Of a DNA stretch of 52,194 nt, positions 1 to 52,194 are shown piece after piece. The stretch lies in assembly GCA_051880775.1 (NCBI GenBank), contig JBJEOP010000065.1, positions 1 through 52,194 on the forward strand. Reading direction: 5' to 3'. The first letter of the stretch is position 1; each line of letters starts with the position of its first letter. The notes under the pieces were generated by a model. That model was not told the origin of the DNA, did not search any database, and worked only from the letters and a program-made list of their open reading frames with translations. Position numbers and translations under genes: made by a program. The stretch is from Acutalibacteraceae bacterium. Lineage in GTDB: Bacteria > Bacillota > Clostridia > Oscillospirales > Acutalibacteraceae.

Positions 1-95
1 CGTCAAAATACTCACTTATGTACTTGAGTATTTTATACTGTGGGATTGTTTCCACATTAAAAAACCTGTTCGACTTCAACATAATCTTTTCCTCC

Positions 96-323
96 TTACA
101 TCAGCGGCTCTTGTTTACCCAAGAAATCATATATACTGCAATGCAGTTCATCTGCAACAACGTCTGCAAGAGGCAATGATATGGTTTTTGTTCCTCGTTC
201 AATCTGTGCCAACATAGATCTTCCGATACCGACCTTTTCGGCAAGTTCTTCCTGTGTATAGCCTGCCTTTTTACGCAAATCCTGCAAATTTTTGCCTATA
301 CTCATAAGCATAAATTCCTCCAT
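96..323 (-). CDS. XRE-family helix-turn-helix transcriptional repressor (cI/Cro-like, 75 aa)
   Basis: NLQDLRKKAGYTQEELAEKVGIGRSMLAQIERGTK is a typical HTH_3 motif. The gene is divergent from the second HTH gene. Confidence 0.85.
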   Translation of the reverse strand: MEEFMLMSIGKNLQDLRKKAGYTQEELAEKVGIGRSMLAQIERGTKTISLPLADVVADELHCSIYDFLGKQEPLM

Positions 324-340
324 TTCTGTTGTTTTAGCTT

Positions 341-379
341 TGTTACTGTGGTAATATATTTGTATCTACCATAGTAACA
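341..379. promoter_or_regulatory. Candidate operator: 13-bp inverted repeat TGTTACTGTGGTA / TACCATAGTAACA next to a TATAAT box
   Basis: Arms lie at 341-353 and 367-379 with one mismatch. TATAAT is at 381-386. The site is in the divergent intergenic region between the two HTH genes. Confidence 0.45.
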
Positions 380-413
380 GTATAATACAGTTTTTTCTGT
401 ATTTCAAGCGTTT

Positions 414-429
414 TACAGAAATTTCTGTA
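414..429. promoter_or_regulatory. Candidate operator: perfect 16-bp palindrome TACAGAAATTTCTGTA
   Basis: Read directly from the sequence. A TTCTGTAT half-site recurs at about 395-402. It lies about 35 nt upstream of the 466 start codon. Confidence 0.4.
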
Positions 430-465
430 TTTTATATAGCCGTACAAAAAGGAGTATTAAATATT

Positions 466-945
466 ATGGATAATACACAAATGGCAGAAACTATCAAACA
501 ATTATGTAAAACTAAAAAAATAACAGTAAAATCACTTTTAGATATTTGCGATATTAATAGAAATTTTATGTATGACCTCAAAAATAATAAAAAGCCATCT
601 GTTGAAATATTAGAAAAAATTGCTGATTACTTTAATGTATCTATTGACTATCTTCTTGGACGCACCAACACTCCAAAGTTTGAGAATAATATACTTGTAA
701 AAGAGAGTGTAGATAAAGCAAAACTAATAGATAATATAAATCAGCTTAATAATGATGGTATAAAAAAAATACTGGACTACTCAAATGATTTAATATCCAG
801 CGGCAATTATAAAGAAAAAACGGTAACCGTTGTTGTTGCAGCACGAAGTCAAAACAATGATTTTCCGGTTCAACAAATGCAAATTCCTAAATCCAAATTT
901 GAAAAACTTTTAAATGTCGAAGAAGATTATGATGAAAATCTGTAA
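466..945 (+). CDS. XRE-family HTH protein (ImmR-like, 159 aa)
   Basis: The N-terminal HTH_3 reads ITVKSLLDICDINRNFMYDLKNNKKPSVEILEKIADYFNVSIDYLLGRT. RBS AAAGGAG is upstream. An ImmA-type protease gene follows directly. Confidence 0.8.
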   Translation: MDNTQMAETIKQLCKTKKITVKSLLDICDINRNFMYDLKNNKKPSVEILEKIADYFNVSIDYLLGRTNTPKFENNILVKESVDKAKLIDNINQLNNDGIKKILDYSNDLISSGNYKEKTVTVVVAARSQNNDFPVQQMQIPKSKFEKLLNVEEDYDENL

Positions 946-992
946 ATAAAAAACTTCACCTCAATGGGATAATACCTACAAGGTGAAGTTAA

Positions 993-1556
993 ATGGATTA
1001 TGGAAAATACAAGCAAGCACGCAATGCATCGTGGCAGTGTATAATCGATTATAAGATTGACCGATTACCTATTAAAATAACTGATATTATTAAACAAGCT
1101 TATAATATTAAACTTTATAAAAACAGTAAAGTTGATATATTGCCTGATAATAAAAGTGGAATGACTATATATAAAGACAATGTTTTTTATATTGTTTATA
1201 ATGATTTAGATATCCCTGCTCGATGTAGGTTTTCCATTGCCCATGAATATGGACATATAGTATTAGGTCATGTTATGATTGATACTCCGATATATAGAAC
1301 TTTCGCTACTGCTGATGATACTGAAAGATCTGCAAATGTTTTTGCAAGGGATCTGCTTGCTCCGGCATGTGTTTTGCATGAAATAGGAGCAGTAACAGCA
1401 GAACAAATAATGCAAGTGTGCAATATCTCTTATTCTGCTGCTTCTATAAGATCCGAGCGGATGCAGAAGCTTATGCGAAGAAATAAATTGTATGCAGATC
1501 CTCTTGAACTACAAGTCAAAAGGCAATTTCAGGATTTTATTAACAGTTATAAATGA
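993..1556 (+). CDS. ImmA/IrrE-family zinc metallopeptidase (187 aa)
   Basis: HEYGHIVLGH (HExxH) motif plus downstream ANVFARDLLAP, typical of the PF06114 anti-repressor proteases paired with XRE repressors. Confidence 0.85.
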   Translation: MDYGKYKQARNASWQCIIDYKIDRLPIKITDIIKQAYNIKLYKNSKVDILPDNKSGMTIYKDNVFYIVYNDLDIPARCRFSIAHEYGHIVLGHVMIDTPIYRTFATADDTERSANVFARDLLAPACVLHEIGAVTAEQIMQVCNISYSAASIRSERMQKLMRRNKLYADPLELQVKRQFQDFINSYK

Positions 1557-1984
1557 ATATAATTGCAAAAACAACGCATAAATATACATTTATATCGAAA
1601 ACTTTTAAAAATGCCTAAAAGCCGGTATTTATCCCAAAACGACAATGTCGCATAGCTTTTTAAAATTGTCGCACTTGTCGCAGAATTTTAATCACATATT
1701 CAAAAAAATAAAAAGTTTATTTTCTAACGATAAATATAGTATTAAAGCGGTTTTCAACAGTTTAAACACCTTATAAACACCGCACAAACACCATTTTCAA
1801 AAATAATCACATATCCTAAAGAATTGCATAAAATCCTTTGACAAGCAAAATACAAAAAACAAGCCGTCTTTCAAGTCGTACCGATATGATACGCTCAAAA
1901 AACGGCTTGTTTGCTATGTTTTATGTGTTATATTGTGTTTTCACGGATTTTTTCAGTTATACTGCCTTTTTTGTATTCTGCTTG

Positions 1985-2521
1985 TCATTTTACAACAATC
2001 AGCATTATCAGAGATATAAGTGCATAAGGAAAGATAGTTGACAAAAAGTCGGCTATTGACATATCATACGCCGAGAACAGATAAAGATTTTGCGGATTGC
2101 CTATCGGTGTAAGCATACTTCCGAGATTTGCCGCAACGGTTTCAAGCGTGACGGTAAATATAAGTTTTTTGTTTTGCCCTGCAAGATTCAATGTTACGAT
2201 TGTAAACGGTACAAAGGTTAGGAGTGCAACATCGTTTGTAATTACCATTGAGCTGAAAAAGCAAACCAGTACTAATGTCATCACGAGAGTGCGTGTGCTT
2301 TTTGCCTTGGTGAGCAGCTTTTCGGCTGATAGCCTGAAAAATCCCAGATAATTAAGACCTGCCATTACTGTCATAAGACAAAACAATAATGCCAGTGTGC
2401 GAAAATCAATATAGTTTATATATTCTGCGTTCGGCGGAACAAAAAACATTGAAATTATCGCAAGCAACGCAGATATAAGCATAACCGTTTCTTTTTTGAT
2501 AAATGAAAAAACTTTTTTCAT
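1985..2521 (-). pseudogene. N-terminal fragment (178 codons) of an ArsB/NhaD-superfamily (citrate-transporter-like) permease, truncated at its 3' end
   Basis: Polytopic membrane sequence with ...VITNDVALLTFVPFTI...GSMLTPIGNPQNLYL..., as in ArsB/NhaD permeases, which are normally about 400+ aa. No continuation exists in any frame downstream on the minus strand. Confidence 0.6.
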
Positions 2522-2728
2522 AAATTCCCCTCATCAGATTGATTATGTAATTAACGATAGTTATTGTATTACTAATTGTCAGCTTTTGCAAGCTGATTAA
2601 ATGAGAAAAACTTGAAATCAGAGTATATTTGTGATATAATATATCTGTATAGTTTTATCTTCTGTAATTACACCTGTTTTCAGCGGACAGAGGCGGATAA
2701 GGAATTATACAACATTTTCAGAAAGGGT

Positions 2729-2757
2729 TTGACAGGTATGACGGCATTTGCGATAAT
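2729..2757 (+). promoter_or_regulatory. Sigma-A-like promoter (TTGACA, 17 nt spacer, GATAAT)
   Basis: TTGACA at 2729-2734 and GATAAT at 2752-2757. Confidence 0.45.
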
Positions 2758-2762
2758 ATGCA

Positions 2763-2800
2763 GGCAAACAAACGCAAAAAGCCGTAGTTTGCCCTTTTTT
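2763..2800 (+). terminator. Terminator-like hairpin in the leader (GGCAAAC...GTTTGCC followed by CTTTTTT)
   Basis: A 7-bp GC-containing stem at 2763-2769/2787-2793, followed by a T6 run. Confidence 0.4.
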
Positions 2801-2823
2801 CGAGAACATAAGGAATACATATG

Positions 2824-2875
2824 CACTACCCTATGACCTGATGGTTTATAGGGCAGTGCGTTTTTGTGTTTTTAA
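2824..2875 (+). terminator. Intrinsic-terminator-like hairpin 17 nt upstream of the 2892 CDS
   Basis: An 11-bp stem CACTACCCTAT / ATAGGGCAGTG with one mismatch, followed by CGTTTTTGTGTTTTT. Confidence 0.55.
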
Positions 2876-2891
2876 AATTTATTTATAGCGG

Positions 2892-3989
2892 GTGATGAAT
2901 TTGGCAGTAATACAGGAATACAAATGTCTTAACTGCGGCGGAACTGTTGTTTTCGACAGCAAATTGCAGAAAATGAAATGCGAATATTGCGGCTCGGAAT
3001 TCGACATGGAGGCACTGAAACAATACGATGAAAATCTGAACAAGGCGTCCGAACCGGACAATATGAACTGGGAAAGTGCAGCCGGTTCCGAGTGGCAGGA
3101 GGGAGAAACCGACGGACTCAGGATATATACCTGCAAGTCCTGTGGCGGTGAGATTATCGGCGACGAAACTATGGCGGCAACGTCTTGTCCTTACTGCAAC
3201 AACCCCGTTGTCATTATGGGACAATTTTCGGGCGATTTAAAGCCGGATTATGTTATTCCGTTCAAGCTGGATAAAAAAGCGGCAAAAGATGCACTGATAA
3301 ATCATTATAAAGGCAAAAGACTTATACCTAAGATATTCAAGGACGAAAATCATATTGACGAAGTAAAAGGAATATATGTACCGTTCTGGCTTTTTGATGC
3401 CGAGGCTGACGCTGATGTTCAGTACAGAGCAACGCGTGTACGCACATGGAGCGACAGCAAGTATAATTACAGAGAAACCAAGTATTATTCCGTTTCCCGT
3501 GGCGGAACAATCGGGTTTGAAAATGTTCCGGTTGACGGTTCGTCAAAAATGCCGGATGCTCTTATGGAATCAGTTGAACCTTTTGACTTTTCTCAGGCAG
3601 TACCGTTCCAGACGGCATATCTTTCGGGTTATCTTGCGGATAAATACGATGTTAACGCTGATGAGAGCAAAGGTCGTGCCAATCATCGTATAAAAATAAG
3701 CACCGAACAGGCTTTTGCAAGCACAGTAAACGGCTATGCGTCTGTTACTACCGAACATTCAAGCATAAATTTGAAAGGCAGTAAGGCAAAGTATGCGTTG
3801 TATCCTGTGTGGATTCTTAACACAAGCTGGAAAGGCGAAAATTATTTATTTGCGATGAACGGACAGACAGGTAAAATGGTCGGTGACCTGCCGCTGGACA
3901 AGGGTGCATATTTCAGATGGCTGCTTGGTATTGCTGGTGTTGTGGGTGCTTTGTGCGTCTTGCTCCGATTTCTGATATGGCTGATATGA
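2892..3989 (+). CDS. Membrane-anchored protein with N-terminal double zinc-ribbon (365 aa), function unknown
   Basis: CLNCGG...CEYCGS and CKSCGG...CPYCNN are CxxC pairs. The C-terminal hydrophobic helix reads WLLGIAGVVGALCVLLRFLIWLI. The start is GTG 2892 or ATG 2895. Confidence 0.7.
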   Translation: MMNLAVIQEYKCLNCGGTVVFDSKLQKMKCEYCGSEFDMEALKQYDENLNKASEPDNMNWESAAGSEWQEGETDGLRIYTCKSCGGEIIGDETMAATSCPYCNNPVVIMGQFSGDLKPDYVIPFKLDKKAAKDALINHYKGKRLIPKIFKDENHIDEVKGIYVPFWLFDAEADADVQYRATRVRTWSDSKYNYRETKYYSVSRGGTIGFENVPVDGSSKMPDALMESVEPFDFSQAVPFQTAYLSGYLADKYDVNADESKGRANHRIKISTEQAFASTVNGYASVTTEHSSINLKGSKAKYALYPVWILNTSWKGENYLFAMNGQTGKMVGDLPLDKGAYFRWLLGIAGVVGALCVLLRFLIWLI

Positions 3990-4002
3990 GGAGGTGCGTA
4001 TA

Positions 4003-5289
4003 ATGAAAAAACGAATTTCTGCGATAATTATGGTTTTAGTTATATGCATTTCTTTTTCAGTACCGGCATTTGCAACAGAAACAAGCTATGTTGTTGACCA
4101 ATCGGGTGCTCTGACAGACAAAGAACTTAAAGATTTAAACGGACTGGGCGAAACATTTGCCAATTCAACCGGCTGTGATATTCTTTATGCATTCATTGAC
4201 GATGAAGATATGGATACATTCGCACAGAATACCGACCTCGGTAAATGTGAAAACGGAATTCTGATGATTGAAAATGAAGAGTTCTGGGATGTATATACCT
4301 ACGGAGAACCTCAGTCTTATCTTAGTGACGACGATGTGGACGCTCTGAGAGATGCCTTTGAAAAAGGTGACGATGCAAATAATGCGGACAGCTTTTTTAA
4401 ATGTATTGCCGCTTATATGTATAAAGCCGATAGGATTGTAAGGGAAAATTCTTCATCACTTCCTTCTGAAAGATCAGTCGTTGAAAACAGTATTCCCACT
4501 GTAGAAAATATAGGCGGATATAACACAACCATAGGAAAAAACGATACCCTTATACTTGAAAACCGCACAAGAGTTGTTGATATGGCGGAACTTATGGACA
4601 ATACCGAAAAATCCTCCCTCCTTTCAAAGCTTGACGAAATAAGCGAAAGACAACAGCTTGATGTCGTGGTTGTAACGGTTAATACTCTTGACAACAAAAC
4701 TCCTGCGGACTATGCCGATGATTTTTATGACTATAACGGTTACGGCTTTGGGGATAATAAAGACGGTGTTCTTCTGCTGGTAAGTATGGAGGATCGTGAC
4801 TGGTATATTACAACAACAGGATACGGCATTACCGCTATTACGGATAAAGGCAGAGAGTATATTTCAGACCAGTTTTTGCCAAAGTTAAGTGACGGCGACT
4901 ATTACGAATCATTTGTTGAATACGCAAATCAGTGCGATAAATTTATCAATCAGGCAAAAACAGGCAAACCTTATGATGTCGGAAATATGCCGAAAGAACC
5001 GTTCCCGACTGTTACTGCGATAGTGTTAGGTCTGATAATAGGTTTTATAGTTGCATTTGTTATTACTTCCAGTATGAAAGGTAAGCTGAAAACGGTTCGT
5101 ATGCAGAATGAAGCGTCAAATTATGTGACAAAAAGGGGTATGAGGGTTACAAACAAACAAGATGTTTTCCTCTATTCTAATGTCAGCAAAATCAGAAGAT
5201 CAACTGAAAGCAGCAGTGGCGGAGGCGGTTCAAGCACACATATATCTTCATCGGGCAGCAGTCACGGTGGAGGCGGCGGCAAATTCTGA
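4003..5289 (+). CDS. TPM-domain (YgcG-like) secreted/membrane protein with Gly/Ser-rich C-terminal tail
   Basis: Signal peptide, two TPM-like segments (VVDQSGALTD..., RVVDMAELM...QLDVVVVTV), a TM helix and a terminal GGGGSSTHISSSGSSHGGGGGKF tail typical of YgcG-type proteins. RBS GAGGAGG lies 8 nt before ATG 4003; the ORF track starts at GTG 3994. Confidence 0.75.
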   Translation: MKKRISAIIMVLVICISFSVPAFATETSYVVDQSGALTDKELKDLNGLGETFANSTGCDILYAFIDDEDMDTFAQNTDLGKCENGILMIENEEFWDVYTYGEPQSYLSDDDVDALRDAFEKGDDANNADSFFKCIAAYMYKADRIVRENSSSLPSERSVVENSIPTVENIGGYNTTIGKNDTLILENRTRVVDMAELMDNTEKSSLLSKLDEISERQQLDVVVVTVNTLDNKTPADYADDFYDYNGYGFGDNKDGVLLLVSMEDRDWYITTTGYGITAITDKGREYISDQFLPKLSDGDYYESFVEYANQCDKFINQAKTGKPYDVGNMPKEPFPTVTAIVLGLIIGFIVAFVITSSMKGKLKTVRMQNEASNYVTKRGMRVTNKQDVFLYSNVSKIRRSTESSSGGGGSSTHISSSGSSHGGGGGKF

Positions 5290-5337
5290 GTAAACAGAAG
5301 CCTGTTTCGCAAGAATAAAATTTAAAACAAAAATAAA

Positions 5338-5373
5338 AAGATTGTCATCTGGAAAAGACGGCAATCTTTTTTG
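5338..5373. terminator. Bidirectional intrinsic terminator between convergent genes
   Basis: Stem AAGATTGTCATC / GACGGCAATCTT is flanked by an A-run upstream and T-run downstream. Confidence 0.7.
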
Positions 5374-5394
5374 CTGTTTATATGAAATTCTGTA

Positions 5395-6018
5395 TTACTC
5401 GATAAGCCATACAACCTCAACCGATTCGGACTCTTTTGTTACAGGCGACTGAATCATATTTGAATAATTCAATGTCTTTGTTGAAAAAAGGCAAGTTGTA
5501 ATGTCATAAAATACATCATCTGTGGGATTATTATATCTTTCACCGATTTTTACGGAATCAATGCCGATGAGTTTTTGCCCCATTGACTCGGCAATAAATA
5601 TGGCTTTTTGCCTCGAATCCTCTATTGCCTCTTTGATAAGGTTGTTGTGAATTTCCGTGATGTTGGAAATGCTGTAATCGGTGTCAATATCCACATCGTA
5701 GTCTTTGTCCTGAATAAGCGTCATAATATGGTTTTTGAATTCCATATTGAACGGAACACGCATTTTGATTTTTCTTTTGGCACGAACATTAAATTTTTTA
5801 TCACTGTAATTCTGACTTACAGAGTCATCACCTATTCTTATGCTGTCCATAGATACGCCGTCTTTGTTCATTTCGGCAAGAAAATCCTCACACTGATTCA
5901 GCACCTTTTCGAGTGCGGCGGAAGTGGAGTTTTCGTGTACCTCAAAACTGACGGTAACTTCAACGGTGTCGTAAGGGTATTCGTGCGTTGCTTTTCCTAC
6001 AATAGATAATTTGCCCAT
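5395..6018 (-). CDS. SIMPL-domain (DUF541) protein, 207 aa
   Basis: The size and the N-terminal pattern (GKLSIVGKATHEYPYDTVEVTVSFEV...TSAALEKV) resemble DUF541/SIMPL proteins. This is a recollection-level match only. Confidence 0.5.
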   Translation of the reverse strand: MGKLSIVGKATHEYPYDTVEVTVSFEVHENSTSAALEKVLNQCEDFLAEMNKDGVSMDSIRIGDDSVSQNYSDKKFNVRAKRKIKMRVPFNMEFKNHIMTLIQDKDYDVDIDTDYSISNITEIHNNLIKEAIEDSRQKAIFIAESMGQKLIGIDSVKIGERYNNPTDDVFYDITTCLFSTKTLNYSNMIQSPVTKESESVEVVWLIE

Positions 6019-6203
6019 TTTTGTGTCCTCCTTGTTTAATGTTTGTTATTTTTATTATATCATACAAAATGTCCGGAAAAATACCCTTATGTTAAATTTG
6101 AACGAAAATTTTTTGACAATACAGAGAAAATTTCTTATAATATACATAAAAGATGATTTGCATTATTATTGAATGAAAAAATAACTGAAAGGACGGTGCA
6201 TAT

Positions 6204-8252
6204 ATGGAGACAAAAATGTCAGCTACGCTTGATTTGTTCAAGGTATCATATAGAGTTGTGCGTAAAAATTCCGCTGAAATTTATAAAGGTTTTGGCTTTA
6301 AACATCTTTCGGACGCAACTCAGTATTATGTACACCCGAACAATGAGTCATACAAAGGTACAACAACGCTTTGTCAGCCTATCGGAGAGGCGATAATACT
6401 TTTTGCAGGACTTGCAAAGGGAAGTGTTTTCGGTGATTATTATGTAAGCAACGACCTTAAAGAAGTATATATGGAGATTGATGTTCCGTCTGATTATCGT
6501 GAAAACGGCGTTGTTGCCCCGGCGTCTGACGGACTTTTCTATGACATAACAGCCTTGCAACGCACATCAGAATATATGAACTGGAAACCGGATTTTCTTG
6601 CAAATCAATTCAATGCACTGCATATCATTACAAGGTCGCAGACGATTCACGAGTGTTTGCATATACTGTATTCGGATTTTCCGCCAAAAGCCGCCATAGA
6701 CACAATATGTGATACAAAAATCAGGAGAAAAGTTCTTGCCCTGATTGCAAACATTATTGAGGACGCATACATAGAGGCTGTCGGTTGCAGTGTTTATGAC
6801 AATATGGAGCTTTATCTGCGTTTCGGACAGGCTTCGAGGCTGTTTTTAACACGCTTGTCGGAGGGAACGGCAAAAATGACTTTTCAAAGCGAAACCGAAC
6901 AGGCGGAAAGCAAACCTGAACTGAAAAAACAGACAGAAACACTGCTTGATTATCTGGAATATATGATAACATTCCTGCTTTATCCTATGTGCAAACTTGA
7001 AGAACCGCCGACGGAAATTGCGGAATATGTCGAAAAGACAAAGCAACTGTTTCTTGACGGAAGTTTTGCACCGTCACCCGACGAAAGATACGAATATGCA
7101 AGAAAAATCTATGATATTATTTTGCCGCTTGTTCCCGATACGGAAGATGATTTAGACGATAAAAGACTGTCAGAACTTATCGGCGGAGTGAAAACACACA
7201 GCCCTGACGCAAGCACTATCGGCGGTGAAAAACACAAGGGCATAACTCAGACGGTAACTGTACGGCTGTTTACCGACAAGGACGGCAATATGCGTAAAGC
7301 GGACGAAAAGTCATTTGATAAGCTGATTGAGGCGGCAAGAATATCTGCACGGCACATACAGGAGGCACTCAGTATTGTTCTTGATAACGGCTTTGTGTCG
7401 GTGTCACACGGCGGTGATTTTGACTGTTCAGTTCTGCACAATCATATAAAAATAAATGAAGTACACCCGAAGATTAACCTGAATTTACGCAAAGCCTATC
7501 AGAATATATATCAAAAATACCGTGTGAACATAAATTCATACAACACACGCTTTGCACAAATTCTTGAATCACACCGGACATTAAGAGATGAAAAGCGTAG
7601 ATTCGGTTCGGGCATAAATTTCTCACGACTCGGAGATCCGCATAAACGCTACTGGTACAGAAACAGTGACGAAATTGATGTTCCCGATATGTCAGTACTG
7701 CTGTTGATTGACGGTTCGGGTTCTATGCGTGGAGAACGCAGGAACAGTGCAATAAATTCTTCAATCATACTGCACGAGGTGCTGAAAAAACAGGGAATCA
7801 GACACGCCATTGTTGAACACAGGGCAAACTTTGCAGAACCTGAAATTGATGTAAATGTGCTTGTGGACTTTAATTCCCGTAACGAAGAAAAATACAATCT
7901 TATGCAAATCAAGGCAGACGGGAACAGCCGTGACGGACTGGCACTGTTCTGGGCGGAAAAATACATAAATCAGCATACAGCCTGTGAAAACAAGCTGATT
8001 ATTGTAATTTCAGACGGAATTCCTCTGCACGAATATGATAAATATTATCCGCCTGTATCAACTAAGGATACGGCAAATGCCGCAAGAAAAATCATAAAGC
8101 GTGGCACAAAAATAATTGCAATTTCACTTGATGACGCCGGATGTTATGAATGTTATGAACAGCTGAAAGAAATTTATCCTCAGCTTATTGCCTGTAACGA
8201 TTTAACACGGCTTACAGGTCAGCTGCTTGGTTTAATCGCAAAGCTGCTTTAA
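6204..8252 (+). CDS. von Willebrand factor A (vWA) domain protein with N-terminal HExxH motif (682 aa)
   Basis: The C-terminal vWA domain has the MIDAS motif LLLIDGSGSMRG. The N-terminal HECLH lies at codons 149-153 (nt 6648-6662). The start is possibly ATG 6216, which has RBS GGAGA. Confidence 0.75.
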   Translation: METKMSATLDLFKVSYRVVRKNSAEIYKGFGFKHLSDATQYYVHPNNESYKGTTTLCQPIGEAIILFAGLAKGSVFGDYYVSNDLKEVYMEIDVPSDYRENGVVAPASDGLFYDITALQRTSEYMNWKPDFLANQFNALHIITRSQTIHECLHILYSDFPPKAAIDTICDTKIRRKVLALIANIIEDAYIEAVGCSVYDNMELYLRFGQASRLFLTRLSEGTAKMTFQSETEQAESKPELKKQTETLLDYLEYMITFLLYPMCKLEEPPTEIAEYVEKTKQLFLDGSFAPSPDERYEYARKIYDIILPLVPDTEDDLDDKRLSELIGGVKTHSPDASTIGGEKHKGITQTVTVRLFTDKDGNMRKADEKSFDKLIEAARISARHIQEALSIVLDNGFVSVSHGGDFDCSVLHNHIKINEVHPKINLNLRKAYQNIYQKYRVNINSYNTRFAQILESHRTLRDEKRRFGSGINFSRLGDPHKRYWYRNSDEIDVPDMSVLLLIDGSGSMRGERRNSAINSSIILHEVLKKQGIRHAIVEHRANFAEPEIDVNVLVDFNSRNEEKYNLMQIKADGNSRDGLALFWAEKYINQHTACENKLIIVISDGIPLHEYDKYYPPVSTKDTANAARKIIKRGTKIIAISLDDAGCYECYEQLKEIYPQLIACNDLTRLTGQLLGLIAKLL

Positions 8253-8316
8253 AACGCTGTATTTAAACAAAATCTTTGAAAAATGCTGTTTTGAAAATGA
8301 AAGGAAGTAAATCATT

Positions 8317-8730
8317 ATGAAAAAGTACATCAATATTTCTATGGCTTATGCTGTTGCCGCTATGGCTGGCGGAGTTTTTTACCGTGAATTTACAAAGTGG
8401 AACGGTTTTACAGGTACAACAGCACTGGGCAAGGTGCATACACATTTGTTTTTGCTGGGTATGCTTGTATTTTTAATTGTGGGATTGTTTTCAAGACACT
8501 ATGATTTGAAAGAACAAAAGACCTTCCGTGCATTTCTTTACATATATAACGCAGGCGTTCCGCTTGCAGCTGTTATGATGCTTGTCCGTGGAATAACACA
8601 GGTTCTGAATATTCCGTTGCCGTCGGGTGCAGACGCAGCCATTTCGGGTATTGCCGGAATAGGACATATCTTAATCGGAACAGGAATTATACTTCTTCTT
8701 ATCACTCTCAGAAAAGTATCAAAAAATTAA
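8317..8730 (+). CDS. DUF2871-family small membrane protein (137 aa)
   Basis: GGVFYREFTKWNGFTG.TALGKVHTHL matches the conserved N-terminal signature of DUF2871. It has four predicted TM helices. Confidence 0.7.
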   Translation: MKKYINISMAYAVAAMAGGVFYREFTKWNGFTGTTALGKVHTHLFLLGMLVFLIVGLFSRHYDLKEQKTFRAFLYIYNAGVPLAAVMMLVRGITQVLNIPLPSGADAAISGIAGIGHILIGTGIILLLITLRKVSKN

Positions 8731-8763
8731 GGTGAATATTGCGGAAATTATTTCTATAACATC

Positions 8764-8803
8764 AGCGGCGGTCTGTACTTTTTGTCACAGACCGCCGCTT
8801 TTG
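8764..8803. terminator. Bidirectional intrinsic terminator
   Basis: A 13-bp perfect stem AGCGGCGGTCTGT / ACAGACCGCCGCT followed by TTTTG, between convergent genes. Confidence 0.8.
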
Positions 8804-8810
8804 TATGTCC

Positions 8811-9638
8811 TTATTTATCCTTATCGCAGCCGCAGTGATATTTTGGCTCGGAACACGGATTGTTTTTCGGGAAAAAGTCATTGGTAGGAAAGTCTATTGT
8901 GCTGAAAAGCTCACAGGGATTTTCTGATGTCGTAACACATTCCTTATGCGGAATACAAAAATCGTATGCAGGAATAAGCATCTGAACATTTCTTTCAAGC
9001 TGTACTATCGTAAAAATTCCTATTGAAACATACACATCCTTTTTTGCGTCGTCATGCGAAAATTCACCGCCGTAACGCTCGCTTATACACTCAGGAATAC
9101 GGCACATAATATCGCAGGATTTTTTATGCTCACACAGTCTTGCTGAAAGCGGAATGGGCTCGGCAATCTGTACGGTTGCTTTCGGGCAGTTGCGTGAACA
9201 CGAGGTAAGTCCGTCATTCATATCCGACGGGCAGTCGGAGGTAAATACCTTTACGTTTCCGTCACTTCCGAAAAGCACAACTCTCTTTGAATATACCGAC
9301 AGACCTTTGACCGGCATAGGCATAGCATTCGGTGCCATAAACAAATCAAGGCATACATCAAAATAAAACACCATATCAACCGAATAGAATCCCCTGTGGA
9401 ACGGCACAGGCTGCAAATCTATTGAAACATTGCAAACATCAACATCGTGCAGACGGACATTTACGGCTTTGTCAACCATACACTGAACAGGCTTTGTCAG
9501 CAGAACAGGCAAGTCCTCCAGGCAATCCTTATCCGAACAGGAATCATAAATACGGGGAGCATTTATACATACGGATTCTTTTATTTTATCACTCGGGTAA
9601 CAGTCGTCACAACCGTTACATAATACATTTTCCGGCAT
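8811..9638 (-). CDS. Cysteine-rich hypothetical protein (275 aa, about 22 Cys)
   Basis: A long ORF with CNGCDDC, CSDKDC and C-terminal HCGCDKDK clusters. There is no signal peptide or TM helix and I do not recognise the family. Confidence 0.6.
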   Translation of the reverse strand: MPENVLCNGCDDCYPSDKIKESVCINAPRIYDSCSDKDCLEDLPVLLTKPVQCMVDKAVNVRLHDVDVCNVSIDLQPVPFHRGFYSVDMVFYFDVCLDLFMAPNAMPMPVKGLSVYSKRVVLFGSDGNVKVFTSDCPSDMNDGLTSCSRNCPKATVQIAEPIPLSARLCEHKKSCDIMCRIPECISERYGGEFSHDDAKKDVYVSIGIFTIVQLERNVQMLIPAYDFCIPHKECVTTSENPCELFSTIDFPTNDFFPKNNPCSEPKYHCGCDKDK

Positions 9639-10078
9639 AGAAATTCCTCCTATTTATTTTTATATAACCATAATATGTAATGTACCGATGGTGTGTGTCT
9701 GTATAAAAGTCAGGATTTTTAACAAAATTACAGGCTTGTATTCTGCCCTAAATATTACAAATTGTAAACAAATATCATCTCGGGTTACAGTATGAATTTT
9801 TATATATAATCGGGTGAATTACAGTTACTTACACACTGCCGAAAAATGTCATAAATACAGATTTAAAGCTGTTTTGTAATAATTCTTTAAAAAAATAAAT
9901 GCACATAATGACAGCTGTAAGCGTTGAAAATGTAATAAAAAATAACTCTGATGAGCGATTTTGATTATTTAGTAAAGAATGTATATTTCACTTATTATAA
10001 AATTCAGGAAACAGCATAATAATCGAAAAAACAAGAATATAAATATTTGATTTGTGTGATAAATTCAATAAATAACAG

Positions 10079-10106
10079 TTGTAACAAATTGTAACAGCTT
10101 TGTAAC
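10079..10106 (+). repeat. Three direct TTGTAAC repeats phased at 10-11 bp
   Basis: TTGTAAC occurs at 10079, 10089 and 10100. A related palindrome TTACAA-A-TTGTAA lies at 9755-9767. Confidence 0.5.
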
Positions 10107-10246
10107 TATTAATTTTCTTGCACCTTGCACATAATTTCCGGAATATTTAATTCTGTTAAAGAATATTACAAGCAAAACAAGGTCGTATTTGGCATTTTTT
10201 AAAGTTAATTTCCGTTAAAATGAACAAAAAAATCTTAATAACATTT

Positions 10247-10275
10247 TTGACATTGCGGCATTTTTGAATTATAAT
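10247..10275 (+). promoter_or_regulatory. Sigma-A-like promoter (TTGACA, 17 nt spacer, TATAAT) for the yabE-like gene
   Basis: Consensus hexamers with a 17-nt spacer, about 80 nt upstream of ATG 10355. Confidence 0.6.
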
Positions 10276-10354
10276 ACGGTCATCAACTAAAAATTGCCTG
10301 TTTGTACAGCCGTTTGAGGCTGTGTGTCAGGTCAGTCGTAAGGAGATAATACTA

Positions 10355-11587
10355 ATGGACAGTCAGAAAAAAAATCGCTTTTCAAGACTTCAAAAAGCAA
10401 TATCAGTTACAGTAATGGGTGCAATTTGCCTTACAGCGGCAGTATCGGTTGCTTCACTTTCAAAAACCGTTACAATTACTGACGGCGATAAGACAATGAC
10501 TATAAATACTATGAACCCTGATACAAATGCAATACTTGAAAAAACGGGTATGGAACTCGGCAAGAATGATAAACTGGTTCGTACAGATGACGACGGACAC
10601 AATGTAAATATTTCAATTCTCAGAGCATTCAGTGTTGATGTTGTTGACGAGGGCAAAACAAAAACCCTTACCTTTAACGACGGCACCGTTGCAGACGCAC
10701 TGAAAGCCGCAGGAATGACTCTCAGCAAAAATGATACCGTTTCTTTCTCGGCAAACACTGAGCTTGAACCGGATATGGAAATTAAAATTGCACGCTGGTA
10801 CACGGTAAATCTTGATGTAAGAGGCAAGAAAATGACCAAGGACGTTCCGGCAGGAACAGTTTCGGAGGTTCTTGATTTCCTTAACATCAAACTCGGCAAA
10901 AATGATGTTCTTTCTGTGGACGGCGATAAAAAGGTTACTGAGGGTATGGATATTACCGTTCAGACCGTTACATACAAAAATGTTACATCAAAGAAAGAAA
11001 TCGCCTACAAGACCGAAACAAAGGAAACAAGTCAGCTTTATCAGGGCGAAACCGAAGTTGAAAGAGAAGGACAAAACGGTGAACGCACTATCGTTACACG
11101 TCAGAAATATGTCAACGGTGAGCTTGTTGTCGAAAAGGAAATAAGCAACAAGGTTACAAAGAAAGCAGTTAATGAAATTGTTCTCAGCGGTACGGCTGAA
11201 AAAGTAAACCACATTCAGACGAACTACGGCGAGGTATTCGTAAACGAAAGCGAAAATTTCCTTACCGACACAAACGGAAATACAGTATCATTCAGCCGTG
11301 TTCTTACAGGTTCAGGCACAGCATATACGGCACCGGCCGGAGCGTTGACATCAACGGGACGCCTTGCACAGTACGGCGTTGTTGCAGTAGATCCTGACCT
11401 TATACCTTACGGTTCAAATCTTTATATCGTTTCAAATGACGGTGAGATTGTTTACGGCTATGCCGTTGCAGGCGACACAGGCGGAGCAATGATGGCAGGC
11501 GAGGCAATATGCGACCTGTATTATCCGACCTATGACGAATGTACAATATTCGGCAGACGTGATATTACAATATACGTTCTTGACTGA
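10355..11587 (+). CDS. yabE: YabE-like cell-wall protein (DUF348 repeats + G5 + 3D domain)
   Basis: An N-terminal TM anchor, then repeated DG....T...TV.D.L....I.L...D modules, a G5-like segment (EGQNGERTIVTRQKYVNGELV) and a C-terminal 3D domain (VAVDP..IPYGS.LYI......YAVAGDTGGA). RBS AAGGAG precedes ATG 10355; the ORF track begins at GTG 10322. Confidence 0.8.
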   Translation: MDSQKKNRFSRLQKAISVTVMGAICLTAAVSVASLSKTVTITDGDKTMTINTMNPDTNAILEKTGMELGKNDKLVRTDDDGHNVNISILRAFSVDVVDEGKTKTLTFNDGTVADALKAAGMTLSKNDTVSFSANTELEPDMEIKIARWYTVNLDVRGKKMTKDVPAGTVSEVLDFLNIKLGKNDVLSVDGDKKVTEGMDITVQTVTYKNVTSKKEIAYKTETKETSQLYQGETEVEREGQNGERTIVTRQKYVNGELVVEKEISNKVTKKAVNEIVLSGTAEKVNHIQTNYGEVFVNESENFLTDTNGNTVSFSRVLTGSGTAYTAPAGALTSTGRLAQYGVVAVDPDLIPYGSNLYIVSNDGEIVYGYAVAGDTGGAMMAGEAICDLYYPTYDECTIFGRRDITIYVLD

Positions 11588-11604
11588 TAATAACATAATA
11601 CTTT

Positions 11605-11638
11605 CAGCCGTTCGGCATTTTTGCAGGACGGCTGTTTT
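11605..11638 (+). terminator. Intrinsic terminator
   Basis: Stem CAGCCGT / ACGGCTG followed by TTTT. Confidence 0.55.
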
Positions 11639-11810
11639 AATATGGCTATAAGTGAATTATCACAACAAATCATAATGCTCTCTATGGAGTCAGGCAATAC
11701 GATAAAAGCTTGTATTTGCTGTTTGCAGGACAAAATTTCGTCAAAGTATTGATTTTTGGCTGTGTACAAAGTATAATATTTCTAATGTAATAATGGGAGC
11801 GTGAGCAATA

Positions 11811-12089
11811 ATGCTGCTTGCAATAATTTCGGCTGTTGTATGTCTTGCGATTGCAACAATGATGTACACACCTCGTATGAGGAGTTTTCGATTTTACAGA
11901 CCTGTTGCATTTTTGTTCCTTTTTGAGGGCGTATGGGTGCTGGCAGACTATATATTCAAACAGGCAGTTCCGGATAATGTCTTTATGCAGATAATACATT
12001 ATGTGGGGCTTATCGTTCTTGGTCTGTATTTTTTGATAAATCTCTTTTTTTCGGGCAAAAAAAAGGAAAAATCCACAAAAGAAAAATAA
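11811..12089 (+). CDS. Small membrane protein (92 aa), paralogue of the next gene
   Basis: Three hydrophobic segments. It shares the motif F.FEGVWVLADYI with the neighbouring gene. Confidence 0.5.
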   Translation: MLLAIISAVVCLAIATMMYTPRMRSFRFYRPVAFLFLFEGVWVLADYIFKQAVPDNVFMQIIHYVGLIVLGLYFLINLFFSGKKKEKSTKEK

Positions 12090-12115
12090 TAATTTTATAA
12101 TCAAGGAGTTATATT

Positions 12116-12430
12116 ATGAATTATCTGTATTCGGGAATCTGGTTTATTGTTGCGGTACTGCTTTTTGTGCGTTTCCGAAAAGAAAGCAGGATTGTATATC
12201 TTCTCAGCGGATATTTTACTTTTATGGGTATTTGGTGGCTTGCTGACGAAATTCTGTCTGTTGACCTTATGAACGGTATATACGGCTGGATTCTAAGAGG
12301 AGTTTCGTTCTTTGTGGTACTTTGCCTGCTTTTGATGTATTTCCGCAGTAAAAGCAAAAAATCAATTAAATCGGAGTCCGAAACAGACAGCGAAATACCT
12401 GTTATTTCTCAGGAAACCTCAGAGAAATAA
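12116..12430 (+). CDS. Small membrane protein (104 aa), paralogue of the previous gene
   Basis: RBS AAGGAG upstream and three hydrophobic segments. It has the shared motif F.FMGIWWLADEI. Confidence 0.55.
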   Translation: MNYLYSGIWFIVAVLLFVRFRKESRIVYLLSGYFTFMGIWWLADEILSVDLMNGIYGWILRGVSFFVVLCLLLMYFRSKSKKSIKSESETDSEIPVISQETSEK

Positions 12431-12458
12431 CCTTAAATTATTTAATAAAAATAATCAA

Positions 12459-12511
12459 AGAGCATATTTGCTTATCCGTTATCGGAGAATGAGCAGATAT
12501 GCTCTGATTTT
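12459..12511 (+). terminator. Intrinsic terminator
   Basis: A 14-bp stem AGAGCATATTTGCT / AGCAGATATGCTCT followed by GATTTTT. Confidence 0.7.
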
Positions 12512-12619
12512 TATAATTATATACTTTTATATGAACGTATATTATGGTATAATACATCTGTAATATATAAAATCAGGTTTATTTATATATACAATAAGTT
12601 ATGATTTGGAGATGCTTGA

Positions 12620-13885
12620 ATGTCTGAATTTGTACGAAAAGAAATATGTGAAGGCGTTGCCTTTAACAGTATTACCGATAACAGATTTAAAACAGGTCGT
12701 ATCAGTGCAACCTTGTTTGTGCCGCTTGACAGAAAAACTGCGGCGGCAAATGCACTGCTTTCGTGTGTGCTGACACGCTCCTGCAAGAAATATCCCGATT
12801 TTACCACACTCAGCCGAAAGCTTGACGAGCTTTACGGTGCGGCACTCTATCCGTCAGTAAGAAGAACAGGGGATTTTCAGGCACTGACAATCTCTGTTAC
12901 GGGAATTGACGATAAATACGCTCTGGACGATGTTTCGGTTTCGTCTGAGCTTACCGACCTTTTGTGTTCGATTATATTTGAACCGAATATTACAGACGGC
13001 CGTTTTGTTGATGAAGAGGTTGAACAGGAACGCCGCCAGCTTATTGAAAACATTGACGCAGAGTTCAATGACAAGCGTATTTATTCAATAAACCGCTGTA
13101 TTGAAATTATGTGCAGAGATGAGCTTTTTTCGGTAGGTCGCTTTGGCAGCCGTGAAGATGTTGTCGCCCTGAAAAACGAGGATATTTACAACGCTTGGAG
13201 AAACCTCCTTGATAATGCAAGGGTTGAACTCACAATGCTCGGAAATACAGACCCTCACAATGCCTTTGAGGGCTTTAAAAAATATTTTGCAGATAAGCCA
13301 CGCCGACAGAATGTATCAACACAGATTGTAACAGATGTCGGAGAAGTAAAAAGAATTATAGAAACCGAAGATGTCGCACAGTCAAAGCTCGTTATGGGTT
13401 TTCGGTGTGCATATCCCGAAACAGCCGAGGAAACCGTTGCAAACTCTCTTATGTCGGCGATTATCGGCGGAATACCTACATCAAAGCTGTTTTCAAATGT
13501 AAGAGAAAAAATGAGTCTTTGCTATTACTGTGCAAGCCGTGTTGACAGTCAGAAGGGAATTATGCTTATTGACAGCGGTGTGGAAACAGGAAATATCGAC
13601 AAAGCCGAAAAGGCAATACTTGAACAGCTTGAAATAACCGCACACGGAAACATTACTGATGAGGAGCTTAATTCCGCAAAGCTGGCACTCAAAAACAGCT
13701 ATATATCTTTGCTTGACAGCCTTTCATCAATGCAGAATTTCTATCTTAACGGTATTCTCAGAGGGATTACGCTCACACCTCAGAAAGCCGCTGAAATTGT
13801 TGATACTATAACAAAAGAACAGATTATTTCTCTTGCAAAACAGATAAAGCCTGATACCGTTTTCTCACTTATCGGAAACGAATAA
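12620..13885 (+). CDS. M16-family (pitrilysin/insulinase-like) peptidase subunit lacking the HxxEH motif (non-catalytic partner)
   Basis: About 420 aa with M16 N/C-domain-like organisation and no HxxEH motif. It is followed directly by an HxxEH-containing paralogue, as in YmfF/YmfH-type pairs. Confidence 0.7.
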   Translation: MSEFVRKEICEGVAFNSITDNRFKTGRISATLFVPLDRKTAAANALLSCVLTRSCKKYPDFTTLSRKLDELYGAALYPSVRRTGDFQALTISVTGIDDKYALDDVSVSSELTDLLCSIIFEPNITDGRFVDEEVEQERRQLIENIDAEFNDKRIYSINRCIEIMCRDELFSVGRFGSREDVVALKNEDIYNAWRNLLDNARVELTMLGNTDPHNAFEGFKKYFADKPRRQNVSTQIVTDVGEVKRIIETEDVAQSKLVMGFRCAYPETAEETVANSLMSAIIGGIPTSKLFSNVREKMSLCYYCASRVDSQKGIMLIDSGVETGNIDKAEKAILEQLEITAHGNITDEELNSAKLALKNSYISLLDSLSSMQNFYLNGILRGITLTPQKAAEIVDTITKEQIISLAKQIKPDTVFSLIGNE

Positions 13886-13937
13886 TTTTTAACGAAAAGA
13901 GGTGTCTGCCGCTGTCAGACAAAACAGCGGTTTTTGA

Positions 13938-15212
13938 ATGAATTTTACTGAAATAAACAACAAACGCCTTGGCGAAAAATATTACAGAATACATCACAGC
14001 TCGGGACTGAACATAATCGTCTGTCCGAAAGAGGGCTTTAATTCCGTATATGCCACGATTGCAACAAAATTCGGCTCGATAAACTCACAGTTTATCCATA
14101 ACGGAAACAGAGTTCACGTTCCCGACGGTACGGCACATTATCTTGAACATAAGCTGTTTGAGAGTGAGGACGGCGACGCTTTTTCAAAATATGCAAAGAC
14201 GGGTGCCTCGGCAAATGCCTATACATCATTTGATGTAACCTGTTATCTGTTTTCGTGTACGGATAAATTTGAGGAATCGCTCGAAATACTGATTGACCTT
14301 ATACAGTCGCCGTATTTTACTCCCGAAACCGTCGCCAAGGAACAGGGAATAATCGGACAGGAAATAAAGATGTATGAGGACGACCCCAACTGGAAGGTTA
14401 TGATGAATCTTTTGCAGGCAATGTATAAAAACCACCCGATAAATATTGATATTGCGGGTACGGTTGATACGATTGCACAGATTACACCAGAAACCCTTTA
14501 CGAATGCTACAACAGCTATTATAACCTTAACAATATGGTTATGTGCATTGCCGGAAACGTAACGCCTGAACAGGTGCTTGAAATTGCCGGCAAAAAGCTC
14601 AAAAAAGCTGAAAAATGCGACACTCAGAGTGTTTTTTCCGATGAACCGTATGAGGTTGTAAAAAACTACACTGAACAGATACTTCCGGTTGCCGTTCCTA
14701 TGTTTGAAATGGGCTTTAAGGAAAATGCTCCCAAAACCTGTGTGACAACAAAGGAGCTTATATGCACAAATATTCTTCTTACGGCTTTTGCGGCAGAATC
14801 ATCGGCACTTTACAGAAAGCTTATTGACGAAAAGCTCATAAATTCAACCTTTGACTCGGAATATCTTGAAGGCAGCGGCTATCGTGCGGTTATCTTTTCG
14901 GGAGAATCAAGAAATCCCAAAAAAGCCGCAGAATTTATCCTTGACGCAGTTAAGGAGCTTCACGAAAACGGAATTTCAAAAGAGGATTTTGAAATTGCAA
15001 AGCGTTCGGTTTACGGAAAGCTTATTTCGGGCTTTGACAGTCCGTCGTCGATAGCGTCGGGAATAATCAATGCGGAATTTTCGGGCAGAGAGATTTTTGA
15101 ATCCGTTGATGTATTTTCGGAAATCACACTTGATGATGTAAACAACAGGCTGAAAGCTGAGCTTGACCCCGAAAATTACAGTCTTTCGGTTGTTAAGTCT
15201 ATGGAAGAATAA
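13938..15212 (+). CDS. M16-family zinc peptidase, catalytic subunit
   Basis: GTAHYLEHKLFE carries the inverted zinc motif HxxEH. The protein is 424 aa. Confidence 0.8.
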   Translation: MNFTEINNKRLGEKYYRIHHSSGLNIIVCPKEGFNSVYATIATKFGSINSQFIHNGNRVHVPDGTAHYLEHKLFESEDGDAFSKYAKTGASANAYTSFDVTCYLFSCTDKFEESLEILIDLIQSPYFTPETVAKEQGIIGQEIKMYEDDPNWKVMMNLLQAMYKNHPINIDIAGTVDTIAQITPETLYECYNSYYNLNNMVMCIAGNVTPEQVLEIAGKKLKKAEKCDTQSVFSDEPYEVVKNYTEQILPVAVPMFEMGFKENAPKTCVTTKELICTNILLTAFAAESSALYRKLIDEKLINSTFDSEYLEGSGYRAVIFSGESRNPKKAAEFILDAVKELHENGISKEDFEIAKRSVYGKLISGFDSPSSIASGIINAEFSGREIFESVDVFSEITLDDVNNRLKAELDPENYSLSVVKSMEE

Positions 15213-15229
15213 TATTCGGAGGAATTTTT

Positions 15230-16177
15230 ATGACAGGATATAATGTTCAGTTTCCGTCACTGGGGCTTGATTTTCATATCAACCCCGTGGCGTTCTCCAT
15301 AGGTGATTTTAATGTATATTGGTACGGAATTATAATCGGCTGCGGCTTTTTGCTTGCACTGCTTTTTGCCTTGAAAAGCCTTAAAAGGTTCGGAATTGAC
15401 CGTGACGGATTTTTTGACTGCGTTCTTGTCGGTCTTATATGCGGAATTGTCGGTGCAAGAGCCTATTATGTAATTTTTCGGTGGGATTACTATATGGCTA
15501 ATCCATCGGAAATTCTGTCGATACACAACGGCGGTCTTGCGATTTACGGCGGCATAATCGGCGGACTTCTCGGCGGCTGTATCGTTGCAAAAATCAAGAA
15601 AATAAGTATTCCCGCAATACTTGATGTTGCTGTACTCGGGTTTCTTATCGGACAGGGAATAGGTCGCTGGGGTAATTTCATAAACCAGGAGGCTTTCGGT
15701 ACTCCTACCGATCTTCCGTGGGGTATGCTCAGCGAAAACACAAACGGTGTTGCCGTTCACCCGTGTTTCCTGTATGAATCACTGTGGTGTATTCTCGGAT
15801 TTTTCGTGCTGAACTATATCAGCAAAAAGTACCGCAAATATGACGGTCAGATTTTCCTTATGTATCTTGTGTGGTACGGCTTTGAAAGAATGATTGTTGA
15901 GGGTTTGCGGACAGACAGCCTTTATACGCCGTTCTTAAACCTTCGTGTATCACAGATACTTGCAGCGGCAACAATGATTGTCGGAATTGCACTGCTTATT
16001 GTATTCAGGAACCGCACCGTAAAGGCTGCGGATACATACAAAGGCAAAGATAAAAAATCAGACAAATCCGAAAATACCGCAAAAAACACCGAACCCGTCA
16101 CTGCGGAAAATTCGGAAAATACTGATGTATCACAGGACACACCGACTGACGAAAATACAGATTCAGATGATAAATAA
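15230..16177 (+). CDS. lgt: Prolipoprotein diacylglyceryl transferase with acidic low-complexity C-terminal tail
   Basis: YWYGIII, GGLAIYGGIIGG and GRWGNFINQEAFG are Lgt signatures. Confidence 0.9.
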   Translation: MTGYNVQFPSLGLDFHINPVAFSIGDFNVYWYGIIIGCGFLLALLFALKSLKRFGIDRDGFFDCVLVGLICGIVGARAYYVIFRWDYYMANPSEILSIHNGGLAIYGGIIGGLLGGCIVAKIKKISIPAILDVAVLGFLIGQGIGRWGNFINQEAFGTPTDLPWGMLSENTNGVAVHPCFLYESLWCILGFFVLNYISKKYRKYDGQIFLMYLVWYGFERMIVEGLRTDSLYTPFLNLRVSQILAAATMIVGIALLIVFRNRTVKAADTYKGKDKKSDKSENTAKNTEPVTAENSENTDVSQDTPTDENTDSDDK

Positions 16178-16204
16178 TACTGTTTATCGTTAAAATAGTG
16201 GATG

Positions 16205-16283
16205 AAAATTGCGGGTGCAGGGGTTCAACCCCTGCCGAGGTCAAGGGCGAGCAGCCCTTGTGGGGTTTGGGGCAAAGCCCCAA
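16205..16283 (+). repeat. GC-rich triple-hairpin intergenic repeat, copy A
   Basis: The hairpins are GCAGGGG-TTCAA-CCCCTGC, CAAGGGC-GAGCA-GCCCTTG and TGGGGC-AAA-GCCCCA. An inverted second copy lies at 38934-39015. Confidence 0.85.
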
Positions 16284-16324
16284 TGTATAATACTTCAAAT
16301 AATAATTACAAGGAGTGGTTTTCA

Positions 16325-17179
16325 ATGGCAAAGATAATAAGCGGTAAAGAAGTATCGGCACAGGTTCGTGCAGATGTAAGAGCAGAATGTGAAACATTAA
16401 AGAAACAGGGTGTTGCTCCCGGTCTTGCGGTAATTATTGTGGGTGATGACCCTGCGTCAAGAGTTTATGTAAACAACAAGAAAAAAGCGTGTGAAGATGT
16501 CGGGTTTTTGTCTGAGGAATACGCACTGCCTGCACAGACAACTCAGGAGGAGCTGCTTGCCCTTATCGAAAAGCTGAACAACAAAAAGGAAATTAACGGT
16601 ATTCTCTGTCAGCTTCCGCTGCCGAAGCACCTTGACGAAAAGGCTGTAATAAATGCAATTTCACCGCTGAAAGATGTTGACGCTTTTCATCCGTCAAATG
16701 TGGGAAGAATTATGATAGGGGATTATCATTTTCTGCCCTGTACACCTGCGGGCGTTATGGAGCTGATACATTCGGCGAACATAGACGTAAACGGCAAAAA
16801 CTGCGTCGTAATCGGTCGCAGTAACATTGTCGGCAAGCCTATGGCAATGCTTTTGCTCCACGAAAACGGCACGGTTACAATATGCCACAGCCGTACAAAA
16901 AATCTTAAAGAGATATGCCGCAGTGCCGACATTCTTGTTGCCGCTGTCGGAAAGCCTAAGTTTGTAAAGGCTGATATGGTAAAAGAGGGTGCCGTTGTAA
17001 TTGATGTCGGAATGGACAGAGATGAAAACGGAAAGCTCTGCGGAGATGTTGACTTCAATGAGGTTGAGCCTGTTGCGTCATATATCACACCTGTTCCGGG
17101 CGGCGTAGGTCCTATGACTATTGCAATGCTTATGAAAAACACTCTTATGGCGGCAAAAATCCAGAACGGAGTTAAATAA
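16325..17179 (+). CDS. folD: Bifunctional methylenetetrahydrofolate dehydrogenase / methenyl-THF cyclohydrolase
   Basis: MAKIISGKEVS...GLAVIIVGDDPASRVYV..K.KACE.VG...GILCQLPLP are FolD signatures. RBS AAGGAG precedes ATG 16325. The upstream ORF extension is a translation of the repeat. Confidence 0.9.
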   Translation: MAKIISGKEVSAQVRADVRAECETLKKQGVAPGLAVIIVGDDPASRVYVNNKKKACEDVGFLSEEYALPAQTTQEELLALIEKLNNKKEINGILCQLPLPKHLDEKAVINAISPLKDVDAFHPSNVGRIMIGDYHFLPCTPAGVMELIHSANIDVNGKNCVVIGRSNIVGKPMAMLLLHENGTVTICHSRTKNLKEICRSADILVAAVGKPKFVKADMVKEGAVVIDVGMDRDENGKLCGDVDFNEVEPVASYITPVPGGVGPMTIAMLMKNTLMAAKIQNGVK

Positions 17180-17209
17180 TTCATAATTCATAATGCATAA
17201 TTCATAATT
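17178..17209 (+). repeat. Heptad-type short tandem repeat (AATTCATAATTCATAATGCATAATTCATAATT)
   Basis: It starts inside the folD stop codon. A related G-substituted version lies after prfC at 20182-20213. Confidence 0.6.
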
Positions 17210-17266
17210 AGTGTGCAAGCCGTAAGTTTACAAATAAATACAGATTTTAAGGGGGAAAGAAAAGTG

Positions 17267-18466
17267 ATGAATATTCCGTTTTCTCCGCCTGATATTGGCG
17301 AAGATGAAATAAACGAGGTTGTAAATACGCTTAAAAGCGGCTGGATTACAACAGGGCCAAAAACAAAAAAATTTGAAAATATGCTGACGAATTTTTGTAT
17401 GAGTGAAAAGACGGTGTGCTTTAACTCGGCAACGGCGGCACTTGAAATGACGCTGAGAATACTCGGCGTAAAAAAAGGCGACGAGGTTATAGTGCCTGCC
17501 TATACATACACAGCCTCGGCAAGCGTAATATGTCACGTCGGTGCAACACCTGTAATGATTGACTGTGCAAAAAACACCATACAGATGGACTACGACCGTC
17601 TTCCCGACCTTATCAACGAGAGAACAAAGGTTATTATTCCTGTTGATATCGGCGGTGTGCCGTGCGACTATGACAGAATTTTTGAAATTGTACGCAGTAA
17701 ACGCTCACTGTTCCGTGCGGCAAGTCCGTTGCAGGAAATTTTCGGCAGAGTTATCGTTCTTGCTGACGGTTCACATTCACTCGGTGCAAGGCGTAACTGC
17801 CTTATGAGCGGTTCACTGGCGGATTTCACGGCATTTTCTTTTCACGCAGTAAAAAACCTTACAACTGCCGAGGGCGGTGCAATTACATGGCGTAATCATT
17901 CTGAGCTTGACAGCGACGAGCTTTATAAAAACTATATGCTGCTTTCACTTCACGGACAGTCAAAGGACGCCCTTGCCAAAACAAAGCCGGGTGCATGGGA
18001 ATATGACATAATAGGCCCTTACTTCAAGTGCAATATGACCGACATTATGGCTTCAATCGGCATTGCACAGCTTAAAAGATACCCGTCAATGCTCAAACGC
18101 CGCCGTCAGATTATTGAATTCTACAACAAAGAGCTTGCCGACCAGAGTGTGTCGGTATTACAGCATTATTCCGACAAGGAAAAAATAAGTTCAAGCGGAC
18201 ATCTTTATCTTGTAAAGCTGCTGTGGCAGGACGAGGAATACAGAAACAGCGTTATCGAGAAAATGGCGTCCTATGGCGTTGCAACCAATGTACACTACAA
18301 GCCGCTGCCTATGCTTAGTGCTTACAGGCGTATGGGCTTTGACATAAACGATTTCCCGAATGCCTATAATATGTACAAAAACGAAATTACACTGCCGCTT
18401 TATTCAAAGCTGACCGACGAACAGGCACAGTATGTTGTTGACTGCTTTAAAAAGGCACTCAAATAA
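17267..18466 (+). CDS. DegT/DnrJ/EryC1/StrS-family PLP-dependent aminotransferase
   Basis: The N-terminus reads IPFSPPDIGEDEINEV..TLKSGWITTGPK. The PLP-lysine region is FSFHAVKNLTTAEGGAI. ATG 17267 follows RBS GGGGGAAAG. Confidence 0.85.
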   Translation: MNIPFSPPDIGEDEINEVVNTLKSGWITTGPKTKKFENMLTNFCMSEKTVCFNSATAALEMTLRILGVKKGDEVIVPAYTYTASASVICHVGATPVMIDCAKNTIQMDYDRLPDLINERTKVIIPVDIGGVPCDYDRIFEIVRSKRSLFRAASPLQEIFGRVIVLADGSHSLGARRNCLMSGSLADFTAFSFHAVKNLTTAEGGAITWRNHSELDSDELYKNYMLLSLHGQSKDALAKTKPGAWEYDIIGPYFKCNMTDIMASIGIAQLKRYPSMLKRRRQIIEFYNKELADQSVSVLQHYSDKEKISSSGHLYLVKLLWQDEEYRNSVIEKMASYGVATNVHYKPLPMLSAYRRMGFDINDFPNAYNMYKNEITLPLYSKLTDEQAQYVVDCFKKALK

Positions 18467-18584
18467 TTTTCTTGATTATTGGCTGAGTTTAGTTTAAAAT
18501 AAATATTAAATTGCTTTCTTGCTGCCATAGTCAGCGGAAAGAAAGCATCACTCACAACAAAGTTATATTCTTGGAGGAAGTAAG

Positions 18585-20171
18585 TTGCCTACTAATAGAG
18601 AGTTAATAGAAAAAAGAAGAACATTTGCGATAATCTCGCACCCTGACGCAGGAAAAACAACACTTACCGAAAAGCTCCTGCTTTATACCGGAACCATTCA
18701 GCTTGCAGGCTCGGTAAAGGGCAAAAAGACCGACAAACACGCAGTTTCCGACTGGATGGAGATAGAAAAGCAGAGGGGTATTTCGGTTACCTCATCGGTT
18801 ATGCAGTTCAACTATAACGGCTATTGCATAAATATCATTGATACCCCCGGACATCAGGACTTTTCGGAGGATACTTACAGAACGCTTATGGCGGCTGATT
18901 CCGCAGTAATGGTAATTGATGCGTCAAAGGGTGTTGAGGCTCAGACGAGAAAACTTTTCAAAGTATGCGTTATGCGTCATATCCCGATTTTTACCTTCAT
19001 CAATAAAATGGACAGAGAGTCAAAAAGCCCCTACGAACTTCTTGAAGACATCGAGGAGGTTCTCGGAATACACACCTGTCCTATGAACTGGCCCATCGGC
19101 TGCGGCAGGGATTTCAAGGGGGTTTATGACTTTGCAAGCAAGGAAATTCTTGCGTTCACCGCCAACAACGGTCAGCGTGAGGTTGAAATGGACGAGCTTA
19201 AAGTAACAGACCCTGACCTCAAAGACAGACTCGGCGAAACACTTGCACAGACGCTTCTTGACGATATTGAGCTGCTTGAAGGTGCAGGCGACAGCCTTGA
19301 TATTGACGAAGTACACAAGGGAAATCTTACACCTGTGTTTTTCGGCTCGGCACTTACGAATTTCGGCGTTGAGCCGTTCCTTGCGGAATTTCTGAAAATG
19401 ACGACGCCGCCGTTGCCACGGAAAACCGTTGACGGCGAGGTTGACCCGTTTGATGATAATTTTTCTGCCTTTGTGTTCAAAATTCAGGCGAATATGAACA
19501 AGGCTCACCGTGACCGTATAGCGTTTATGCGTATCTGTTCGGGAAAATATGACAAGACAATGGAAGTCTGTCATATTCAGGGCAACAAGAAAATGCGTCT
19601 TTCTCAGCCTCAGCAGCTTATGGCACAGGACAGAGAGGTTATTAGCGAGGCATACGCAGGAGATATTATCGGAGTGTTTGACCCCGGAATTTTCTCAATA
19701 GGCGACACTGTATGTTCACCGTCAAAGAAGGTTAAGTTTGAGGGTATTCCTACCTTTGCCCCTGAGCATTTTGCGATGGTACGGCTTAAAGATACTATGA
19801 AAAGAAAACAGTTCGTCAAGGGTATTACTCAGATTGCACAGGAGGGTGCAATTCAGATATTCCAGACTCTCGGCGGCGGTATGGAGGAAGTAATTGTAGG
19901 CGTTGTCGGCGTGTTGCAGTTTGAGGTTCTTGAATACAGACTGAAAAACGAATACAATGTTGATATTATTCTCGAAAATATGCCGTATGAGCTTATACGC
20001 TGGATTGAAAATGACGACATTGACCCCAAAACTCTCAATCTTACTTCCGACACAAAGAGAATACAGGACCTTAAAGGCAAACATCTTCTTCTGTTTTCAA
20101 GCGAATGGAACATCAACTGGGCAACCGAACACAACAAAGGTCTTGTTCTCACTGATTTCAGCAAGAACTGA
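18585..20171 (+). CDS. prfC: Peptide chain release factor 3
   Basis: RRTFAIISHPDAGKTTLTEKLLL...IIDTPGHQDFSEDTYR is a GTPase with RF3-specific context. It uses a TTG start after RBS GGAGGAAG. Confidence 0.9.
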   Translation: MPTNRELIEKRRTFAIISHPDAGKTTLTEKLLLYTGTIQLAGSVKGKKTDKHAVSDWMEIEKQRGISVTSSVMQFNYNGYCINIIDTPGHQDFSEDTYRTLMAADSAVMVIDASKGVEAQTRKLFKVCVMRHIPIFTFINKMDRESKSPYELLEDIEEVLGIHTCPMNWPIGCGRDFKGVYDFASKEILAFTANNGQREVEMDELKVTDPDLKDRLGETLAQTLLDDIELLEGAGDSLDIDEVHKGNLTPVFFGSALTNFGVEPFLAEFLKMTTPPLPRKTVDGEVDPFDDNFSAFVFKIQANMNKAHRDRIAFMRICSGKYDKTMEVCHIQGNKKMRLSQPQQLMAQDREVISEAYAGDIIGVFDPGIFSIGDTVCSPSKKVKFEGIPTFAPEHFAMVRLKDTMKRKQFVKGITQIAQEGAIQIFQTLGGGMEEVIVGVVGVLQFEVLEYRLKNEYNVDIILENMPYELIRWIENDDIDPKTLNLTSDTKRIQDLKGKHLLLFSSEWNINWATEHNKGLVLTDFSKN

Positions 20172-20181
20172 CCTTAATAAT

Positions 20182-20213
20182 AATGCGGAATTCGTAATGC
20201 GTGATGCGTAATT
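20182..20213 (+). repeat. Heptad-type short tandem repeat (AATGCGGAATTCGTAATGCGTGATGCGTAATT)
   Basis: A 25-nt core is 20/25 identical to the 17178-17209 repeat, and four of the five differences are A to G. It lies 11 nt after the prfC stop. Confidence 0.55.
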
Positions 20214-20290
20214 ATTGTGACAGCGGTCAGTTTGTACGCAGAAGATAAGCAATAAACGAACACATAAAATACCGTCAAAGGAGGGTTAAT

Positions 20291-20662
20291 ATGCATTTGC
20301 AGGAATCCGGAGAAATGTATCTTGAAACCATACTGATTTTATTGAATCAAAAAAGCACTGTACGTTCAATAGATATTGCCGAATATATGGGATTTTCAAA
20401 GCCGAGTGTGAGCCGTGCGGTCGGACTGCTCAAAAACGGCGGATATATTGTTGTTGACTCAGACGGATTTATTACGCTTACTGAGGCAGGCTTTGAGGTG
20501 GCAAACAAAATGTACGAACGCCACATAATGCTCACCGCTTTTTTGATACAACTGGGAGTTGACGGTACAACCGCCGTAAATGATGCCTGCAAAATAGAAC
20601 ACGACATCAGCGACAAAACCTTTGAGGCAATAAAGAAGCATATGAATGAATTTCAGAATTAA
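20291..20662 (+). CDS. DtxR/MntR-family metal-dependent transcriptional repressor (123 aa)
   Basis: It has the ESGEMYLETILIL...VRSIDIAEYMGFSKPSVSRAV..L...GYI winged-helix domain plus the dimerisation helix ERH..L..FL...GV. Confidence 0.8.
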   Translation: MHLQESGEMYLETILILLNQKSTVRSIDIAEYMGFSKPSVSRAVGLLKNGGYIVVDSDGFITLTEAGFEVANKMYERHIMLTAFLIQLGVDGTTAVNDACKIEHDISDKTFEAIKKHMNEFQN

Positions 20663-20700
20663 AGAGTTAAAAAACGCAGACGAAAAGGAGAACTTTTAAG

Positions 20701-21036
20701 ATGACTTTTGAGGAATGTTATAAGGTTGTTGAAGGTCGCTTTAACGCAACGGATTTGTCAAAGGCTGACACTGACTTTTCAGGTATGATATGTCTTGAAA
20801 ACAAGCAAAATCCCTCAGACAGCGGATATATATATCTTTCGTACATAAACCGTGAAAAGTATATTGAACCCGTCAAGCACAACAAAGCCAATATTGTTGT
20901 AACACTTTCAAACAATACATTTGAAAGCATCTGTAAAGGACAAATAGGTGCATTCAAGGCATTTACAACCGGTCAGATCAAGGCAAAGGGCAATATTTTT
21001 CTTGCTCTCTCTATTTATAAAAAGCTAAAATCATAA
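20701..21036 (+). CDS. SCP2 sterol-carrier-like domain protein (111 aa)
   Basis: The C-terminal FKAFTTGQIKAKGNIFLALSIYKKL is typical of SCP2-fold proteins. Confidence 0.6.
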   Translation: MTFEECYKVVEGRFNATDLSKADTDFSGMICLENKQNPSDSGYIYLSYINREKYIEPVKHNKANIVVTLSNNTFESICKGQIGAFKAFTTGQIKAKGNIFLALSIYKKLKS

Positions 21037-21044
21037 GAACATTA

Positions 21045-21082
21045 AAAACGGCAGAAGCTTTATTTTGCCGTTTTATTTTTTG
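21045..21082 (+). terminator. Intrinsic terminator
   Basis: Stem AAAACGGCA / TGCCGTTTT followed by a T-run. Confidence 0.7.
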
Positions 21083-21532
21083 CCTCAGAGCTGACAAAAT
21101 ATATTAAAATTTATATTCTGATACGATTATGATACAAACGAATGATATTATAAAAAATACTGAAAATTTAACAATCTGTAATTTTTGTCAAAAGGTATTG
21201 ACAGACAGCAGGTATATGGTGTATAACTGTACTATTGCTGATAGTACACAAGACCGTTATTCATACATTGACAAAAGCTGTATTAAATATAATGATTGTT
21301 TAAAGCATAATCAGAACGATAATTAAGCAACCGTTACAGAATAATTAAAAAATATGGCTATTATTGCCGTAATAATAATGGCAATCCCGATTGTTTTCGG
21401 GATTTTAACTATTGAAATTGCTTGAATTTTTGCTATAATGTACAAAGGCAATATCAATAAAGTGAAAAATATCCTGATTTATAAGGCTGAGTTATTGCAG
21501 TCATATATTTTTGACAGCTTAAAAGGAGTATT

Positions 21533-23041
21533 ATGAAAAGTATAACCGAATTTCTTGAACAGACTGCCGAGCGTTATCCGGACAAGCCTGCATTTACTGA
21601 CGAAAAAATTTCTGCTGATTACAAAACCTTTACACAAAAGGCACAGCAAATCGGTACGGCACTTACATCTCTTAATAAGAGAAATGCAGCCGTTGCAATC
21701 TATATGAATAAAAGCGTTGCCTGTGCCGAAAGTATGTTCGGCGTTGCATACAGCGGAAATTTTTATATTGTCGTTGACTCAAAAATGCCGCTTGAAAGAA
21801 TAAAATCAACCTTTGGTGTTGTAAATCCTGTTGCAGTCATCACCGAAAAGGAGCTTGCAGACAACATAAGAGAAACAGGCTTTGAGGGCAGTGTGTTCAT
21901 CTGTGACGAAATTGCAGAAACACCCGTTGACACAGAAAAGCTGAAAGCTGTAAGGGATAAAATGATAGACACCGACCCGCTGTACTGTCTTTTTACATCA
22001 GGCTCAACAGGAGTGCCAAAGGGTACGGTAATAAGCCATAAGAATGTAATTGCTTACAGCGAATGGGTTGTTGAAACCTTTGATATAAATTCTGAAACCG
22101 TTTTCGGAAGTCAGACGCCGTTCTATTTCAGTATGTCTGTTACTGATGTGTTCAGCACAATAAGAACAGGTGCAGAGCTTGTTATTATTCCGAAACAGTA
22201 TTTTTCTTTCCCTGTAAAGCTCATAGAGTTTATGAATAACCACAAGGTAAATACTGTTTACTGGGTTCCGTCGGCACTGTGTATTGTCGCAAATCTTAAT
22301 TTGTTTAAATATACCAAACCCGAATATCTTAAAAAAGTGCTTTTTGCAGGCGAGGTTATGCCTACAAAACAGCTTAACTACTGGATTTCATACTTCCCTG
22401 ACGTATTTTATGCAAATCTTTTCGGGCCTACCGAAACTACCGATATATGTACATACTATGTTGTAAACCGCAGCTTTGAGGACGGCGAGTCACTGCCTAT
22501 CGGAAATGCCTGCAACAACTGCGACGTTATGGTTGTAAACGACGAGGGAAAAGAGTGTAAAACGGGTGAAGAGGGAGAGCTTTTTGTAAGAGGTTCATTC
22601 CTTGCCGCAGGATATTACAACAATCCCGAAAAAACAAACGCCGTATTTGTTCAGAATCCGCTCAACAGTGCTTATCCCGAAACGGTGTATAAAACAGGCG
22701 ATATTGTAAAGTACAACGAATACGGAGAATTGATTTACTGCGGCCGAAAAGATTTTCAGATAAAGCATATGGGCTACCGTATTGAACTCGGTGAAATTGA
22801 GGCGGCTGCCGGTGTTACCGACGGAGTACAGGTAAATGCGTGTCTGTATGATGCTTCTTCCGACAAAATTATACTGATATATCAGGGAACATCGGACAAG
22901 GACGTGGTTTTAGAAAGTCTTAAAAAGCGTGTTCCCGAATATATGATGCCGTCGGAAATTATAAAAATACCGTCAATGCCATACAACAGCAACGGCAAAA
23001 TAGACCGTGTATGGCTCAAAAACAATTTTAAAACATTATAA
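21533..23041 (+). CDS. dltA: D-alanine--D-alanyl carrier protein ligase
   Basis: The adenylation motifs LFTSGSTGVPKG and YKTGD are present. The protein is 502 aa and is followed by a carrier protein and an MBOAT. Confidence 0.85.
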   Translation: MKSITEFLEQTAERYPDKPAFTDEKISADYKTFTQKAQQIGTALTSLNKRNAAVAIYMNKSVACAESMFGVAYSGNFYIVVDSKMPLERIKSTFGVVNPVAVITEKELADNIRETGFEGSVFICDEIAETPVDTEKLKAVRDKMIDTDPLYCLFTSGSTGVPKGTVISHKNVIAYSEWVVETFDINSETVFGSQTPFYFSMSVTDVFSTIRTGAELVIIPKQYFSFPVKLIEFMNNHKVNTVYWVPSALCIVANLNLFKYTKPEYLKKVLFAGEVMPTKQLNYWISYFPDVFYANLFGPTETTDICTYYVVNRSFEDGESLPIGNACNNCDVMVVNDEGKECKTGEEGELFVRGSFLAAGYYNNPEKTNAVFVQNPLNSAYPETVYKTGDIVKYNEYGELIYCGRKDFQIKHMGYRIELGEIEAAAGVTDGVQVNACLYDASSDKIILIYQGTSDKDVVLESLKKRVPEYMMPSEIIKIPSMPYNSNGKIDRVWLKNNFKTL

Positions 23042-23055
23042 TGGAGGAAACTGAA

Positions 23056-23280
23056 ATGGAAGATTTACTTAAAATTCTTGAAGAGGTTAAACCGGGTGTT
23101 GATTTTACAAAGGAAGATAACCTTATAGAATCAGGCATACTCGATTCACTCAGCATTATTACTCTTGTTGCAAAAATCAGCGATGAGTTTGATGTTGAAA
23201 TCACACCGATTGACCTTGTACCCGAAAACTTCAAATCAGCCGAAACAATCTATGCACTTATTCAGAAGTTAGAGGACTAA
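23056..23280 (+). CDS. dltC: D-alanyl carrier protein
   Basis: A 74-79 aa acidic protein with the phosphopantetheine-site motif GILDSLSIITL. RBS GGAGGA precedes ATG 23056; the alternative start is 23041. Confidence 0.8.
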   Translation: MEDLLKILEEVKPGVDFTKEDNLIESGILDSLSIITLVAKISDEFDVEITPIDLVPENFKSAETIYALIQKLED

Positions 23281-23294
23281 GGAGGAAGTAGAGC

Positions 23295-24884
23295 TTGACA
23301 TATACATCATACCTGTATTTCTTTGGGTTTGTTGGTGTCGTGTATCTGCTTTACTTAATAGTTCCCGTAAAGCACAGATGGCTTGTACTTTTAGCAGGCA
23401 GTTATGCATTCTATATGTTTATGAATGGATTTCTGACTGCTTTTCTTCTTGCAACGACAGTTTCAATCTATTTTTGCGGTATTCATCTTGGAAAAATTCA
23501 GGATAAATTCAATATTGCAAAAAAAGACCTATCCAAAGACGAAAAAAAGGTGCTTAAAGCATCAGTTACGAAAAAGAAAAAAGGCGTTGTTGCAATAGCA
23601 GTTGTAATAAATTTAGGTATTCTTCTTTTTCTTAAATATTTTAACTTTTTTGCGGAACAGGGAAATATGTTCCTTTCAATGTTCAATCTGCATGATGTCA
23701 TTCCGTTCATATACATTGCACTGCCGCTGGGTATCTCGTATTATACACTTCAGGCGATAGGCTATGTTGTTGATGTTTACCGTGGAAGATGCAAGCCCGA
23801 GACAAACGCCGCAAAGCTGGCACTGTTTCTCGGTTTTTTCCCGCAGATGACGGAAGGTCCTATCGGAAGATACGATCAGCTTGCACCGCAGCTTGTAACA
23901 GGACATAAATATTCAAACGAAAACTTTACAGCCGGTGTTACGCTTATACTCTGGGGCTTCTTCAAAAAGCTCGTGATTTCAGACCGTGCGTCGTTTATCG
24001 CAAACACGGTTTTCAATGATTACACTTCATACGGCGGCTTAACGGTAGCCGTTGCAATTATGGCATATACATTACAGCTTTATACGGATTTTTCGGGCTG
24101 TATTGATATTATGTCGGGTTGTGCGAAGATATTCGGCATTGACCTTGCACCTAATTTCAGACAGCCGTTCTTCTCAAAGTCAATCAATGAATTCTGGAGA
24201 AGATGGCATATCACGCTCGGTTCATGGTTCAAGGACTATGTATTTTATCCTGTGTCGCTGTCGGCTCCGTTTATGAAGCTCAGCAAAAAAGCACAGAACA
24301 AGCTTAACAGATTTTTCGGAAGTCTTATTCCGTCAGCGGCTGCGTTGCTTGTTGTATGGTTCGGAACAGGCTTGTGGCACGGAGCAAGCTGGAAATATGT
24401 AGTATATGGCTTGTATTACTATTTCATTATGCTGCTCGGAATGCTGCTTGAACCGCTGTTCCTCAAATTCTTTGACAAAACACATATTGACCGCAACGGA
24501 AAGTATTTTTCAGCGTTCAGAGTTTTTCGTACCTTTATACTTGTAAATATCGGTATGATGCTGTTCAGGGTAAATGACCTCAATGATTTTGGCAGAATGT
24601 TCTGTCAGCTTTTCAGCTCGTTCTCGTTTGGCGATATAACAAGCGGAAGTATATTTACGCTCGGAACAGACGCTCCCGATTTTGCAATACTGATACTCGG
24701 CGTTGTTGCAATGCTCATTGTTGCAAGTATCAGGGAAAAAGACTGCGACCTGAAAGTAGCCGTTGCAAATTCAAGAATACTCATCAAATGGCCTGTTATG
24801 ATTGGACTGATTATGGTTATAGTTATCTTTGGTGCATACGGCGATAACTATGCTCAGGTTGAATCTATCTATGCACAGTTTTAG
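23295..24884 (+). CDS. dltB: MBOAT-family D-alanyl transfer protein (DltB/AlgI-like)
   Basis: A polytopic protein with FW.RWHITLGSWFKDYVFYP, the MBOAT histidine region. It uses a TTG start after RBS AGGAGGAAG. Confidence 0.8.
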   Translation: MTYTSYLYFFGFVGVVYLLYLIVPVKHRWLVLLAGSYAFYMFMNGFLTAFLLATTVSIYFCGIHLGKIQDKFNIAKKDLSKDEKKVLKASVTKKKKGVVAIAVVINLGILLFLKYFNFFAEQGNMFLSMFNLHDVIPFIYIALPLGISYYTLQAIGYVVDVYRGRCKPETNAAKLALFLGFFPQMTEGPIGRYDQLAPQLVTGHKYSNENFTAGVTLILWGFFKKLVISDRASFIANTVFNDYTSYGGLTVAVAIMAYTLQLYTDFSGCIDIMSGCAKIFGIDLAPNFRQPFFSKSINEFWRRWHITLGSWFKDYVFYPVSLSAPFMKLSKKAQNKLNRFFGSLIPSAAALLVVWFGTGLWHGASWKYVVYGLYYYFIMLLGMLLEPLFLKFFDKTHIDRNGKYFSAFRVFRTFILVNIGMMLFRVNDLNDFGRMFCQLFSSFSFGDITSGSIFTLGTDAPDFAILILGVVAMLIVASIREKDCDLKVAVANSRILIKWPVMIGLIMVIVIFGAYGDNYAQVESIYAQF

Positions 24885-24892
24885 GAGATATT

Positions 24893-25873
24893 ATGGAAAA
24901 AGTAAAAGTATATACCAAAAAGTTCATAAGAGCAACAGCGTTTTTCCTTATTCTTGTAATGCTGCTTGTAGGTTCAGGCTATATGATGATGCCAAAAGGC
25001 AACTCAAAGAGAGACGGTATGCTGAATCCTAACGCAAGAGGTTTTTATGCGGAACCGACAAACAGCATAGATGTTGCAATAATCGGCAACAGTGACGCAT
25101 ATTCGGGTTTTTCGCCGCTTGAACTCTGGCATAATTACGGAATTACTTCTTATGTCAGCGGTGAAGGCCGTCAGAGAATGTCGGAAGCGGTAAATGTGCT
25201 TAATGAAGTAATGCAGTTTCATAAACCAAAGCTTGTAATTCTTGAAACTGATATGATTTTTACATATGGTGACAGAACCGAGGAAATTACTGATACGCTT
25301 GACTATGCCGCACAGGGAGTATTGCCTGTATTGCGTTACCACGACAGATGGAAAGATGTAAGTGCTCAGGAAATGTTCAGGCAGCCTGAATATAAATGGC
25401 TGTCATATACAAAAGGACAGTTTGTAAGCAATGCTGTAAAGCCTTGCAACAAAGACGAATATATGATTAAAACGGACAAGGTAAAACCAATATCGTTTAC
25501 CGTAAGGACTTTTCTTGACCAATTTGTAAAAATCTGTGAGGACAACGGTATTAAGGTTTTGTTTGTTCAGATTCCGTCTGCGTCATCATGGAAATATGAA
25601 AAGCATAACGCTGTACAGCAATATGCCGATAGCAAAGGAATACCGTTTATTGACTATGAAATAGACAGAAGTCAGTACGGTATAGACTGGCAAACGGATA
25701 CAAGAGATAAGGGCAACCACCTCAACACAAGAGGCGCAAGAAAGCTGACAATGCACTTAGGGCAATACCTCAAAAAAAACTATGACTTTTTTGAGGATCG
25801 CCGCAATGATGCCGGGCTTGCGAAAAAATGGAACGCTGATTACAAAAAATATGCTTCAAAAGCAAAGATATAA
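24893..25873 (+). CDS. DltD-like / SGNH-fold membrane-anchored partner of the MBOAT (326 aa)
   Basis: It has an N-terminal TM anchor and a position directly after dltB. The motifs are VAIIGNSDAYSGFSP and RYHDRW. It is shorter than canonical DltD. Confidence 0.5.
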   Translation: MEKVKVYTKKFIRATAFFLILVMLLVGSGYMMMPKGNSKRDGMLNPNARGFYAEPTNSIDVAIIGNSDAYSGFSPLELWHNYGITSYVSGEGRQRMSEAVNVLNEVMQFHKPKLVILETDMIFTYGDRTEEITDTLDYAAQGVLPVLRYHDRWKDVSAQEMFRQPEYKWLSYTKGQFVSNAVKPCNKDEYMIKTDKVKPISFTVRTFLDQFVKICEDNGIKVLFVQIPSASSWKYEKHNAVQQYADSKGIPFIDYEIDRSQYGIDWQTDTRDKGNHLNTRGARKLTMHLGQYLKKNYDFFEDRRNDAGLAKKWNADYKKYASKAKI

Positions 25874-25880
25874 TAAATTG

Positions 25881-25920
25881 AAACTGCTGTCTGAAAAAAA
25901 CATTCAGGCGGCAGTTTTTG
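25881..25920 (+). terminator. Intrinsic terminator of the dlt operon
   Basis: A 15-bp stem AAACTGCTGTCTGAA / TTCAGGCGGCAGTTT with two G-U pairs, followed by TTTG. Confidence 0.75.
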
Positions 25921-26022
25921 AATATATTATTGAGAGTAAATTAAAAAACATCAGATTATTTGAGTGTCAGTTTTTAATCTGTATTTATATTAAAATATTA
26001 TAAAAAAATTTTTTAAAAACTC

Positions 26023-26051
26023 TTGACATTAAGTTTTCAAAGTGATATACT
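26023..26051 (+). promoter_or_regulatory. Sigma-A-like promoter of the tRNA gene (TTGACA, 17 nt spacer, TATACT)
   Basis: Hexamers at 26023-26028 and 26046-26051, about 35 nt upstream of the tRNA 5' end. Confidence 0.6.
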
Positions 26052-26085
26052 AATTAAGCACTTTAAAAAAGAGATAGTTATATAT

Positions 26086-26162
<77 letters not shown>

Positions 26163-26172
26163 CAAATTTATG

Positions 26173-26211
26173 AAAAACGCTTGTAAATGTAACAGTTTAC
26201 AAGCGTTTTTT
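26173..26211 (+). terminator. Intrinsic terminator after the tRNA
   Basis: Stem AAAAACGCTTGTAAA / TTTACAAGCGTTTTT followed by T. Confidence 0.8.
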
Positions 26212-26381
26212 GTTATATATAACGAAATTTTTAAAAATTGTACCAGTAGTGAGTAATAATCAGAAATTCATTACCCTTAAAATACCCATATTGCTTGAAA
26301 ATTTTTATAAACAACAGGAGATAAAATATTTTTTTCTTTCTGATAGTAAACAAGGAGTCGCTATTATATCAGAGTAACTCC

Positions 26382-26759
26382 TTGTTTCAGTCTGTCGAAA
26401 ATGTTTGCGACGGTGCAAAAATACCGACAGTCAAACAAAAAGAAATCCGTTATCTTACAAAAGATGAACAAGTCAGAATTATGGAAAACACAAAAACCGA
26501 AAGACTTGGTTTTGCTGTGGAACTTGCTCTTGCAACAGGAATGAGAGAAGCGGAAATATGCGGTCTTAAATGGTCTGATATAAAATGGAACAATGATAGT
26601 TGTGTCATAAATATTAAACGAATCATTTCCCGAATTTCTCATAGCAAGAATGAGCGTAACAATAAGAAAAATATAAAAAAGACTCTTGTTGTTGAAGCTG
26701 AAACAAAAACCGAAAAAAGCAAAAGAGAAACAGCTTTTACAAAAAGCATTGGAAGTTGA
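26382..26759 (+). pseudogene. Tyrosine-recombinase (phage integrase family) fragment containing only the start of the catalytic domain
   Basis: RYLTKDEQVRIMENTK..RLGFAVELALATGMREAEICGLKWSDI is box I with the catalytic Arg, followed by TKTEKSKRE. There is no N-terminal SAM-like domain upstream and no HxxR/Tyr region downstream. Confidence 0.65.
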
Positions 26760-27279
26760 AGACATACATTTGCTTGAAAGGCACAACAAACGCTATACTT
26801 CATTGGCTGATTATGACAATCTGAAACAAATTGCAAAACAGCTTGGTGTAAAGCCTGAGTTTCTTATAATTGACAAAGAACAGCTTGCAAAGTTGAATGA
26901 AGAAAAAGACAGATTTGTTGTCTTGCCGACAAAGGACGGTAAAATTCGCCTTGCGTTTCTTCCACAGAACAAAGAGTATATTTTTAATTTGCTTTATCCT
27001 GAAAAGAAACAGAATAAAGAAGATGTTTTCTCGGTCAACCGAAATTCAAAGGTAAATACAAGATTGAAGTCAGAAGTATTACTCGGCGGTCAGAAAATGT
27101 GTTACAGGACACTTACCAAAAATCAGGTTGAACAACTCTATTCTGAACAGGACACGAAAGAACTTTTTGCAGCCTTTAATAAAAACACACAAGATTACAA
27201 TGTTGCATTTAAAGATTGTGATGAAGAAAAGATTGATATTGTTCTGAGCGGAAAAAATACAGTCAAAAGACAAAGATAA
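26686..27279 (+). CDS. Hypothetical protein (197 aa), possibly a remnant
   Basis: ORF only. It overlaps the integrase fragment in another frame, has no recognisable motifs, and ends 10 nt from the convergent hsdR stop. Confidence 0.3.
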   Translation: MLLKLKQKPKKAKEKQLLQKALEVEDIHLLERHNKRYTSLADYDNLKQIAKQLGVKPEFLIIDKEQLAKLNEEKDRFVVLPTKDGKIRLAFLPQNKEYIFNLLYPEKKQNKEDVFSVNRNSKVNTRLKSEVLLGGQKMCYRTLTKNQVEQLYSEQDTKELFAAFNKNTQDYNVAFKDCDEEKIDIVLSGKNTVKRQR

Positions 27280-27289
27280 TATTAAGTTT

Positions 27290-30200
27290 TTAAATATCCA
27301 TTACATTGTCTGTCCAGAGTTCGCACTGTGTCATAACGGTCTGAACAGCGTCTTCCATACCCTCAGGCGGGTATTTATGTTTTCTGAGAAGTTTTTTGAT
27401 AAGCATACGCATTTTTGCCCTTGCGGAGTCCCTTTTCTGCCAGTCGATTGTTTTGTTTTTGCGTAGAGTATCTGCCAGTTCCTTTGTAATTGCAATCAGT
27501 TCGTCATTTTCGTAAAAATCCTTGATTGCCTGTGGCTTTGTAAGAGCGTCATAAAAGGCAAGCTCGTCTGCTGTAAGACCGAGTTTTTCTCCGTCTTTGT
27601 GTGCTGCGGCAATTTGTTTTGCGAGTTTCAGCATTTCTTCAATGACTTCTTCATTTGTCAGCATACCGTTAAGATAAGCATTAAGAGAACGCTGCATAAT
27701 TTCGCTGAATTTTTCGGACTTAACAACATTTGTCCTGCGATAAACGGACACCTGTTCTGCAATAAGTTTTTTCAGAAGTTCAACAGCAAGATTTTTTTCT
27801 TTCATATTTGCAACTTCTTCAAGAAATTCAGGGTCAAACAGCGAAAATTCCTCTTTAATATCCGAAAAAAGATTTATTACACCCTCACTTTTGATACTTT
27901 GTTTTAATAATTCGTTGATTCTTGCGTTCATTTCAGGGAGGGAAATTTTCTTTCCTGTTCCTGTATTCGTAAGCCTTAGTACAAGAACACGCACAGCTTC
28001 AAAAAATGCGGCTTCAAAACGGCTGTCCTCATCGACAATGGACGAACAAAGAGATAATGCCTGACGCAGCATAAGTGCTTCTTTGACAAATGAATCCTTG
28101 TCTTCGATTTTCTCTCTGTCCATAATAAAGTTTACAGCACCGCTTATTGTTTTTGCCCGTTCAAGATCAGTGCCTGTTTTAAACTTTGAATAATCGTATC
28201 CGTGAAATTTGTCACGGCATACTGACAATTTTTCCATAAATTTAGGATAAGCAACCTTTGATACATCAGTATTGCCGTAATTCTTTTTATCACGGACAGT
28301 ATAGTCATTCATTGCCTGTTTTAAAGCGGTTGCAATGCCTACATAATCTACAATAAGTCCGCCCTCTTTATCTCGGAATACACGATTTACACGGGCGATT
28401 GCCTGCATAAGATTATGTCCTGACATAGGCTTGTAAACATACATAGTAGCAAGCGACGGAACATCAAATCCCGTAAGCCACATATCTACAACAATGGCAA
28501 TTTTAAGCGGACTGTTATTATCCTTGAATTTTTTTGCGAGTTCGTCTTTGTGTTGTTTGTTGCCGATAATTTTATGCCATTCTTCCGGGTCATTGTTTCC
28601 TGATGTCATAACTACAGCCACTTTTTCTGTCCAGGCAGGGCGAAGTTTAAGAATACGATGGTATATTTTCATCGCAATAGGTCGGGAATATGCAACAATC
28701 ATTGCTTTGCCTGTAAGCAAATTTTCACGGTTGTTCTCGTAATGGTCGAGAATATCGCAAACTAATGAATTAACCGTATTGTCGTTGCCGAGAATTGCCT
28801 CCATTTGTCCGAGTTCACGCTTGCTTTTTTGTATGACTTCTTCATCAGCATTATTTGCCATAATGTCATATTCATCATCAATAAGTTTAAGAGTTTTCTC
28901 GTCAAGATTCAGTTTGATTACACGGCTTTCATAATAAACAGGTCGTGTTGCTCCGTCCTCTACTGCCTGTGTCATATCGTAAATGTCGATATAATCTCCG
29001 AATACTTCACGGGTGCTACGGTCTTTTGAGGATATAGGCGTACCTGTAAAGCCAATGTATGTAGCGTTTGGCAAAGTGTTGCGGATAATACGGGCTGTAC
29101 CTGTAACACGCTTTGCAATATCTTCGCCCTTTTCGTTTTTGGTTATTTTTATCTTTTCTGTAAGTCCATACTGTCCCCGGTGTGCTTCATCTGCCATAAC
29201 AATTATATTATTGCGTTCTGAAAGCGGTTCGTGCGATTCCTCGAACTTTTGCATTGTTGTAAAAATAATGCCGTTTGCCTGTCTGCCGGCAAGCAGGGAT
29301 TTCAGATGTTCACGGCTTTCAGCGTGTATCGGTTCCTGCCTTAAAAAATCCTTGCACTTTGCAAACTGACTGTAAAGCTGATTGTCAAGGTCGTTTCTGT
29401 CGGTCAGTACAACGATTGTCGGGCTGTTTAGTGTTTCCTGTAATAAATGAGCATAAAACACCATAGAAAGCGACTTTCCGCTTCCCTGTGTGTGCCAGAA
29501 TACACCGCCTTTACCGTCCGTAAGTGTTGCGTGTTTTGTGGATTCAATAGCTTTTCTTACCGCAAAATACTGATGATAGCCTGCAAGAATTTTAAAAGAA
29601 TTTATACCCTCGTTAGAAAAGCATATAAAATTCTTTATTATATCAAGCAGTCTTTCTTTTTTGAATATTCCCTCAAAGAAAGTGTCAAACTGTGCATACT
29701 GTGTGTTTTCGTAATCTCCGTCCTTTGTTTTCCATTCCATAAAGCGGTCTTCACCTGAGGTAATTGTACCCGCTTTTGAAGTCAGCTGGTCGCTCATTAC
29801 ACAAATAGCGTTGTAAATGAACATTGACGGAATTTCCATCATATAGTTTCTAAGTTGCCTGTATGCCTCAGACACATCTGTTTCTTCACGGGACGGCGAT
29901 TTTAACTCAATCAGAACAACAGGCAAACCGTTCAGAAACAGAATTACATCGGGGCGTTTGTTGCTGTTTTCAATGAATGTCCATTGATTAGCAACGATAA
30001 AGGAGTTATTGTCGGGATTTTTATAGTCAACAAGATAAACGATAGAGGAACGCTCCTCACCGTCAACAAAAAATCTTACAGGAATACCGTTTTGCAGATA
30101 GTCCATAAAGACAGCGTTTTTCTGCACAAGTTCTCCGTTTTCAAAGTTTTTCAGCCTGAACAATGCGTCCTGAATAGCATCATCAGGCAGTCCTCTGTTC

Positions 30201-30355
30201 AGACGATAAAGAGCGTCAGTTAATACTTCTTCATATAACGGATTGCAATAATCTCTTTCAATATCAAAACCGTATGCGTAATCGTATCCCAAATCATTTC
30301 TGAACAGCTCAATTACAGAGTTTTCATAATCGGCTTCTGTGTATAATCCCGGCAT
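27290..30355 (-). CDS. hsdR: Type I restriction enzyme R subunit
   Basis: An N-terminal HSDR_N-like region, helicase motif I (HTQGSGKS) and motif II (IVMADEAHRGQ). The C-terminal DUF3387-like tail reads DWQKRDSARAKMR..IKKLLRKHKYPPE. Strong RBS AAGGAGG. Confidence 0.9.
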   Translation of the reverse strand: MPGLYTEADYENSVIELFRNDLGYDYAYGFDIERDYCNPLYEEVLTDALYRLNRGLPDDAIQDALFRLKNFENGELVQKNAVFMDYLQNGIPVRFFVDGEERSSIVYLVDYKNPDNNSFIVANQWTFIENSNKRPDVILFLNGLPVVLIELKSPSREETDVSEAYRQLRNYMMEIPSMFIYNAICVMSDQLTSKAGTITSGEDRFMEWKTKDGDYENTQYAQFDTFFEGIFKKERLLDIIKNFICFSNEGINSFKILAGYHQYFAVRKAIESTKHATLTDGKGGVFWHTQGSGKSLSMVFYAHLLQETLNSPTIVVLTDRNDLDNQLYSQFAKCKDFLRQEPIHAESREHLKSLLAGRQANGIIFTTMQKFEESHEPLSERNNIIVMADEAHRGQYGLTEKIKITKNEKGEDIAKRVTGTARIIRNTLPNATYIGFTGTPISSKDRSTREVFGDYIDIYDMTQAVEDGATRPVYYESRVIKLNLDEKTLKLIDDEYDIMANNADEEVIQKSKRELGQMEAILGNDNTVNSLVCDILDHYENNRENLLTGKAMIVAYSRPIAMKIYHRILKLRPAWTEKVAVVMTSGNNDPEEWHKIIGNKQHKDELAKKFKDNNSPLKIAIVVDMWLTGFDVPSLATMYVYKPMSGHNLMQAIARVNRVFRDKEGGLIVDYVGIATALKQAMNDYTVRDKKNYGNTDVSKVAYPKFMEKLSVCRDKFHGYDYSKFKTGTDLERAKTISGAVNFIMDREKIEDKDSFVKEALMLRQALSLCSSIVDEDSRFEAAFFEAVRVLVLRLTNTGTGKKISLPEMNARINELLKQSIKSEGVINLFSDIKEEFSLFDPEFLEEVANMKEKNLAVELLKKLIAEQVSVYRRTNVVKSEKFSEIMQRSLNAYLNGMLTNEEVIEEMLKLAKQIAAAHKDGEKLGLTADELAFYDALTKPQAIKDFYENDELIAITKELADTLRKNKTIDWQKRDSARAKMRMLIKKLLRKHKYPPEGMEDAVQTVMTQCELWTDNVMDI

Positions 30356-30373
30356 AATTGACCTCCTTATGTA

Positions 30374-31048
30374 TTAAAGTTTAGCAATATCAAGTGTATA
30401 ACCATTGTTTTGCATTTCTTTAGCAAGTGATAACTTCACTTCTTCTACATTATTTTTAAATGGTATATAGATAAGACCATCTATATCAGACGGCTTTTCC
30501 ATTGTTTCTGCCTGTGATAGAAGAATAGCAACTTTATCACGACCAATTCGAGAAAGTAACATTCCAAGTTCAAGAACAACATTCTGCCTTACTCGATACT
30601 GCTTTTTTGATTCATCATTTTTAGGATACCCAATATCATCTGGTGTTGCTAAAACGATTCCAAAATCAACTTGGCTTGTGTATTCTTCAAGCTTTTCAAT
30701 TATTGTTTGACCAGAAGAAATAAGCTGATCTAAAATAAGAGGTTCTAAATCCCACCTTCTTAGCATAGCTTCAAGTTGAGTTCGAGCATTTGTGTCATGA
30801 CCATAGACAACAAAAACTTTTTTATTAGCTGTCGTTTTCAAAGTTGAATTATGCAATATACTCATAACCTCCTGAGTATTTTTACCTTGCAGATTTACTT
30901 TACCGCTATCCCAACAGTTGATAATACAACCATTTGAAAGATTTAGGACTGTTGCAAGATTGTTTCCACTTCTCTTTTCATTTGCAATCGTAAAACCGTT
31001 AGCAATAAGAGTCTTTTTTACCTGTTCAAGAGACATTGTAAAGCTCAT
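30374..31048 (-). CDS. TIR-like domain protein (Cap12/PycTIR-type, COG4271-like) with N-terminal RNase HIII-N-like domain; candidate defence effector embedded in the hsd operon
   Basis: The C-terminal domain reads KVFVVYGHD..., GQTIIEKLEE, DFGIVLATPDD, RVRQNVVLELGML, EKPSDIDGLIY. The N-terminal CIINCWDSGKVNLQGKNTQE resembles the RNase HIII N-domain signature SGKVLFQGK. The gene is on the same strand, with gaps of 59 nt to hsdS and 18 nt to hsdR. Confidence 0.7.
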   Translation of the reverse strand: MSFTMSLEQVKKTLIANGFTIANEKRSGNNLATVLNLSNGCIINCWDSGKVNLQGKNTQEVMSILHNSTLKTTANKKVFVVYGHDTNARTQLEAMLRRWDLEPLILDQLISSGQTIIEKLEEYTSQVDFGIVLATPDDIGYPKNDESKKQYRVRQNVVLELGMLLSRIGRDKVAILLSQAETMEKPSDIDGLIYIPFKNNVEEVKLSLAKEMQNNGYTLDIAKL

Positions 31049-31107
31049 AATTATCTGTTTCCTTTCAAAAAAATATGGTTGATTTGTATAAACAATAATT
31101 TAGCGGC

Positions 31108-32235
31108 TTAAATATCAATTTCTGAAACATCAAGCTCGCCTGACATAAGTTTTTGTAACAAACTATCTCTTAAAGCCGTTAATTGTTTATTTTCAGCAGC
31201 ATTAGTTCTGTATAGCTCTTTGAATGGCTTCACGAAATCCGAAAATTCTGATAATTCATTGTCGCTTGGAATGGGAATTTCGTACTTTTCAAGTGTTGAT
31301 ACTGTAATTTGTGGTTGAGCAGAGCCAGTATTCATTACTTTAGTATCGTGAAGTCGTAGATAATGATATAAATAATCATCGTGTTCAACACAAGTGGTAA
31401 TGATTGCGATTGCAAGATTTGTTAGATAACAGTTTGCTGGTGTGTACTTTATATCTCCACAACCACCAACACCACGGGCAACGATAATAAGTTGTGGTTC
31501 GGAATACATTACTTCGGGATATAAGCCAACTATTTGATAACCACTGAAAGCCACATAGTTTCCTGTTCCTAACTTTTCTTTTTTAGGCATTGTTCCATAC
31601 TTGAATTTAGCAATAGTTCCTAATGTGCTGTAAACGGAAATATCATTATCATATTTGCTAAACATATCATGGAATTTTGCAGTAACTTGTTTCATTAAAT
31701 TATTGTTTATAGAAATATTAAGTTTGATTTTGTCATCTAATGGCTTTAAAACGCTTATAACCTTTTCTTGTTGTTCCAATTTAGGAATGTTCACTGTTAC
31801 CTGTTTAAAATCCTTTAACACTATTCTTGGTAATGCTGAACCTGATACGCAATTCGATGAAATGTAATTATACACATCAGGTGATTTTAACAAATAACAC
31901 AAGTATTCAGGTATAACATATTCAGTATTAGGTCTGAAAATAGCAATAGACGATAAAATTGCCTCATCTTTTGTTTCATTACATAAAAATATTTGCTTTA
32001 AATAACTTCCATCTTTGGCTACTAAAATGTCATTTTTTTGTGGAACACAACCTCCTTTTTTCATTTTTTCAAAATCTTCACCTGAGATTTTTTTGCATTT
32101 TGAATAATCAAATCCATATTCCAACATATCTTTTACAGAAAACATTGGATAACCGTTTTCAACAGCTTTTGGACTATAATGTGAACCATCAGTTATAGTG
32201 GTGCATATTTGTTCTAACTTATATTTCATACCCAA
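31108..32235 (-). CDS. hsdS: Type I restriction enzyme specificity subunit
   Basis: Two target-recognition-domain halves separated by coiled conserved regions (LEQQEKVISVLKPLDDKI... and ENKQLTALRDSLLQKLMSGELDV). It overlaps the hsdM stop by 17 nt. Confidence 0.85.
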   Translation of the reverse strand: MGMKYKLEQICTTITDGSHYSPKAVENGYPMFSVKDMLEYGFDYSKCKKISGEDFEKMKKGGCVPQKNDILVAKDGSYLKQIFLCNETKDEAILSSIAIFRPNTEYVIPEYLCYLLKSPDVYNYISSNCVSGSALPRIVLKDFKQVTVNIPKLEQQEKVISVLKPLDDKIKLNISINNNLMKQVTAKFHDMFSKYDNDISVYSTLGTIAKFKYGTMPKKEKLGTGNYVAFSGYQIVGLYPEVMYSEPQLIIVARGVGGCGDIKYTPANCYLTNLAIAIITTCVEHDDYLYHYLRLHDTKVMNTGSAQPQITVSTLEKYEIPIPSDNELSEFSDFVKPFKELYRTNAAENKQLTALRDSLLQKLMSGELDVSEIDI

Positions 32236-33724
32236 TCGCCCCTAACTTCTTGCGGATTTCTTCTTCGAGTTCGTGGGATTTTTTGAACATATCCGACAGT
32301 TCTGATGTTAGACGGGTCATCTTTTCTTCAAACGGTTCGCCGTCGTCTTCCTGTTCCTCAATGCCTACATATCGTCCCGGAGTAAGAATAAAATCCTGTT
32401 TTTCAATCTCTTTAAGGTCGGCTACTGCACAAAAACCTTTTACATCTTCAAGCGTTCCGTCCTGAAACTGACTGAATGTATCTGCTAACTTCTGTATATC
32501 CTCGTCGGTAAAATCCCTGTGTTTACGGTCAACCATATATCCCATTTTTCGTGCGTCAATAAACAGAGTTTTGCCTTTTTGCTTTTTGTTTTTTGAAATA
32601 AACCAGAGCGTAACGGGAATTGTAACGCTGTAAAAAAGCTGTGTCGGCATAGCTACAATGCCTTCTACAAGGTCAGCCTGAATGATATTTTTTCTTATTT
32701 CACCCTCACCGCCTGACTGAGAAGACAAAGCACCGTTAGCAAGCACAAGACCGATTTTTCCGTTAGGTGCAAGATGATGTATCATATGCTGAATCCACGC
32801 ATAGTTGGCATTTCCGGCAGGCGGTATTCCGTATTTCCAGCGAACATCGTCTTTGAGCTTATCCTGTCCCCAGTTAGAAAGGTTAAAAGGAGGATTAGCC
32901 ATAATAAAATCTGCTTTAAGCGTTTTATGTAAATCATTAAAGAATGTGTCAGCGTGATATGCTCCGAAATCAGCGTCAATGCCACGAATAGCCATATTCA
33001 TTTTTGCCATTTTCCAGGTATCAGCGTTGGATTCCTGACCGTAAACGGCAATTTCTCCACGCTTGCCACTGTGTGCCTGAATGAATTTTGCACTCTGTAC
33101 GAACATACCGCCACTGCCACAGCAAGGGTCATATACACGGCAGTTTTTGAACGGTTTAAGTATTGCAACAATAGTTTTAACGATACTTGCCGGAGTGTAG
33201 AACTCACCGCCCTTAACACCCTCATAGGCGGCGAACTGCTGAATACAATATTCGTAGGTTCTGCCGAGTAAGTCTTTGCTGTCTTCTGTGTCGCCCATAT
33301 CAACATTTGTAAACAGGTCAACAACATCACCCAGAACACGCTTGTCTAAATCAGGACTTGCGTAATTTTTCGGCAAAACATTTTTAAGAGTAGGGTTTTC
33401 TTTTTCAATAGCCCTCATAGCGTCGTCTATAACTGTGCCTATTTCGGGTGTATGTGCCGCCGAAGCTATTTTGCTCCAACGAGCGTCCACAGGTACAAAG
33501 AAAATATTTTCTTCTGTGTAAGCGTCCCTGTCGTCCTCGAAACCGTCGCCCTCATCGACAAGCTCCTGATAGCGTTTTTCAAATGCACTTGAAATATACC
33601 TCAGGAAGATAAGACCTACAATAACCTTTCTGTATTCTGCCGCAGGAATATGTCCCCAAAGAACACAGGCGGCATTCCATATTTGTTTTTCAAAGCCTAT
33701 ATTAGCATTATTGCTTGTAGCCAT
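32219..33724 (-). CDS. hsdM: Type I restriction enzyme N6-adenine DNA methyltransferase subunit
   Basis: An HsdM_N-like N-terminus (LWNAACVLWG...EYRKVIVGLIFLRYIS), the AdoMet motif VYDPCCGSGGM and the catalytic motif ANPPFN. Confidence 0.9.
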   Translation of the reverse strand: MATSNNANIGFEKQIWNAACVLWGHIPAAEYRKVIVGLIFLRYISSAFEKRYQELVDEGDGFEDDRDAYTEENIFFVPVDARWSKIASAAHTPEIGTVIDDAMRAIEKENPTLKNVLPKNYASPDLDKRVLGDVVDLFTNVDMGDTEDSKDLLGRTYEYCIQQFAAYEGVKGGEFYTPASIVKTIVAILKPFKNCRVYDPCCGSGGMFVQSAKFIQAHSGKRGEIAVYGQESNADTWKMAKMNMAIRGIDADFGAYHADTFFNDLHKTLKADFIMANPPFNLSNWGQDKLKDDVRWKYGIPPAGNANYAWIQHMIHHLAPNGKIGLVLANGALSSQSGGEGEIRKNIIQADLVEGIVAMPTQLFYSVTIPVTLWFISKNKKQKGKTLFIDARKMGYMVDRKHRDFTDEDIQKLADTFSQFQDGTLEDVKGFCAVADLKEIEKQDFILTPGRYVGIEEQEDDGEPFEEKMTRLTSELSDMFKKSHELEEEIRKKLGAIGYEI

Positions 33725-33759
33725 TTTTAAAATCGTCCTTTCTGATAAAAATACAAACT

Positions 33760-33803
33760 AATCTACATATTTATTAAGTATTATAACAATAAATATGTAG
33801 ATT
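33760..33803. promoter_or_regulatory. Perfect 15-bp inverted repeat AATCTACATATTTAT / ATAAATATGTAGATT overlapping the hsd promoter (candidate operator)
   Basis: Arms at 33760-33774 and 33789-33803 with a 14-nt spacer. One arm fills the -35/-10 spacer and the other lies just downstream of the predicted start site. Confidence 0.55.
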
Positions 33804-33808
33804 TTCAA
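33780..33808 (-). promoter_or_regulatory. Sigma-A-like promoter of the hsd operon (TTGAAA, 17 nt spacer, TATAAT on the minus strand)
   Basis: On the minus strand this reads TTGAAA (33808-33803), a 17-nt spacer, then TATAAT (33785-33780). It lies about 55 nt upstream of the hsdM ATG. Confidence 0.55.
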
Positions 33809-34036
33809 TATAAATGGGGATATTTTGCACATTTATTTCATAAATTATATTTCTGAATATGATGTAATGAAAAGAAACACAATAAAAATAAGAACAAATA
33901 ATTATTTTTTTGAAAATAGTGTGTTAAAATCTTACAAAACCACACAAAATATATCATAAAATAAACACAAATCATTTTAAAAGTTATTTTAATTGATGAT
34001 AAATTAACAAACTTTCAGAAAATTAAAAATACCCTC

Positions 34037-34065
34037 TTGCAAATTTGGAATAGAAAGTTTATAAT
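34037..34065 (+). promoter_or_regulatory. Sigma-A-like promoter (TTGCAA, 17 nt spacer, TATAAT) for the amino-acid ABC operon leader
   Basis: Hexamers at 34037-34042 and 34060-34065. This implies a leader of about 320 nt. Confidence 0.5.
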
Positions 34066-34120
34066 ACGACCATACCAAGCGAAACAAACCGCTTGATATA
34101 AAAGTAAGCTAAGACAATGA

Positions 34121-34173
34121 GGTCACTTAGGATTATGCAGAATGATTTGCAGAATTCCGAAAGTGACTTTTTT
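34121..34173 (+). promoter_or_regulatory. Leader hairpin 0 (degenerate copy): GGTCACTT...AAGTGACT followed by a T-run
   Basis: An 8-bp stem sharing the GTCACTT/AAGTGAC core with hairpins 1 and 2, followed by T5-6. Confidence 0.4.
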
Positions 34174-34229
34174 AGTTTAAAACTCAGTATAATTTTCTGA
34201 TGAATAACCAATCTTGAAAAAGGGACAAA

Positions 34230-34290
34230 GGCGTCACTTCTGTTTGAACTTAAATGTTCAGCAAATGGAAGTGACGCCCTTTTCGGTTTT
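34230..34290 (+). promoter_or_regulatory. Leader hairpin 1: terminator-like GGCGTCACTTC...GAAGTGACGCC followed by CTTTTCGGTTTT
   Basis: An 11-bp perfect stem, an inner TGAAC/GTTCA hairpin, a conserved GTTCAGCAAAT, and a conserved 5' flank AAGGGACAAAGG. Confidence 0.55.
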
Positions 34291-34304
34291 AACAAGGGGA
34301 CAAA

Positions 34305-34363
34305 GGTGTCACTTCGATCTGCTGAACCAAAAGCGTTCAGCAAATTGAAATGACACCTTTTTT
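34305..34363 (+). promoter_or_regulatory. Leader hairpin 2: terminator-like GGTGTCACTTC...GAAATGACACC followed by TTTTTT
   Basis: It has the same architecture as hairpin 1, with a compensatory C:G to U:A change in the stem. It ends 30 nt before ATG 34393. Confidence 0.55.
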
Positions 34364-34392
34364 CATAATTATTTTTTAGGGAGAGGATAATA

Positions 34393-35316
34393 ATGAAAAG
34401 CAGAATCAAAAAACTTTTAGCACTCACAATGGCAGGTTGTATGAGTATGGCATTGATGGCAGGTTGTAGCGGTTCGGGAACATCAGGCAGTTCATCACCT
34501 GCTGAAAGCAAAGCAGATTCAAGTGCCGCAGAGTCAACCGACGAAAAAAAGGTTCTTCGTGTAGGTATGGAATGTACTTATGCACCGTTTAATTGGACTC
34601 AGACAAGTGAAGATGTAGCAAACGGTGATAAGGCTGTAAAGATTTACGGACAGAACACATACGCTTACGGATATGATGTTATGGTAGCAAAAAAGCTTGC
34701 TGATAAACTCGGTATGGAAGTAGAAGTTCACAAGGTTGAATGGGATTCAATCGGTCTTGGACTTGATGCTAACGAATATGACTGTATTATCGCCGGTATG
34801 GGCAGAACAGCAGTAAGAGAAAAATCGTATGCGTTTACTGAGCCTTATTATTACAGAGATAACTGCATTGTTGTAAAAGCAGATTCAGAACTTGCCTCAG
34901 TAACAGGCTTGTCACAGCTTGCAGGCAAGAATGTAAAAGTTACAACACAGCTCGGTACAGGCTGGGTTGATTTGCTTGACCAGATTCCTGATGTAGTTAA
35001 AGGTGCTAACTACGAAACAACAGGTGAAGTATTCCTTGCGGTTTCAAACGGTGTTGCCGATGTTGCCGTTATTGATGTACCGACAGCGGAGTCTGCATTA
35101 CTTACAAACAAGGATCTGAAGCTTATTCAGCTTGACGAAAAAGATACATTCCAGAACGACCAGGAAATGACCAATGTATGTATCGCAACAAGAAAGAACG
35201 ATACAGAATTCAGGGATAAACTCCAGAAAGCTATGGACGACATAGGCTGGAACGATAAGGAAACTATGGACAAGCTTATGCAGGAGGCAATAGAGAATCA
35301 GCCGGCTGCATCATAA
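34393..35316 (+). CDS. Amino-acid ABC transporter substrate-binding lipoprotein (family 3)
   Basis: The lipobox LMAGC is followed by a Ser-rich linker. VLRVGMECTYAPFNW...DCIIAGMGRT..R...Y.FTEPYY are SBP_bac_3-type motifs. Confidence 0.85.
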   Translation: MKSRIKKLLALTMAGCMSMALMAGCSGSGTSGSSSPAESKADSSAAESTDEKKVLRVGMECTYAPFNWTQTSEDVANGDKAVKIYGQNTYAYGYDVMVAKKLADKLGMEVEVHKVEWDSIGLGLDANEYDCIIAGMGRTAVREKSYAFTEPYYYRDNCIVVKADSELASVTGLSQLAGKNVKVTTQLGTGWVDLLDQIPDVVKGANYETTGEVFLAVSNGVADVAVIDVPTAESALLTNKDLKLIQLDEKDTFQNDQEMTNVCIATRKNDTEFRDKLQKAMDDIGWNDKETMDKLMQEAIENQPAAS

Positions 35317-35346
35317 GCAGACAAATATTTATTAAATAAGAAAAAA

Positions 35347-35374
35347 CTGTGGCTGCTTTAACGGGCAGCCACAG
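35347..35374 (+). other. Intercistronic stem-loop (CTGTGGCTGC / GCAGCCACAG) without a T-run
   Basis: A perfect 10-bp GC-rich stem between the binding-protein and permease genes. It is probably an mRNA-stabilising or partially attenuating element. Confidence 0.5.
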
Positions 35375-35420
35375 ATACTCTTAAAGAATAGTAATTGAAA
35401 ATATAAGGGGAGAAAACCGT

Positions 35421-36179
35421 ATGAATTTTTCCGATCCGAGTAATATCTTTGAATGGGTAGTATATATAGCCTATGAATACAGATCTATGTTCCTTGAAGG
35501 TCTTTGGATAACATTATATATTTCAGTAATAGGTACGCTTGCAGGTTTTATTGTAGGATACCTTGTAGGTATGGTTCAGGATATTAAAATCAACAAACAA
35601 GATAACATAATCAAGCGTATTTTGATGAGAACATTAAAAATTATCTGCGTTGTTTATGTTGAGATTTTCAGAGGAACACCAATGATAGTACAGGGTATGA
35701 TAGTTTACTACGGCTTATTACAGGCAAATGTAAAGATTTCTCCTATATTTGCAGGTATTCTTGTTACTGTTCTTAATACCGGTGCTTATATGGCAGAAAC
35801 AGTCAGAGGCGGTATCAATTCTATCGACAAAGGACAAAAAGAGGGTGCGTGGTCACTCGGTATGTCACCTATGCTTACTATGTTCAGAGTAGTTCTTCCG
35901 CAGGCTTTCAAGAATGTTGTTCCTGAAATGGTTAATACATTCCTTACAAACCTCAAAATGACATCAGTTCTTAATGTTATCGGTGTTGCAGAGCTGTTCC
36001 TTGTTGCAAAGACAGCCGGCGGTACATATTACAAATACTTCGAGTCATATCTTGTAATTGCAATTATCTACTTTATACTTTGCTTTGTACTTAACCGTGT
36101 ATTCCTCTTGCTTGAAAAGAAACTCGCAAAGAAGAAAGACTACGAGCTTGCAGTTGAGTATATGCAGGAGTCAGCATAA
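35421..36179 (+). CDS. Amino-acid ABC transporter permease (His/Glu/Gln/Arg/opine family)
   Basis: IFRGTP.IVQ plus an EAA-type loop: TVRGGINSIDKGQKEGAWSLGMSP..TMFRVVLPQA. Confidence 0.85.
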   Translation: MNFSDPSNIFEWVVYIAYEYRSMFLEGLWITLYISVIGTLAGFIVGYLVGMVQDIKINKQDNIIKRILMRTLKIICVVYVEIFRGTPMIVQGMIVYYGLLQANVKISPIFAGILVTVLNTGAYMAETVRGGINSIDKGQKEGAWSLGMSPMLTMFRVVLPQAFKNVVPEMVNTFLTNLKMTSVLNVIGVAELFLVAKTAGGTYYKYFESYLVIAIIYFILCFVLNRVFLLLEKKLAKKKDYELAVEYMQESA

Positions 36180-36193
36180 GGAGGTATTAAGCT

Positions 36194-36979
36194 ATGTCAG
36201 AAAAAACATCAGAAAAGGTTATTGCTATTGAAAATCTGAGTAAATCATTCGGCGAACATCAGGTTCTCAGAAAAATAGACTTTGCTGTTGAGAAAGGTGA
36301 GGTTATCTGTATTGTCGGTTCATCGGGTTCAGGTAAATCAACATTACTGCGTTGTATCAATAAACTTGAACAACAGACCGATGGCAAGATTTTCTTTCAC
36401 GGCAAGGAGGTTGCAGATAAGCAAAAGGAAATCAACGAATATCGTTCAAAGGTAGGTATGGTTTTTCAGTCGTTTAACCTTTTTGATAATATGACTGTAC
36501 TCAAAAACTGTATGATTGCCGTTACAAGCGTCCTGCACGAATCTAAAAAAGAAGCCTTTGACCGTGCAATAAAGCATCTTAAAGCGGTAGGTATGGCACC
36601 GTACATCAACGCATATCCGTCACAGCTTTCCGGCGGACAAAAACAGCGTGTTGCTATTGCAAGAGCATTGTGTATGAACCCGGAGGTTCTGCTTTTTGAC
36701 GAACCTACTTCGGCACTTGACCCTGAGATGGTCGGAGATGTTCTTAATGTTATGAAAGAGCTTGCACATACAGGTCTTACAATGATAATTGTTACTCACG
36801 AAATGGCATTCGCAAGAGATGTATCTACAAGAACTATATTTATGGACAGAGGATATATTGTAGAAGACGCTCCGCCGCACGAGCTTTTCTATAATCCGAA
36901 AAATCCGAGAACAAGAGAATTTCTGTCGAGATTCCTTAAAGACCAGAAAGATAAAACGGAGGCAGTCGCAAATGGATAA
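36194..36979 (+). CDS. Amino-acid ABC transporter ATP-binding protein
   Basis: Walker [10 protein letters not shown], signature [15 protein letters not shown] and Walker [12 protein letters not shown]. Confidence 0.9.
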
Positions 36980-37616
36980 TATTGTTATTACGGTTGCCCG
37001 TGGCTTTGGCAGCGGCGGAAAGGAAATTGCCTCAAAGGTTGCAAAGGATCTGGGAATATCCTGCTACGAAAACAGAATTCTTACCCTTGCCTCTCAGCTC
37101 AGCGGTCTTGATGAAGAGCTTTTTAACGAGGTTAATGAGCGTATAAGAAATAAAGGCGGTTTTGCAGCTTTTATGAAAGGCTTGCCAAGAGCAAGCAGCT
37201 ATATAACAAAGGGGAAATTTGTTTCTGACGATACACTTTTTGAGTATCAGAAAAAGATTATTGAGGAACTTGCGGATACGCAGTCGTGCGTAATCGTCGG
37301 CAAGTGTGCAGACTGGATACTCAGGGGCAGAGATAATGTAATAAGCCTGTATATTGAGGCTCCCCGTGATTTCTGCTTAAAGAGAACAATGGAGCATATG
37401 CAGGTAAATGAAAGCGTTGCCGAAAAGAATATAGTTACAACCGACAAATACCGTGCCAACTACTATAAGTATTACACCAAAGGTAACTACTGGACAAACC
37501 CAATCAACTATGACCTTACTCTTAACAGCGAAAAGGTTGGTATTGAGCAGTGTGTACAGCTGATTGAAAGCTATGTAAAAATCAAGATGGATTATCTTGG
37601 TATCAAAAAATTATAA
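36972..37616 (+). CDS. Cytidylate-kinase-like family protein (P-loop NTPase, 214 aa)
   Basis: [23 protein letters not shown]....ENRIL is typical of the cytidylate kinase-like family. It overlaps the upstream stop by 8 nt. Confidence 0.65.
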
Positions 37617-37642
37617 TTTATAAATTTTTGGAGGAATTTACT

Positions 37643-38863
37643 ATGAAACTCAGTGAAACAGGACTTACCGCCGAAGAATTAAAAGGACTGGTAAACAAGT
37701 ATATGATTGAAACCTATGAGCGTTTCGATTTTATCGCTGAAACAGCTAAGGATATGTACATCTATGATGAAAAAGGCAACGCATATCTTGACTTCTATGC
37801 GGGTATTGCCGTAAACAGTGCCGGCAACTGCAACGAAAAGGTTATTGCGGCTATTCAGTCACAGGCGGCTGACCTCATTCATACATTCAACTATCCTTAT
37901 ACAATTCCTCAGGCACTGCTCGCAAAGAAAATCTGCGATACAATAGGTATGGACAAGATTTACTACCAAAACTCAGGTACAGAAGCAAACGAAGCTATGA
38001 TTAAGCTCGCAAGAAAATACGGTGTAGATAAATACGGCCCCGATAAATACGAAATTATCACAGCAAAAATGGGTTTCCACGGCAGAAGCTTCGGTTCAAT
38101 GTCGGCAACAGGTCAGCCTGATTCTGCAATTCAGAAAGGCTTCGGAGCGATGACTCCGGGCTTTAAATATGCTGAATACAATAATCTCAAAGCCTTTGAA
38201 GACGCGGTTACCGAGAACACAATCGCAATTATGATTGAGCCTGTACAGGGCGAAGGCGGCGTACACCCGGCTACCAAGGAATTTATGACAGGTCTTAGAA
38301 AACTTTGTAACGAAAAAGGCTTGTTGCTTTGTCTTGATGAGGTTCAGGCAGGTTGGTGCAGAACCGGTGAGGTTATGGCATATATGCACTACGGCATTAA
38401 GCCTGATATTGTATCAATGGCTAAGGCTATGGGCGGCGGACTTCCTATTGGTGCAATCTGTGCAACAAACGAAGTTGCAAAGTATTTCACAAGCGGTTCT
38501 CACGGCAGTACATACAGCGGCAACCCTGTTGCCTGTGCGGCATCTCTTGCTCAGATTACCGAACTGCTTGACAGGGATTTGGCGGGCAACGCAAAGAAAA
38601 TGGGCGAATACTTTATGAATAAGCTCAGAGAAGTTGTTCCACATGTAAAAGAGGTTCGTGGACTTGGACTTTTTGTCGGCGTTGAATTTGAGGACGGATT
38701 TAATGCAGTAGATATTAAGCACGAATGTTTCAACAGAAAACTTATTGTTACGGCAATAGGTTCAAACATTATCCGTATGGTACCGCCGCTTATTCTTAAA
38801 GAAGAACATTGTGACAAGGCAGCTGAAATCATTGCCGAGTCGGTAAAGGCACTCGAAAAATAA
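37643..38863 (+). CDS. Class III PLP-dependent aminotransferase (acetylornithine/ornithine/GABA-type)
   Basis: NSGTEANEAMIKLARKY, DEVQAGWCRTGE, the PLP-lysine region SMAKAMGGGLP and GSTYSGNP. RBS GGAGG precedes ATG 37643; the ORF track starts at TTG 37628. Confidence 0.85.
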   Translation: MKLSETGLTAEELKGLVNKYMIETYERFDFIAETAKDMYIYDEKGNAYLDFYAGIAVNSAGNCNEKVIAAIQSQAADLIHTFNYPYTIPQALLAKKICDTIGMDKIYYQNSGTEANEAMIKLARKYGVDKYGPDKYEIITAKMGFHGRSFGSMSATGQPDSAIQKGFGAMTPGFKYAEYNNLKAFEDAVTENTIAIMIEPVQGEGGVHPATKEFMTGLRKLCNEKGLLLCLDEVQAGWCRTGEVMAYMHYGIKPDIVSMAKAMGGGLPIGAICATNEVAKYFTSGSHGSTYSGNPVACAASLAQITELLDRDLAGNAKKMGEYFMNKLREVVPHVKEVRGLGLFVGVEFEDGFNAVDIKHECFNRKLIVTAIGSNIIRMVPPLILKEEHCDKAAEIIAESVKALEK

Positions 38864-38884
38864 TATTATTTTTTAAATTATCGG

Positions 38885-38920
38885 GAGGACGCACATTTTT
38901 AACTGGCTGCGTCCTCTTAT
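38885..38920 (+). terminator. Terminator-like hairpin after the aminotransferase gene
   Basis: Stem GAGGACGCA / TGCGTCCTC followed by TTATTAT, a weak T-run. Confidence 0.55.
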
Positions 38921-38933
38921 TATCACAAAAGAT

Positions 38934-39015
38934 GTCGGAACGCTGTCCCGAACCCTGCAAGGGCTGCTCGCCCTTGACCCCGGCAGGGGTATGATACCCC
39001 TGCACCCGCAATTTT
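38934..39015 (-). repeat. GC-rich triple-hairpin intergenic repeat, copy B (inverted relative to copy A)
   Basis: The reverse complement begins AAAATTGCGGGTGCAGGGG...CCCCTGCC.GGGTCAAGGGCGAGCAGCCCTTG, as in copy A. The third hairpin has a different sequence but still pairs (TCGGGAC-AGC-GTTCCGA). Confidence 0.85.
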
Positions 39016-39051
39016 AAACAGAAACAGTATCATAAAAAGAAGGTAAATGTT

Positions 39052-40182
39052 ATGAATTTTAATTATTCACTTCCCGTAAATCTTATGTTCGGAAAGGGAA
39101 AAACCGATATGGTAGGAACGGTCTGCAAGGACTATGGCAAAAAAGTACTTGTTGTAACAGGCGGAAACAGCACAAAAAAATCAGGTCTGCTTGATAAGGT
39201 TATTACTAAATTAAAAGAAAACGATGTTGAATCAGTAATATTTGACAAGGTTACACAAAATCCGCTTACCACAACCGTTTATGACGGGGTTGAACTTGCA
39301 AAAAAAGAAAGCTGCGATATGATACTCGGTGTTGGCGGCGGTTCTATTATGGACGCAGCAAAAAGCATTGCATTCTGTATGAAAAATGACGGCGATATTT
39401 CAGACTATATATTCGGCTTGAAGCAAAGCGAAAAAGCAATGACTATTATCCTTATTCCTACCACTTGCGGAACGGGCAGTGAGGGAAACCAGATTGCCGT
39501 TCTGACAAATCCCGAAACCAAGGACAAAAAGGCACTTTATACAATGAATATCTTGCCGAGTGTTTCAGTCATTGACCCCGATGTAATGAAAACAATGCCA
39601 AAGCATATTCTGTCATCAGTAGGCTTTGACGCATTTACTCATTCATTAGAGGCTTATACATCAAAGAAATCAAATCCGCTGACTGATATTCAGGCTTTGC
39701 TTGCAATAAAGCTTCTTGCAAAAAATCTTCCTGCACTTATTCAGAATTATGAAAATGACGATGCGTGGGAGGCTGTAAGCCTTGCATCTACTCTCGGCGG
39801 TATGGTAATAGGTGTTGCGGGTGTTTCAGCGGCACACGGTATGGAACATCCTGCGTCAGGATTAAAGAATATTGTTCACGGCAGAGGTCTTGCGGCACTT
39901 ACACCTATTATTGTTGAAAGGTCTGTATCATCACTTCCCGAAAAGTTTGCAGAGGTTTCAAAAATACTCGGCGGTAAGGACGAAAACGACTGTGCCGACA
40001 GCATAAGGCAATTTTTGAAGTCGATTGACCTTGAAGTGAAGCTGGGTGATTTGGGCATTACTCACGATGATGTGGATTGGATGACCGACAACTGTATGAA
40101 AATATCAATCGGCAACCTCAACAATGCACCAAAGGTTTTTGACAAAACAGAGGTTTCACAAATTTATCACGAGGCAATCTGA
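39052..40182 (+). CDS. Iron-containing (group III) alcohol dehydrogenase
   Basis: GVGGGSIMDAAKSIA is the NAD-binding motif. The metal-site histidines are in ...DAFTHSLEAY... and ...AAHGMEHP.... The protein is 376 aa. Confidence 0.85.
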   Translation: MNFNYSLPVNLMFGKGKTDMVGTVCKDYGKKVLVVTGGNSTKKSGLLDKVITKLKENDVESVIFDKVTQNPLTTTVYDGVELAKKESCDMILGVGGGSIMDAAKSIAFCMKNDGDISDYIFGLKQSEKAMTIILIPTTCGTGSEGNQIAVLTNPETKDKKALYTMNILPSVSVIDPDVMKTMPKHILSSVGFDAFTHSLEAYTSKKSNPLTDIQALLAIKLLAKNLPALIQNYENDDAWEAVSLASTLGGMVIGVAGVSAAHGMEHPASGLKNIVHGRGLAALTPIIVERSVSSLPEKFAEVSKILGGKDENDCADSIRQFLKSIDLEVKLGDLGITHDDVDWMTDNCMKISIGNLNNAPKVFDKTEVSQIYHEAI

Positions 40183-40258
40183 GGTAAATATATTATTTTC
40201 TAATCGGAAAACGATGTTTTTATCTGTATCTGAATTATAAAATTGCGAAGATCGATTC

Positions 40259-40302
40259 CTCATAACACGAATATTGTTGATTCAAATCCATTCTCCGCAA
40301 CC
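40259..40302 (+). repeat. Degenerate direct repeat of the 3' half of the initiator tRNA-Met (att-like remnant)
   Basis: CTCATAACACGAATATTGTTGATTCAAATCCATTCTCCGCAACC versus tRNA CTCATAACCCGAAGGTCGTTGGTTCAAATCCAGCCTCCGCAACC: 37/44 identical with no gaps. The 5' half of the tRNA is absent. Confidence 0.8.
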
Positions 40303-40306
40303 GGTC

Positions 40307-40352
40307 GAATGCCCCGACACGCAGATTGCGTATCGGGGCATTCTTTAATTTT
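40307..40352 (+). terminator. Intrinsic terminator directly after the tRNA-remnant
   Basis: An 11-bp stem GAATGCCCCGA / TCGGGGCATTC followed by TTTAATTTT. Confidence 0.75.
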
Positions 40353-40458
40353 ATGTTATTACAATTGTTTCTTATTAGAAATAATCATTTTGTGGTTTTA
40401 GGGACAATGACAAAATGAGTCTGACTGTGATATTTTAATTGAAAAAAATATATATCAA

Positions 40459-41784
40459 TTACGTATTTATTTTCACACTAATGTTTCCATCATCGTCTAT
40501 TACAAGTTTCAGGGTTTGTATGTATTTTTTAAAGAAATATTCCATTTCTTTGTCGTTAGCGTCAATACGGGCTTCTTCATAAATTTTTGATGCAAGCTCT
40601 CTGCCGTTAAGTGAAAGTATATCGGGAAGATATTGTTTCAGTATATCAAACAACACAAGTTTTTTGAATTCCTCAATTCTGCCCGAATAAAAATCATCAA
40701 TGGCACAGTAAAAAATATCGTGTTCAGTCAAAGTTTTCTTTATTGCTTCGCTGACCTTTGAATATTCAAACATTACAAGGAATTTTGCGTCGGGCAGTGA
40801 GGACATAAGTCCCCAATAATCAGAATCGCTCGAAAGTAAAATGAACGATGAAACGGAGTTTTTATAATGTTCCGTACATACACAGGCTGTCATTTTTATA
40901 TCGACAAGACTTTTGTTGTCCTTAATCCTGTCAACAAGGATATATTCAACAGGTATTTTTACGAATTTTTCTAATATCCGCCAGCCACAGTTTGTATTTA
41001 CATCATCAATAAGAATAATTTTGTTGATTTTTGAAAGTTCATCGGCATCAAGACTTGTTATAACACTGCACAGCTTATAAACATCTGAATTTTCGCAGTC
41101 AACAACTATTTCGGCACGGTCTGTGTCCTTGATGAAATTATATATTCTTTCTTTGACTGCTTCATCTGCGTCTATGTATTTTGATTTGCCTATAAAAATA
41201 TCGCCGTGCTGTGCATATATGAACGAGAGAAATTTCTTGTCGTTGTAAAGTATTCCGCCGCAATCGCTCGGTTTCCAGTGTACATACTGCTGAAAAGGAT
41301 AGTATTCAATATTTGCCATATATTTTGCAAATTCTTTTTTGAGTGTATCGTTCTTTGTGTAACCGGGAATGGCAAACAGGTCTTTTATATAATTCCAATT
41401 AACCCATTCAGGAAAGAGTCTTTGACAGTTGCCGATATTTTCGTTTATGTATTTATTGACCAGTTCGGTGTACTTTTGTGCGTTATAGTTACTGTGAATT
41501 ATTTTAATGCCATAATCTGACAACTGTTTTATATCTTCTTTGTCAAACCAGTCAAGTTTATCAAGGTTTTTCATATTATACTTGATTTCAGTATCTGTTT
41601 TCTTGAAGTTAAGCATAAGACTTGTACGCATTTTGGATAAATTACGGATAATAGTTGCGTCCCTGTCCGAGTAAAGCTGTTTTAAATTTTCAATATCACC
41701 GGAAAACATATCTTCGAGCATTGATTTCTTAATGCCTATCATATAGGCTGCGATAGTAACTATGTGTTGTGTATTAACGGTCAT
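40459..41784 (-). CDS. NYN/LabA-like (PIN-fold) putative ribonuclease domain protein with uncharacterised N-terminal half (441 aa)
   Basis: Residues about 225-345 read EIVVDCEN (DxEN), NKSLVDIKM and FILLSSDSDYWGLM, which match NYN signatures (iDgeN, K..aD, SgDsDf). Strong RBS AAGGAGG. The gene is monocistronic. Confidence 0.6.
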   Translation of the reverse strand: MTVNTQHIVTIAAYMIGIKKSMLEDMFSGDIENLKQLYSDRDATIIRNLSKMRTSLMLNFKKTDTEIKYNMKNLDKLDWFDKEDIKQLSDYGIKIIHSNYNAQKYTELVNKYINENIGNCQRLFPEWVNWNYIKDLFAIPGYTKNDTLKKEFAKYMANIEYYPFQQYVHWKPSDCGGILYNDKKFLSFIYAQHGDIFIGKSKYIDADEAVKERIYNFIKDTDRAEIVVDCENSDVYKLCSVITSLDADELSKINKIILIDDVNTNCGWRILEKFVKIPVEYILVDRIKDNKSLVDIKMTACVCTEHYKNSVSSFILLSSDSDYWGLMSSLPDAKFLVMFEYSKVSEAIKKTLTEHDIFYCAIDDFYSGRIEEFKKLVLFDILKQYLPDILSLNGRELASKIYEEARIDANDKEMEYFFKKYIQTLKLVIDDDGNISVKINT

Positions 41785-41815
41785 TTTTTGTCCTCCTTAT
41801 AAAGTTAATGATTAT

Positions 41816-41843
41816 ATTATACAGCATTTTTTCTGATTTACAA
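41816..41843 (-). promoter_or_regulatory. Sigma-A-like promoter for the NYN-like gene (TTGTAA, 16 nt spacer, TATAAT on the minus strand)
   Basis: On the minus strand this reads TTGTAA (41843-41838), a 16-nt spacer, then TATAAT (41821-41816). Confidence 0.45.
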
Positions 41844-41870
41844 ACAAAAAAACGAAAAAATATATGACAA

Positions 41871-41913
41871 AACGCAGATACTTTCCGAACTGAATATCAG
41901 ATGTATCTGCGTT
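41871..41913 (-). terminator. Terminator-like hairpin insulating the NYN-like gene from upstream minus-strand transcription
   Basis: An 11-bp stem AACGCAGATAC / GTATCTGCGTT. On the minus strand it is followed by TTTTGTCATATATTTTTT. Confidence 0.5.
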
Positions 41914-42042
41914 GATTTTGTGGAGCAGGAATTAACTTTACACTAATTCAAGGATAACTGATTGTATGTAACATACAAAAGTTTTATACATATAATATAA
42001 ATATGCGGAGCAGGAATTCCAAGGCCGCTTGATATAGATTAT

Positions 42043-42072
42043 GGGGAAAAAGTATGTACTTACTTTTTCCCC
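42043..42072. terminator. Hairpin 22 nt downstream of the ATPase stop (GGGGAAAAAGTA / TACTTTTTCCCC)
   Basis: A perfect 12-bp stem with a 6-nt loop. The U-run on the minus strand is weak. Confidence 0.45.
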
Positions 42073-42093
42073 ATTGTCATTTTTGTTGTACAA

Positions 42094-44730
42094 TCAGTGA
42101 TGTCGATTCTGAAAGAATTTTTCGATTTCAACAATTAAAAGCGGCGATATGGACAGAAGTGCCGTAATAAACCACTGAAACGGTGTGAGCGGTACAGCTT
42201 TGAAGATTGACGAAAGTGCAGGAACGGAAATCACCGTAACCTGCATAATTACTCCGGCAATAAATGCTCCTATGAGCTTGATATTGCTGAAAATTCCTGT
42301 TTGAAAGACGGATTTTTCACTGCGGAGATTGAAGGAATGTACAAGCTGACTTAAACTCAGTACGGCAAAAGTCATTGTACGTCCTACAACGGGGTCGCCG
42401 CCGTTGTCGAAAAATATACGTCCTGCTGTGAACGCCAAAAAAGCAACAGCACCTATAAAACAGCCCTCTATTATTATGTTGAACGACATACCGCCGTAAA
42501 ATATGCTGTGGCGTGTGTCTGACGGCTTTTTTTCCATTATATCCGGGGCAGGAGGTTCAACGCCGAGGGCAAGTGCCGGGAGAGAATCAGTTACCAGATT
42601 TATCCACAAAAGCTGTATTGCAAGCAAGGGGGAAGGCAAACGCAGAAGAAAAGAACAGAGTACAGTAAGGATTTCACCGATGTTGCTTGAAAGAAGAAAA
42701 TGTACGGTCTTGCGTATGTTTTCAAAAATGCCACGTCCCTGTTCAACAGCCTCAACGATTGTTGCGAAGTTATCGTCGGTAAGTATCATATCGGCGGCGT
42801 TTTTTGCTACATCTGTTCCGCCTATTCCCATAGCACAGCCGATGTCGGCACAGCTGAGAGCAGGAGCGTCGTTTACTCCGTCACCTGTCATTGCAACAAC
42901 ATTACCCCGTGCCTGAAAAGCCTTGACTATCCGCACTTTATGTTCGGGTGAAACACGGGCAAAAACCGAATAGTTGTATATTTGGTTTTGAAGCTCGGTC
43001 TGACTGAGTTTGTCAAGCTCAGTGCCTGTGATTGCTTTATCCTTTTCGGTAAAAATTCCAAGCTGGGATGCTATTGCTTTTGCAGTAACGATATGGTCAC
43101 CGGTTATCATTACGGGGCGTATTCCTGCTTTTTTGCAACGGGTTACAGCACCTTTGGCTTGTGGACGGGGTGGGTCTGTCATACCGATAAAGCCGCAGAA
43201 TGTAAGACCCTTTTCGGCTGAGTCGTCAAGCGGGGGAACGGTTCCGCTGTCCTTGTATGCAACGGCAATTACACGCATTGCCTTTTGTGCAAGAGCGTCG
43301 TTTTCCGACAGTAAACGGCGGCGTATGCTGTCGCTCATTGGCACAGTGCCGTTTTCCGTGCGGACAAAACGGCAGAGTAAAAGCAGAATATCGGGGGCAC
43401 CTTTTGTAATAATACGGCAGCCGCCTGTTGAAAGGCGGTGAATGGTGGTCATTCGTTTGCGTTTTGAATCAAAGGGGATTTCGCCTATACGCCTGAACTG
43501 TTCGTCGAGAGAGTTTTTTGGTCGGTCGGCATTGGCGGCGGCAATAACAAGGGCGGTTTCGGTTGGGTCGCCGTCGGCGTGATATTCGTTTGATTTTTTG
43601 TACAATATACTGTTGTTGCAAAGAGAGGCGAGTGAAAGTATGAATGTTCCGCTGTCGGAATGTGCAGACACTGTTCCGTCAGGAGTTGAAATATTTGCAA
43701 CGGTCATTTTATTCTGTGTGAGAGTTCCTGTTTTGTCGGAGCATATTACCGTTGCACTGCCGAGAGTTTCAACGGCGGAAAGGCGGCGGACTATTGCACG
43801 GTGAAGTGCCATTTTTCGCACACCGAGTGCAAGCACGATTGTCACAACGGCAGGGAGTCCCTCGGGAATTGCGGCAACGGCAAGGCTTATTGAAATCATA
43901 AACATATCAAGCGGCGGTACTTTTTGCATCATTCCGAGTCCGAATATAATGATACATATAATTACTGCACCTATGCCGAGCAGCTTTCCTGTTTTTGCAA
44001 GACTTTTCTGCAATGGCGTCTGCGGAATTTCCTCGTTATTTATCATAGAGGCAATTTTGCCGATTTGAGTGTTCATACCTGTTTCAACAACAACGGCTGT
44101 TCCGTGTCCGGCACTGACAAAGGTTGATGAATAGAGCATATTCACCCTGTCGGCAGTAGGGGTATCAGGCGGACAAATTGCGTCGGGGTGTTTGTCGCAT
44201 GGAACAGATTCACCCGTCAGGGAGGATTCCTCCGCTTTAAGCGAAAAACCGTCTATCAGTCTTGCGTCGGCACACAAAAGGTCGCCTGCCTCAACGGAAA
44301 TTATATCACCCGGAACAAGTTCGTCTGAAAGAACGCTTTTCACTCTGCCGTCACGGATAACCCGTGAATGAGGTGCCGAAAGTTCTTTGAGAGCGTCAAT
44401 CGCCTTTTCGGCTTTACATTCCTGAACGGTTCCTATAACCGCATTAAGAATTACTATGAGCAAAATCATAACGGGGTCGATAAAATCGCCGTTCCCCTCG
44501 AATATTGCTGTAAAAAACGAAACAGCAGCTGCAATAAGAAGTATAAGAACCATAAAATCAGCAAACTGCGAAAAGAATTTAACGATAATACCCTTTTTCT
44601 TTTTTTGTTCAAGCCTGTTATATCCGTATTTTTCAAGACGCTTTTTAGCTTCACCTGACGAAAGACCTTTTTTATCATTGGTGTTCAGTTTATTTATTGC
44701 CTTACTGCACGGCATACTGTGCCACTCCAT
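42094..44730 (-). CDS. P-type (type IIA, Ca2+-transporting-like) cation ATPase
   Basis: The motifs are TGES, PEGLPAVVTIVLALG, the phosphorylation site CSDKTGTLTQN, MITGDH and TGDGVNDAPAL. RBS GGGGAG precedes ATG at 44730; the ORF track extends to 44841. Confidence 0.9.
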   Translation of the reverse strand: MEWHSMPCSKAINKLNTNDKKGLSSGEAKKRLEKYGYNRLEQKKKKGIIVKFFSQFADFMVLILLIAAAVSFFTAIFEGNGDFIDPVMILLIVILNAVIGTVQECKAEKAIDALKELSAPHSRVIRDGRVKSVLSDELVPGDIISVEAGDLLCADARLIDGFSLKAEESSLTGESVPCDKHPDAICPPDTPTADRVNMLYSSTFVSAGHGTAVVVETGMNTQIGKIASMINNEEIPQTPLQKSLAKTGKLLGIGAVIICIIIFGLGMMQKVPPLDMFMISISLAVAAIPEGLPAVVTIVLALGVRKMALHRAIVRRLSAVETLGSATVICSDKTGTLTQNKMTVANISTPDGTVSAHSDSGTFILSLASLCNNSILYKKSNEYHADGDPTETALVIAAANADRPKNSLDEQFRRIGEIPFDSKRKRMTTIHRLSTGGCRIITKGAPDILLLLCRFVRTENGTVPMSDSIRRRLLSENDALAQKAMRVIAVAYKDSGTVPPLDDSAEKGLTFCGFIGMTDPPRPQAKGAVTRCKKAGIRPVMITGDHIVTAKAIASQLGIFTEKDKAITGTELDKLSQTELQNQIYNYSVFARVSPEHKVRIVKAFQARGNVVAMTGDGVNDAPALSCADIGCAMGIGGTDVAKNAADMILTDDNFATIVEAVEQGRGIFENIRKTVHFLLSSNIGEILTVLCSFLLRLPSPLLAIQLLWINLVTDSLPALALGVEPPAPDIMEKKPSDTRHSIFYGGMSFNIIIEGCFIGAVAFLAFTAGRIFFDNGGDPVVGRTMTFAVLSLSQLVHSFNLRSEKSVFQTGIFSNIKLIGAFIAGVIMQVTVISVPALSSIFKAVPLTPFQWFITALLSISPLLIVEIEKFFQNRHH

Positions 44731-44880
44731 ACTTTCACTCCCCTGTTTCTGTGTCACTAACATATATATTAACTTTTCCGTAAAATTATCCGACAATAAC
44801 TCCACACTCCACTCTCCACACTCTCTGCACTGTTTTTGCATAGTATGGAAAAGGACTATGCTTGTTGGGACGGTGAAAGA

Positions 44881-45525
44881 ATGAATTTTTTTGAAACGCT
44901 GCTGCTGTCAATGGCACTCAGTGCTGACGCTTTTGCAATAGGCGTTGCGTGTGAGATGAGGGGGATAAGGACTTCAACTGCGGCAAGACTTGTAATATGC
45001 TTTGTGTCAGCGGTGATAACTGCCGCAGCTGTTTTTCTCGGTTCGGTTATATCGGATTTTCTGCCGATTTGGGCAGGAAACCTTATCGGAATAATAATGC
45101 TGTTCGTACTCGGAGCTTATGTAATATACGGAGCGATTGCGGAGAAACCGAAAAAACCTCCGAAACCACGCAAAGAAAACATACTTACGCTTGCGGTAAA
45201 ACCGCTTGGAATTACAATAAGGATTATCCGTAATCCTGCTGAATGTGACATAGACCGCTCATCAGCGGTGGATTTTGCGGAGGCTTGCTATATGGGCGTT
45301 GCACTGTCGGCAGATTCCTTTGCGGCAGGTCTGGGAGCAGGAGTCAGCGGCGGTGCGGCTGACTGGATTCCGCTTATGTGTGGGATTTTTCAACTGGTAT
45401 TTTTGTGCTGCGGAGCAAAAATCGGAAAAAAATTTTACGGAATAAAAAAAATAAAACAGAAATATCTGAGTATAGCGTCGGGGGCAGTGCTTATTGCGGT
45501 TGCTTTATTCAGGATTTTCTTTTAA
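44881..45525 (+). CDS. MntP/YtaF-family (DUF204) membrane protein
   Basis: The repeated halves MALSADAFAIGV and VALSADSFAAGLG are separated by a basic linker, as in sporulation protein YtaF / Mn efflux MntP. The start is ATG 44881. Confidence 0.7.
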   Translation: MNFFETLLLSMALSADAFAIGVACEMRGIRTSTAARLVICFVSAVITAAAVFLGSVISDFLPIWAGNLIGIIMLFVLGAYVIYGAIAEKPKKPPKPRKENILTLAVKPLGITIRIIRNPAECDIDRSSAVDFAEACYMGVALSADSFAAGLGAGVSGGAADWIPLMCGIFQLVFLCCGAKIGKKFYGIKKIKQKYLSIASGAVLIAVALFRIFF

Positions 45526-45960
45526 AAAATTATTACAGATTGTAAAATTTTTTAAAATGAATTTTTACAAAATGTTGTTAAAACCGAGCATTATTTACTG
45601 AAAAACAGGCTCGTTTAAGGTTTTTCAATATTTTTTTAGGAGAATATACAAAACTTTTAACATCTTATTATGCAATAAATATAAAATTATACTTTGTGTA
45701 TTTTGACATAATATGGGGAAAAATATGCATTAAAAGGATATTTTTAACAAAAAAATACAGGAAAATTAATATATAAGAAATATAATCAATATTTCGCTTA
45801 AAAGTGATTTGTACATTTTTTACAGGAATATAATCAGCATAATAAATAAAATTCTAGTACTGATTTGTTTAAACTGTTTAAAAAGATAGTATTGTAGTGG
45901 CAAAGTGCATAAATATAATTTATCTGTTTTATGTACATTGATAAAAATGACAATAAGCGG

Positions 45961-45989
45961 TTGAAATTAAATTAACGCTATGATATTAT
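45961..45989 (+). promoter_or_regulatory. Possible promoter of the sugar ABC operon (TTGAAA, 17 nt spacer, TATTAT)
   Basis: A hexamer match only, inside a 596-nt AT-rich intergenic region. Confidence 0.3.
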
Positions 45990-46121
45990 TGATATGGTGG
46001 CAGACAGAATGCCTTAATTTTCTATGATTTCAGAGGATAAATTGGGTGTTTTTATGCCGTTAGGGCACGAAGGTGCAGACAAATTATTATTTTTATTTTT
46101 TAGAAAGAGGGAATTTTAATT

Positions 46122-47558
46122 ATGGCACATAATTCAAAAAAGGCAGTTGCTCTCGTACTTGCAGCAATGATGGCTGCAACAGCTCTTGCAGGATGCGGCG
46201 GCAGCTCAGGAAATCAGCAGTCACAGGCTCCGGCAGCATCAGGTACAGAGTCACAGGCTCCGTCAGGCACAGAGTCACAGGCTCCATCAGGCGAAAATTC
46301 AACAGCGGCTCCGTCGGTTGATATTTTCAGCGAGGAAATGACAGCACAGATCAAAGACAAAATCGCAGCAGAAGCTGAAAAGACAGACAACAAGGTTTCA
46401 CTTAAACTGTGGTGTGCAAGTAACGACGCTAAGCTTGAAAAATATCTTGTTGAGAAGTTCAAGACTCTCTACTCTGACAGCAGATATGAGCTTTCAATCA
46501 AAGTTGCACCGGGTATCGGTGAAGACAATGCCGGCGACCAGATTCTTCAGGATCCTACAAAGGGTGCTGACGTATTCAGCATTGCAGACAACAATCTCCG
46601 TGAGCTTGTTGAGCAGAAGGCAGTTGCAGAAGTAGGAACAGCTTTTGCAGGCAACGTAGCAAACGATAACACAGACGCTTCAATCGAGGCTTGTAAGATT
46701 GACGGCAAGCTTTATGCTTTCCCGAAGACATCTGATAACGGTTTCTTCCTTTACTATGATAAGAGAGTTTATAAGGACGAAAAAGATATCGCAACATTCG
46801 ATTCACTTGTTGATGTAGCTGCTGCACAGAACAAGAATGTTCTTATGGCTATCGATAACGCTTGGTACAACACAGGCTTCTTCTTCACAGCAGGCTGTAC
46901 AATTTCACTCGAAAACAATGTTCAGAAAGCAGACTTTGACAGTGACAAGGGCGTAAGTGCAGTTAAGGCTATGTGCCACCTTGCAGAAAAGACAAACAAG
47001 GGCTTCAAGGGCACAGGCGATGACAGCGTTGTTATTCAGGGCTTCCAGTCAGGCACTCTTGCAGCAGCTGTAACAGGTACATGGAACGGTGCCGCAATCA
47101 GAGATACAATCGGTGCTGAAAACGTAGGTGCTGCAAAGCTCCCGACAGTTCTTATGGACGGCGAACAGAAACAGCTCGAAAGCTTCGGCGGCTACAAGAT
47201 TATGGCAGTAAGATCAAGCACAGACTATCCGCTTACCGCTCAGGTTCTTGCTTATTATCTTACATCTCAGGAAGCACAGGAATCCCGTTATTCATGTAAG
47301 GACGACAGCGGTGCAAGCATCGGTCGCGGACTTCTTCCTACAAACAATAAAGCTCTTGAATCAGACGAGATTAAAGACGACGCAGCTATCAAGGCTGTTG
47401 ATGACCAGCGTCAGTTCTCACATCCACAGAGCTGCGTAGGCGGTAAATACTGGACTCCTGTTGGATCAATCGGAAGCGACATCAACGCTGCTAACGGTAA
47501 ACTCAGCGACGATCAGATCAAGCAGAAACTCTCAGAGGTTGTTGCATCATTCCAGTAA
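46122..47558 (+). CDS. Sugar (maltodextrin-type) ABC transporter substrate-binding lipoprotein
   Basis: The lipobox LAGCGG is followed by a repetitive GTESQAPS linker and an SBP_bac_1-like body (KLWCASND..., DVFSIADNNL, GKLYAFP). It is followed by MalF/MalG-like permeases and a GH13 enzyme. Confidence 0.8.
   Translation: MAHNSKKAVALVLAAMMAATALAGCGGSSGNQQSQAPAASGTESQAPSGTESQAPSGENSTAAPSVDIFSEEMTAQIKDKIAAEAEKTDNKVSLKLWCASNDAKLEKYLVEKFKTLYSDSRYELSIKVAPGIGEDNAGDQILQDPTKGADVFSIADNNLRELVEQKAVAEVGTAFAGNVANDNTDASIEACKIDGKLYAFPKTSDNGFFLYYDKRVYKDEKDIATFDSLVDVAAAQNKNVLMAIDNAWYNTGFFFTAGCTISLENNVQKADFDSDKGVSAVKAMCHLAEKTNKGFKGTGDDSVVIQGFQSGTLAAAVTGTWNGAAIRDTIGAENVGAAKLPTVLMDGEQKQLESFGGYKIMAVRSSTDYPLTAQVLAYYLTSQEAQESRYSCKDDSGASIGRGLLPTNNKALESDEIKDDAAIKAVDDQRQFSHPQSCVGGKYWTPVGSIGSDINAANGKLSDDQIKQKLSEVVASFQ
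46239..46292 (+). repeat. In-frame 24-nt tandem repeat (2.25 copies) encoding SGTESQAP in the lipoprotein linker
   Basis: TCAGGTACAGAGTCACAGGCTCCG / TCAGGCACAGAGTCACAGGCTCCA / TCAGGC. Confidence 0.85.
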
Positions 47559-47590
47559 TTCAATAGTCCGTTTATTTGTTAATACAAATT

Positions 47591-47630
47591 ATGAGCGGTC
47601 TGTAATTATTACGCAGACTGCTCATATTTG
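47591..47630 (+). terminator. Stem-loop / partial terminator after the binding-protein gene
   Basis: A 12-bp stem ATGAGCGGTCTG / CAGACTGCTCAT followed by ATTTG. Confidence 0.5.
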
Positions 47631-47685
47631 TCGGTAAAAGAATTACTTCGGTTTTTAAAAGACAATATAAAGGAGTTGTATATGA

Positions 47686-49212
47686 ATGGATTTTCTTGAT
47701 TATGTCCAGATGACCAAAGGTCAGCGAATCCTTTACAAGATCAAGTCCTTCTTTACAGGAATCCCCGGAGCGATAGTCGCTTTCTTTACTATGATAGGGC
47801 GTTTCCTGAAAAAAGTTTTTTTGGGTATCGGACACGGTTTCCAGAATTACGGACAGCGTTTTGTAAAGGGTGACTTAGGTACAAAACTTTCCTACATAAT
47901 TATGGGTGCAGGCAATATGCTGCACGGTCAGATTGCTAAGGGCTTGATTTTCCTTGCTGTTGAAGTTTCATATTTTGCTTATATGATTTTCTTCGGTATT
48001 GGTCAGCTCTCAAAATTCTATTGTAACGGTGTTATGATTCCTGATGAAGGAATAATGAAAGACGGTGTTCTTGGTAGTGTTGTTACAACAGAAGTTGCCG
48101 ATCCTAACGATATTTTCGGCGTAAAACAGACAATTTACGGCGATAACTCGATGCACATTCTTCTTTTCGGCGTACTTACAATGCTTATCACAATAGCATT
48201 TATTGCAGTTTATGTCGTAAACACAAAGAGTGCGTACTACACACAGGAACTAAAAGCAATCGGCAAAAAACCTGTTTCTTTCATCAAGGAGATTAAAATG
48301 TTCTTTGATGAGCGTTTCCATGTTACACTTCTCGCTCTTCCGACAATTCTTCTTCTTGTATTTACGGTTCTTCCGATTGTATTTACAGTCTTTATGGCAT
48401 TTACTAACTACGATAAGATGCACCAGGCTCCTGCAAAGCTCTTCTGGTGGGTTGGTTTCGATAACTTCGCAGACGTATTCTATTCAAACCCGCTGAAATC
48501 CCGTACATTCGGTAATATCCTTCTTTGGACATTGGTTTGGGCTGTATTTGCTACATTTACAAACTATATCCTCGGTATTATCGTTGCACTTCTTATCAAC
48601 AAGAAGGGTATCAAGTTCAAATCTTTCTGGAGAACAATGTTTGTTATTACAGCGGCTGTTCCTCAGTTCGTAACACTTCTTCTTATGAACCAGCTCCTCC
48701 AGAACGAAGGTTCACTCAACCTTATGCTCGGTACAAACTATCCGTTCCTTACGGATCCTATGTGGGCAAAAGTAGTGGTTATTATAGTTAATATCTGGGT
48801 TGGTATTCCTTACACAATGCTTATTTCCAGCGGTCTTCTTATGAACATTCCTGAGGATCTTTATGAGAGTGCCCGTATTGACGGTGCAAACGCTTTCCAG
48901 CAGTTCACTAAGATTACTTTCCCGTACATATTCTTTGTAACAACACCTTATCTTATCACAACATTCGTTGGTAACATCAACAACTTCAATGTTATCTTCC
49001 TCTTAACCGGCGGTGGACCGAACACCACAGAATACTATCAGGCTGGTCAGACAGACCTTCTCGTAACATGGCTGTACAAGCTGACTGTTAATCAGAAGGA
49101 CTACAACCTTGCTGCCGTTATCGGTATCATGGTATTCCTTATTTGTGCTATCGGTTCTTTGATTACATTTAATATGTCAAAAGCTTCTAAGAACGAGGAG
49201 GAATTCTCATGA
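47686..49212 (+). CDS. Sugar ABC transporter permease (MalF-like, extended N-terminus)
   Basis: It has 8 or more predicted TM helices and the EAA loop ESARIDGANAFQQFTKITFP. RBS AAGGAG is upstream. Confidence 0.85.
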   Translation: MDFLDYVQMTKGQRILYKIKSFFTGIPGAIVAFFTMIGRFLKKVFLGIGHGFQNYGQRFVKGDLGTKLSYIIMGAGNMLHGQIAKGLIFLAVEVSYFAYMIFFGIGQLSKFYCNGVMIPDEGIMKDGVLGSVVTTEVADPNDIFGVKQTIYGDNSMHILLFGVLTMLITIAFIAVYVVNTKSAYYTQELKAIGKKPVSFIKEIKMFFDERFHVTLLALPTILLLVFTVLPIVFTVFMAFTNYDKMHQAPAKLFWWVGFDNFADVFYSNPLKSRTFGNILLWTLVWAVFATFTNYILGIIVALLINKKGIKFKSFWRTMFVITAAVPQFVTLLLMNQLLQNEGSLNLMLGTNYPFLTDPMWAKVVVIIVNIWVGIPYTMLISSGLLMNIPEDLYESARIDGANAFQQFTKITFPYIFFVTTPYLITTFVGNINNFNVIFLLTGGGPNTTEYYQAGQTDLLVTWLYKLTVNQKDYNLAAVIGIMVFLICAIGSLITFNMSKASKNEEEFS

Positions 49213-50093
49213 CAACTACAGCAACTCCTTCAACAAGCAAAAAACAGGGCGGCTATGCTGCAAGAACAAAAACAGTCAATGCGATTGTATATGCAATTCT
49301 TGCTGTAATGGTTGTAGTTTGGCTTTTCCCGATTGTATGGCTTGTACTCCAATCATTCAGAGGCGAAAAAGGTAAATATGTTTCTTACATTTTGCCGCAC
49401 GAGTGGACATTCAATAACTATGTAAACCTCTTTACAAACGAGACCTTCCCGTTTGGCAGATGGTTTATGAATACACTTATCATCGCTATTTTCTCTTGTA
49501 TCATTTCTACACTCTTTATACTTATGGTAAGTTATGCATTCAGCCGACTCCGTTTTAAGAGCCGTAAGACATTCCTTAACCTTGGACTTATACTCGGTAT
49601 GTTCCCGGGCTTTATGTCAATGGCTGCTATATATTCGATTATGGAAATGCTCGGACTCGGTCAGTCACTTTTTGCTCTTGTAATCGTTTATTCGGCAGGT
49701 GCAGGTCTTGGCTATCAGGTTGCAAAGGGTTATTTTGATACAATTCCCCGATCTCTTGACGAGGCTGCGAAAATCGACGGTGCCACAAGAAGTCAGATTT
49801 TCTGGCAGATTATTCTTCCGCTTTCAAAGCCGATTATCGTTTATACCGCTCTTACAACATTTATCGGACCGTGGACAGATTACATCTTCGTAAGCTACTT
49901 TATGAAAGATAATATGGACAACCTTACGGTTGCCGCAGGTCTTTATAAGATGCTTGAGAGAGAATCAGTTTATGAATACTTTACAACATTCTGTGCCGGT
50001 GCAGTTGTTGTTGCTATTCCGATTACAATTCTCTTTGTAATTATGCAGAGATTCTATGTTGCCGGTGTAACAGGCGGTGCCGTAAAGGGCTGA
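49209..50093 (+). CDS. Sugar ABC transporter permease (MalG-like)
   Basis: The EAA loop is DEAAKIDGATRSQIFWQIILPLSKP. It overlaps the upstream stop by 4 nt. Confidence 0.85.
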   Translation: MTTTATPSTSKKQGGYAARTKTVNAIVYAILAVMVVVWLFPIVWLVLQSFRGEKGKYVSYILPHEWTFNNYVNLFTNETFPFGRWFMNTLIIAIFSCIISTLFILMVSYAFSRLRFKSRKTFLNLGLILGMFPGFMSMAAIYSIMEMLGLGQSLFALVIVYSAGAGLGYQVAKGYFDTIPRSLDEAAKIDGATRSQIFWQIILPLSKPIIVYTALTTFIGPWTDYIFVSYFMKDNMDNLTVAAGLYKMLERESVYEYFTTFCAGAVVVAIPITILFVIMQRFYVAGVTGGAVKG

Positions 50094-50178
50094 TTTGTCA
50101 GGCAATTATTTCAAAGCAGGGACGCTGTATGCCTCCCTGCTTTATCTTTATAAAAAAATTTTGAAAAGGAGAAAAACA

Positions 50179-51939
50179 ATGTCATCTAAAAAGTTTATTT
50201 CACTCGGACTTGTTTGTGCAATGCTTGCCGGTACTGTGCTTGCAGGCTGCAACAGCGGTACTGCCGACACAAATTCTCAGACGCCGCAAAATACTTCTTC
50301 GCAGACAGCAACTGGCGAAAGCATTAAGCTGCCCGAAGACGGCGGCTTCACAAACACCTCATACGAACTTTCAAAGGATAAATACAGAACATACTACGAG
50401 ATTTTTGCGTACTCTTTTTATGACTCAAACGGCGACGGTATCGGTGATCTTAAAGGTATTACATCAAAGCTTGACTATCTCAATGACGGTGATACAAAAA
50501 CCACAACCGACCTCGGCGTAGAGGGAATATGGCTTATGCCGATTATGCCTTCACCGTCATATCACAAGTACAATGTTGCCGACTACAAAGCCATTGACGA
50601 GGCTTACGGCACAATGGACGATTTCAAGGAGCTGCTTACTGAGGCTCACAAACGCAATATCAATGTTATTATTGACTTTGTAATCAACCACACATCAAGA
50701 AAGCATGAATGGTATCAGAAAGCTATCGAAGAACTCAAAGCCGGAAAATCCGACGGATATGCTCAGTATTACCATTTCAAAGAAAACAATAAGGACAATG
50801 GCTGGGCTTATTCAGGTGTAGGCGACTGGTATTATGAGTGTCAGTTTGATACGGATATGCCTGACCTCAACCTTACAAACGAAAAAGTCAGAAGTGAACT
50901 TCAGGATATTGTGAAATTCTGGCTTGATATGGGAGTTGACGGTTTCCGTCTTGACGCAGTAAAATACTATGAAAGCACAGGAACAGATGATTCCGTCAAG
51001 GATCTTAAATGGCTCTATGACTATGCAAAGAGCGTAAAAGAAGATGTTTATATGGTAGGAGAATGCTGGGACGCATCAGGTGTAATCTCTAATTTCTATA
51101 AATCCGGTGTTGACAGCTTCTTTAACTTTGATATGCAGGGTGCAAAAGGTCGTGTGAACAGTGCTTTGAATAAAGAGGACGCTTTGGGCTATGCTCAGGC
51201 ACTTGAAAATTGGCAGAAAACAATTAAGGCAAGCAACCCCAATGCTATTGACGCACCGTTTATTTCAAACCACGATACCGCAAGAAGTGCAGGCTTCATC
51301 TCAACACTGACATCAAGAAAGATGGCAGCCGCAATGTACATTCTTGCACCGGGCAACTCGTTCATCTATTACGGTGAGGAAATCGGTATGACAGGTTCAA
51401 GGACAGACCCCGACAAGCGTACAGGAATGTACTGGGAGTCAAAGGACGCAGAGGGTTATGTAAAGGTTGTTCCGGGTGCCGATAACCCCGATGTTCCTGA
51501 AAAGAGCGTTGAAGAGCAGCTTAAAGATGATGATTCACTTCTTAGCTTCTATAAAAGAGTTATTGCTCTGAAAAATCAGAACCCCGAAATCGCACGAGGA
51601 GATGTAACAGCGGTTGACCTCGGAAACAATGCCGTTGCAGGATATGTTTCAAGCTATAATGATTCAAAGGTTATGGTAATTTACAATGTTTCGGGCAAGG
51701 GTGAAACAGTGACAGTTCCGTCTGATAAGTTTACTGTATCTGAGGTTCGTGGATATGCGATTGCCGATTCAGGCGATATGCAGGATGACACAAAGCCTGC
51801 GGTTGACGACTTGCTTGACCTCGGTAATACAGGCTCGGAAAGTTCGGCTGAAACTTCCGAAGAATCAAAGATAACAGATTTTTCCGTAAACGGTTCACAG
51901 GTAACACTTCCGGCTTACAGCGTTATCGTTCTTAAATAA
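50179..51939 (+). CDS. GH13-family alpha-amylase / alpha-glucosidase lipoprotein
   Basis: The lipobox is LAGCNS. The GH13 conserved regions are DFVINHTS, GVDGFRLDAVK (nucleophile Asp), VGECWD (acid/base Glu) and FISNHDTAR. ATG 50179 follows RBS AAAGGAG. Confidence 0.85.
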   Translation: MSSKKFISLGLVCAMLAGTVLAGCNSGTADTNSQTPQNTSSQTATGESIKLPEDGGFTNTSYELSKDKYRTYYEIFAYSFYDSNGDGIGDLKGITSKLDYLNDGDTKTTTDLGVEGIWLMPIMPSPSYHKYNVADYKAIDEAYGTMDDFKELLTEAHKRNINVIIDFVINHTSRKHEWYQKAIEELKAGKSDGYAQYYHFKENNKDNGWAYSGVGDWYYECQFDTDMPDLNLTNEKVRSELQDIVKFWLDMGVDGFRLDAVKYYESTGTDDSVKDLKWLYDYAKSVKEDVYMVGECWDASGVISNFYKSGVDSFFNFDMQGAKGRVNSALNKEDALGYAQALENWQKTIKASNPNAIDAPFISNHDTARSAGFISTLTSRKMAAAMYILAPGNSFIYYGEEIGMTGSRTDPDKRTGMYWESKDAEGYVKVVPGADNPDVPEKSVEEQLKDDDSLLSFYKRVIALKNQNPEIARGDVTAVDLGNNAVAGYVSSYNDSKVMVIYNVSGKGETVTVPSDKFTVSEVRGYAIADSGDMQDDTKPAVDDLLDLGNTGSESSAETSEESKITDFSVNGSQVTLPAYSVIVLK

Positions 51940-51957
51940 TTTAACGATTTAATTTTT

Positions 51958-51997
51958 ATACCCATAGTATTTATCTTAAAATAAATACTATGGGTAT
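51958..51997 (+). terminator. Terminator-like hairpin after the GH13 gene
   Basis: A 16-bp AT-rich perfect stem ATACCCATAGTATTTA / TAAATACTATGGGTAT followed by GTTATTGTT. Confidence 0.55.
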
Positions 51998-52194
51998 GTT
52001 ATTGTTGATTTCCAAAGCACATTACACCGTATGAAAGCAGCATAATTTACTTTGGGAATTAACTTATTTTTCATAAATTGGCACCAAATGCGGATTTTCG
52101 TTGACTTTTTTTGGCAGATATGTTATATTAAATAATAAGTATTATTATTATTTTAGTTATAATATAATAGTGATAATATATATTGACTGATTGA

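Follow-up and report, generated by a model that had tools for sequence, protein, structure and literature searches.

What might a 224-residue protein do when its gene lies between hsdS and hsdR, in the middle of a Type I restriction-modification (R-M) operon? The window, which is the whole 52,194-nucleotide stretch of DNA analysed here, carries such an open reading frame (ORF) at 30374..31048 on the minus strand, starting with ATG in the ORF listing. The genes hsdM and hsdS, the embedded ORF and hsdR all lie on this same strand, and the host operon is intact, comprising all three hsd genes. hsdM (32219..33724, minus strand) encodes a 501-residue Type I N6-adenine DNA methyltransferase that matches HsdM_N (E = 2e-25), N6_Mtase (E = 2.5e-111) and the PADLOC model MTase_I (E = 3.5e-206). 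The 375-residue specificity subunit is encoded by hsdS (31108..32235, minus strand), which starts with TTG, overlaps the end of hsdM by 17 nt, and matches Methylase_S in two stretches (E = 1.9e-25) as well as Specificity_I (E = 1.1e-56). hsdR (27290..30355, minus strand) encodes a restriction endonuclease/translocase of 1021 residues with matches to HSDR_N, SWI2_SNF2, T1R_D3-like and T1RH-like_C, in addition to PADLOC REase_I (1016.6 bits, reported E = 0). Judged by these profile matches, the three products are bona fide Type I subunits.

The embedded ORF is separated from hsdS by a spacer of 59 nt (31049..31107, minus strand) and from hsdR by one of 18 nt (30356..30373, minus strand). Upstream of the ORF the sequence reads GAAAGGAAACAGATAATT-ATG, with the ribosome-binding site (RBS) AAGGAA 9-10 nt ahead of the ATG, and direct reading from its stop codon to the hsdR start gives TAA-TACATAAGGAGGTCAATT-ATG, which includes a perfect AGGAGG RBS for hsdR. 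The presence of GAAAGGAAACAGATAATT and TACATAAGGAGGTCAATT before the two ATGs shows that the embedded gene and hsdR each possess their own Shine-Dalgarno sequence. The first-pass annotation had placed the ORF inside a canonical hsd operon, with these two gaps and an RBS of its own, and had quoted several peptide strings from it; the placement holds now that the flanking genes match Type I profiles, and all the strings are present at the positions given. The best promoter-like site (33780..33808, minus strand; TTGAAA-17-TATAAT with an extended TG, 11/12 matches) is located 5′ of hsdM and is the probable promoter of the operon. The 59-nt spacer ahead of the embedded gene contains nothing comparable, and neither junction of that gene, with hsdS or with hsdR, shows a terminator-like site. 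Given the co-orientation and the absence of such flanking sites, co-transcription of the embedded gene with the hsd genes is most likely. Searches with the ORF returned 4381 matching proteins at E ≤ 1e-5 and 10168 representatives of 50%-identity clusters at E ≤ 1e-3, indicating that it is a real gene rather than a chance reading frame.

The protein has two distinct domains connected by a linker. The C-terminal domain (residues 77-224; 30377..30820, minus strand) belongs to the Cap12/PycTIR-type TIR domains (PF10137), as assigned from Pfam, PDB profile matches and Foldseek, and is a putative NAD+ glycohydrolase. The Pfam match covers residues 77-198 and profile positions 1-118 of 119, with an E-value of 1.9e-36 and 125.1 bits against a cut-off of 24.7, so that the type of TIR proposed by the first-pass annotation is borne out over a near-complete profile. 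Sequence matches in the PDB include PycTIR (8jsj, E = 5.4e-11), Cap12 (9lmq, E = 7.6e-11) and 7un8 (E = 2.4e-10), and a Foldseek search with the TIR half gave TIR-STING proteins as the best matches. This half is acidic (pI 4.96) and is predicted with moderate confidence in the full-length AlphaFold2 (AF2) model (pLDDT about 50-70); the residue-level assignments below rest on alignments to solved structures, not on that model.

The pocket of SfSTING contains L47, R78, N80, the catalytic E84 and D110 (PMC9402430). In the alignment against SfSTING, at constant offset, these residues correspond to L120, R154, N156, E160 and D188 of the embedded protein, all five of which are identical and conserved across the family. 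In TIR-STING, the residue equivalent to D188 reaches the pocket from the other TIR of the dimer. E160, in the motif RQNVVLELG (codon 30569..30571, minus strand), does not vary within the close clade and shows conservation of at least 90% among relatives at 35-56% identity; this alignment predicts E160 to be the catalytic glutamate. The catalytic glutamate had previously been sought in the IIEKLE segment, an assignment that does not survive the alignment: E118 and E121 align with D45 and I48 of SfSTING and are missing from Cap12, whereas E160 matches E84. Both residues are conserved within the subfamily, and the IIEKLEE helix supplies L120, the equivalent of SfSTING L47, to the nicotinamide pocket. 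With its complete NAD+ pocket, the TIR domain is likely an NAD+-destroying enzyme, as far as the alignments can tell.

The N-terminal domain (residues 1-66; 30851..31048, minus strand) is TBP-like and resembles the N-domain of RNase HIII (DUF3378-like) in profile searches, the AF2 model and Foldseek. It adopts a predicted β-α-β4-α topology (pLDDT 76-90, and 82 for the domain modelled in isolation). Foldseek search with the isolated domain gave the RNase HIII structures 4py5 and 3vn5 as the best two matches (probability 1.00, TM-score 0.62-0.65), and the same two structures ranked best when a diverse family profile was run against PDB sequences (3vn5, E = 1.5e-5; 4py5, E = 2.6e-5). The rnhC model TIGR00716 also matches (E = 6.6e-6), confined to residues 7-77. 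The resemblance to RNase HIII-N that had been noticed by eye thus stands, even though Pfam DUF3378 itself scores only 18.8-20.2 bits, below its gathering threshold of 27; PF11858 is present in the precomputed Pfam annotation of several relatives (P0126 and P0279-P0281). Homology to the RNase HIII N-domain is therefore well supported at the domain level by profiles and predicted structure. The following linker (residues 67-76; 30821..30850, minus strand) is predicted at low confidence, with pLDDT below 50 for residues 72-76, and is poorly conserved, its length and sequence varying across the family.

The N-domain of RNase HIII binds RNA/DNA hybrids across the minor groove (PMC4132731). Its deoxyribose-stacking Tyr43 corresponds to W46 of the embedded protein, at a position that is mostly F, Y or W in the family, and the Gly52 that contacts the 2′-OH corresponds to G55, which is at least 90% conserved. 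Two of the four hybrid-recognition residues of RNase H3 are not conserved, Glu27/His28 being replaced by G28/N29. Residues 1-76 are basic (pI 9.45). We consider the domain a putative nucleic-acid-binding sensor on the strength of these alignments and the model, bearing in mind that the TBP-like fold alone is no proof of nucleic-acid binding, since it is also found in the RnlA/LsoA toxins. Word-indexed protein searches for the N-domain fused to other effectors gave only 7 and 11 proteins, most of them fragments from this family, and an HMM scan of 210 homologue loci found no N-domain outside TIR-fused or split copies. The TIR side is modular, as relatives carry RNase H1-like, AbiJ_NTD4 or receiver domains at their N-termini. 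In one of them (P0211), a TIR of the same clade is joined to an RNase H1-like domain, which suggests a second, independent link to hybrid recognition.

The first-pass annotation knew of no described system with this configuration. The whole protein, however, is a member of a catalogued candidate anti-phage family, PDC-S35, by profile matching: model PDLC05006 aligns over its full length (residues 5-224 to profile positions 1-231) with an E-value of 1.7e-97, and four more PDC-S35 models match with E-values of 5.7e-68 to 1.2e-53. The candidate status of the family is thus already published. PDC-S35, a single-gene candidate, is one of 145 selected by "guilt-by-embedding" because they lie within BREX, DISARM or Type I R-M systems (Payne et al. 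2024 preprint), and the gene in the window likewise lies on the same strand inside such a system. The PADLOC-DB entry has no description attached, and literature searches on PDC-S35, DUF3378 plus TIR, PF10137 and standalone TIR NADases found no characterisation of the family. What the present analysis adds to this entry is the relation of the N-domain to RNase HIII-N, a map of the catalytic residues and statistics on genomic context.

At 19 of 24 loci whose homologues share at least 63% identity, the gene occupies the same slot or lies beside the hsd genes of a Type I operon; three of the other five are devoid of hsd genes despite ample flanks, and the remaining two do not extend far enough to decide. 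One close homologue (70% identity; L010) is located in an LlaJI R-M cluster adjoining GmrSD. A tight junction of at most 43 nt with hsdR is found in 17 related loci and also in the window (18 nt), and the embedding recurs in unrelated Type I families. The hsd genes are the only conserved neighbours of the gene. The sequence similarity of the gene does not track that of the surrounding hsd genes: loci with HsdM/R 87-94% identical carry embedded genes only 69-72% identical, and copies of the embedded gene that are 77-92% identical sit in operons whose HsdM/R are 34-41% identical. More distant members reside in defence islands and prophages. Full-length homologues that lack nearby hsd genes have Thoeris, AAA_13 or AbiJ genes as neighbours or are located in phage-like regions; no hsd gene lies within 8 kb at about 30 Collinsella loci, about 38 viral or prophage loci, four further loci (L057, L065, L069 and L083) and in E. 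coli phages. Split or frameshifted copies of the gene occur in several loci. Just past the 3′ end of hsdR in the window is a truncated tyrosine-recombinase (phage integrase) fragment (26382..26759, plus strand; Phage_integrase, E = 8.9e-12, profile positions 2-86 of 172 only), which is likely the remnant of an element that brought the cassette.

With moderate confidence, we propose that the embedded protein is an autonomous single-polypeptide effector, probably of the abortive-infection type, that is carried as a cassette inside R-M operons. In an uninfected cell the protein would be monomeric or dimeric and inactive. Upon infection, the N-domain would bind duplex nucleic acid across the minor groove, an RNA/DNA hybrid or another intermediate of phage replication or transcription being the leading candidate for the trigger. 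Molecules bound side by side would bring their TIR domains together and, like TIR-STING filaments or SPARTA, complete composite active sites; the resulting hydrolysis of NAD+ would leave the infected cell unable to support phage growth. The protein would act without need for the Hsd proteins, and embedding would provide co-expression and co-transfer with the first-line R-M barrier, leading to layered immunity. Autonomy is suggested by the full-length homologues without hsd genes and by the absence of a signalling partner in the window, where, in line with the first-pass annotation, none of the 33 other large ORFs matched a CD-NTase, cyclase or ThsA model. Most of this functional picture is prediction. 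A more specific version, which we regard as tentative and on the whole doubtful, is that the N-domain directly senses an infection-specific hybrid or R-loop-type structure, or a DNA-mimic anti-restriction protein, and thereby switches on the TIR NADase; in the clade coupled to hsdR, the protein would then be a PrrC-like TIR fail-safe built from different parts.

The recurrent junction with hsdR could also reflect functional dependence on HsdR rather than mere co-transfer. The protein might accordingly guard the restriction enzyme in the manner of PrrC, the analogy drawn by the first-pass annotation: silenced by HsdMSR or monitoring it, it would fire once restriction is neutralised, with NAD+ depletion as the fail-safe, for example upon capture of an anti-restriction DNA mimic (Ocr/ArdA class) by the N-domain, or in response to stalling or inhibition of HsdR. 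The position directly 5′ of hsdR in the window and 17 other loci and the spread over several unrelated Type I families are consistent with such a role, as is the precedent of PrrC, which Payne et al. (2024 preprint) report to occur almost only within Type I R-M operons; from the minor-groove DNA-binding fold we infer a surface that a DNA mimic could engage. Yet many full-length homologues have no hsd gene within 8 kb, the close homologue in the LlaJI system has a different partner, and the decoupling of the gene phylogeny from HsdM/R argues against a co-evolved protein-protein interface. The comparative data thus lean against obligate coupling to the Type I enzyme, and we consider a guard of this kind rather unlikely.

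Free NAD+ need not be the substrate. Fusion to a nucleic-acid-binding domain would position the TIR on RNA or DNA, where it might remove nicotinamide from NAD-capped RNA or act as an N-glycosidase on nucleotides or nucleic acids. TIR proteins of several bacteria can decap NAD-RNA (PMC10937652), and Foldseek also matched two nucleotide N-glycosidases that share the superfold, BcmB (which acts on CMP) and DNPH1. However, the pocket is lined by the same residues as in TIR-STING, which hydrolyses NAD+, down to the Asp donated across the dimer, and Cap12 and PycTIR match with E-values of about 1e-10 to 1e-11, as opposed to about 2e-3 for the fold-only matches to BcmB and DNPH1. A substrate linked to nucleic acid is decidedly unlikely on this comparison.

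Poorer still are the prospects of a function other than immunity as such, in which the gene would be a selfish addiction or stabilisation toxin of the R-M cassette, or a regulator of restriction. The cassette does appear mobile, given the integrase remnant and the swapping of cassettes, and split or frameshifted copies are what would be expected of a costly or toxic gene. By contrast, no conserved antitoxin-like small ORF adjoins the gene, the Pfam search of the protein found no HTH or other feature of a DNA-binding regulator, and the family is found where anti-phage genes typically lie, in defence islands and the accessory regions of prophages, which makes such a role very unlikely. Hardly credible is a Thoeris-like generator of a cADPR-type or related messenger that would act on an effector from another part of the genome: many bacterial TIRs do produce signals (bioRxiv 10.64898/2025.12.03.692087), but CBASS and Pycsar use PF10137 TIRs as their effectors, the same TIR census excludes TIRs in these contexts as likely NAD+-depleting effectors (and leaves out standalone TIR proteins as well), and neither the window nor the conserved neighbourhood contains a ThsA, SLOG or Macro partner.

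If active, the family would rank among the most compact self-contained immune sensors known, a single sensing domain and a single TIR making up its roughly 220 residues, and would be the first to show that a Cap12-type TIR can be switched on with no cyclic-nucleotide messenger involved. It would serve as a simple model both of TIR assembly seeded by ligand binding and of the reason why restriction operons carry second-line effectors. The residue map points to E160, R154, N156, L120 and D188 in the TIR and to W46 and G55 in the sensor as sites for mutants.

Compared to known systems, the embedded protein shares the TIR subfamily PF10137 and identical NAD+ pocket residues (L, R, N, E and D) with Cap12 (TIR-STING) and PycTIR, and by analogy it is expected to be activated by oligomerisation as well. 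It differs from them in lacking a STING or cyclic-nucleotide-binding domain, in place of which the TBP-like sensor precedes the TIR; the Cap12 equivalogs score 39-41 bits against a cut-off of 450, the alignments to the solved structures span the TIR domain only, and the PycTIR model matches residues 72-209 only. Membership in CBASS, Pycsar or Thoeris was rejected, as the protein has no receptor domain and the window has no cyclase, CD-NTase or ThsA: neither the cNMP-binding domain nor the pyrimidine cyclase of Pycsar was found in the protein or the window, and the ORF has no match to PF08937 of Thoeris.

With RNase HIII the protein shares the fold of its N-domain and the motif (aromatic)-x-x-G-x-(V/I)-x-x-Q/G-G-K, keeping the Tyr43 and Gly52 equivalents, whereas Glu27/His28 are changed to Gly/Asn and profile searches found no RNase H catalytic domain. 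A similar strand motif, "...G-S-I-Q-F-Q-G-K", also occurs in the TBP-like domains of RnlA and LsoA; LsoA appeared in the family-profile search at E = 0.099 and RnlA among the Foldseek matches of the N-domain. Their effector, however, is a HEPN RNase under antitoxin control, and the likeness is weak and limited to one small domain. PrrC and RloC are comparable as second-line effector genes nested in Type I R-M operons, but the embedded protein is unrelated to them, having no ABC-ATPase or anticodon nuclease domain in profile searches, and its family, by contrast, is often found outside hsd operons. The logic proposed here, from nucleic-acid recognition through TIR oligomerisation to NAD+ depletion, is that of SPARTA (short pAgo plus TIR-APAZ), an analogy confined to mechanism; in SPARTA a guide-loaded Argonaute heterodimer (PMC11851103) takes the place of the 66-residue TBP-like domain fused to the TIR. 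With PDC-S35 there is no structural difference, and the embedded protein is a further member of that family.

The embedded gene (30374-31048, minus strand; 224 residues, ATG start) lies between hsdS (31108..32235; two Methylase_S stretches) and hsdR (27290..30355; HSDR_N, SWI2_SNF2 and T1RH-like_C; PADLOC REase_I, 1016.6 bits), with hsdM (32219..33724; HsdM_N and N6_Mtase) beyond hsdS, and all are on the same strand. The host hsdM, hsdS and hsdR are intact and canonical. Reading of the DNA revealed spacers of 59 nt on the hsdS side and 18 nt on the hsdR side, an AAGGAA Shine-Dalgarno motif 9-10 nt 5' of the ATG, and a perfect AGGAGG preceding the hsdR start; the position, gaps and own ribosome-binding site are exactly as the first-pass annotation claimed. 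Because a strong promoter-like site (TTGAAA-17-TATAAT with extended TG, 33808..33780) lies upstream of hsdM, and the site scan found neither a promoter-like site in the hsdS-side spacer nor a terminator-like site at either junction of the embedded gene, the simplest reading is that the four genes share one transcript.

The remaining window is housekeeping in content, encoding aminotransferases, FolD, Lgt, RF3, a P-type ATPase and ABC transporters. Just past the 3' end of hsdR is a truncated tyrosine-recombinase/phage-integrase fragment (26382-26759, plus strand), which retains the first half of the catalytic domain only and overlaps a 197-residue ORF with no Pfam match, the two together occupying 26382-27279 on the plus strand. 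It is probably the relic of a mobile element that brought the R-M cassette into this region; given the housekeeping surroundings and the truncated recombinase, the hsd cassette looks like an old insertion. Elsewhere in the window, a Cro/C1-type HTH protein (PADLOC capH-like, E=1.1e-7) is followed by an IrrE/M78 peptidase ORF (466-1556, plus strand), the presumed origin of a capP-like PADLOC match (E=4.9e-17). Such regulator pairs often lie beside defence or mobile-element operons. A cluster at 2892-8249 (both strands) encodes Zn-ribbon, TPM-domain, SIMPL and VWA-domain proteins, and mad3-like (2e-37) and mad8-like (1.5e-16) PADLOC matches fall somewhere among the 33 scanned window ORFs.

Residues 77-198 of the embedded protein match nearly the whole profile of PF10137, the CAP12/Pycsar effector TIR family (E=1.9e-36; 125 bits against a cut-off of 24.7). 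At a cut-off of E<=0.01, a profile built from 31 relatives of 34-56% identity retrieved just four distinct PDB sequences: PycTIR (8jsj, E=5.4e-11) and Cap12/TIR-STING (9lmq, E=7.6e-11; 7un8, E=2.4e-10; 7un9, E=4.2e-4). The best Foldseek matches of the full-length AF2 model (pLDDT 69) are likewise TIR-STING, with the TIR domains of SARM1 and MyD88 ranking lower. The C-terminal TIR assignment of the initial reading thus holds. In the cryo-EM structure of the TIR-STING protein SfSTING, E84 is the catalytic residue, R78 and N80 contact the phosphodiester and ribose, L47 is among the nicotinamide-stacking residues, and D110 is supplied by the opposite TIR of the dimer (PMC9402430). With an unchanging offset of 8, HMMER alignments to 7un8_A place L47, R78, N80, E84 and D110 onto the identical residues L120, R154, N156, E160 and D188; these five positions show no variation in the close clade, and in a diverse set each is invariant or at least 90% conserved. 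The alignments therefore show a complete predicted Cap12-type NAD+ pocket. The predicted catalytic glutamate is E160; it had earlier been sought in E118/E121, which instead align to D45 and I48 of SfSTING and are conserved only within the subfamily, so we rejected them as a catalytic pair. Nevertheless, the segment carrying them is functionally relevant, because its helix lines the pocket via L120. The TIR half is acidic (pI 4.96) and is joined by a variable linker to a basic N-terminal domain (pI 9.45).

Of the two halves, the N-terminal domain is modelled with more confidence (pLDDT 76-88 within the full-length prediction, 82 on its own), and its β-α-β4-α order of elements is the TBP-like topology. 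Its Pfam DUF3378 score remains below threshold (18.8-20.2 bits against 27), and NCBIfam rnhC matches residues 7-77 (E=6.6e-6). Among 177,635 PDB sequences, a diverse profile of this domain alone ranked two RNase HIII structures highest, 3vn5 from Aquifex (E=1.5e-5) and 4py5 from Thermovibrio (E=2.6e-5), followed by non-significant matches to LsoA, Bst-RNase HIII and TBP (E 0.1-0.5). The same two structures head the Foldseek search with the isolated domain (probability 1.00, TM 0.62-0.65, RMSD 2.7-3.0 Å), ahead of further TBP-like folds. The likeness to the RNase HIII N-domain, as first proposed, thus holds. Precomputed Pfam annotation lists PF11858 in two relatives (P0126 and P0279), and PF11858 together with PF10137 in two others (P0280 and P0281).

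RNase H3 uses the exposed β-sheet of its N-domain to bind an RNA/DNA hybrid across the minor groove; Tyr43 and His28 stack on deoxyriboses of the DNA strand, and hybrids were the only ligands bound by the isolated domain in EMSA (PMC4132731). Profile alignment to 4py5 places Tyr43 onto W46, a mostly aromatic position family-wide and an invariant Trp in the close clade, and Gly52 onto G55, which is at least 90% conserved across the family. Glu27/His28 correspond to G28/N29 and are not conserved as such. One relative (P0211, 306 residues) has an RNase H1-like domain (RVT_3/RNase_H) ahead of the same TIR clade, which independently hints that hybrid-type nucleic acids matter to this TIR lineage. 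Other N-terminal partners of the TIR domain in relatives are AbiJ_NTD4 (P0232) and a response-regulator receiver (P0220).

The comparison covered 209 related loci, drawn from genomes, metagenomes and viral contigs, in which hsd genes were located by tblastn using a query panel of HsdM, HsdS and HsdR sequences. In the close clade (>=63% identity), hsd genes lie alongside in 19 of 24 loci; where both flanks are present, the order is always hsdM-hsdS-X-hsdR, X being the embedded gene. The X-hsdR gap is at most 43 nt in 17 loci, a tally that includes one locus (L060) of the 56% identity group. Among the hosts are Oscillospiraceae, Ruminococcus and other gut Clostridia, in addition to a Bacteroidota MAG (Tidjanibacter, L012). 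Two of the 24 loci are too short to judge, and the panel found no Type I genes at three with ample flanks (L010, L055 and L016, a truncated copy). In L010 (1234-11623), a 70% identical copy follows an LlaJI-type cluster of two Dcm methylases, an AAA_5 protein and RE_LlaJI; a further Dcm and a GmrSD-family gene come after the copy, indicating that restriction operons other than Type I also serve as hosts of the cassette. Among informative loci of 50-62% identity, X is embedded in about 5 of 12, in Type I families only 25-31% identical to that of the window and at another place in the operon (L063, L073, L074 and L082). Hsd neighbours also occur at L179 and L181 (37-39% identity) and at a Mesorhizobium locus (L015), and tblastn found none within 8 kb of X at ~30 Collinsella loci (46%) and ~38 viral or prophage loci (36-37%).

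HsdM and HsdR identities track each other nearly perfectly (Spearman 0.97), whereas X similarity does not follow them. Where HsdM/R are 87-94% identical to those of the window, X is only 69-72% identical; conversely, L013 and L011 have X at 77-92% and HsdM/R at 34-41%. This decoupling indicates that X passes from one restriction operon to another as a cassette. Where full-length X lies away from hsd operons, its neighbours include Thoeris genes (ThsA-Macro and ThsB), genes for an AAA_13 ATPase and for AbiJ_NTD3, or phage genes for structure and replication. A copy of 37% identity, annotated as 'TIR-like domain-containing protein', is present in three E. coli phage genomes; in Escherichia phage vB_EcoM-689R2 (L210; ON470582.1 3105-3866), the copy is full-length and has a DNA polymerase gene on one side and genes for a nuclease and a helicase on the other. 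These phages are 36-43 kb, and the same clade occurs on ~38 IMG/VR contigs. Altogether, X is distributed as a mobile and autonomous defence gene would be, preferring R-M operons strongly but not exclusively.

Several loci have further features. Some Type I operons hold a second gene in the X-hsdR interval, encoding an FRG-domain protein (L011 8871-10031; L002 11891-13165) or an unannotated 194-residue protein with no Pfam match (L013 9283-9867), which may be a co-travelling cassette. The L002 operon (7314-10958) includes a tyrosine recombinase, a second full hsdS and an inverted partial hsdS adjoining the TIR gene, arranged as in a phase-variable (shufflon-type) specificity locus. Split copies, in which a frameshift or truncation separates the N-domain from the TIR, occur in L011 (8001-8677, broken in the linker), L016, L087, L090, L044, L042, L065 and L094, and could reflect MAG assembly error or inactivation of a costly gene. 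In L017 (7938-10069) and ~30 Collinsella loci, the X stop codon overlaps the start of a 491-residue gene, which Pfam matches only at scores far under threshold (MqsA-like, TPR), and FHA, SPFH/Band-7 (with Zn ribbon) and Fic genes flank X; this clade may represent a two-gene form of the system. A plasmid collection gave 1159 records with PF10137-type TIR proteins, mostly from Klebsiella, Escherichia and Salmonella and annotated 'nucleotide-binding protein'. The proteins align with the C-terminal two-thirds of the query, at <60% identity, and only two records cover at least 80% of it.

The embedded protein is quite probably a defence TIR NADase. Among the scanned window ORFs, none encodes a signalling partner, in agreement with the initial reading. 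We propose that several molecules would bind one nucleic-acid duplex and bring their TIR domains together, which would complete the active site in trans through D188, deplete NAD+ and abort infection, while embedding would secure co-expression and co-transfer with the restriction barrier. As a whole, this picture has about an even chance of being right; its nucleic-acid trigger, taken separately, is a more tentative proposal. Alternatively, the TIR might act on NAD-capped RNA or another nucleic-acid-linked substrate, play a Thoeris-like signalling role, or X might serve in addiction or regulation. X might also guard the Type I enzyme in the manner of PrrC: the very tight hsdR junction favours this, whereas the many members without hsd genes nearby and the decoupling of the X phylogeny from the host operon speak against it.

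The whole protein (residues 5 to 224) matches PADLOC model PDLC05006 of the phage defence candidate family PDC-S35 (E=1.7e-97), as it does four further PDC-S35 models; by HMM, the gene is a new member of this catalogued family. Payne et al. 2024 (bioRxiv 10.1101/2024.01.29.577857) assembled genes found inside BREX, DISARM and Type I R-M systems, and put 145 curated 'phage defence candidates' into PADLOC, explicitly left untested. The configuration first thought undescribed is therefore the very basis on which an existing catalogue entry was selected. Our literature searches found no paper characterising PDC-S35 or the DUF3378+TIR architecture, and a recent TIR census deliberately excluded standalone TIR proteins (bioRxiv 10.64898/2025.12.03.692087). 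The finding is genuine and coherent, yet foreseen by a published catalogue, and the function is predicted; with a clear mutant set and a testable trigger hypothesis, the protein is a good experimental candidate.

Set against characterised systems, it would be a new variant of TIR effector. Its TIR belongs to PF10137 by Pfam, but the receptor domain and cyclase of CBASS and Pycsar effectors were both looked for and are absent, so that identity was rejected. It is not an RNase HIII, because the catalytic domain is missing, and kinship with PrrC/RloC was also rejected. Any likeness to the working of TIR-STING or SPARTA would lie in the broad principle of ligand-driven TIR assembly alone, which is predicted here.
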